Source: Candidatus Harpocratesius repetitus
GTDB taxonomy: Archaea > Asgardarchaeota > Lokiarchaeia > Sigyniarchaeales > Promethearchaeaceae
NCBI GenBank assembly: GCA_021498095.1
Contig: JAIZWK010000001.1
Location: forward strand, 1,200,001 to 1,232,000
Reading direction: 5' to 3'
Length of the DNA: 32,000 nt
Positions 1 to 32,000 of the stretch are shown piece by piece (within the stretch, counting starts at the first letter, position 1; each line of letters opens with the position of its first letter). Both the position numbers and the translations under genes were made by a program. The notes below the pieces were generated by a model that was given only the letters and a program-made list of their open reading frames with translations, did not search any database and was not told the DNA's origin.

Positions 1-2
1 AG

Positions 3-167
3 GGCCAATTTGGAAAGATGACTTCGTTACAAGGGACTGAAATAGAACCGGTAGATATTGTAGAAGGATCTAAGAAACGTTTGATTCCTCTTGATTCAGA
101 TTTGTTGAAAATTAAAGAAGCTATGATTTCGGTGAAACACAAAAGCAAAGAAAAATTGTTCAAGTAA
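3..167 (+). CDS. pfkA: C-terminal fragment of a 6-phosphofructokinase (PfkA family, ATP- or PPi-dependent); 5' end lies outside the window
   Basis: Frame 3 is open from the window edge to TAA at 165-167: GQFGKMTSLQGTEIEPVDIVEGSKKRLIPLDSDLLKIKEAMISVKHKSKEKLFK. 'GxFGKMxxLxGxxIxxVx(L/I)xE' is the typical C-terminal segment of PfkA-family enzymes. Not in the ORF track. Confidence 0.7.
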   Translation, partial: GQFGKMTSLQGTEIEPVDIVEGSKKRLIPLDSDLLKIKEAMISVKHKSKEKLFK

Positions 168-180
168 GATGTCGTATCTG

Positions 181-510
181 TTTAGTATTCTTTTTTTTTC
201 TAAATTTTATATATTAGAGGTTATAGCAGAATTCAAAGAATTGAAGGAAATCCGAAAATCTTCTCTAAATTTTCCACAATCCCCAAATCTATCCTAATTT
301 TAAATTTGTCGAAAGATAGTTAAAGAAAAAAAATAAGATTAAGTCAATAATTCAAAGAAAAATGATAAAAATATGAAATTATTAATCGAATTTAAGATTG
401 TAAAAATACCGACTCAAATAATAATTGGATGCATGGAAGTATTGTCATGAAAATTGGCTCAAAAGATAGATTTTGATTAAATTAAAAAAAATTACTAAAG
501 CCTCATTAAT
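181..510. repeat. Copy A of a ~330-bp diverged dispersed non-coding repeat (copy B at 19049-19380)
   Basis: Colinear blocks shared with copy B: TTTAGTATT..AAATTTTATATA..GAGGTTATAG(C/T)AGAATTC..AATTGAAGGA(A/T)ATCC(G/A)AAAATCTT, AAAGAAAAATGAT..TGAAATT, AAAAAT(A/G)CCGACT, ATTGGATG..TGGAAGTATT. Confidence 0.85.
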
Positions 511-582
511 AAAAGGAAAAATTAGGAGAAATTAGAGAAAATTAGAAAAAATTTGATTCTTTTTTAGCTATTTTCAAGAGAT

Positions 583-1623
583 TCAATCGTTTACATTTGT
601 ATTTAAGAGTTTCTTGAATTTAGGTTGTACTAGAAGTATTATGATCGCTACACCAAAAGTTCCTCCAAAAATGCCCAAGTAATATCCAGGAATTGAAGAG
701 GTTGCATCACTTGGTATTTCAGGATGTTCTAAAGCCCAAAGATTATATTCTATCATATCAATATATGCTGATATCGTTGTATCATTGGTCGTTTTCATAC
801 CTAAGAGTGGGATTCCCCATACAATACTGGAATTCATATCTCGAGCCAGTTGAAGTACAAGAGAATTGTCCAGGTTTGTTTGACTAACGATGGTTGTACA
901 GTTTTCTGCTTTCATAATATCTTTAATAGCTTGAATATGCTGAGGACTTGGCTCTACATCATGTTGTTCTTCTATTATTGCTATTCTTTGTATTCCCAGA
1001 AGATCATAAAGGTACATAAACGATGGATGGTGGACAACCACCTTTAAACCTGCATACTTATCCTTTTCTGAATTAATTTCTGTAAGAAGATTATCTAATT
1101 TCTTTATATAGTTGCTGTATTGTTGTGTCAAAAGTGTTTCGTCTTCAGAATTTAATAATTCCTTAAATGCAAGATATATATTATGAGCCATTTCTTTTGC
1201 GATTTTTGGAGACATCCAACCATGGGGATTTTCCATATTTAAAAGTGGGTCTTTTTCTACCATGCTTTCATTCATAACAGAAACAATACATAAATTTGGG
1301 TTATCTGTTAGCACCGTCTCTTTATAATTATTCCACCAAGGTTCTAAATCAGAGCGTCCCATCAGAAGAAGAACATCGGCTTCCATTAATGCATTTATTT
1401 CGGATTGTACTGGTTCATATGTGTGTGGATCCTCCGTTCCTTCAACAAGAACTGCTGTAATATCGATGAAATTTCCTCCAACTTGCTGAGCAAAGTCTTG
1501 TAATAATTCTGTTGATGCAACTACTTTGATTTGGGATGAAGACTGTGCATTTACTGATGATGGGGTCATAGATAGAATAATCAATGAAAATAGGATAAAA
1601 TATACCCTTTTTTTCTTAATCAT
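583..1623 (-). CDS. znuA: Metal ABC transporter substrate-binding protein, ZnuA/TroA family, probably Zn-selective, with N-terminal signal and C-terminal TM anchor
   Basis: Motifs DPHTYEP, NPHGW and VVHHPSFMYL give His/His/His ligands, with no PsaA-type fourth Asp; EPSPQHI motif. The C-terminus reads IPGY + hydrophobic helix + KFKK. Confidence 0.92.
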   Translation of the reverse strand: MIKKKRVYFILFSLIILSMTPSSVNAQSSSQIKVVASTELLQDFAQQVGGNFIDITAVLVEGTEDPHTYEPVQSEINALMEADVLLLMGRSDLEPWWNNYKETVLTDNPNLCIVSVMNESMVEKDPLLNMENPHGWMSPKIAKEMAHNIYLAFKELLNSEDETLLTQQYSNYIKKLDNLLTEINSEKDKYAGLKVVVHHPSFMYLYDLLGIQRIAIIEEQHDVEPSPQHIQAIKDIMKAENCTTIVSQTNLDNSLVLQLARDMNSSIVWGIPLLGMKTTNDTTISAYIDMIEYNLWALEHPEIPSDATSSIPGYYLGIFGGTFGVAIIILLVQPKFKKLLNTNVND

Positions 1624-1682
1624 AATGGTTTTCCTCCTGAAAAATACAGCTTATATTCAATAAGATTTAATGATATTTTAAA

Positions 1683-1702
1683 TTTTACGATGTATCGTAA
1701 AA
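1683..1702. promoter_or_regulatory. Palindromic operator candidate in the divergent znuA/znuBC promoter
   Basis: TTTTACGAT-GT-ATCGTAAAA has perfect 9-bp inverted arms and overlaps a BRE/TATA-like element. Confidence 0.6.
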
Positions 1703-1728
1703 ATTTATAAGAATCGAAAATTTATAAA
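1696..1728 (+). promoter_or_regulatory. Tandem archaeal BRE+TATA elements upstream of znuB
   Basis: CGTAAAAA-TTTATAAG (1696-1711) and CGAAAA-TTTATAAA (1715-1728), followed by AAGGAGA and ATG at 1767. Confidence 0.6.
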
Positions 1729-1766
1729 TAATAAGTATACATAAGTACCTAAGGAGATAGTTAAAG

Positions 1767-2768
1767 ATGAGTGGGGTTCTTGAATTTTTTCAAAATTTGC
1801 AATATGCCTATCTACAAAGAGCTTTGTTTTCTACCATCATTGTGGGAATTGTATGTGGATTGATCGGAGTATTTATTATACTAAAAGGAATGAGCTTTTT
1901 AGGGGCTGGAATTGCACACAGTTGTTTTGCCGGAGGTGCTTTAGCTATTTTATTAGGAATAGATCCATTTTTCACCATTTTTCTTTTTGGTGAAGCGACT
2001 GCAATGCTAATTGGATACATAAATGAGCGAGATTCTTCATCCCAAAATGATACTGCAGTTGGAATTATGTTCAGTTTATCTATGGCTTTAGCTATTTTAT
2101 TTGTAGGTTTGAATAAAGAATACAATACTAATATTCAAGCTCTTCTTTTTGGAAATGCTTTGCTAATTACTGTAGAAAATTTCATTCGATTAGTCATTAT
2201 TTCGGTGTTTGTCGTAATCTTATTCTTTCTCGTCAAAAAGGAGTTGTTATTTATAATTTTCGATGAGTCTATGGCAAAAATTTCTGGAATTCCTGTAAAA
2301 ATTTTAAATTATCTATTTGTGGGAATGATTGCTGCAATCATCACAATATCTTTGCGAGCAATTGGTGCTATTCTTGTATTTGCCATGATAGTAACTCCAG
2401 CAGCTGCAGCTTATCAATGGACATATAAAGTCAATTTTATGTTGTTTCTAAGTGCACTTTTTGGTTCTATTTCATCTTTCTTTGGAATGATGTTTAGTTT
2501 TCTTTTCGACTTACCAACAGGTTCCACAATTGTTTTAATTGTTACTTCTATTTTTGGAGTATCTTTTATTTTTTCTCCAAAACGTCGTATTCCAACCTTT
2601 ATTACTGCTAAAGATCAATTAGAACACAAAAAAGAATGTCGATATTGTCGAGATTTGAATAACATCGAAGATTGTCCTTATTGTCAAGATGGTGATTTTG
2701 ATTCTATCAAGTATGAAACTGCTAAAGTGGTTTCTAGTTTAAATCCTTTGCAAGGAGGGAAAAAATAA
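1767..2768 (+). CDS. znuB: Metal ABC transporter permease (ZnuB/MntB, ABC-3 family) with a C-terminal CxxC-x8-CxxC tail
   Basis: LQRALFSTIIVGIVCGLIGVFIILKGMSFLGAGIAHS, LFGNAL, IGAILVFAMIVTPAAAA and DLPTGSTIVL motifs; AAGGAG RBS. Confidence 0.93.
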   Translation: MSGVLEFFQNLQYAYLQRALFSTIIVGIVCGLIGVFIILKGMSFLGAGIAHSCFAGGALAILLGIDPFFTIFLFGEATAMLIGYINERDSSSQNDTAVGIMFSLSMALAILFVGLNKEYNTNIQALLFGNALLITVENFIRLVIISVFVVILFFLVKKELLFIIFDESMAKISGIPVKILNYLFVGMIAAIITISLRAIGAILVFAMIVTPAAAAYQWTYKVNFMLFLSALFGSISSFFGMMFSFLFDLPTGSTIVLIVTSIFGVSFIFSPKRRIPTFITAKDQLEHKKECRYCRDLNNIEDCPYCQDGDFDSIKYETAKVVSSLNPLQGGKK

Positions 2769-2770
2769 TA

Positions 2771-3631
2771 ATGAATACTTCTGAAAGTGTAAAAAACGAA
2801 CAAGTAAATCGTTTTGATAATCACAGTCTTAGTAATACTCATGATTCAGTAAAAAAAAAAATAGAGTCACCAATTACACTTAATTCACATCTTTCACAAA
2901 GTTCAAAGAATTCTCATGCGATTGAATTTTCTAATGTTAATATTGGCTATCCTGGACATTTAGTTCTTCAAAATTTAAATTTTATTATCAAAGAAGGAGA
3001 ATATGTTGGTATTATTGGACCCAATGGTTCTGGGAAAACTACTTTATTAAAAACACTTCTTCATCTGATAAAACCTATAGCAGGAACAATTCAGATTTAT
3101 GGAAAACCAATTGATAATAGAATTCGTAATTCAATTGGCTATGTTCCACAATCAAGTCCAATTCCAAGAGAATTTCCCCTCTCTGTAAAAGAAGCAGTTT
3201 TAATGGGCAGGTATGGGCAAATAGGCTTATTTCACAGACCAAAAAAAATCGATCATGAAATGGTTCATAATGCTTTGATTCAAGTGCATCTACATGAATT
3301 TGCCAATAGACCAATTGGGCATTTATCTGGAGGAGAACAACAGAAAATATTAATTGCTCGAGCTCTTGCTCGAAATCCTAAAATATTGTTACTTGATGAA
3401 CCAACAAGTGCCCTTGATTTTGAAATGACAAGATCAGTTTTTAGTTTAGTTGATGAATTACATAAGAAATATGGTTTAACCATTCTAATGGTTCATCATA
3501 ATGTTAACTTGATCCGAAAACACTGTGATCGCTTATTTGTATTAGACCAAATGATCCGTTTTGATGGACATCCAACAGATCCACGTGTAGAACAAGCAAT
3601 ATCTATTGCTTATAATCTTTTTGAGCCATAA
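2771..3631 (+). CDS. znuC: Metal ABC transporter ATP-binding protein (ZnuC/MntA)
   Basis: Walker A GPNGSGKTT, GYVPQ, signature LSGGEQQ, Walker B LLLDEPT and H-loop VHH; GGAGG RBS inside the znuB 3' end; ~45-aa Ser/His-rich N-terminal extension. Confidence 0.95.
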   Translation: MNTSESVKNEQVNRFDNHSLSNTHDSVKKKIESPITLNSHLSQSSKNSHAIEFSNVNIGYPGHLVLQNLNFIIKEGEYVGIIGPNGSGKTTLLKTLLHLIKPIAGTIQIYGKPIDNRIRNSIGYVPQSSPIPREFPLSVKEAVLMGRYGQIGLFHRPKKIDHEMVHNALIQVHLHEFANRPIGHLSGGEQQKILIARALARNPKILLLDEPTSALDFEMTRSVFSLVDELHKKYGLTILMVHHNVNLIRKHCDRLFVLDQMIRFDGHPTDPRVEQAISIAYNLFEP

Positions 3632-3647
3632 TAAGGATTGAGTTAAA

Positions 3648-4070
3648 ATGTTGGATGGAACACTTTTAAAAGAAAAGGAAAATCAAGTCTTAGATTTTCT
3701 TTTTTATTGGGGAAGACCAATCAGAAGCGGTGATATAGCTAAAGAATTAAATATCCCGCATTCTACATTAAACTCTGTTCTAAAACGATTATCTAAAGAA
3801 TCTTTAATTATTTGGGAAAAATATAGGTTAGTTAATCTAACATCAGAAGGAATGGATGCTGCAAGTCATCTTTCTAATCATCATTTTGTAATAGAATTCT
3901 TTTTAAAGGATACGTTAAATTTACCCGATGAAGAAGCCCATCTTCAAGCAATTCATCTTGCAGGAAGGGTAAAATGCTCTTTAATTGATGCAATTTGTGA
4001 TAAATACAATTTTCCGAAAACTTCAATAAATTTTAATCTCTGTAAAAGGCGAGACTATCCACAACATTAA
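3648..4070 (+). CDS. DtxR/MntR-family metal-dependent transcriptional regulator with a degenerate primary metal site
   Basis: wHTH (GDIAKELNIPHSTLNSVLKRL), KYRLVNLTSEG and the dimerisation domain HHFVIEFFL..AH; the usual CxxEH segment reads IHLAG. Confidence 0.85.
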   Translation: MLDGTLLKEKENQVLDFLFYWGRPIRSGDIAKELNIPHSTLNSVLKRLSKESLIIWEKYRLVNLTSEGMDAASHLSNHHFVIEFFLKDTLNLPDEEAHLQAIHLAGRVKCSLIDAICDKYNFPKTSINFNLCKRRDYPQH

Positions 4071-4153
4071 AACAATTTTTAGGGGTATCTATTTATATTC
4101 TTATTATTAAATAGTTACTAACACGCAATTTTATTTCTAAGGAGTGTACAATT

Positions 4154-5524
4154 ATGTCGAAGAATGAAGCAAATTCAAATGTAAGTGAAGAAGGTTCTGC
4201 GGGAAGTTCAAATACGGCTAAAGAGTCATTTACTCCTCCAGAAAACAAAGAAACATTACAAAAGATGGATAAAGATCGCCTTACACCTTCAGAACGCGAA
4301 GAACTAATTCAATCAATTATAGTAAAAACAATTTTATGGATGACCATCATTGGAATTTTCATTACTGCAATAGGATTGGTCTGGGCAATTGGAGATCTCT
4401 TTTCTACGGATAAATTCAACCAATTTTTGCAATTATCTCTTCAAACAAAATTGTTTATTATAGGATTAGTATTATTAGGGATCTTATTTTTAGTATTATT
4501 TTTGGTGGTTTTCTATAAACGTGGAAGCCGAAATCTTCAGAAATCATTATTTAAACCAGTTAAACCATCTACATCCGCTAAGGATGAAGCTTATGAAATT
4601 GCAAAATATATTGCAGCTGGAACATTAATTGCTGTGTTCTTGATATTTACAGGATTGATCATTGCTTTGATTGAATTTCTTTTCGGAAAGTTTACACCAA
4701 ACAGTATCCCAGATTTTCTGACAGAACTAACTGGTGGTTCAATAACCTTGATTATAGGGTTAATTATATTACTCTTTGATGGATTAGTTTATTCAATGGT
4801 TTTTATTTGGCAAAATGGGCATAATTGGGTAATTGAGAGTATCTTAGCCTATAATGAGCGTGTAGAATCAACCTATGAGTTTACATCAAAACAACAACTA
4901 ACAGGAAAAATAATTTTTGGTCTTATTGTGTTTGAGTTAATAGGTGTTGTATTTGGAGTTGTATGGGCAATCATTGAATCAATTACTGGTGATTGGGGAA
5001 GTCAATTTCGGGAATATCCCGTAGGTGTTCAAATTTCATTTTATGGTATTTTTGCAGCATTATTCTTTGGAACAATGGTTTTCTCAATGTTCTTTTACAA
5101 ACGTGGAAACAATTTAATTATGATTTCTCTTTTTGTTCAATATCACCCAAAAGATATCGAAAAGGAAAATACATCAGCAAAAGTTATAACAATTGGAATA
5201 CTGCTCGCAATAAGTTTGATTACAATTGGTTTAATTATTTGGTTAGTATCACTTATAGTTAATGTAACATCTGGCGGTGGAGAAGGGAATATATTTACTA
5301 TATTAGCTGGTTTAAGTAGTGGTTTGACTTTATTAGCTTATAGTGGCTTAATTGGTGTCTTTACTATTTTGGGATTGCTCTTTTCTTATTTCCTACACAA
5401 TGGTTATTTCTTTACCCTTGAAAAAATCTTGTTATTAGAAGAAAAAATCGATTCTGGCTTAGATGAAGGAATTTCAAAATCGAAAGAGAAGAAGAAAAAG
5501 AAGGAAAAAAAAGAAGAAAAATAA
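4154..5524 (+). CDS. Uncharacterised integral membrane protein built from two 4-TM internal repeats
   Basis: About 8 hydrophobic helices; repeated GxVWAI, FYKRG...SLF, AKxIxxGxLxA..LI..GLII and NG...ExIL motifs; AAGGAG RBS; Lys/Glu-rich tail. Confidence 0.85.
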   Translation: MSKNEANSNVSEEGSAGSSNTAKESFTPPENKETLQKMDKDRLTPSEREELIQSIIVKTILWMTIIGIFITAIGLVWAIGDLFSTDKFNQFLQLSLQTKLFIIGLVLLGILFLVLFLVVFYKRGSRNLQKSLFKPVKPSTSAKDEAYEIAKYIAAGTLIAVFLIFTGLIIALIEFLFGKFTPNSIPDFLTELTGGSITLIIGLIILLFDGLVYSMVFIWQNGHNWVIESILAYNERVESTYEFTSKQQLTGKIIFGLIVFELIGVVFGVVWAIIESITGDWGSQFREYPVGVQISFYGIFAALFFGTMVFSMFFYKRGNNLIMISLFVQYHPKDIEKENTSAKVITIGILLAISLITIGLIIWLVSLIVNVTSGGGEGNIFTILAGLSSGLTLLAYSGLIGVFTILGLLFSYFLHNGYFFTLEKILLLEEKIDSGLDEGISKSKEKKKKKEKKEEK

Positions 5525-5817
5525 AGGAAAGGAAAAATAATCTTCGCTTATCTTAGTAATTCACTAATTTTTTTTCATTTTTTGAATTAGGATTATTTAT
5601 AAATTCACTAATGAGATATCAGAAAATGCTTGCTTTTAATATCCCTTATCTTTGACACTATATCCGAAATCCTCCAGTGCATTTTCAGAATTCCCATTTT
5701 TTCTAAATTTTTCTATATCTCATATTTTGTGGAATTTTAACCAAAATAATTAAATGGATTGTATCGCTTTCTTCCTTACCACCTCTCTTCGTGGCACTCT
5801 TAGGAAGGGATACAAAC

Positions 5818-6951
5818 ATGCCTGAACCACGAAAAACCCCATTATATGATATGCACGTTAAACTTGGGGGTAGAATTGTAAATTTTGAAGATTGGCTGAT
5901 GCCGGTCCAGTTCGAAGGAGTTATTGTTGAGCATAATTGGACACGTCAACATGCCGGTATCTTCGATATTTCGCACATGACAGAATTTATGGTTGAAGGT
6001 CCAGACACAATTCCACTTTTAAAAACTCTCTTGACAAATAGTATAGGAATAGGAGATTTTAAAGCACAATATAATCATATGTGTTACCCCAATGGGGGAG
6101 TTGTAGATGATCTCTATATTTATCGAGAAAGTGAAGAAAAAGTGAGGATTATTGCCAATGCACAACCATTCGAAACAGAAGGAAAAGATTTTAATTGGAT
6201 AAGGGATCACATTGGAAATCTTAATGTTACTATTACAGACCTCTCGTTAGAACGGGCTCGATTTGCATTTCAAGGACCTGAAACAATGAAATTATTAAAT
6301 CCGATTACAACAGATGACATTACTACAATTAAACGGTTTAATTGGATTTATACTGAAGTAAAAACCACTAAAGGAAATATTCCTATATTTCTTTCTCGTA
6401 CAGGATATACAGGAGAAGATGATTTTTCACCAGAATTAGGTTCTTTTGAAATTAGCTGTGATAAAAAATATGCTGAAATTATTTTCCAAACCTTTTTGGA
6501 TACTGGTGCAAAACCAATTGGCTTGGGTGCACGAGATTCATTACGACTAGAGTGCTGTTTTGCACTTTATGGCCATGAAATTAATGAGAATATTACCCCA
6601 ATTGAAGCAAACCTTTCTTGGGTTGTTAAAGAAAAAGAAGGGTTTCAATTTATTGGACAAGATGTAATTTTAAAACAGAAAAAAGAAGGAACTTCCAGAA
6701 TTAGTGTAGGTTTAAATCTTGTCAATAAAGGAATTCTTCGACATGGATATAAAGTATTTAAAGATGGAAAAGAAATTGGTTATATTACATCTGGAACCTT
6801 TGCTCCAACTGTAGGAAAATCCGTCGGACTTGCATTAATTGAGAGTAAATTTAAAGAAATTGGACAAGAACTAGATGTTCAAATACGAAACAAGTTTAAA
6901 AAAGCAGTTGTTGTAAAAACACCATTTTATTCCAGAGGAAGAAAAATTTAA
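5818..6951 (+). CDS. gcvT: Glycine cleavage system T protein (aminomethyltransferase); ATG at 5818 is preferred over GTG at 5791
   Basis: RKTPLY, AGIFDISHM, SRTGYTGED, GLGARDSLRLE, TPIEANLSW and GYITSGTFAP motifs; GGAAGGG lies just upstream of ATG 5818. Confidence 0.96.
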   Translation: MPEPRKTPLYDMHVKLGGRIVNFEDWLMPVQFEGVIVEHNWTRQHAGIFDISHMTEFMVEGPDTIPLLKTLLTNSIGIGDFKAQYNHMCYPNGGVVDDLYIYRESEEKVRIIANAQPFETEGKDFNWIRDHIGNLNVTITDLSLERARFAFQGPETMKLLNPITTDDITTIKRFNWIYTEVKTTKGNIPIFLSRTGYTGEDDFSPELGSFEISCDKKYAEIIFQTFLDTGAKPIGLGARDSLRLECCFALYGHEINENITPIEANLSWVVKEKEGFQFIGQDVILKQKKEGTSRISVGLNLVNKGILRHGYKVFKDGKEIGYITSGTFAPTVGKSVGLALIESKFKEIGQELDVQIRNKFKKAVVVKTPFYSRGRKI

Positions 6952-7069
6952 TATCTTTTAAAAACAACTTGCGATCAACAATCATTAAAAAGTAATCATG
7001 TATTACCCCAATTATCATCCTTGATCTTTGGGAGACTTTTTTTTTCATAAAATCAAATGGTGAAACGTT

Positions 7070-7447
7070 ATGGAATTTCCAACAGATTTAAAATATGCCG
7101 AAACTCACGAGTGGGTTAAAGTGGAAGGTGATATTGCCATTGTTGGTATTACCGACCATGCTCAAGATCAACTCGGAGAAATCGTTTTTGCTGAATTACC
7201 AGAAGTAGGCGATACCTTTGAGAAAGGCGAAGAAATGTGTAGTGTAGAAAGTTCTAAAGCTGTAGGTGAAGCACTTGCTCCTGTTTCAGGTGAAATCGTT
7301 GAGATCAACGAAGCCTTAGAAGATGAACCTGAAAAAATTAATGCTGATCCTTATGGTGAAGGATTTTTAGTAAAGATCAAGATGTCCGATCCGAGCGAGT
7401 TGGATTCTCTTTTGGATGCAGAGGGGTATAAAGCCACTCTTGGATAA
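7070..7447 (+). CDS. gcvH: Glycine cleavage system H protein (lipoyl carrier)
   Basis: THEWV, VGITDHAQDQLGEIVF, lipoyl-Lys motif VESSKAV and INADPYGEG. Confidence 0.97.
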   Translation: MEFPTDLKYAETHEWVKVEGDIAIVGITDHAQDQLGEIVFAELPEVGDTFEKGEEMCSVESSKAVGEALAPVSGEIVEINEALEDEPEKINADPYGEGFLVKIKMSDPSELDSLLDAEGYKATLG

Positions 7448-7555
7448 ATAGACTTCGTGATTTTTTTGGTATTCTATATTGTTATCTTTTTTTTATTTCT
7501 TTCATTTTCGTTTTTTCCTATTCCAATTATTTATAATAATTAAAGAGGCAAAACT

Positions 7556-8884
7556 ATGGATTACGTTCCTCATGATAATAAAGAAATTGCAGAAATGTTA
7601 GCTGCAATAGGTGTGGATTCATTAAGTAATTTATATCAAGACATTCCAAAGGATTTAATCTTGGATCAGTTGAATCTCCCTAATGGAATTTCTGAACCAG
7701 ATTTATTGAAAGACCTTACAAAATTATCTGAAAAGAATAAACAATACTCCACTGCATTTATTGGTGCAGGTTCATATTTTCATTACATTCCTTCCCTTGT
7801 CGATTTTGTGATAAGCAGAAGTCAATTTTTTACCGCATATACACCATATCAAGCAGAAGCAAGCCAAGGATTTTTACAAGCTATTTTTGAATACCAATCA
7901 GCAATTGCTCGCTTAACAGAATTAGATGTTACTAATGCTTCAATGTATGATGGTGCTTCAGCATTAGCAGAAGCTGCTATTATGGCTGCATTTTTAACTC
8001 GAAAAAAGAAAATTCTTCTCATCAAAGGAATTCATCCTGAATATGTGGAGACTGTAAAAACATATTGTTGGGGAAGGAATTTTGAAGTCGAAGAAATCAA
8101 CTTAGATCAACTAGAAGAAAAAGTAAATTCCGAAATTGGTGGTGTTTGTTTTCAAAGTCCAAATTTTTTTGGTGAAATTGAAAATGCAAACGAAATTGTA
8201 ACTAAAGTTAAAAACTTGAATAAGAAAACTTTGGTTATTCAATGCATGACCGATCCTACTTGTTTAGGTGTGTTAGTTTCTCCAGGAAAAACTGGTGTGG
8301 ATATTTTTGTAGCGGAAGGTCAAAGTTTTGGATTACCTCCATCATTTGGTGGACCTGGACTTGGAATATTTGCAACTCATGATAAATATACTAGAAAGAT
8401 GCCTGGACGTTTAATTGGATTAACAAAAGAAATTAATGGAGATAAAGAAGGTTTTGTTCTAACTTTACAAGCGCGAGAACAACATATAAGACGTGAAAAA
8501 GCAACTTCGAATATTTGTTCTAACCAATCTCTTTGCATGCTTTCTGCATTGGTTTATTTGGTCAGCATGGGAAAAACTGGTTTGAAACAGATTGCTATGC
8601 AAAATATCCAAAAATCTTATTATCTTAAAACAAAATTAGCAGAAATCTCTGGATATCAAATTCTCTCTAATAAACCTACATATAATGAATTTGTTGTAAA
8701 GTGCTCGAATTATCAAAAATTAAAAGAATTATGCAAAGCTAATAATATTCTCCCTCCCTTAGATTTGACTCGATATTATCCAGAAATGAAGAATTGCGCT
8801 CTAATTTGCGTAACTGAGCAGAATTCTAAGAAAGATATTGAATTATTTTTACAATTAGCAAAGGAGGCGGCTCAAGCCGAATAG
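7556..8884 (+). CDS. gcvPA: Glycine dehydrogenase (decarboxylating) subunit 1
   Basis: FIGAGSYFH, FFTAYTPYQAEASQG, NASMYDGASALAEA, GQSFGLPPSFGGPGLG and LQAREQHIRREKATSNIC. Confidence 0.96.
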   Translation: MDYVPHDNKEIAEMLAAIGVDSLSNLYQDIPKDLILDQLNLPNGISEPDLLKDLTKLSEKNKQYSTAFIGAGSYFHYIPSLVDFVISRSQFFTAYTPYQAEASQGFLQAIFEYQSAIARLTELDVTNASMYDGASALAEAAIMAAFLTRKKKILLIKGIHPEYVETVKTYCWGRNFEVEEINLDQLEEKVNSEIGGVCFQSPNFFGEIENANEIVTKVKNLNKKTLVIQCMTDPTCLGVLVSPGKTGVDIFVAEGQSFGLPPSFGGPGLGIFATHDKYTRKMPGRLIGLTKEINGDKEGFVLTLQAREQHIRREKATSNICSNQSLCMLSALVYLVSMGKTGLKQIAMQNIQKSYYLKTKLAEISGYQILSNKPTYNEFVVKCSNYQKLKELCKANNILPPLDLTRYYPEMKNCALICVTEQNSKKDIELFLQLAKEAAQAE

Positions 8885-8894
8885 GTGAAATCAA

Positions 8895-10337
8895 ATGACT
8901 AATAATATTGAATTAATATTTGAGAAAGGATTCTCTGAATTTCCTTGTAATTTTGTGCCTTCTATGGATATTCCAGAAACTCAAATCGATCAAATTTTAC
9001 CCAAAGAATTTATTCGAGAAAAGATAAATATTCCAGATACTCCCGAATTTGTAATTGTACGACATTTCATGAATTTAAGTGAGAAAAATCATTCTCTCGA
9101 TCGTAGCATTTATCCATTAGGTTCATGTACTATGAAGTACAATCCTCGAATTAATGAAGTTTTGTGCCGATTACCTGGATTTACTCAAATTCATCCATTA
9201 CAAGATGAAAATGAAGGTTCTTTAGAATTAATACATGAATTAGGTATGCAGTTATGTGAAATATGTGGGATGGATGCTTTCACTTTGATTCCTTCGGCTG
9301 GAGCTCAAGGAGAATTAGCTGGAATCTTAATAATGAAAAAATACTTTGAAAATCAAGGAATAAAGAAGGATAAAATCATTGTACCTGATTCTGCTCACGG
9401 AACTAATCCTGCAAGCTCAGCTATGGCTGGTTTTTCCATTATAGAATTAAAATCCGATGAAAATGGTGAAATTCCTCTGGATCAATTAGAATTTGCTATG
9501 CAAGAAGGTGATGTCGCTGGATTAATGCTGACAAATCCTAATACATTAGGCATTTTCGATAGGAATATTACTAAAATCACCGAAATTGTACACAAATATG
9601 GCGGATTATGTTATTATGATGGTGCAAACTTAAATCCAATAATGGGAATGACCCGTCCAGGTGATATGGGATTTGATATTATCCATGTAAATTTACATAA
9701 AACATTTTCTACTCCACATGGTGGAGGGGGCCCTGGAGCAGGACCTGTGGGTGTTAAAAAACATTTAATTTCTCATCTTCCTTGTCCTCAGATAATTAAA
9801 GAAGAAGAGCAATTTGTTTGTATTGATGAACATGAGAATTCAATTGGAAGAATTCGAAGTTTTTGGGGTAATTTTGGTGTTTTAGTCCGTGCATACAGTT
9901 ATATTAAAGCATTAGGAGCAGACGGATTAAAACGGGCAGCAAATATGTCTGTTCTAAATGCAAATTACATTCGTTCGCAATTACAACCAGAATACGATAT
10001 TCCTTATAATTCTCAAGGTCGCTTTAATATGCATGAATTTGTTGTTGATGCTCACCTACCTAATGATGTAACTGCTGAGGATGTGGCGAAATCTTTGTTA
10101 GATCGTAATTTATATGCCCCTACTATCTATTTTCCCTTAATTATACATCAAGCTATGATGATCGAGCCTACAGAGACTGAATCTAAAAGAGAATTGGATC
10201 GATTTATTCAAGCGATGAAAGATATTTATCAACAAGCCAGAGAAGATCCTTCTATAATAAAGACTGCCCCACATAAAACTCCTGTTGGTCGCTTGGATAA
10301 TACTCTCGCTGCACGAAAACCAATTCTAAGAGAATAA
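8895..10337 (+). CDS. gcvPB: Glycine dehydrogenase (decarboxylating) subunit 2
   Basis: YPLGSCTMKYNP, PSAGAQGE, SAHGTNPAS, PLP-Lys motif NLHKTFSTPHGGGGPG and MMIEPTETE. Confidence 0.97.
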   Translation: MTNNIELIFEKGFSEFPCNFVPSMDIPETQIDQILPKEFIREKINIPDTPEFVIVRHFMNLSEKNHSLDRSIYPLGSCTMKYNPRINEVLCRLPGFTQIHPLQDENEGSLELIHELGMQLCEICGMDAFTLIPSAGAQGELAGILIMKKYFENQGIKKDKIIVPDSAHGTNPASSAMAGFSIIELKSDENGEIPLDQLEFAMQEGDVAGLMLTNPNTLGIFDRNITKITEIVHKYGGLCYYDGANLNPIMGMTRPGDMGFDIIHVNLHKTFSTPHGGGGPGAGPVGVKKHLISHLPCPQIIKEEEQFVCIDEHENSIGRIRSFWGNFGVLVRAYSYIKALGADGLKRAANMSVLNANYIRSQLQPEYDIPYNSQGRFNMHEFVVDAHLPNDVTAEDVAKSLLDRNLYAPTIYFPLIIHQAMMIEPTETESKRELDRFIQAMKDIYQQAREDPSIIKTAPHKTPVGRLDNTLAARKPILRE

Positions 10338-10471
10338 TCTTTATCTTCAAAAATAATGATTATCTTTTACTGCTCATTTTTTTCGCTTTTTTTTCGTTCA
10401 TTGAGAATAGTTCTTTTTTGTATTCAATAAAAGCGAAGTTTTTTATAAAATTCAATCGTTTTTTTCACACT

Positions 10472-11632
10472 ATGGTAGATATATCAAAATTAGATCTAAA
10501 ATTACTAGAACGCTTAACAAATGCATTCGGTCCAAGTGGTTGGGAAACTGAAGTTCAAAAAATTGTCAGAGATTATGCAGCACCATATGTTGATGAAATT
10601 CTATTTGATCGAACAGGTTCAGTTATTTTGCGAAAAGGAAATTCCGGACCAAAATTAATGATGGCAGGACATGCTGATGAAATTGGTTTAATTGTGTCTT
10701 CAATTGAAAAAAATGGATATTTAAAAGTATCAAATATCGGTGGAATTGTAGGACCTTGGATGTTGGGCACACAAATTCGCATTCGGCCTCTCTCTGGAAG
10801 CGAAGATGTTATCGGAATTGTTCAAATTGGATTTCCAAAATCTAAGGATGATATACAGAAAATGGCTAAGCTTGAAGCTTATCATGTGGATATTGGATGC
10901 TCCAGTGCTGAAGAAGTGGAAGCTTTAGGTATACAAGTTGGTGATCTGGCTGTTCCTTATACATCTTATCGCCAATTTACTCGAATGAAGAAAAAAGGAA
11001 AAAAGGATAAATCAATTAACAATGATGATATGAAATCCGAGAAAAAAGATGAGATGATTCCTGTTCCATTAGCTGTGGCTAAAGCATTTGATGATCGAAT
11101 TGGTGTTTTCATTATATTAGAAGTTTTACGTAGAATAAAAGAAGAAAATTTAGTTCACCCCAATACAGTATATTTTGTTTCTACTGCACAAGAAGAAGTG
11201 GGTGTCCGCGGTGCACGTACTGCAGCTCAAATGTTAAATCCTGATATTGGCTTTTCTTTGGATGTTACACTTGCAGGAGATGTTCCAGGAACGAATGCAC
11301 CACAAAAAATGGGAGATGGTGTCGCAATTTCCACTTTTGATAGTTCTATGATTCCAAATCCAAAAATGCGAAGATTTGTGACAAATTTAGCCAAAGAAAA
11401 AGAGATTAAGTACAAAAATGCATTTTTGAAATTTGGAGGAACTGATGCAGGAGCGATTCACTTAACTGGTTTTGGTGTTCCGTCGTTGTTTCTAGGTGTT
11501 CCAACAAGATATGTTCATTCGGCTCATTCACAATTAAATTTAGAGGATGTTGAATATACAATAAGATTATTGATTGAAATTATTCGATCATTTGATGATA
11601 AAACCGTTTCAAGCTTTACTACCTTAGAATAA
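10472..11632 (+). CDS. M42-family (TET-like) metallo-aminopeptidase; ATG at 10472 is preferred over TTG at 10418
   Basis: GPSGWE, AGHADEIG, AKAFDDRIG, QEEVGVRGA, SLDVT, GGTDAG and PTRYVHS give the co-catalytic metal ligand set H/D/EE/D/H. Confidence 0.94.
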   Translation: MVDISKLDLKLLERLTNAFGPSGWETEVQKIVRDYAAPYVDEILFDRTGSVILRKGNSGPKLMMAGHADEIGLIVSSIEKNGYLKVSNIGGIVGPWMLGTQIRIRPLSGSEDVIGIVQIGFPKSKDDIQKMAKLEAYHVDIGCSSAEEVEALGIQVGDLAVPYTSYRQFTRMKKKGKKDKSINNDDMKSEKKDEMIPVPLAVAKAFDDRIGVFIILEVLRRIKEENLVHPNTVYFVSTAQEEVGVRGARTAAQMLNPDIGFSLDVTLAGDVPGTNAPQKMGDGVAISTFDSSMIPNPKMRRFVTNLAKEKEIKYKNAFLKFGGTDAGAIHLTGFGVPSLFLGVPTRYVHSAHSQLNLEDVEYTIRLLIEIIRSFDDKTVSSFTTLE

Positions 11633-11702
11633 ATTCAACTACTTTTTGTTTTCGTTGAATTTTTTTTATCAATTGATTTTTTGCATTATTCTTTTTTATT
11701 TT
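11633..11702. terminator. T-rich archaeal terminator-like tract between the convergent M42 and 575-aa genes
   Basis: Multiple oligo-T runs directly after the stop codon (TTTTTGTTTTCGTTGAATTTTTTTT...). Confidence 0.45.
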
Positions 11703-11704
11703 GC

Positions 11705-13432
11705 TTAAAATTCTCTAAGTTCAACCAAAATGGGCAGAATTTCTTTTAAGAATGAACCTGATTTTTTATGAAGTAATAGATTATATAATGGACTATTTGG
11801 ATAGACATAAAAATTATCAGGATCTTTAAATTTTTTTAACATTCTTTTTAATTTAAACCAATACATTAGATTTGAAGAAAATATATCGAATCTAAGTGTC
11901 TGCATGAATGTTCTAATTAAATCTGTTGAAATCCAACAAATAGTATGAATATATCCATATTTTGGATAAAGGTTCAACTGTAATTGTTGAGAAAATTGCT
12001 CCATTGTTTTACAATGTTCTGTATTTTGTTTTTTCTTCAAATTATTTTTAGAATATATTTGATGGCTTTTCTGTGATAATTCTTTTATGGAATCTGCTGA
12101 AATAAATGAAACTGATTGAATTTTATTTGTATTTATGGACCAAAGAAGACCAAAATAATTTTCTTGAACAGAAAAATTATTTGAATGATTAAGTATATGA
12201 AAATTATCTCCAAAAATGGCTAAGATTTTTCCTTCAACACCTATATTTTCAAATGCATTCGTAATGACAAACCTTGGAATATTCCAATATGCTAATTTTC
12301 TAATATTTAATGGAATTTTAAATGCATACTGCCAATACCTAAATTGTTCATTCATAATTAGAGGCGATGGATGCATTAACCACTCAAATTCATACGAACG
12401 GTAATTTTTAATAAGACCTTGGAAAATAATATCCAGTCGATATAGACTTACTGGGAATGTGCTTTGAATAAACATTTCAATATTTTTCAATATCGGAGCA
12501 AGATCAAAAATAAAATTTGTTGGTGTATTGTACTTTTTCTTTAAATATTTAAGATATTCCAATTTGGATTTGTTATTTTTCATATGTTTATCTAAAAGTG
12601 AAGGATTTAATGGTAGATATTTTATTAATATTGATGGATTTCGAGAATCAACTAGATACGCAATTACTTTTGTCGAAGATTGAATTGATAATGAAAATTT
12701 TTTTCGAGGAAAACAATTTTTAATGAATGATATTAATGTATCTTCCAATTGAGATTTGGAATCTTCTAATATAAAATCAAATGTTTCATTTATTCCATCA
12801 ATGAAACGAGTAAAATCTGTTTCGGGAAAGCATTCAAAAAATATTTTTTCCTTATTATTGCGATTTCTTGCTTGTATAAAAAGCAAAGAGTATTTTACAA
12901 TAACTTCGATGAAATCTAATTGTTGACTAATTGTATGTGAAAAAATCGAAAAAAGCTCTTCAATAAAGTTATTTGAGTAAATATGAATATTTCCAATATT
13001 TAAATTATATTTTTTCTTGATTATTGGCAAGATTTCATCGAATTGTTCTTTAAGAGTTAATTTTTCTTTAATTTGATTATTAAATAGTGAAATATCCATA
13101 GAATTGATATTTAATAATAAGCCTTCATTTGTACATTCTATTAAATAAGCGCGTGATGGTGAACCTTCTTTATTTAAAATTATTTCAATCGAATTTGCAT
13201 TTGTATTAAGAATATAATAATAAAAAGCGCTCCAAAATTCTTGAAATGCAGAAATATCACAGGTTAGATTCAAAAAGGGAATTTGAAAGAGTTCGTATTG
13301 AAATTGCTTATTTTTTTGATAATACTGGGTTGATTCAAATATTATTTTCATATTATATTGTAATTGAGCTTGAGTTGAAGATTCTGTTTGATAATTCTTC
13401 AAATTTTTTTCATGATTATCATGCTTAAGCAC
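11705..13432 (-). CDS. Hypothetical protein (575 aa), no family recognised
   Basis: Long uninterrupted ORF in AT-rich DNA; its start overlaps the stop of the upstream 693-aa gene by 8 nt. Confidence 0.75.
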   Translation of the reverse strand: MLKHDNHEKNLKNYQTESSTQAQLQYNMKIIFESTQYYQKNKQFQYELFQIPFLNLTCDISAFQEFWSAFYYYILNTNANSIEIILNKEGSPSRAYLIECTNEGLLLNINSMDISLFNNQIKEKLTLKEQFDEILPIIKKKYNLNIGNIHIYSNNFIEELFSIFSHTISQQLDFIEVIVKYSLLFIQARNRNNKEKIFFECFPETDFTRFIDGINETFDFILEDSKSQLEDTLISFIKNCFPRKKFSLSIQSSTKVIAYLVDSRNPSILIKYLPLNPSLLDKHMKNNKSKLEYLKYLKKKYNTPTNFIFDLAPILKNIEMFIQSTFPVSLYRLDIIFQGLIKNYRSYEFEWLMHPSPLIMNEQFRYWQYAFKIPLNIRKLAYWNIPRFVITNAFENIGVEGKILAIFGDNFHILNHSNNFSVQENYFGLLWSINTNKIQSVSFISADSIKELSQKSHQIYSKNNLKKKQNTEHCKTMEQFSQQLQLNLYPKYGYIHTICWISTDLIRTFMQTLRFDIFSSNLMYWFKLKRMLKKFKDPDNFYVYPNSPLYNLLLHKKSGSFLKEILPILVELREF

Positions 13433-15506
13433 TTTTATTTTCCTCCTTGATATCTTCTTGAAAATCCTTAGGGTTCTTTAATGAAATTTTCTCTTTATCC
13501 TCAACTAATTCTTTTTTTAATATAGATTTGTTAAGAAAATAATTTGAAAATCTCTGTAACTGCATTAAAAATCTTTTTCGTCTATGTTTCTTTTCTTCTT
13601 TTTTGAGATTCTTAAGTTTTTTCTTTAATTCAAGAATTTTAGGGTCATAATCATTTTTTATTTTTTGTTGAGCTATTTTTTCTCGAATTTTGAATTTTTT
13701 AAATTCTTGATTTCTTTGATCTTTCACTTTTTTTAATTTTCTCTGAATTTCGGGTAGAAGGGGTGTACTTATCTCGCTAATTGTAGTTTTTAGAACTTCT
13801 TTAAGTTGAGTAATTATTTTTTTGTTCCATTCGTTTTTAGGATTTGAAAATTGATAAAATGGGATGAGTTTATTATAAAAGAAGTGAAATGATGGAGCTT
13901 CTTTCTTTGACCATTTTTGTTTTAAATAGGGAATAAAATCTAAACCTGATAATGCTACAGATGGGATTCTTATTATTTTTTGATTAATAATAATATTTGG
14001 TTTTTCTAATTTTATTTTTCGAATCTCATTTTTTATTAACAAATCAATCCTTATTTTTTCGATTTTGGTCCGAAGATTTTGAATTTTCTGCGCATTTTTC
14101 TTTTTAGCAGTCAAAATTAATAGATTTCGCTCTTCTTCTATTGATTTATCACTAATAGAATCAATAAAAGCGTTTATTTTTGTTTCAAGTTTTTCGATTT
14201 TATTTCTTATTTTTCTTTGTTTTCGAAGAATTTCACGTTCAAGTTCATCATCATCAAGTATTTGATTTCCACCGATTTCAAAATCAATTATTTTAAAAGG
14301 TTCTTTTGGAAGCTTATTTTTGTCTAATAATGTAAATGGTGCATTTAAAGTGGATTTTATTGCATTTTCTCCAAAAATTATGATCCAATCTGCTTGTTTT
14401 GGCACCGGAGGCTTATTTCCTATTAATAAAGCAATATGATTTACATTTTGAAAATCATCAAATAAAAGATCATTTAATAAATCAGGAATGTGATAAGCAA
14501 AAAATCCTTCTTCTTCTGAAAGTTCGCCGAAATAAGTGTGAATGTGGAATTTTTGCAGACGATTCTCTTTTATTAAATCAGAGACTGCGAAAGAAGAAAG
14601 ATTGTTGTCAGTTAACAGTTCAAGATCTTTTTTGAGGTTTTGATCAAATATTTCTCTAAAAATTGGATAAAAAAAAGATTTTGAAAGAGTTTTCTTAAAA
14701 TAGTGATAAGTCATATGTTCTATTTCAGAAAATGAATCTGAAAGAAAAATCATCTTTGGTTTAAGAGGAATAAGTGTAGGATCATAAATAATTGAGTTTT
14801 TAGAAATTATTGAAAAAGCACTTGAAATAAAAAGTGTCAAAATTTTTTTTTTAGCAGGATAATTACCTTGTATATAATTTTTAGAATTCATCTTTTTTGG
14901 GAAAAAATGCAATAACCAATTCCATATCCATTGGGCTTGCAAAAGTTCATTTGAAGTGATTTCTTCGGATGGATAAACTGAAATTTTATTAAATAAAGAT
15001 TGAAAATTTAATTGAAGTTGATAGAGAAGTGTCGAGCCAGACCATAATGTATTTTCATCCAGCAAACCAATTTGAGTATAAAGAATAACCGTTTTAAATG
15101 ATTTAAATGTAGGAATTGAATTATCTTTTTTTTCAGTCTTAATTTCATTATCAATAATTGAGCTTATTGCTGTGATTTTATCAGGATATAGAATGGAAAT
15201 ATTCTCTCTTTTTAGGAAAGCACCTAGTCCCCAATTTTCTAATACGCGCTCTGAATTATAATTTATTGGTAATGAAGGTAAAATTGTAATGCATCCTGAA
15301 AAATTCTCAGTTAACCATTGAATTAAAATTATTAGAGAATTTGGATTTATTGACCAAGGATATCCCACGATTCCTGGAATATCTACTATTAAAAGAATTG
15401 GCTCTTCAATATTATTCTCCTGATTTAATATATTTTTCTTTAGTTTGAATAATATATCTTTAAGTGTTTCTTCTTCTGTATCGTTTTGAGCTGCAATTAC
15501 AACCAT
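13425..15506 (-). CDS. Hypothetical protein (693 aa), possibly a degenerate DUF362-like core with Lys-rich coiled-coil insertions
   Basis: Long ORF. The N-terminal ILLIVDIP..PWSINPNSL and later IIIFGENAI..IRIPS segments loosely recall the DUF362 layout but lack Cys; two long K/E/R-rich heptad stretches. The family call is tentative. Confidence 0.7.
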   Translation of the reverse strand: MVVIAAQNDTEEETLKDILFKLKKNILNQENNIEEPILLIVDIPGIVGYPWSINPNSLIILIQWLTENFSGCITILPSLPINYNSERVLENWGLGAFLKRENISILYPDKITAISSIIDNEIKTEKKDNSIPTFKSFKTVILYTQIGLLDENTLWSGSTLLYQLQLNFQSLFNKISVYPSEEITSNELLQAQWIWNWLLHFFPKKMNSKNYIQGNYPAKKKILTLFISSAFSIISKNSIIYDPTLIPLKPKMIFLSDSFSEIEHMTYHYFKKTLSKSFFYPIFREIFDQNLKKDLELLTDNNLSSFAVSDLIKENRLQKFHIHTYFGELSEEEGFFAYHIPDLLNDLLFDDFQNVNHIALLIGNKPPVPKQADWIIIFGENAIKSTLNAPFTLLDKNKLPKEPFKIIDFEIGGNQILDDDELEREILRKQRKIRNKIEKLETKINAFIDSISDKSIEEERNLLILTAKKKNAQKIQNLRTKIEKIRIDLLIKNEIRKIKLEKPNIIINQKIIRIPSVALSGLDFIPYLKQKWSKKEAPSFHFFYNKLIPFYQFSNPKNEWNKKIITQLKEVLKTTISEISTPLLPEIQRKLKKVKDQRNQEFKKFKIREKIAQQKIKNDYDPKILELKKKLKNLKKEEKKHRRKRFLMQLQRFSNYFLNKSILKKELVEDKEKISLKNPKDFQEDIKEENKSA

Positions 15507-15561
15507 TAAGTTAAATTACACGTTCAAACATTTGAATTTTCAGTGTTCATTTTGATTATGA

Positions 15562-16869
15562 TCAAATTATAGAAAATCGATTTGTTATTAATCCCGCTTG
15601 ACTTTGATATTCTCCATAGGCTTTGCCTTGTTTTGCCAATTTACCTATAATTTCATGAATTTTAGGAGATACTTTACCATTTGGCTCATTTTCAAATGGG
15701 GTACCAGGAAGGGGCATAAATGTATGTGTATGTATCCTGACATTGGATAAACGATTTGTGAGAACCTCTTCAAAAAAATTAATGTTTGCTTCAATATCAT
15801 CAATTGTTTCGCCGGGAAGTCCAAAAATAAAATCAATTTCACATTTGTATCCAAATTGATTTAATATTTCAATTGCATGATAAATGTCTTCAATTGTATG
15901 CCCACGCCCAATTTTTCTCAATAATCGGTTTGAAGCAGATTGAGCTCCAAGAAGAATCTTCTTATTCGCTAAAAAAGGAGAGATTGCTTCCATTACTTCA
16001 TGAGTTACTGATTCCGGTCGAACTTCACTGGGAAAAGTTCCAAAATAGATTCCTTTGATGTTTTTTATATCATAAATATGAGAAAGAAGTTGATAAAGCA
16101 TATCTACATTGGGTGTGACTCCATTTCGTGAGCCGTAAGCAAATGCATTAGGTGATAAAAACCATAATTTATCATATTTAATTTCAGCACCTAATTTAAT
16201 CCATTTGATTAACGCGTCTAGTGGTGCATGTCTCATGGATTGACTTGAATTTCCAGTTTGGCAGAATTTACATCTAAATGGACAACCGCGACTGATTTCA
16301 ATTGGACCAAATAAGCGAAAATATGGAGAAAAAGAAGGTGTTTTTCCCAATTCGTGAAGTTGTGGGGGTTTAGCTGGAATATATTGTGGAAGAGTGCGCG
16401 CCACACCATTTAATTGAGAAACATCTATTTGGTCTTTTGATTCATGTAATATTGCATGAAGTAGTTGTTGAAAGGCAACTTCTCCTTCATTTGGTACAAT
16501 AAAATCAATGTCATGTCTCAATTTTGCAAATTTTTCTGGAACTGCACTAACATGAGCCCCTCCAACGATTGAAACAGTATTGTTATGATATTCTGAAAAG
16601 AAATGGGGAAATTCTTCATGAAATTTAATGAACTGGGGAATTTGAATGGATAATAAGGAATATGCCAAAATAATAATATTATATTTCTGAAAATTAATCT
16701 TTATCAAGGCATCTCTATGTTTAGGTGCATTATATAAATGAAAAGAGAGCGGGTGGAAATCATAATGCTTGATCAATTCTGGATCTTGCTCTAAATAGCC
16801 CATTAAGATTGCCCACGTATAACGATTAGGCTTATCATAGCCAAACAACACTAATCCTTTCTTTATCAT
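15562..16869 (-). CDS. B12-binding domain / radical SAM protein (MJ1487-like family)
   Basis: N-terminal cobalamin-binding-type domain (IVGGAHVS, GEVAF), EISRGCPFRCKFCQT (CxxxCxxC), FLSPNAFAYGS, GTFPSEVRPE, FIFGLPGE and HTFMPLPGTPF. Confidence 0.9.
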   Translation of the reverse strand: MIKKGLVLFGYDKPNRYTWAILMGYLEQDPELIKHYDFHPLSFHLYNAPKHRDALIKINFQKYNIIILAYSLLSIQIPQFIKFHEEFPHFFSEYHNNTVSIVGGAHVSAVPEKFAKLRHDIDFIVPNEGEVAFQQLLHAILHESKDQIDVSQLNGVARTLPQYIPAKPPQLHELGKTPSFSPYFRLFGPIEISRGCPFRCKFCQTGNSSQSMRHAPLDALIKWIKLGAEIKYDKLWFLSPNAFAYGSRNGVTPNVDMLYQLLSHIYDIKNIKGIYFGTFPSEVRPESVTHEVMEAISPFLANKKILLGAQSASNRLLRKIGRGHTIEDIYHAIEILNQFGYKCEIDFIFGLPGETIDDIEANINFFEEVLTNRLSNVRIHTHTFMPLPGTPFENEPNGKVSPKIHEIIGKLAKQGKAYGEYQSQAGLITNRFSII

Positions 16870-16940
16870 TCAGTTTTTCTACTCCGTTACTCATAATTAT
16901 GCTCAAATTATCAACATTTGGAAACGAAGTTAATTAATCT

Positions 16941-17147
16941 TTATAATGATGGATCAATTGTACCATCTGGAAGCATATTATCTGGATGGAAAATTCCTTT
17001 TTCTTCCATTTGATATCGAACACACTTTGGATTTGCTTGTAAACAATATTCTTCAATCCATTTTTTTGGTAACTTTCCTTCTTTTGTAAACCAATTAATT
17101 GGACAGACATTATACCATTTACAGATATGATTTTTTGGCTTTCTCAT
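16941..17147 (-). CDS. Small conserved Cys-rich protein (CKWYxxCP...YC...CVRY...HPDNMLPDG), probably metal-binding
   Basis: 68-aa ORF with four Cys and a recognisable W/Y/P/G pattern; codirectional between the aminotransferase and radical SAM genes. Confidence 0.75.
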   Translation of the reverse strand: MRKPKNHICKWYNVCPINWFTKEGKLPKKWIEEYCLQANPKCVRYQMEEKGIFHPDNMLPDGTIDPSL

Positions 17148-17245
17148 AGCAATATCCTTTTGTAATTAACTAAAAATTCTCAATTTAAAATAAATCAAAA
17201 AAATAAAAGAAAATTAAAAATTATTTGTGAAGAAAAAAAGTTTTT

Positions 17246-18415
17246 TTAGATTAAATTTCGATTCTTCAAGAATTTTTCAATTCGGTTAAATCCTTCTTCC
17301 AATTTTTCATCAGTGGTCGCATATGAAATTCGTAATGAATTTTCAGAAAAAGATCCGAATGCTGTTCCAGAAACGCAAGCAACTTTTTGCTCTTTAACCA
17401 AATCTTCAGAGAATTCATCTGCTGTCATTTTCCAGGCTTGATTGAGTTTTGGCATAAGGTAAAACGCACCTTGAGGTTCAACTACTTCAAATTGCAACTC
17501 TCTCAATCGTTTCACGCAAAAAATCCGCTTTTTATTATATCTCTCTATAATATCGGGAAAATTCATCTTTTCACTTTGTTTAAGAGCGCGAACTGCTCCA
17601 TATTGAACTGGATGATTAACACCTGCTGTGGTGTATTGGATATATTTTTCCATATTTTGAATGATTGGAAGACTTGCGCCAATATATCCACATCTTAATC
17701 CTGTGGCTCCAAATGATTTACTTAATGCATTTAATGTTATAGTCCGTTCATCCATTCCAGGATATGACCCAGGACTGATATGCACGGCGCGATTATATAA
17801 AAATTTCTCATAAACTTCGTCACTAACAAGATACAGATCGTGATCTTGAACCAAGTCGACAATTGCTTTAATTTCTGACTCAGAATAAACGTAACCAGTC
17901 GGATTATTGGGTGAATTTATTAAAATAAATTTGGTTTTAGAACTAATTTTTTCTTTGATCATTTCGATGTTTGGGGAATAATCTTCTTGACGAGGAACTT
18001 CTACGCATTTAATGTGAAAATAATCTGCAAGATAGTAATAAGAAATAAAATTGGGGCTTGACAAGATCATTTCATCGCCCGGATTTGACAACACTGCATA
18101 TGTCAAAGTGAGAGCTTGACTTCCACCATTAGTTACAATTGTATTTTCTGTTTTTATCCATGAGAGTTGATTTTCATTACGAAATTTTTCAGCAATTGCT
18201 TTTCTTAATTGAGGAATACCAAGAGCTGGAGCATATAATGTCTTATGCTCACGTAAAGCTTGAATAATTCCATCGTAAATAAATGCAGGAGTTGTAAAAT
18301 CTGTTTGACCAATTCCAAAAGAAATTGCTTCGGGTCCGGATTGTAAAAGCATATCAAATAACTTACGAATTTTTGATTTCTTGGAATTCAAAATTGCTTG
18401 AGATAATTCTTTCAT
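17246..18415 (-). CDS. Class I/II PLP-dependent aminotransferase (aspartate aminotransferase-like)
   Basis: SFGIGQTDF, YAPALGIPQLR, NGGSQAL, NSPNNPTG, SDEVYE, PLP-Lys motif NALSKSFGATGLRCG and LRISYA. Confidence 0.95.
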   Translation of the reverse strand: MKELSQAILNSKKSKIRKLFDMLLQSGPEAISFGIGQTDFTTPAFIYDGIIQALREHKTLYAPALGIPQLRKAIAEKFRNENQLSWIKTENTIVTNGGSQALTLTYAVLSNPGDEMILSSPNFISYYYLADYFHIKCVEVPRQEDYSPNIEMIKEKISSKTKFILINSPNNPTGYVYSESEIKAIVDLVQDHDLYLVSDEVYEKFLYNRAVHISPGSYPGMDERTITLNALSKSFGATGLRCGYIGASLPIIQNMEKYIQYTTAGVNHPVQYGAVRALKQSEKMNFPDIIERYNKKRIFCVKRLRELQFEVVEPQGAFYLMPKLNQAWKMTADEFSEDLVKEQKVACVSGTAFGSFSENSLRISYATTDEKLEEGFNRIEKFLKNRNLI

Positions 18416-18546
18416 AGGAACTTTAAAATCGAGGATTATTTAAAGTATTGTGGGAATGCTTTGGGAATTATATTTAGGAAAAAAAGAGAATATGTGAAGA
18501 ATAAATATAAGAAAATATGAGTAGAAGAGATTCCAGATAATATTTT

Positions 18547-18886
18547 TTATGTTTCATTCTTGAGAAAAGAGAACAATCGATTTTGTATTTCAATAGGAAC
18601 GTTTGCTTTTTTTAGTTTAAGCCAATTTTTAATTCCTGCTAAGGTGCTACGAATATGTTAAATTCCCTTCATCAGATAACTTTGGAAAAAAATCTTCCAA
18701 AGTAATTTTTTCTGTTGCAACAATTTCCAAAATTCGTTCCAATATATAAAAATCTTGCTTGGAATTTTGGACATATACTGATTTTGGATAATGATTTCTA
18801 TGATTTTATTTATTCTGGCTCTTTCTTTGTAGAATATTATAAATATCAAATGCTTTTTGTTTTTTGTCGGCGATGCTAACTTCCAA
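18547..18886 (-). pseudogene. Possible decayed gene remnant (one in-frame stop and one frameshift)
   Basis: Protein-like fragments in succession: LEVSIADKKQKAFDIYNILQRKSQNK*, NHRNHYPKSVYVQNSKQDFYILERILEIVATEKITLEDFFPKLSDEGNL, then shifted HIRSTLAGIKNWLKLKKANVPIEIQNRLFSFLKNET*. No homolog recognised. Confidence 0.3.
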
Positions 18887-18977
18887 TTATTTAGATTACT
18901 ATTTCACTTAATGAAATTTGGTAATGGTGAAGTGAAACGCCATACCAAAGTGGCCCTGCAAAAAGACAAATCACTTT

Positions 18978-19033
18978 AAAGCATTTCATGAAATTCATTA
19001 AGAATTCTTAGAATGCTTTTTTTTTCTTTTTTT
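18978..19033 (+). terminator. Branched stem-loop followed by a long oligo-T run
   Basis: AAAGCATT...AATGCTTT arms enclose the palindromes TTTCATGAAA and TAAGAATTCTTA, followed by T runs. Confidence 0.4.
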
Positions 19034-19048
19034 CTTATGAAATCTTCT

Positions 19049-19380
19049 TTTAGTATTTTTTTTTTAGTAAATTTTATATAAAAGGAGGTTATAGTAGAAT
19101 TCGAAAAATTGAAGGATATCCAAAAATCTTGTATGGATTATCCCCAAAAACCAAACTTCTCTCATTTATGCATTTATCGAAACATCTTTTAGGAAAAAAA
19201 ATATCCAAATGAGTCGGAAATTTAAAGAAAAATGATGGAAATGTGAAATTCTTGACCGATTTTAAAGGTTCAAAAATGCCGACTTAAACATTTATTGGAT
19301 GTTTGGAAGTATTCTTGAAAATATTTGCCAAAAAATAGAATTTAATTAAGATAAAAACAATTGCTGGAAACTCAATATTT
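19049..19380. repeat. Copy B of the ~330-bp diverged dispersed non-coding repeat (copy A at 181-510)
   Basis: Same orientation and colinear blocks as copy A; contains the GAGTCGG...CCGACTT complementary pair. Confidence 0.85.
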
Positions 19381-19491
19381 TTTCCTAAAAAAAATATATT
19401 TCTCCACTCCACTATTTTCTAAGCAATATCTTAATATCACAAATTTAAAAAATATATGATTATGGCAGCTCTCGAGGTGAGTTGGTTTAAA

Positions 19492-19587
19492 TGTATCACA
19501 CTTATAATACCCTTAAATACAGTGTCAAAAGTGTTGTCTTCATGTGTTTTTTTCTGTATTACACTTGTATCAAACTTGTGATACAAT
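19492..19587. promoter_or_regulatory. Operator-like repeat array upstream of the SIR2-like gene
   Basis: TGTATCACACTTATAATAC (19492-19510) matches TGTATCAAACTTGTGATAC (19566-19584) at 16/19. There are 11-bp tandem units TGTATTACACT/TGTATCAAACT/TGTGATACAAT and a palindrome TTGTATCA-N6-TGATACAA. Confidence 0.65.
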
Positions 19588-19618
19588 TCCATAAATCATT
19601 TAATTAACAAAAAATGAT

Positions 19619-20908
19619 ATGAAAATGAAATTACTCAATGTCAAAAAAAAATTTCAATGTCCTATTTGTGGAGCGAGTTCAATAAATCAAGAATATTTTT
19701 CATCTGATAAACATAAGGAAACTAAAAAGCACAAAGATGCCTTGAGATCAATTAAACTACCTCAAATCCCGAATAGCTTTTTATCACAAATATCTAAAAC
19801 TCAATCTTTACTTTCAAATGTATTTAAAAAAGTTCTTTTAGATTGTAGGAAAATTCCTTTTGAAGAGATCTTTTCTAATTTAATTATTTCTCTAAAACCA
19901 ATATTTGAAATATTAAAAAGATTATATGAGTATCCAATTAAATCAAATAAGCAAAATATTGAGTTACTTAGAAATTATCATTCAAATGAAAATTTGGCGT
20001 TAATTTTAGGAGCGGGTGTTTCAATTGAGGCAGGGATACCATCATGGAGAGGATTATTAGGTCATCTTTTGAAAAAGGCACTTATATCTTCAAAATTAAT
20101 AAAGGATGGAAAAGAAGAGATGTATGCAAATCTAATTAATCAATTTCTTTCTTTCAGTAATTTAATCGATGCAAGGCTGATTGAAGAAATGATGGGGAAG
20201 GAAGAAATGATCAATGAAATAAAAATATATCTTTATGATTCATTAGATGAAGATTGGAAAAATAAATCAAATATCTTATCAAATATAGTAGATTTAGTTT
20301 CACAACGTACCAATATTCAAATAATCAGTTATAATTATGATGATTTACTAGAACAGATTTTTGATGAGAATGAAATAGCTTATGAAATTAAATATTCTGA
20401 GAATAATTCATGGAAAAAGGGCAATGGTGTAAAAATTTTCCATGTTCATGGATTTCTGCCCCAATTTAGAGAATACGAATCAAATAAAATAGTATTCTCA
20501 GAAGAATCATATAATAAATTATTTGATAACCCACATAATTGGACAAACAGTGACCAAATTCACTTATTGAGCAATTCTCACACTCTAATTATTGGACATT
20601 CATTTTTAGATCCGAATATCCGAAGATTATGTGAATTAATTGCCAAAAATAAAACTCAAGATCAAAATATGAACCATTTCATAATTTTAAAACATCCTCT
20701 AGCCGAATTATTGGATTTTGAGAATAATTCAAAAGATAAAAAAGAAAAATGGGTATTTATGGAAAATGAATCTTATCAAGATATATATAATTTTCTTAAT
20801 GAGTTGGCTGAAATATTTAAGCAAATGTTTTCTAAATTTGGTATAAATATTTTATGGATTTACAAATTTAGTGATATTTCTCGAACTTTATTAAAAATAA
20901 TGGAATAA
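19619..20908 (+). CDS. SIR2-like (SIR2_2-type) NADase-domain protein with an N-terminal C2H2 U1C/matrin-type zinc finger; putative defence effector
   Basis: LALILGAGVSIEAGIPSW, IISYNYDDLLE, IFHVHGFL, IVFSEESY and LIIGHSFLDPNIRRL motifs; N-terminal C-x2-C-x14-H-x5-H. Confidence 0.88.
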   Translation: MKMKLLNVKKKFQCPICGASSINQEYFSSDKHKETKKHKDALRSIKLPQIPNSFLSQISKTQSLLSNVFKKVLLDCRKIPFEEIFSNLIISLKPIFEILKRLYEYPIKSNKQNIELLRNYHSNENLALILGAGVSIEAGIPSWRGLLGHLLKKALISSKLIKDGKEEMYANLINQFLSFSNLIDARLIEEMMGKEEMINEIKIYLYDSLDEDWKNKSNILSNIVDLVSQRTNIQIISYNYDDLLEQIFDENEIAYEIKYSENNSWKKGNGVKIFHVHGFLPQFREYESNKIVFSEESYNKLFDNPHNWTNSDQIHLLSNSHTLIIGHSFLDPNIRRLCELIAKNKTQDQNMNHFIILKHPLAELLDFENNSKDKKEKWVFMENESYQDIYNFLNELAEIFKQMFSKFGINILWIYKFSDISRTLLKIME

Positions 20909-21580
20909 TTCCTTGCTCATATCTCCAATTATATCTCGATTTTTTTACTTTTTTAATTAATGGAAATAAAACTTCCTGTAGATCTTCGTGTGTGAACGAT
21001 CCAAAACTAGATATCCCTATTAGATATTATTTATTAAATAATGTATTGTATTTCAGAAAATCAATTATTTTTTTATTTATTTTAATTATTTCTCTTAAAC
21101 AAGTTGCGAATGAAATTGCAATAAATAAAAACGATACATCAAATTCAAGTGAAAGTGCAGGATGGTTTTGAATTTGCTTATATTGAACTTGATATTTTTC
21201 ATTTTGATGTGCATATTCTCCAAAGAGATACATATTCAAAATATCCGATGAGTAAATTCTTTGGTTTTAAAAGGTGAGATGGGGATTCTTGCAAAATAAG
21301 CTTTTTATTCTAAATAAATAATTATTTATGTCCTTTCGTATATTGTGAAAAAGCGATCGAAAAGGAACAGGGATGAATTTATTTTCATAAAGTTTCATTA
21401 CTCGTAAATACTAATGGGTTCTTTGTCATATATGTATCCAAAATTAGTCCCAAAGCAATTTTAAGATCAATTACAAAATTACTTGTTTAACATATTATTT
21501 ATTTGGATGTAGAGGATTTTCAATACTCGAATTATTTATACATTCCATAATTTGTTTCAGAACTTGAGAAAATTAAATTA

Positions 21581-22549
21581 TTAATGGATATATTCATCTA
21601 ATATAATTGTTTTCAGTTTTTTGGTTATACTCTTTTTAATTTCATCAATATTATTTTTTAGAGTACTAACTTTTCGAGGTACTATTTTGTAATTATTTGA
21701 ATTTATTTTCATTAAAATCGATCTATTTTTTCTGTATTTCGTTTCTGATACATAATTTAGAAATTTTCTTATAATTTTTATTATAGCTTTTTTATCTTCA
21801 TGCCCAAAATCAAATCTATCTACTACTTCGGAGAAAATAGCATCATAAAAATCTTCATCCCTAAATTGCCTGTCTATTGTTGAAATTTTCTCAAATAGAT
21901 AACTTCCAAAAAATTTTACAAGTAATTTTCCTTGCCTCCTAGAAATTGGTGAGTTATATGCTCGATTATCATTTTTATAAGTTAAATCACCTAATGTAAA
22001 TGGAATTTTAATTATGTCAGAATAATTTGATATATATGAAATAAGATCTGGATTAGAAGATGGAAAATTTATTCTCATATTTGAATCAACACCAAAATTA
22101 TAATTATTTCGATTTAAAATTAAATATGAATCGCTTTGATCATAAGAAATAAATTTGAGAAAGTCTGAAACAAAAATAGAATCAATAAAAAGATATATTA
22201 GAAAAAGCTTTCCAGATTCAGCAGGAAATATAAGAGAGTTCCAATGACTTGGCTCTAAAGAAGATAAGACACAATATTGTTTTTTTATCCTCGATTGTTC
22301 ATCTTTCTTCTTTTCTTTTTCTTCTAATGATAATGAAGATCGTATTAGGGAAATGTTTTTTTTTATTATTTTAATTTCAAATATGTAGTAATTTATATTT
22401 TTAGGATCCCCACATTTCACTATATAATCGATTTTCGTTGAGCCTAAACTATTTTTAACCTTCAATTCTGCAATTGAGAGAAAGTCTCCTTTTTCTTCGA
22501 AATAGTTATATAATAAGTTTATTAATCTGGACGTTAAAGATATATTCAT
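21581..22549 (-). CDS. PD-(D/E)XK restriction-endonuclease-like protein (322 aa); the start is probably ATG at 22549, not 22648
   Basis: N-terminal E..KIDYIV..IFEIK..KQY fits the PD-(D/E)XK motif; ATG 22549 lies 4 nt after the upstream stop, avoiding a 95-nt overlap. Confidence 0.7.
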   Translation of the reverse strand: MNISLTSRLINLLYNYFEEKGDFLSIAELKVKNSLGSTKIDYIVKCGDPKNINYYIFEIKIIKKNISLIRSSLSLEEKEKKKDEQSRIKKQYCVLSSLEPSHWNSLIFPAESGKLFLIYLFIDSIFVSDFLKFISYDQSDSYLILNRNNYNFGVDSNMRINFPSSNPDLISYISNYSDIIKIPFTLGDLTYKNDNRAYNSPISRRQGKLLVKFFGSYLFEKISTIDRQFRDEDFYDAIFSEVVDRFDFGHEDKKAIIKIIRKFLNYVSETKYRKNRSILMKINSNNYKIVPRKVSTLKNNIDEIKKSITKKLKTIILDEYIH

Positions 22550-22553
22550 AATT

Positions 22554-23792
22554 TCACATCTGTAATGTTGTTCCGTCAATTTCAATTGATATATTTGGTG
22601 AAAAATATTTTTGAAGATTAGTAAATAACCTGAATACATTATTCCCACAACAATTCTTATGTAAATTTAAGTATATTTTATCATCAAATACTTGAGCGTA
22701 GAAATGATCTCCATTATGTAAATCTGCGACTCTATAATAATCATAATTGATTTCGGAGTAAAGGTTAGTAAAGTAGAGCTTAAATAGACTCGAAATATTG
22801 TTTAGTCTTTTTACAAAATTCTTACGCTTTATTTTATCATCGAAAATAATTTGGATAAGTTTTCCCTTATTTTCTTTTGGAACATATCTATATGATTCTA
22901 TTTCATTCAATTTTTCTCTATAAGTATCTAATATATCATTTACAAACTCTATATGTCTAGAAAAATCTGTTCCGTTGTTAACTGTAAATCCACCTTTATA
23001 TGTGAATTCCTCCTTTAATATTTGAGAATTATCTTCATCTTTAAAATAGCACATTAGAGATTTATAATTGATTGGAAGATCTGCTTTATATAAGGATTTT
23101 AAAGTATTCTCGAATGAATGAGGTGTTCCTGCCCATAATCTTAAAGAATATTTTAGATTGTTAATAATAGTGGGATCTTGAAATACATCAAATCCTTCTC
23201 CCATTGAATTTCTAAGTTTTTCTTCTTCTCCTTCATCTTCTTCATTTTCCTCATAATTATCATCGTCGTCTTCATCATCAAAGATATTCTCATCGATGCT
23301 ATCATCGATAAATGATTGTTCAAAATTTAAACTAAATCCCCCTGGAAAGATATCATCCTCTTCAATTTTTGATTTCATCATAGTATTAGTTAAATAAATA
23401 CTATCTTGTTTATAGAAATCTTGAAAAATGTTTTGAATATATTTTTTTATTTTTGTTTGAGGTTCTTTATTATATATTATCCAAAATCTTGGGATTTCTG
23501 CAACTTCTTGCTTTATATAAAAAAAATACTGCTTTTCTTCTGTTTTTAATTCGAGGGTTTTAAAATATTTTTCTCTTGATTCATGTAAAATAAGTTTTGC
23601 TGGATTCTTCTTTCTTTTATTATTCCAACTTTTAATTAAAGAATCCAAAGTTTGGTTAGATTCAATTATATTAGTTTTAATACTGGTACTTATTCTTTTT
23701 TTCCTTTTTTTTTTATTTATGTCAATATTTTGTATATATTGCTGAAAATAATTGAACCAGTCTTTTTCATAATCAAATATTTTTGTATCCAT
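22554..23792 (-). CDS. Hypothetical protein (412 aa) with a central poly-acidic loop; partner of the downstream nuclease
   Basis: Long ORF; acidic run DDEDDDDNYEENEEDEGEEE; folded-looking segments RFWIIY, ADLHNG and CCGNNVFRLFTNLQ. Confidence 0.8.
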   Translation of the reverse strand: MDTKIFDYEKDWFNYFQQYIQNIDINKKKRKKRISTSIKTNIIESNQTLDSLIKSWNNKRKKNPAKLILHESREKYFKTLELKTEEKQYFFYIKQEVAEIPRFWIIYNKEPQTKIKKYIQNIFQDFYKQDSIYLTNTMMKSKIEEDDIFPGGFSLNFEQSFIDDSIDENIFDDEDDDDNYEENEEDEGEEEKLRNSMGEGFDVFQDPTIINNLKYSLRLWAGTPHSFENTLKSLYKADLPINYKSLMCYFKDEDNSQILKEEFTYKGGFTVNNGTDFSRHIEFVNDILDTYREKLNEIESYRYVPKENKGKLIQIIFDDKIKRKNFVKRLNNISSLFKLYFTNLYSEINYDYYRVADLHNGDHFYAQVFDDKIYLNLHKNCCGNNVFRLFTNLQKYFSPNISIEIDGTTLQM

Positions 23793-23820
23793 ATTTTTAT
23801 CTTACTTGAATGTTAATTTA

Positions 23821-23828
23821 AATATAAA
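23821..23828 (-). promoter_or_regulatory. TATA box for the 412-aa/nuclease operon
   Basis: TTTATATT on the minus strand, about 29 nt upstream of ATG 23792. Confidence 0.5.
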
Positions 23829-23884
23829 CTGATTGAAATAAATTTAATTTTTAATTATTTATTCCTAATTATCATTCGATCTTA

Positions 23885-24289
23885 TTAATTTTTAGAATTG
23901 GAATAAAAAATAAATAACCTCATAAGTTCACTTTTCACACTGGAACTCATATCTGAAGCCAGTTCTTCCCGCTCACAAGTTTTCACAAAATATGGTTTTT
24001 GGGTATAGCGAAACTTATGTAAAATGGAAAAGAAGGTTTGCTCGATATTGAACGTATAATATTGCCATGTTGCATATTTCTCTTGTAAACGTTTGAAAAT
24101 AAGAATAAATTGAATATATGCCTCGTGGATATTTTGAGGGGTGATATGGATAACAGAAATGGAAGGATCACGGAGAGTGATTACCTTCGTGATGATTTTA
24201 GTTAAATTACGTTCAAATTCATTTATTTCGATTGAAAATAAATAAGTAATCATCATCAATTCAATCCATTTGGGAAAAGTTCGAATCAA
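23885..24289 (-). CDS. Hypothetical protein (134 aa, TTG start), possibly the 3' part of a decayed longer gene
   Basis: Open frame; the same frame continues upstream through three TAA codons to an ATG at 24454 that overlaps the stop of the zinc-ribbon gene. Confidence 0.4.
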   Translation of the reverse strand: MIRTFPKWIELMMITYLFSIEINEFERNLTKIITKVITLRDPSISVIHITPQNIHEAYIQFILIFKRLQEKYATWQYYTFNIEQTFFSILHKFRYTQKPYFVKTCEREELASDMSSSVKSELMRLFIFYSNSKN

Positions 24290-24450
24290 TAAAGTCTCAA
24301 AATAATTCTGAATTTAGGAAATCTTTGGATTTATTAAAGAAAAGATAAAGATGGCATAGTAAATTGCTAATGAAGAAATGAAAGAACGAAATAAATTTTC
24401 ACTATCAAGAATAAATTATAATAATTTAAGAGATAATTATTGAAATAAAT

Positions 24451-24834
24451 TCATTTTATTTTTTTATTAATTTTGTTAATTTCTTTCTTTAATTCTTTTT
24501 TTATCTTTTTTCCCTCATCAATTGCTTTTCGAGCACCTTTCCCAAAAGATTTTGTTCCAATTCTAATTCCTTCACTAATTTTTTTTGTTCCTTTTTTAAA
24601 ACGCTCGCTAATTTTTATTGCATTTTCCTTGAATGTTAGACCAAATAGTTCGAAGTTTAATGTTGATGAATCTATATTCGGGTTGTTGATTTTTGCTCTT
24701 TCTGTTTCGGGTAATTGAAATCTTTTCCCGCAATTCTTGCAAATAATCCCTTTTCCTTTTTTTAATGAACTGATTAAAGATTTTGTCAAAGGTGCTCCAC
24801 AATTTGAACAATATAAATCATTTATATCCTTCAT
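24451..24834 (-). CDS. Zinc-ribbon protein with a Lys-rich C-terminal amphipathic helix
   Basis: YCSNCGAPL..IICKNCG (two CxxC pairs); ATG at 24834 preferred. Confidence 0.75.
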   Translation of the reverse strand: MKDINDLYCSNCGAPLTKSLISSLKKGKGIICKNCGKRFQLPETERAKINNPNIDSSTLNFELFGLTFKENAIKISERFKKGTKKISEGIRIGTKSFGKGARKAIDEGKKIKKELKKEINKINKKIK

Positions 24835-25613
24835 ACAGAACACTATGATTTTGTTTTATAAAAACTTTTTCTGATTAATATCCATTCATTATAAAATTTT
24901 ATTCTAATAAAGACGAAATGATAAATATTTGGCGCCATCATGAAAACTTTGAACTAAATAAGAAATTAAACCAAAAATTATTGAAATTTTGTTTTCATTC
25001 AAATAAATTAAGTGATGTTAATTTGCAGGTTCCAATTAGAGGAAATGATTAATATTTTGCATTGCACTTGAAATACAATTATGATCTATTCTCATGTGTT
25101 CCACTTGCAATACGAGAAAAGTGGTTCTTGAGGGAAATCACCCTTTTTGAACGAATATGTGCGTGTATACTATTAAAAGATGAATAATTGAAGTTTTTAA
25201 AAATATAAAAGAGATTTTTATAGATGTGAATTGACATGGTTTATGTGAATTTATGTTTATTAATAGATTCTGAACTTAAAAGGAAATGAAATCATATCAT
25301 GAGATCAATTAGTCTAAAGTCGCTCGCGCAGCTATTGGAAAGAAATTAGCAGAGATGCGTTTTTTGGTTGAATTCAGTAAAGAAAGTCAAATAACATTAG
25401 AAGATGCTAAAAATAAGGTCAAAAGTAAATCAAAATCAATGAGTATTATGATTCTAAATAAATTGGGGATCTCACATATCTACAAACTTATCCGCAACAA
25501 AAAAATTTTTGATCACTCTTGTTCAATAAAAAATTGTTATTATTGATAAAATAAAATTTTGAAGAAAAAAAGAAAAGAGAAGAAGAAATAATAATAAATA
25601 AAAATAATATAAT

Positions 25614-26234
25614 CTATTCTCCCAAATCAACTAAAGGCAAACGCTGGGTTTCAACTTTTTCTTGTGTAATAACCATAATATCCATGGAATTTCCAGCCAT
25701 TGCATCTCTTTTAACTGCGTTGGTCATAACTTTTTTCATCAGTTCGAAACCTTCTTTAACAGTCATTTCTGGTGAATATTCTGCTTCTAAAATACCAACT
25801 GCAAATGTAGCTGATGATCCTGCAACACCATATTCTTCTTCAGATAAGGACCCGATTGCATCCATTGTATAGACTGCTGGACCATGTTCATCAATACCGG
25901 CTACTAATACATTTGTATATAAAGGAGCCATTTTTCTTTGATAAAGGTAATTTGCAACTGTTTTTGCCATGGCTTTAACTGAAATTTTATGACCTTCTCG
26001 AATTTCATAAATATTTGCTTGAGCTAGCATAATTCGGCTTAATGCTTGAAAATCACCAATTAATCCATAACAACTGATCGCAACGCGGCCATCTTTAGTA
26101 ATAGGGAAAATTTTTGCAACATTTTTATTGTTTACAGTATACCCCCAAGTACTTCGTGTATCATTGGCTAAAATTACACCATCAGTGCAACGCAGAGCAA
26201 CAGCACATGCTCCAGGAATCCATATTTGACTCAT
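25614..26234 (-). CDS. psmB: 20S proteasome beta subunit, apparently non-catalytic (Thr1 replaced by Ala)
   Basis: VALRCTDGVILANDTR, KIFPI, GLIGDFQAL, VAGIDEHGP, DAIGS, GSS and RDAMAG motifs; G|TTTVG is replaced by G|ACAVA. Confidence 0.93.
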   Translation of the reverse strand: MSQIWIPGACAVALRCTDGVILANDTRSTWGYTVNNKNVAKIFPITKDGRVAISCYGLIGDFQALSRIMLAQANIYEIREGHKISVKAMAKTVANYLYQRKMAPLYTNVLVAGIDEHGPAVYTMDAIGSLSEEEYGVAGSSATFAVGILEAEYSPEMTVKEGFELMKKVMTNAVKRDAMAGNSMDIMVITQEKVETQRLPLVDLGE

Positions 26235-26373
26235 TTCAATTCAACTCGGGATCGGTAAAAAGTGTGATCTAATAATTAAATGAATAAGTGTTGCCCTTTA
26301 ATTTTTTTGGCTATAAGAAAAAAGAAAATAAGATGATTAAAGAATTGACTGTCATCTTGATAATGATTTTTAC

Positions 26374-27609
26374 TCAAACATTGTCATCAGAAGTAATTGA
26401 TTTTAGATCTTTTCCAAAAAAGATGAAATAAAACGTTCCAATTATACCAAATATACCTGCAGCAATGAAATTGGCTTGAGGTGCCCAATTCCATAAGAAA
26501 GCTGCCGAGAATGCTGCCCCAGAGACAATAATGTCTCGGATTAAGTAATATGTTCCAAAAGTACTGGCTTTTGCATGTTCAGGGGCGAGATCCATAATAA
26601 GTGCCTTTCGGGTGGGTTCTCCAAATTCTTTTAACCCTCTGATGATGAATGCGATAATAAACATCGTAAAAGTATGGGAGAATATTAACACAAATGGAAA
26701 TGCTGTAAAAAACCCAAAGGTTATAGCAATAAAAGGTTTTTTTGAAAACTTATCTGCAAAGAAAGCAACTGGAATATAAATAAGTACGGCTGTTGCCATT
26801 TCTATTGAAGTTAATATTCCAAACTGAACTGGAGTGATTCCATTCATATTTACTGCCCATACAACAACAAATGCATAAGGAATTTGTTCAGCAAATCTAA
26901 TTAAGATGTCTGAAATTAATAAATTACGCAAATAAGGGTTAATATTTCTCAAAGAATCTCTCAAATGTATGGGTTTTTTATTCTCTTTTGTTGGTTCAGG
27001 AATAAGAAACCACTCTACTAAAATGGCAATAAATGCTAAAACTAAAGCAATACTGAAAGCGATCCGGATTCCTAGTTGAATACCAAAAAGCTGAATGAAC
27101 AATCCACCTACAATTGGTCCAATTGCCATTGGTAAACGTCTAACTAATGAATGCATTGATACTCCTAATGTTCTTCTATTTTTAGGAAATATCTTAGAGA
27201 CCATACTCATAACAGAAGGCAGTGAAATTGCAGTCCAAGATATAAAAAAGATTGCACCAATTAGTACCGCCCACCATGTTGCAATGATTATAACTATAGA
27301 ATATCCCAACATAGCCATTAAATTAAAAACAACCATTGCACGTTTGTATCCCAATTTATCACTTAAATAACCTCCAGGAAAAGAATATAATGCAGAGAGT
27401 AAATTGTCCATTCCATTTAGTAAGCTGATACTATATGCACCACCACCTAAAGCAACTAAATAAAGTGGTAAAAACCTTTCTGCCATTTTTTCTCCCATGC
27501 CAATCAAAATGACCATGGTTAGCAGTGCGAATACGCTTGGACTAAAGATATCCTTATTGAATTCTTTAAGATTTTTTTGATAATTTGAATTTTCTTCCAT
27601 ATTTTTCAT
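26374..27609 (-). CDS. Major facilitator superfamily transporter
   Basis: 12 predicted TM helices; GYLSDKLGYKR and FADKFSKK (MFS motif A in both halves). Confidence 0.92.
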   Translation of the reverse strand: MKNMEENSNYQKNLKEFNKDIFSPSVFALLTMVILIGMGEKMAERFLPLYLVALGGGAYSISLLNGMDNLLSALYSFPGGYLSDKLGYKRAMVVFNLMAMLGYSIVIIIATWWAVLIGAIFFISWTAISLPSVMSMVSKIFPKNRRTLGVSMHSLVRRLPMAIGPIVGGLFIQLFGIQLGIRIAFSIALVLAFIAILVEWFLIPEPTKENKKPIHLRDSLRNINPYLRNLLISDILIRFAEQIPYAFVVVWAVNMNGITPVQFGILTSIEMATAVLIYIPVAFFADKFSKKPFIAITFGFFTAFPFVLIFSHTFTMFIIAFIIRGLKEFGEPTRKALIMDLAPEHAKASTFGTYYLIRDIIVSGAAFSAAFLWNWAPQANFIAAGIFGIIGTFYFIFFGKDLKSITSDDNV

Positions 27610-27812
27610 CTTTATGTAAAATTTAATTGATTTTTTCTTTTTAAGTCAATAGTTGCTTATTCAAATATTTATGTTATCACCCTGTTTTTTCATTATAAAT
27701 TTTTTTTTACATTTTTCAAATGTTATTATTACCTCAACAAATTTACTTTTATCAATCATGCTAAATTATATAAAATGTGGATTCATTCACTCATAATCCC
27801 CGAGGTTCTGAT

Positions 27813-28967
27813 ATGTCTGGTATTCATATATTCCAAAAATCTTTTAAATATCTAACAAATCATGTTCGCTACACCATCGAAAATTTGAATCACAGTAAGT
27901 TACTTCGAATTTTTGAAATTTTGATTCAAACCCGGAAAGATCAAGAAAATGGTCAAGCAAAAATGATTATGGTCGATGGTCAAGGTAGGTCCTTGCAAAG
28001 TTTACTCCTTACAGAAGATTGTCTTGAACATAATGGATTTAATATTATTCTTCCAGTTTCTAATGCGAATTTGCGACCATGGCAACCTGGAGATGTATTT
28101 ATTTTTAACACAGGTTCAGGTTCTGGTTCTCCATTAGCTCATGCTAGGGCAGCTAAGAAAATTGGATTACAAGTATTTGGGATGAGTTACAATCCAGAAA
28201 TGGAAAAGGAATTTGAAAATGTTTTGATTTTAAGAAGAAATGAAAATCGAAATAAGCAACTAGCACCATTAGGAACAGAATTTGAGATATCATCTGCTAT
28301 TATTGGTGTATGTTTAGCATATTCTGTAAAAGATACTCCCGAAGAATCATTAATAGAATTCAACAAAAGCACAGAGAAGATCCTAAAACTTTATGATGCT
28401 ACATATGATTATCTGGAAGAAGAAGTAGAATCTATAATGTCCTTTATTAACTTAGTTTCTAAATATATTCCAGCATCTAACAGGAAAAAAGTATATTTCC
28501 TTGGTGTAGGGCGTAATGAGATAATAAATAGGATTGCTGCGATTAGATATGGTCATTTACATAAAGATCCAGATAGTGATCTGACAGTGATTTATGAAGG
28601 ACATTGGGATCTACGACAAAGAGGTGATCTTGCAATCATCTTATCAGGTTCAGGTGCTACTTCTCAGACATTAACATTTGCAAATCAAGCATTTATATCA
28701 GGAATGCATATTTTTGGGGTTACTTCATTTCATGAATCAGATCTAGCCCAATTTACTCGGCGTGTTGATGGATGTTTGGTACTCCCAGGACGAGAAGATT
28801 TTGTATCTATGTACAACCAACCAGTCCATCGTCGTCATAACTACTTTCCTGCTTTTGAATTAAATTGCTATATCACGTTTGATGCGCTATTAGCTCAAAT
28901 TGCATATAATTTTGATATAGCGGAAGTAGATATGAAAGCCAGTCACAGACCTAAAGTACTTGAATAA
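27813..28967 (+). CDS. Tandem double-SIS-domain protein, 6-phospho-3-hexuloisomerase (PHI/HxlB)-like; ATG at 27813 preferred
   Basis: Domain 1: VDGQGRS, PGDVFIFNTGSGSG, LAPLGTEFE. Domain 2: FLGVGR, GDLAIILSGSGAT, FE..FDALL..MKASH..LE. GAGGT RBS before 27813. Confidence 0.8.
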   Translation: MSGIHIFQKSFKYLTNHVRYTIENLNHSKLLRIFEILIQTRKDQENGQAKMIMVDGQGRSLQSLLLTEDCLEHNGFNIILPVSNANLRPWQPGDVFIFNTGSGSGSPLAHARAAKKIGLQVFGMSYNPEMEKEFENVLILRRNENRNKQLAPLGTEFEISSAIIGVCLAYSVKDTPEESLIEFNKSTEKILKLYDATYDYLEEEVESIMSFINLVSKYIPASNRKKVYFLGVGRNEIINRIAAIRYGHLHKDPDSDLTVIYEGHWDLRQRGDLAIILSGSGATSQTLTFANQAFISGMHIFGVTSFHESDLAQFTRRVDGCLVLPGREDFVSMYNQPVHRRHNYFPAFELNCYITFDALLAQIAYNFDIAEVDMKASHRPKVLE

Positions 28968-29063
28968 TCTTTTTCTGATTCGATTTTTCCTGTTTTTTCA
29001 TCTTTTTACAACTTTTTTTTTTGATATTAAGAATTAATAGGAGAGAAAAATAACAATTTTATT

Positions 29064-29849
29064 ATGGTAAAGCAAAAACTATCTGAATTTGAAAGCATCG
29101 GACAAAAATATGCCCAGATACTGAATAAAACTATGAAAATTAAATCAGTGGATGATTTTCTTCTCTATTCTATTGATGAAATTGAATCTCGCACCCAAAT
29201 CGATAGAGAACGAATTAAACAATGGTCGGATTTAATCGATTTGTTTCAAATTCCCAATTTAAATGCACGCGAATGTGAATTACTCTATTATGCAAACATA
29301 AATTCAGTAGAAGAGCTAAGTCGTAGACAATCCTTGCGTATATTCTATAAATTGCGCGAATTAGATACAGAAACACGATTTATTGTCCTTTCATTTCCAA
29401 CATTTGCACAAATCGATGAATGGATTTATTTTGCAAAACATATGAATAAACGCATTAAATATGGCTTAAATATTCCAATTGTATTGTTTCCAATGGTAAA
29501 TCTTGATGTGGCAAGTGAATTCAAAAAATTTAGCATATATACTGCACAACACTTAATTGAAAAGAAAGATCAAATCTCAAAACTGCATAAAAAAGTGCAT
29601 CTTAAGAAGCGAGATTTTCATAAATTATTAGAAATGATTAATTTTATTCAAATTCCTGGAATGGATATCTATTTTGCGAAGGTTTTTTTTGAAGCTGGAA
29701 TCACTTCAATTCAACAACTTAAAACAACTAGTGCATCTGAAATTTATGAACAAGTAAAAGTAATTCAAAAGAAAAATGAGCCAATTTTAGAAGAATTGAC
29801 AGAATCTTTAATAAAGCAATTTCAACAATATGAAGGAGGGTTTGAATAA
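29064..29849 (+). CDS. DUF4332-like protein with repeated helix-hairpin-helix units
   Basis: ESIGQKYAQIL, LFQIPNLNARECELLYYANINSVEEL and FIQIPGMDIYFAKVFFEAGITSIQQL. Confidence 0.8.
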   Translation: MVKQKLSEFESIGQKYAQILNKTMKIKSVDDFLLYSIDEIESRTQIDRERIKQWSDLIDLFQIPNLNARECELLYYANINSVEELSRRQSLRIFYKLRELDTETRFIVLSFPTFAQIDEWIYFAKHMNKRIKYGLNIPIVLFPMVNLDVASEFKKFSIYTAQHLIEKKDQISKLHKKVHLKKRDFHKLLEMINFIQIPGMDIYFAKVFFEAGITSIQQLKTTSASEIYEQVKVIQKKNEPILEELTESLIKQFQQYEGGFE

Positions 29850-32000
29850 TGGAACAGCAAGATCTCATTATTTTAGGTATTTATGCCGTAATTTTCTTGA
29901 TCACCTTTTTAATTGGATTTTTAATGGTAAGGAAAAATCTAGCAGAAATTAATCGAATTGAAAAAGAGAAATTTGATTTAGGCGATTATGGAGCCATGAT
30001 TAGTTTTGGTTTAATGTTTGGTCTATCTCTTCTATTTATCTGCAATTTGATTTTAGAGGTTATTCAACCTGGAGAATATATTGGAATTGCAGGTTATATC
30101 CTTACTACTATGTTAATTATATTGGTTATATATCCTCTTTGGGAAGCTTTCTTTTTAGGAAGACCTACGAGTGATTCTGTTCATGATTTTCATAAATTTC
30201 TTGAATCAAAGATTTTAGATCGCTTTCAAGGAACTATGGCGTATGTAGTTTCATTTATAATTTTCATTGTCATCTATATCGTTCCTATTATCTTAATTTG
30301 GTATTTTTCTTCTATTTCGATTGCTCAAGTTGCATTTATGTGGTTTTTAATCTTTCCTCTGTTTTTCCTTAATTATTTTGCTTCTCAAGGCCAAGTTAGT
30401 GGTATAATTCAAGCTACATATAGGAAAAATATTCCAAAAGAAATTATATCTAGTTCTCATTTAGGTCAAAGCACCATGAAACGAGTTTTAAATATATTTT
30501 TTATTATAATTGCATGGACTCCATTTGTTTTATCCTTTTATAATTTCTTTAATCCAATCTTGAAGGCAATTAATGGTTACACATTTACAGAGAAAGATAA
30601 AATGATGGGTTATCTGTCAATCTTAACTACTGTTCCATTTGGAATTAAAGGATTTTTCCAAAAATTCTGGAATAAAAAAGCGAAGACAAAAATCATTGAT
30701 TATATTTTCGGAGGTTATATTTTTATCTCTCTGGCTGTTAATATGCTATTAAATTTTGTTCAAATAGAAAAAGCAGTTGTTACTAGTATATTTCAAACTA
30801 ATCTTCTTCTTGCACCAATTCAACCAATTTTTGAAAATTATAGTATTCTAGTCCCACTAATTGTAGTTCAATCTTTTATCACCATTGTTTTTGGAACTTA
30901 TACTTTATTGCAAAGAAATTCTGATTTTCACTCCGACATTCGATTGCAAGCTACATCTTTAGCTTATGGTGATTTTGAAATTGCAGAGATTATAAAAGCA
31001 ACTAAATCACGAAAATCTATAAAAAGTAAGAGCGAAAAAGCAATAGAAAAAGAATTGGAAGATCAGAAAAAGAATAGAAAAGGTAAAAAACAGACAAAAA
31101 CTAAAGATAAAAAATCGAAAATCAAGCATGATATTCTCACATTATATAAATCAATTCTACTTCCATCAGTTTATAGTGAACATGGTGTGGATCTTAATGA
31201 ACAGATCCGCTTGAAGGCTGAACAGTATCTTTACTTAATAGCAATTGAGAATCAAGAAGAAGCAGAAAAAATTGTATCATTTTTATTTAAAATGTCACTG
31301 AATTCAGAACAATATCAGAATAACTTAATGAATAGAAATAAGTTTAATAATCGTGAAGCTATAGGACTTCTAGGAGAAATTGGTGCAGAATATCCCAATA
31401 TTGTCTTAGAACGATTAATTAAGGCTCTTTCATATAATGATATTCGAACACAAAGACATATTTTGGATGCTTTAGGTGATATAGGGGAAACAAAGGAGAA
31501 TTTACTCTTGATTCTTGGAAAAATAAGACCACTTCTCGTTGATAAACGCACTGAGGTAAGAACAGCCGCGTTTCAAGCTATTACTGAAATGGTTCTTGAA
31601 GGTCAAAATCAAGATAAAGAATTTGTGGGAGAAATTCTTAGAGTTGTATATGGTATTTTGAATGATGAATTTAGTAATTCAGAAGCCATCGATTCTGCTT
31701 TCGAAGCTCTAGTTCAAATGAGCGCAAAAATTGCAGATGACTTATCTATTGAAAAAATAGTTCCATTTTTAGAATATAATGAAGGAAATGACAAAGATAC
31801 GATAGAATATATAATTCAAAATGCTTTAGTTGTGCTTTCATACATGGTATACTACAATATAGATACATTTCCACTTGAAAAAGTTCGCTCATTTTTGAAA
31901 GATGAACGCTCATTTTTACGATATGTAGCTGCTGATGCTGTGGGAAACTACATTTTAAAAGGACCAGAAGAGGCAAAAGAAGAAATCTTAGTTGATCTAA
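29849..32000 (+). CDS. Large protein with ~9 N-terminal TM helices and C-terminal HEAT repeats; 3'-truncated by the window and absent from the ORF track
   Basis: ATG overlaps the DUF4332 stop (TAATG) with a GGAGG RBS. The frame is open for 717 codons to the window end. HEAT-like units include EAIGLLGEIG..RLIKALSYNDIRTQRHILDALGDIG, LLVDKRTEVRTAAFQAI and FLKDERSFLRYVAADAVG. Confidence 0.88.
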   Translation, partial: MEQQDLIILGIYAVIFLITFLIGFLMVRKNLAEINRIEKEKFDLGDYGAMISFGLMFGLSLLFICNLILEVIQPGEYIGIAGYILTTMLIILVIYPLWEAFFLGRPTSDSVHDFHKFLESKILDRFQGTMAYVVSFIIFIVIYIVPIILIWYFSSISIAQVAFMWFLIFPLFFLNYFASQGQVSGIIQATYRKNIPKEIISSSHLGQSTMKRVLNIFFIIIAWTPFVLSFYNFFNPILKAINGYTFTEKDKMMGYLSILTTVPFGIKGFFQKFWNKKAKTKIIDYIFGGYIFISLAVNMLLNFVQIEKAVVTSIFQTNLLLAPIQPIFENYSILVPLIVVQSFITIVFGTYTLLQRNSDFHSDIRLQATSLAYGDFEIAEIIKATKSRKSIKSKSEKAIEKELEDQKKNRKGKKQTKTKDKKSKIKHDILTLYKSILLPSVYSEHGVDLNEQIRLKAEQYLYLIAIENQEEAEKIVSFLFKMSLNSEQYQNNLMNRNKFNNREAIGLLGEIGAEYPNIVLERLIKALSYNDIRTQRHILDALGDIGETKENLLLILGKIRPLLVDKRTEVRTAAFQAITEMVLEGQNQDKEFVGEILRVVYGILNDEFSNSEAIDSAFEALVQMSAKIADDLSIEKIVPFLEYNEGNDKDTIEYIIQNALVVLSYMVYYNIDTFPLEKVRSFLKDERSFLRYVAADAVGNYILKGPEEAKEEILVDL

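Follow-up and report, generated by a model that had tools for sequence, protein, structure and literature searches.

A zinc finger of an Asgard family fused to an immune-class SIR2 domain in a single archaeal genome

SIR2 enzymes of the immune class occur in several described defence systems, which provide the frame of comparison for the gene analyzed here. The best structural match of its SIR2 core is ThsA of Thoeris, a SIR2-SLOG NADase (PDB 8bto, 7uxt, 6lhx), and the two proteins have their catalytic Asn and His motifs in common. ThsA carries a SLOG or Macro domain, whereas here the SIR2 domain extends to the C-terminal end of the protein, no additional C-terminal domain is modelled, and the ThsA models align to the protein over their SIR2 part only; the extra module is instead N-terminal and is a zinc finger. 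Thoeris also includes a ThsB/TIR gene, while no TIR match is found in the ORFs from 13425 to 27609. The partners of SIR2-HerA, SIR2-APAZ/pAgo and Lamassu (LmuA-SIR2 with LmuB), namely HerA, pAgo and an SMC-like protein, likewise have no match among these ORFs. DSR1 and DSR2 have a sensor domain of ~700 aa, which this protein of 429 aa lacks; in the case of DSR2, this long C-terminal sensor binds the phage tail tube protein. KomC of Kongming, which like DSR2 has the same fold, is the best PDB sequence match, with the catalytic His aligned, but it acts with KomA/KomB and a nucleotide signal, none of which is found here.

The closest relatives in sequence are bacterial stand-alone proteins (30-39% identity over residues ~80-429), comprising PD-(D/E)xK-SIR2 proteins of ~500 aa and TIR-SIR2 proteins of ~430-470 aa, for which 'SIR2 family protein' is the sole annotation. 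These relatives share the layout of N-terminal module, helical linker and SIR2 domain, have no conserved partner gene, and in at least one case lie within a mobile or defence island. They differ in the N-terminal module itself, since none of them (255 + 69) has a Cys/His motif. To our knowledge, experiments on defence systems have so far not included this PD-(D/E)xK-SIR2/TIR-SIR2 clade.

The SIR2 enzyme and its clade

The gene lies in an Asgard archaeon, as an earlier note on this DNA had recognized: the genome shares its GTDB family with Candidatus Lokiarchaeum ossiferum. The parts of the protein are listed below by their positions in the window, that is, the whole stretch of 32,000 nucleotides that was analyzed.

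19619-20908, + strand: whole gene, 429 aa (P0001), with zinc finger, helical linker and SIR2 domain (ORF list and translation)
19772-19984, + strand: helical linker, residues 52-122, two long helices (AlphaFold2, homolog alignments)
19985-20905, + strand: SIR2 domain of the immune class (SIR2_2, ThsA-like), residues 123-429 (Pfam, PADLOC, AlphaFold2, Foldseek)
20009-20023, + strand: GAGVS NAD-binding loop, residues 131-135 (conservation in 65 homologs)
20333-20335, + strand: Asn239 of YNYDD (residues 238-242), equivalent of the catalytic Asn (invariant in 65 homologs)
20441-20452, + strand: HVHG, residues 275-278 (conservation in 65 homologs, KomC alignment)

The SIR2 domain and its intact motifs, which the note had read from the sequence, are confirmed: Pfam SIR2_2 (PF13289) matches at E 1.1e-19 (71.4 bits, above the cut-off of 24.5), and GAGVS, YNYDD and HVHG are all present. 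PADLOC matches the protein to LmuA (4e-17) and ThsA (1e-16), and its ThsA models match 65 of 65 homologs. All 17 clade-invariant positions among these homologs are retained, including G131, G133, N239, D241, H275 and G278; A132 and S135 of the NAD-binding loop and H277 of HVHG are conserved in >90%. In the sequence alignment with KomC, Asn239 aligns with the TTNYD motif, and H277 falls on His146, the residue altered in the PDB entry 'KomC(H146N)'. AlphaFold2, run with a 65-row alignment, models residues 110-429 with pLDDT >90, and Foldseek places the SIR2 core closest to BcThsA (E 8e-14), KomC (1e-11) and DSR2 (4e-11); its top 50 matches are ThsA, KomC and DSR2, all of them defence NADases. 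The classical SIR2 and CobB models give weak, partial matches (E 0.01-0.08, 12-15 bits versus cut-offs >220), and the Cys4 module of classical sirtuins is lacking, because the protein has only four Cys in total, two of them within the N-terminal finger. PHROGs gave no match to the protein, and a predicted homodimer with zinc scored 0.37 against a mark of 0.42, which weighs for neither side. Judged by sequence and model, the enzyme is very probably NAD+-consuming and of the immune class.

The clade of this SIR2 domain is nearly all bacterial and stand-alone. Its N-terminal slot, compared across 254 homologs, holds a PD-(D/E)xK fold in 149, a TIR domain in 38, other domains in 33 and none in 34. 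The PD-(D/E)xK assignment is based on a modest fold search (best E 1.8e-3, TM 0.55) together with a D...E-x-K motif; the sequence profile of this major bacterial domain matches nothing in the PDB or Pfam. When the 254 homologs are placed in a tree, the branch that carries this SIR2 core is long and unresolved, and no donor lineage can be assigned to it. The nearest homolog is a TIR-SIR2 protein surrounded by an integrase, HicAB, PemK and a TIR gene, and no neighbour family recurs within ±2 genes of 69 homolog loci. The description of a one-component enzyme without a partner thus agrees with both the neighbours, which carry no known partner, and the clade, which is stand-alone as a whole; the locus is probably a one-gene system.

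Between the finger and the SIR2 core, AlphaFold2 models two long helices (residues 52-75 and 81-122), as expected from the helical linker proposed earlier. The pLDDT climbs from 60 to 85 along this region, and the helices are modelled as packed against the core and continuous with it. From about residue 66-90 onward, the linker is common to the SIR2 homologs, whose alignments start at query residues 66-110.

The N-terminal finger and its Asgard family

19652-19741, + strand: single N-terminal C2H2 zinc finger, residues 12-41 (motif positions, family alignment, leave-one-out HMM)

The C-x2-C-x14-H-x5-H motif reported for residues 14-38 (nt 19658-19732) is present, with C14, C17, H32 and H38 as putative zinc ligands. 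This exact pattern appeared in 3 of 300,000 shuffles of the protein (1e-5), while any broad C2H2 pattern appeared in 0.27%; in a crude proteome of the genome (1.27 M residues) it occurs in this gene only. The reading frame that carries the finger has no stop in its N-terminal 110 codons, versus 8 and 15 stops in the alternative frames, and is open from five codons ahead of M1. In the public gene call, the protein begins at M3 and is 427 aa long; C14 sits 11-13 residues past M3/M1. Ahead of the SIR2 core, the frame offers only three possible starts: M1, M3 and a TTG (codon 42). AlphaFold2 (65-row alignment) leaves residues 1-35 without a confident fold (pLDDT <50), and ESM Atlas features over residues 1-60 score at most 0.90 and serve as leads only.

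Searches with the protein alone find little that resembles this N-terminus. With phmmer, the whole protein was compared with 1.84 billion representatives, and no match covers residues 1-47; residues 1-110, searched among proteins of 235-751 aa, matched only themselves. No ortholog of the fusion gene was found in 40 relatives, and none of the 255 + 69 SIR2 homologs has a Cys/His motif at its N-terminus. Formally, then, the SIR2 homologs lack the pattern, yet the reading of a finger is not refuted by this, because the N-terminal slot is modular in the clade. As for Pfam, the models zf-U1, zf-met and zf-C2H2_jaz leave the protein unlisted at E <= 10 and pick out other genes, not this one, in whole-genome scans, and SF3a60_Prp9_C reaches 21 bits, below its cut-off of 30.7.

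The evidence for a finger of this type comes instead from a family of Asgard proteins, present in 28 of 400 Asgard genomes. A leave-one-out HMM of this family matches the SIR2 gene with 25.4 bits (E 8.8e-6 over 17,986 frames; next match 0.089). The four ligands C, C, H and H are invariant in the family alignment, as is the H-x5-H spacing in 30 members, and the finger is always at the extreme N-terminus, never more than ~12 residues from the initiator Met; in many cases a low-complexity linker comes next. Compared with the PDB, the family profile matches ZMAT2 (E 4.5e-4), ZNF346/JAZ (0.01), ZFa (0.02), ZNF622 (0.1), Prp9 (0.15) and SF3A2 (0.47); these matches span the entire finger, whereas classical multi-finger proteins match over the Cys knuckle only. 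The U1/matrin assignment of the earlier note draws its support from the family, while the Pfam models proposed for it give no match. The motif marks a genuine finger domain, probably of the U1/matrin/JAZ kind, and it quite probably folds and binds zinc. The family carries no Pfam annotation in any member, and is apparently undescribed in the literature and apparently restricted to Asgards.

The eukaryotic fingers of this kind (ZMAT2/Snu23, ZNF346/JAZ, ZFa, SF3a60/Prp9, SF3A2, U1-C) share the C-x2-C-x(10-14)-H-x5-H spacing, and the H-I-N-S-K-x-H-Q motif of the Asgard family is similar to H-I-N-G-K-K-H-Q in ZMAT2. This likeness, at modest E values (4.5e-4 to 0.5), is a resemblance rather than demonstrated common descent. 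Unlike their eukaryotic counterparts, the Asgard fingers are single, lie at the extreme N-terminus and have non-spliceosomal partners.

These partners, named from PDB sequence matches and precomputed Pfam columns, comprise at least 15 unrelated C-terminal architectures: among them are a histone fold, aIF2-gamma, small winged-helix-like proteins, LRR/Roco-like giants of 1448-1741 aa, two-repeat Kv-type channels, UPF0182 membrane proteins and a beta-helix protein. The histone-fold fusion and the Lys-rich linkers found in other Asgards fit a nucleic-acid context; the channels, LRR/Roco-like giants, aIF2-gamma, beta-helix and membrane partners point to a general adaptor more than to a sensor of pathogens. 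The comparison of architectures that had been suggested earlier was made by searching 5.8 billion proteins with the profile, and SIR2 turns up as a partner of the finger in this gene alone. The fusion, which the note did not know from described systems, is new and unique to this genome, whereas the immune SIR2 class is already known; none of the 255 + 69 SIR2 homologs has such a motif.

A variable island around the gene

18416-25613, strand not assigned: low-GC accessory island in which the gene lies, flanked by an aminotransferase gene and by a proteasome beta gene
19493-19510 and 19567-19584, strand not assigned: operator-like 18-mer palindromes, consensus GTATYACACTTGTRATAC, directly upstream of the gene
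19593-19727, + strand: promoter-proximal block and first 36 codons, with a decayed copy at 3,866,897-3,867,030 that is 79% identical (blastn and alignment)

The gene is located in an accessory island where GC content falls to 24-27% (19-25 kb), versus ~31% in the flanks. In two closed genomes from the archaeon's family, different genes occupy the same interval, marking it as a variable hotspot. Among the flanking ORFs from 13425 to 27609, Pfam and PADLOC find no ThsB/TIR, HerA, pAgo or SMC genes, in line with the earlier observation that partner genes of Thoeris, SIR2-HerA and SIR2-pAgo are not adjacent. The convergent neighbours (412 aa and 355 aa) were considered as partners and rejected, being unlike the neighbours of a SIR2 homolog; this pair recurs together in another genome (G019) on a contig without SIR2, and is for that reason treated as an independent module. 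Rfam detects no RNA families on the island, and the window contains no tRNA genes.

Elements upstream of the gene link it to other parts of the genome. In a fuzzy whole-genome scan, the 18-mer motif was found elsewhere only upstream of a 122-aa ORF (genome positions 3,873,258-3,873,626), and the promoter/operator cassette is common only to a second island with Schlafen/AlbA_2 and Eco57I-type genes. The relic copy of the promoter-proximal block has a frameshift and stops, and keeps C, C and the first H of the finger, while the second H is gone. Differences between the 5′ end of the gene and this relic fall 8/8/8 over the three codon positions, a distribution that says nothing on constraint. A 541-aa ORF downstream of the relic finger was examined and is unrelated to SIR2. 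A dispersed repeat sits just upstream of the gene.

Proposed activation of the enzyme and competing explanations

We propose, tentatively and at somewhat less than an even chance for the explanation as a whole, that the protein is a stand-alone NAD+ hydrolase of the abortive-infection type, with an Asgard finger in its N-terminal slot that triggers it. The catalytic core (residues ~123-429) would be a ThsA-like immune SIR2 from a mostly bacterial clade, and the slot usually occupied by PD-(D/E)xK or TIR would here be filled by a native Asgard finger, joined via the two long helices. Held idle at rest, the enzyme would respond when the finger binds a ligand, for which a nucleic acid or nucleoprotein is the leading candidate: binding would cause the SIR2 domains to cluster or re-pack, comparable to ThsA, KomC and DSR2, and the resulting consumption of NAD+ would stop the growth of the infected cell. 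That the ligand is a nucleic acid is possible, if doubtful, and a specifically viral ligand is unlikely. A lone C2H2 finger is usually weak at binding nucleic acid.

The most specific version of this scheme is improbable: in it, the finger would be truly related to the U1/matrin/JAZ fingers of eukaryotes and would sense viral dsRNA or structured RNA, upon which the SIR2 domains would assemble and deplete NAD+. The earlier note had favoured a sensor of viral nucleic acid, and this reading of a dedicated sensor is weakened because the finger heads many unlike partners, such as histone, aIF2-gamma, LRR/Roco-like giants and Kv-type channels, and SIR2 only here; the finger looks like a general-purpose Asgard N-terminal module rather than an immune sensor. 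It could accordingly be an adaptor that docks its carrier on a shared host factor, so that the SIR2 enzyme is regulated or localized in this way and infection is sensed elsewhere. The breadth of unrelated architectures suits such a role, as does the position near the initiator with a frequent low-complexity linker, which is the pattern of a portable tag. However, each of the nearest solved fingers (ZMAT2, ZNF346, ZFa, Prp9, SF3A2) is known to make contact with RNA or dsRNA, several partners are DNA-associated (the histone fold and the winged-helix-like small proteins), and no candidate host partner is known; we regard the adaptor as a somewhat unlikely account of the fusion.

Two further explanations concern the fusion event and the enzyme class. 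A horizontally acquired SIR2 gene may recently have gained a local promoter and a finger 5′ end by accident, so that the finger is a passenger or the gene is decaying, and the fusion does little or nothing. In favour of this, the fusion is a singleton, the branch of its SIR2 core is long, the DNA directly upstream contains a dispersed repeat, and the rearranged, decayed second copy of the promoter and first 36 codons shows that this block has moved within the genome. Against an accident, the 429-codon frame is unbroken despite a stop expectation of ~9% per random codon in this DNA, every invariant SIR2 residue and all four zinc ligands are retained, and the linker helices are modelled as packed and continuous with the core, which makes a functionless fusion improbable. 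Classical Sir2 enzymes act on chromatin, and histone folds carry the same finger in other Asgards, which would suit a housekeeping sirtuin, an NAD-dependent deacylase or ADP-ribosyltransferase that is guided by its finger to chromatin or to complexes of RNA and protein. This is very improbable: matches to classical SIR2/CobB are weak and partial, the Cys4 zinc module is absent, the nearest structures and HMMs all belong to defence NADases, and the gene is part of an accessory island and missing from relatives.

The proposed finger-triggered NAD+ hydrolase is a small protein with clear catalytic and ligand residues, which opens the question of its sensor to direct bench testing. Should the finger be a viral-RNA sensor, it would represent a one-protein, RNA-sensing immune effector with a eukaryote-like module, in the archaeal lineage nearest to eukaryotes. 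The finger family, if related to the spliceosomal and dsRNA-binding fingers of eukaryotes, bears on the origin of that module. In the case of the stand-alone immune SIR2 enzymes, the fusion indicates that their N-terminal slot accepts lineage-specific modules, and that a bacterial-type effector has been refitted by an Asgard archaeon with a domain of its own.

Reading frame, enzyme domain and its relatives

The SIR2 gene frame at 19619-20908 (+) is uninterrupted and translates into 429 aa, opening 5 codons ahead of M1, while the public gene call, made on a genome that is a single 4,361,485-bp contig whose bases 1,200,001-1,232,000 form the window, starts at M3 and yields 427 aa. Upstream of the SIR2 core, translation could begin in frame only at M1, at M3 or at codon 42, a TTG. 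No stop interrupts codons 1-110, compared with 8 and 15 in the other two frames, and the chance of such a stop-free stretch at the local base composition is ~3e-5. The motifs of the protein are located as follows:

Residues 14-38: finger motif C-x2-C-x14-H-x5-H
Residues 131-135: GAGVS
Residues 238-242: YNYDD
Residues 275-278: HVHG

The Cys/His spacing and SIR2 motifs that an earlier note had read in this 429-aa ORF were thus confirmed by frame, translation, motif positions and shuffles. The exact Cys/His pattern appeared 3 times in 300,000 shuffled versions of the protein and a broad C2H2 pattern of any kind in 0.27% of them, and in a crude proteome of the genome no gene but the SIR2 gene has the exact one.

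The SIR2 domain, which the same note had described as having intact motifs, holds up as such: Pfam SIR2_2 matches with an E-value of 1.1e-19, and the invariant positions of a 65-homolog alignment, including G131, G133, W143, N239, D241, E245, H275 and G278, are all retained. In addition, H277 pairs with His146 of KomC in a PDB sequence alignment, the residue altered in the entry KomC(H146N). In PADLOC, LmuA (4e-17) and ThsA (1e-16), both in their SIR2 forms, score best, and the classical SIR2 and CobB models match only partially (12-15 bits). The AlphaFold2 model, which gives residues 1-35 no confident fold (pLDDT below 50), has a pLDDT above 90 from residue 110 onward; with it, the top 50 Foldseek matches were all defence NADases (ThsA 8e-14, KomC 1e-11, DSR2 4e-11). 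SIR2 proteins have been divided into sirtuins and immune 'sirims' (bioRxiv 10.1101/2024.09.18.613514). We conclude that this SIR2 domain is ThsA-like, belongs to the immune class and keeps its active site intact, and we infer that the enzyme hydrolyses NAD+.

A search of 1.84 billion representative proteins returned 2266 matches, the best non-self one at 39% identity, and none of the 2266 aligned residues 1-47. Relatives carry the SIR2 domain C-terminally behind a different element: among 254 homologs, the N-terminal slot holds a shared ~170-aa domain in 149, TIR in 38, nothing in 34 and other domains in 33, including DUF4062, Mrr_N and Roc-COR. A Cys/His motif was found in this slot in none of 255 and 69 SIR2 relatives. 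The ~170-aa domain, the commonest partner in this clade, is unannotated and contains a D...E-x-K motif (alignment A3, bacterial homologs); its predicted structure (model m51d9d5e9f5c5, pLDDT 90.6) gave modest best matches to MspJI (top), Can2, BstEII and EcoT38I (best E 1.8e-3, TM 0.55), which modestly suggests a fold like that of restriction-type PD-(D/E)xK nucleases. The best 80 SIR2 loci in one-genome-per-species contigs are bacterial, with one Methanosarcina as the sole exception. The nearest homolog is a TIR-SIR2 protein surrounded by an integrase, HicAB, PemK and another TIR gene, and no recurrent neighbour family was found within two genes of the SIR2 gene at 69 of the 80 loci. Given the varied N-terminal domains and the lack of a recurrent neighbour, the architecture of this clade is that of a single gene in which the N-terminal slot can be swapped.

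The N-terminal finger and its Asgard family

The finger had been claimed to be of U1C/matrin type. The curated zf-U1, zf-met and zf-C2H2_jaz models gave no match to the SIR2 protein in Pfam and whole-genome scans, and SF3a60_Prp9_C reached 21 bits, under its cut-off, although this is still that model's best match genome-wide. A 530-aa coiled-coil protein of the same genome (3,507,834-3,509,427 (-); L011:1072-2664) has three C2H2 fingers, one of them above the zf-met and zf-C2H2_jaz cut-offs, and curated JAZ-type fingers therefore occur in this Lokiarchaeon; pairwise, its JAZ/zf-met finger aligns with that of the SIR2 protein at an E-value of 0.001. Evidence from the single sequence is thin.

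Comparison of residues 1-60 with 400 Asgard genomes returned three weak matches, each with C-x2-C-x11-14-H-x5-H at the protein start. A four-row profile of these three and the SIR2 sequence recovered a family in 28 of the 400 genomes; sequences outside this seed scored E-values as low as 4e-13 (C-x2-C-x10-14-H-x5-H; loci L114 and L117-L150, alignment A5). In 30 proteins the finger lies at most ~12 residues from the first Met with C, C, H and H invariant, and the consensus is C-x-I-C-G-K-x-L-K-N-P-x-S-x-x-H-I-N-S-K-x-H-Q-x-A-L. A leave-one-out profile scored the SIR2 protein at 25.4 bits (E 8.8e-6 in the 17,986 frames of its genome; next match 0.089). Against the PDB, the family profile matched the whole finger of ZMAT2 (E 4.5e-4, over H-I-N-G-K-K-H-Q), followed by ZNF346/JAZ (0.01), ZFa (0.02), ZNF622 (0.1), Prp9 (0.15) and SF3A2 (0.47), whereas classical multi-finger proteins matched at the Cys knuckle alone. 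Among 5.8 billion proteins, the profile found 58 significant clusters, the named ones all Asgard (including Promethearchaeum syntrophicum DSAG12_00609) and none with a Pfam annotation on the finger. On these profile comparisons, the finger is a genuine domain, and the Asgard-restricted family to which it belongs is most like U1/matrin/JAZ fingers, with which common descent is plausible; the claimed type is suggested by the family profile and not by the curated models, which miss this protein.

The C-terminal parts of finger proteins fall into at least 15 unrelated groups, including small 150-210-aa proteins with a coiled coil (a winged-helix-like region at their end is only a lead), an aIF2-gamma of 497 aa (protein P0272), UPF0182 and other membrane proteins, one beta-helix protein, archaeal histone folds (HPhA E 1.7e-6; PF00808/PF00125), and the following:

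L129:1471-1839 (+), L144:1465-1845 (+), proteins P0271 and P0321: finger, Lys-rich linker and archaeal histone fold, 105-126 aa
L149:249-5090 (-) and L146:359-4705 (-): finger with LRR/Roco-like giants, 1448-1613 aa (1448-1741 aa in the group as a whole)
L147:258-2291 (-) and L148:247-2199 (-): finger with two Kv-type voltage-gated channel repeats, 650-677 aa

The finger of these histones differs from that of the 'ZZ histones' (PMC11390915). Partners so varied argue for a finger of general use at the N-terminus and against an immune sensor as such. Nucleic acid stays the leading guess for its ligand, given that some partners are histones or winged-helix-like proteins, that Lys-rich linkers follow the finger, and that the solved fingers nearest to it bind RNA.

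Genomic setting

The surroundings of the gene have a GC content of 24-27%, against ~31% in the flanks. The features around it and in a second defence-like island (locus L019) are listed below:

18416-25613 of the window: low-GC interval, 7.2 kb, bounded by an aminotransferase gene and a proteasome beta gene
21581-23792 of the window (-): convergent pair downstream of the SIR2 gene, 412 aa and 355 aa
Genome 3,864,000-3,877,000: second defence-like island, encoding two proteins of Schlafen/AlbA_2 type, an Eco57I/MmeI-type methylase and, in a 541-aa ORF, a product that matches a PHROG
Genome 3,866,897-3,867,047 (locus L002; L019:2898-3047): decayed copy of the SIR2 promoter-proximal block and first 36 codons, 79% identity

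Two closed genomes from the family (L020, L021) also have the bounding genes side by side, with different contents between them: 4.9 kb with a P-type ATPase in one, and 3.6 kb with CheR, a citrate transporter and DUF3795 in Candidatus Lokiarchaeum ossiferum, whose place in this family bears out the attribution to an Asgard archaeon. The interval is a variable hotspot. Assemblies of two same-genus genomes break at it. The 412-aa and 355-aa neighbours have no Pfam or PADLOC match; the former matches phrog_22469 (E 2e-15), and a paralog of it lies at genome 187,248-188,317. Since the pair recurs in genome G019 as adjacent genes (370 and 321 aa, separated by 4 nt) on a contig that carries no SIR2 gene, we treat it as a separate module. 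The SIR2 homolog of G019 adjoins a Cys-rich 245-aa ORF (L003:673-1410 (+)) with an HNH-like C-terminal motif by eye.

Upstream, a ~285-bp dispersed repeat at 19085-19370, with a second window copy at 181-496 and more than 30 genome copies at 73-83% identity, looks like a miniature mobile element. Between it and the SIR2 gene, two copies of the palindromic 18-mer GTATYACACTTGTRATAC lie at 19493-19584. Genome-wide the palindrome occurs at one other locus, 3,873,758-3,873,930, ahead of a 122-aa Cys-rich ORF (P0259) in the Schlafen/AlbA_2 and Eco57I-type methylase island; its presence at just these two loci suggests that one regulator may control both genes. The decayed 36-codon copy lies 7 kb from this second cassette in inverted orientation, carries a frameshift and stops, and retains C, C and the first H, the second H being gone.

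Candidate mechanism and rival readings

Tentatively, we favor an abortive-infection NADase that works alone and in which a finger native to Asgards occupies the regulatory slot at the N-terminus: on binding its ligand, the finger would cause the SIR2 domains to assemble, and NAD+ would be lost. We consider this whole chain possible, at somewhat less than an even chance. The specific version of the earlier note's inference in which the protein senses viral RNA directly is improbable; the same finger heads channels and a translation factor. A finger acting as an adaptor that docks to a host protein fits the breadth of its partners, and the histone partners and RNA-binding solved fingers speak against it; we regard it as less likely than the favored reading and as the most likely of the rivals.

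That the fusion arose recently by accident and does little would accord with its distribution: SIR2 is a finger partner in this gene alone among Asgard finger proteins and the 5.8 billion proteins, and no ortholog was found in 40 relatives. In one of these relatives there is a SIR2 protein at 30% identity whose N-terminus is unlike that of this gene. The open frame and intact active site stand on the other side, and we give this reading little credence. A chromatin-directed sirtuin, which the finger-tailed histones might recall, is very improbable: classical sirtuins have a Cys4 module, which this protein lacks because it has only four cysteines in all.

The literature yielded no description of a zinc finger-SIR2 fusion or of this Asgard N-terminal finger family; classical tandem C2H2 fingers are reported in Asgard TniQ proteins (bioRxiv 10.1101/2025.07.27.667033). 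The N-terminal finger family, apparently undescribed so far, is a by-product of more interest than the SIR2 gene itself.

Follow-up and report, generated by a model that had tools for sequence, protein, structure and literature searches.

A candidate defence module of an RdgC/RexA-fold protein and a putative PD-(D/E)XK nuclease, kept as a gene pair from Asgard archaea to Bacillaceae

In the 32,000-nt stretch of Asgard archaeal DNA considered here (the window), two adjacent minus-strand genes, which we call A and B, face a SIR2 gene. Which kind of system do the two proteins form, and do they act on their own or together with the SIR2 protein? An initial annotation had proposed a sensor or scaffold protein paired with a nuclease in a defence module, possibly cooperating with the SIR2 gene, and we considered this proposal by means of gene calling, homologue searches, structure prediction and comparison with catalogued systems.

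The two-gene arrangement, the 4-nt gap and the convergence on the SIR2 gene were all confirmed by reading and translating the minus strand (Table 1), and the spacing between A and B is of the operon type. The convergent SIR2_2 gene lies 672 bp from the stop of B. For B, a longer ORF starting at a GTG (22648) was dropped, since the homologues begin at the position of the ATG. The GC content of the island holding these genes is 0.24-0.27, versus about 0.30-0.34 in the flanks. As had been proposed, the ORFs >100 aa of the island (18.4-25.6 kb) yielded neither a methyltransferase nor an ATPase domain, and no methyltransferase domain was found in the ORFs >100 aa of its flanks either. The pair had also been given its own TATA box. 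Precisely, a TATA-like heptamer does lie at a fitting distance from the ATG of A and is a possible archaeal promoter of this gene, in which case the leader would be short or absent; however, heptamers of this type are no commoner in the AT-rich window than expected by chance (70 found versus 84 expected), hence this box is plausible but undemonstrated.

Table 1. Coordinates of the two genes, their predicted parts and the neighbouring features in the window.
Feature	Position	Strand	Remarks
Gene A	23792..22554	minus	412 aa; stop TGA at 22556-22554 (translation of the window)
A-B spacer	22553-22550	minus	gap of 4 nt separating the A stop from the B ATG
Gene B	22549..21581	minus	322 aa; start ATG
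SIR2_2 gene	19619..20908	plus	Pfam 1.1e-19
TATA-like heptamer TTTATAT	23828-23822	minus	30-36 nt before the ATG of A
A lobe 1 (residues 38-124)	23421..23681	minus	basic; conserved K39, E44, Y92, R102-F103-W104
A acidic disordered insert (residues 164-211)	23160..23303	minus	net charge -20
A lobe 2 (residues 214-299)	22896..23153	minus	AF2 model
A lobe 3 (residues 313-405)	22578..22856	minus	invariant D357-x-H359-x-G361 and C382-G-N384...R388; beta-sheet is the predicted B contact
B catalytic-motif stretch (E28, D41, E58-x-K60, Q91-Y92)	22274..22468	minus	predicted alpha-beta-beta-beta-alpha unit
B winged-helix domain (about residues 203-295)	21665..21943	minus	first helix (209-225) is the predicted A contact

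Protein A (P0001) and all its homologues carry a precomputed match to the Pfam family PF25924 (MJECL33), and a profile HMM of the A proteins of Asgard archaea matched MJECL33 at 4.1e-39. The same relationship was obtained from structure: with Foldseek on AFDB Swiss-Prot, the model of A matched Q60290 (MJECL33) with a TM-score of 0.70/0.70 and an E-value of 1.6e-21, with AF_0896 as second, and the Atlas clusters of MJECL33 matched A with TM-scores of 0.76-0.84. Protein B (P0002) has no precomputed Pfam match on record and a word-based homologue search returned only the query itself. In this case, the relationship was obtained by hhalign, in which the 20-member alignment of B was compared with MJECL32 plus four other distant partners (96% probability, E-value 2.8e-9, 269 columns), and by the Atlas feature matches of B to PF27326 clusters (0.92). 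Judged by these sequence comparisons, and given that no precomputed match exists, B belongs to PF27326 (MJECL32) as a divergent member. The two families owe their names to neighbouring ORFs on a Methanocaldococcus jannaschii plasmid, and the best reading of the pair is that it represents this MJECL33/MJECL32 module, a cassette of two genes that moves horizontally.

The gene pairing is conserved in a range of genomes that extends from Asgard archaea to Bacillaceae. At the Asgard loci L001, L005, L006, L010 and L018-L023, B comes immediately downstream of A, and a strongly diverged B takes this place in Halopenitus, in two Nitrososphaerota, on the M. jannaschii plasmid and in Lysinibacillus, as well as in Halobacterium and on Bacillus cereus and Metabacillus plasmids. 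The replicons between which the pair moves, as two genes and nothing else, are very different. A strong match of A was present in 8 of 400 Asgard genomes and in all 8 a B gene or its remnant was adjacent, downstream and on the same strand; any A was present in 11 of the 400 and in neither of two congeneric genomes. A third homologue search, with the A profile, added almost nothing. Pseudogenised copies of the module also exist. B is deleted in L009/L017, otherwise near-identical to the intact L001, and it is frameshifted or split in L002-4 and L012, while at 0 loci was a broken A accompanied by an intact B; this pattern of decay refers to few, partly related loci, where some of the splits may be assembly errors.

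The AF2 model of A (pLDDT 83, pTM 0.83) consists of three TBP-like lobes. Its top matches among solved structures were CENP-L/Iml3, RdgC, CENP-N and RexA, and it superposes on the RexA/RdgC/IML3/CHL4 members over most of the domain pair. As modelled, A is thus a member of the RexA/RdgC/CENP-L fold class, a class of non-specific DNA binders. The sole pointer to DNA binding by A itself is that its lobes 1 and 3 are basic. The proposal of a scaffold- or sensor-type partner agrees with this picture, since from the AF2 model and the fold search A looks non-enzymatic and has the fold of a DNA binder. The acidic insert between lobes 1 and 2 is restricted to the subclade of the window (P0001, P0004, P0005). 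A is large (about 360-410 aa) and is better conserved than B, and no autoregulatory HTH was seen in it. Folds like that of A were also found fused to ResIII/DEAD/Helicase_C proteins. A matched the viral family phrog_22469; no match was found among 50,697 phage records.

As for B, the D..ExK..QY centre described for its N-terminal part is conserved across the 20-member alignment, in which E28, D41, E58 and Q91 are invariant, K60 is nearly so (at least 90%) and Y92 follows Q91 in most members; PD ... ExK is what most members read. The order of the secondary structure elements predicted around the motif fits the alpha-beta-beta-beta-alpha-beta core of restriction-endonuclease-like folds. Sub-threshold Pfam matches on the motif region were to HSDR_N_2, in 3 members, and to L_protein_N and DUF234, which are nuclease-type PD-(D/E)XK families, and an Atlas cluster of the MJECL32 family is automatically named 'putative PD-(DE)xK superfamily endonuclease'. 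When the N-terminal domain of B was compared by hhalign with a thin, three-sequence alignment of HSDR_N_2, the motifs aligned with a probability of 3.6%. No significant profile match of B to a known PD-(D/E)XK family was obtained in the Pfam, PDB profile and hhalign searches. From the motif, the secondary structure and these weak profile matches, B is predicted to carry a PD-(D/E)XK-type core. The C-terminal domain, described as helical in the initial annotation, is present and is more precisely a winged helix according to the fold searches; the AF2 model of B, built from 4 sequences, has a low confidence (pLDDT 57, about 45-55 in the N-terminal half), and in the Foldseek and VIA searches with it only this winged helix was resolved. 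B is basic as a whole and has no membrane segment. The PDB profile searches with the A and B family profiles gave chance matches only, which were to a viral polyprotein and to de novo TIM barrels.

Structure prediction supported the binding of A to B, with a score of 0.77 for the complex versus 0.00 for the best control. Of 80 solved complexes 58 scored as high, as did 2 of 110 mismatched pairs, counts which are only approximately valid here because our own alignments were used. The runs agreed in at least 96% of the contacts and the pLDDT of the partner was at least 82. In the predicted interface, residues 340-378 of A (with the invariant D357, H359 and G361) meet residues 209-225 and 178-183 of B. 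In this prediction lobe 3 of A holds on to the first helix of the winged-helix domain of B.

Defence and mobile-element genes abound around the module, which would fit a role in defence. The pair adjoins SIR2_2 in the window, TIR_2 at locus L002, PLDc_2 and RE_endonuc proteins at L013 and a DUF499 ATPase at L011, while a Cas6-like ORF adjoins a decayed second copy. In M. jannaschii the neighbours are VapBC, an EVE protein and an ATP-dependent endonuclease of the OLD type; in B. cereus the module adjoins Hachiman hamB; a reverse transcriptase is among the neighbours as well, and in Bacillaceae the gene upstream of A is annotated PemK/MazF. Some copies are plasmid-borne, and integrases and a transposase lie beside some. 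The neighbours are ordinary metabolic genes at L001, L010, L012 and L005.

We considered as the main reading, with a probability of roughly 55%, that the pair is a defence module not described so far, with a nuclease under the control of a DNA-binding partner that gates it. A and B would form a heteromeric DNA-directed endonuclease, in which A would be the DNA-binding or sensing and gating subunit and B a Mg2+-dependent cutter; the complex would attack invading DNA (of a virus or a plasmid) or kill the infected cell. As the locus has no methyltransferase, the cue by which self is told from non-self would come from DNA structure, free ends, a modification or some trigger to which A responds. 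More speculatively, the 48-residue acidic loop of the window A might be an internal DNA mimic keeping the complex off until it is triggered. The module would act independently of the neighbouring SIR2 gene. A fuller version of this reading, to which we give somewhat less than an even chance, is that of a new archaeal and bacterial defence system in which A, as an RdgC/RexA-fold clamp, recognises DNA that is invading or abnormal and then releases the tethered PD-(D/E)XK winged-helix nuclease B, using neither ATP nor a methyltransferase, with the acidic DNA-mimic loop as an autoinhibitor in the Asgard subclade.

Other functions were weighed against the same evidence. The module could be a selfish, toxin-antitoxin-like addiction cassette, in which a toxic nuclease B would be held by stoichiometric binding of A, so that the cassette ensures its own retention and any defence effect (abortive infection) is secondary. 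The tight complex predicted for A and B, the plasmid-borne copies and the VapBC- or MazF-annotated genes adjoining the module in M. jannaschii and Bacillaceae would fit such a cassette, and so would the decayed copies, in which B is lost or broken but A is not, the outcome to be expected of a B that does harm on its own, although the sample of decayed loci is small. We nevertheless consider it unlikely, because a large, three-lobed A that is better conserved than B is unlike the typical small and labile antitoxins, and because its fold is that of a DNA binder rather than of an inhibitor or regulator, with no autoregulatory HTH seen. A role of the pair in the DNA processing of mobile elements (replication, resolution, integration or partition) instead of immunity, with A as an RdgC-like recombination modulator and B as a structure-specific nuclease or resolvase, appears more doubtful still. 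RdgC, the best bacterial structural match of A, does modulate recombination, and the plasmid copies, the integrases and transposase nearby and the match to phrog_22469 point in the same direction; on the other hand, no integrase, replication or other mobile-element backbone gene was recognised beside the pair in the window and at most Asgard loci, and a bare two-gene unit recurring across very different replicons, with 0 matches in the phage records, argues against it.

The cooperation with SIR2 had been left as an option, which here would make the pair the nuclease arm of a three-gene NADase-plus-nuclease system with the convergent zinc-finger SIR2 gene. Both lie in one low-GC island, a short distance apart, and the window SIR2 protein matches the defence-type SIR2 models LmuA and ThsA. 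However, the genes converge and hence are not one operon, no SIR2 homologue was found at the other loci searched by tblastn, and elsewhere the pair adjoins quite different defence genes. As the linkage is not conserved, we dropped this cooperation and regard the three-gene system as highly improbable. We give as little credit to a host housekeeping factor of DNA repair or chromatin: the fold class does include RdgC and kinetochore DNA binders, but such a role is at odds with the patchy distribution in the phylum, with the absence from both congeneric genomes, and with the low GC content and the plasmid-borne and pseudogenised copies.

If the fuller defence reading is true, the RexA/RdgC fold would be extended to a new type of immune sensor, one that also occurs in the closest archaeal relatives of the eukaryotes, where the same fold is seen in the kinetochore proteins CENP-L and CENP-N of the latter. 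An immune function would also add to archaeal and bacterial defence a compact, ATP-independent nuclease module with a novel kind of partner, of the RdgC/RexA/CENP-L fold, and would give a role to two Pfam families of unknown function, in a field, archaeal immunity beyond CRISPR and R-M, that is poorly charted. If the pair is an addiction module instead, a recurrent cargo of plasmids and islands would be explained. The module spans Asgard, halophilic, methanogenic and ammonia-oxidising archaea, and the cultivable Bacillus and Halobacterium carriers make it directly testable.

Finally, we compared the pair with known systems. PADLOC-DB 2.0.0 has no family for P0001 or P0002 at E-values up to 1, and the M. 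jannaschii, Lysinibacillus and Halopenitus pairs had no match at E-values up to 0.1. This version presumably covers Hachiman, Shedu, Kiwa, Gabija and the PDC candidates together with Azaca, Aditi and Bunzi, the three types for which a check had been asked, and it returned no model for A or B. Local Pfam and NCBIfam scans of both proteins gave nothing meaningful, with a Pfam copy that lacks the PF25924 model, and neither family was found described in the literature, archaeal-defence surveys included. With no methyltransferase or ATPase domain and no PADLOC match, the statement that this is not a classical R-M, McrBC or HerA-type system stands. The initial annotation had also warned of a distant version of a catalogued system: the proteins do belong to catalogued Pfam families, but these are families of unknown function and no system is described for them. 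MJECL33/MJECL32 of the large extrachromosomal element of M. jannaschii, names of such families only, have the same gene order with an overlap or near-overlap, and the MJECL32 group shares with B the motif order HTxLxN...PD...ExK...Y...PF; MJECL32 is longer (438 aa) than B, whereas the window A has the acidic insert in addition to what MJECL33 has.

Lambda RexA and E. coli RdgC have no sequence similarity to A, which has a third lobe in addition. In the exclusion system RexAB, RexB is a membrane protein, whereas here the partner B is a soluble putative nuclease, and neither A nor B had a PADLOC Rex match. KwaB of Kiwa (DUF4868), which binds invading DNA (bioRxiv 10.1101/2023.02.26.530102), has a weak fold likeness to A (AFDB cluster match at rank 28, TM-score 0.28/0.39). 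Kiwa has a KwaA-type membrane partner, while the A-B pair has none and no PADLOC Kiwa match, and we dropped this kinship given the weakness of the DUF4868 match and the lack of a KwaA. Similarly, an operon of a histone, an RdgC-like protein and a winged-helix membrane protein has been described (PMC11390915). We did not equate it with the pair, as no histone features are seen in the ORFs that precede A in the window and in Halobacterium; the PemK/MazF annotation of the upstream gene in Bacillaceae and the lack of a membrane segment in B speak against it too.

Enzymes of the DpnI type (type IIM/IV) combine a PD-(D/E)XK core with a winged helix and have no sequence relationship to B, which, by contrast, needs or at least always travels with A. 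The proposed logic is that of Hachiman (the PD-(D/E)XK-type nuclease HamA plus the helicase HamB), although neither A nor B has a PADLOC Hachiman match and A has no ATPase or helicase domain, hence no energy-dependent scanning of DNA is to be expected. Like Hachiman and other two-gene nuclease-plus-sensor systems, which lie in defence islands and likewise have no methyltransferase, the pair would join a nuclease to a DNA-interacting controller.

Genes A and B lie in a window of about 30% GC (bases 1,200,001-1,232,000 of a genome represented by a single contig of 4.36 Mb), where archaeal housekeeping genes, one of them for a proteasome subunit, were also found. GC falls to 0.24-0.27 in the island holding the pair (about 19-25 kb), versus about 0.30-0.34 in both flanks. 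Both start codons were set by homologue alignments, and the 4-nt gap of the initial annotation is exactly four bases, from the TGA of A to the ATG of B. The pair is indeed convergent on a SIR2 gene (SIR2_2, 19619..20908, Pfam 1.1e-19). It had also been credited with its own TATA box: a TTTATAT heptamer does lie 30-36 nt upstream of the ATG of A, but such heptamers are not over-represented in this AT-rich DNA (70 found versus 84 expected), hence a promoter of A is only plausible.

Coordinates of the pair and related features, segments of the gene A model, and its solved structural matches (both comparison values)
Feature	Position or values	Strand	Size or source
Gene A	23792..22554	minus	412 aa
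Gene B	22549..21581	minus	322 aa
Second A copy, same genome, outside the window (loci L015/L016)	G000:C1:187233-188329
PemK/MazF-preceded pair, B. cereus plasmid pBFR_2	L034 2152-5334
PemK/MazF-preceded pair, Metabacillus plasmid	L035 2406-5553
A lobes	residues 38-124, 214-299, 313-405		structure model
A disordered stretch	residues 164-211		structure model
CENP-L	7.8; 199
RdgC	7.0; 177
Iml3	6.9; 170
CENP-N	5.9; 104
RnlA/LsoA repeat domains	5.8 / 5.3; 99 / 78
RexA	4.8; 93

The SIR2_2 protein (19619-20908, plus strand) has an N-terminal Cys/His zinc-finger-like stretch and is LmuA- and ThsA-like by PADLOC (4e-17 and 1e-16, respectively); no TIR or SMC partner for it was seen in the island. A 130-aa protein encoded upstream of A and B (24451-24843, minus, like the pair) combines two CxxC pairs (zinc ribbon) with a C-terminal tail rich in lysine, and no homologue of it was seen adjoining the pair in other loci. 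Another gene pair, two large overlapping ORFs of 575 and 693 aa (11705-15506, minus), lies in a second low-GC stretch (GC 0.24-0.26), downstream of a radical-SAM/B12-binding gene (15562-16869), and has no match in Pfam, NCBIfam or PADLOC.

In nearly all loci recovered, the gene after A, in the same orientation, is B or encodes a divergent protein whose motifs come in the same order. This arrangement was found in Asgard loci, from metagenomes and genomes, and, with a B-position gene, in Halopenitus and two Nitrososphaerota; on the M. jannaschii plasmid the pair is MJECL33 and MJECL32. Among 400 Asgard genomes, B or a B remnant was adjacent in all 8 with a strong A match.

Searched with HMMER in full, a set of 1.84 billion representative proteins yielded only 40 relatives of B. 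The proposed D..ExK..QY centre was borne out by 20 full-length members, in which E28, D41, E58 and Q91 are invariant, D41 falls mostly within 'PD' and K60 is kept in at least 90%; Y92 follows Q91 in most members and was invariant in the first five-member alignment. The predicted secondary structure holding these residues runs helix, three strands, helix. The first fold model, built on a four-sequence alignment, was poor in its N-terminal half. By language-model features, the neighbours of B are clusters of Pfam PF27326 (MJECL32), one of them auto-named 'putative PD-(DE)xK superfamily endonuclease'. With hhalign, the B alignment matched a distant set (MJECL32 and the B-position proteins of Lysinibacillus, Halobacterium, Halopenitus and a Nitrososphaerota MAG) at 96% probability (E 2.8e-9, 269 columns), motifs in register. 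The motif region of family members also gave sub-threshold Pfam matches to HSDR_N_2, L_protein_N and DUF234, which are nuclease-type PD-(D/E)XK families.

Every A homologue carries a precomputed PF25924 (MJECL33) match. The model of A (17-sequence alignment) is confident (pLDDT 83, pTM 0.83) and consists of an N-terminal helix followed by three alpha+beta lobes with TBP-like strand-helix order, lobes 1 and 3 being basic; a 48-residue insert of net charge -20 occurs only in the subclade of the window. Foldseek and an exhaustive VIA search concur on the best solved matches, and the fold comparisons recognised no catalytic fold. RexA, RdgC, IML3 and CHL4 are described as a single fold class of non-specific DNA binders (PMC11077077). 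Among predicted structures, the clear relatives are MJECL33 (TM 0.70) and AF_0896, and similar folds occur within ResIII/DEAD/Helicase_C proteins. An A-like three-lobed fold appears as a domain of 720-1090-aa SF2 helicases (TM by query 0.34-0.45; AFDB clusters A0A133XWX8 and A0A1E3VK59, and Atlas clusters of ResIII/DEAD/Helicase_C proteins), which may represent a sensor-plus-motor system in fused form.

The predicted A-B complex scored 0.77, versus 0.00 for the best control; 58 of 80 solved complexes score at least this high, as do 2 of 110 mismatched pairs, counts that are rough here as our own alignments were used. Runs agreed in at least 96% of contacts, with partner pLDDT of at least 82. 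The predicted interface joins the lobe-3 sheet of A (340-378), including the invariant D357-x-H359-x-G361 strand, to helix 209-225 and residues 178-183 of B, beside the invariant P183-F184; since these surfaces hold or adjoin invariant residues, A-B contact would explain much of the sequence conservation.

Genes neighbouring the pair include, on the M. jannaschii plasmid, those for an OLD-type ATP-dependent endonuclease, an EVE protein and VapBC; in B. cereus, Hachiman hamB and a MazF-annotated gene; in Metabacillus, this MazF-annotated gene again, with a reverse transcriptase; and elsewhere, genes for a TIR_2 protein, PLD-type and restriction-endonuclease-domain proteins, a DUF499 ATPase and a ResIII helicase. 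Other loci have ordinary neighbours. In the Bacillaceae, the gene ahead of the pair, in the same orientation, is annotated as encoding a PemK/MazF-family toxin (238-245 aa), pointing to a variant of three genes.

Decay of the pair is common among the loci. The second A copy is frameshifted (361 + 69 aa) and lacks a B downstream; adjacent to it, a 331-aa ORF whose glycine-rich C-terminal motif is Cas6-like places this copy beside a cas region. In two near-identical Asgard contigs B is intact (L001, 3165-4139) or reduced by a clean internal deletion to 31 codons at its start and 40 at its end, with A intact (L009, 7098-7291), and in two further lineages a frameshift or split interrupts it. In one of these, on a Nitrosopumilus chromosome (L012, 6823-7694), the B-position gene consists of two ORFs (128 and 147 aa) in different frames; the break is a genuine split, a frameshift or an assembly error. 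No intact B beside a broken A was seen among the loci.

The pair is best read as a mobile two-gene module, in which an RdgC/RexA-like putative DNA-binding partner (A) would hold and control a putative PD-(D/E)XK winged-helix nuclease (B), with invading DNA as the most likely target. The chief alternative is a module for addiction or abortive infection, with A serving to neutralise a B that would be toxic. Both readings could hold at once. A role in plasmid DNA processing is less likely; the pair does lie on plasmids of Lysinibacillus, Halobacterium, Bacillus cereus and Metabacillus. We give less weight also to a joint system with SIR2: SIR2_2 is a neighbour in the window, and no SIR2 was found in any of the other loci searched. 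A housekeeping role is likewise less probable, A being present in 11 of the 400 Asgard genomes and in neither of two genomes of the same genus.

Both proteins fall within Pfam families that are named but of unknown function; A matches phrog_22469, also function-unknown, and distant B proteins match phrog_27163. No model in PADLOC or NCBIfam, and no description in the literature, was found for either. The layout of the pair shares only its logic with known nuclease-plus-sensor systems.
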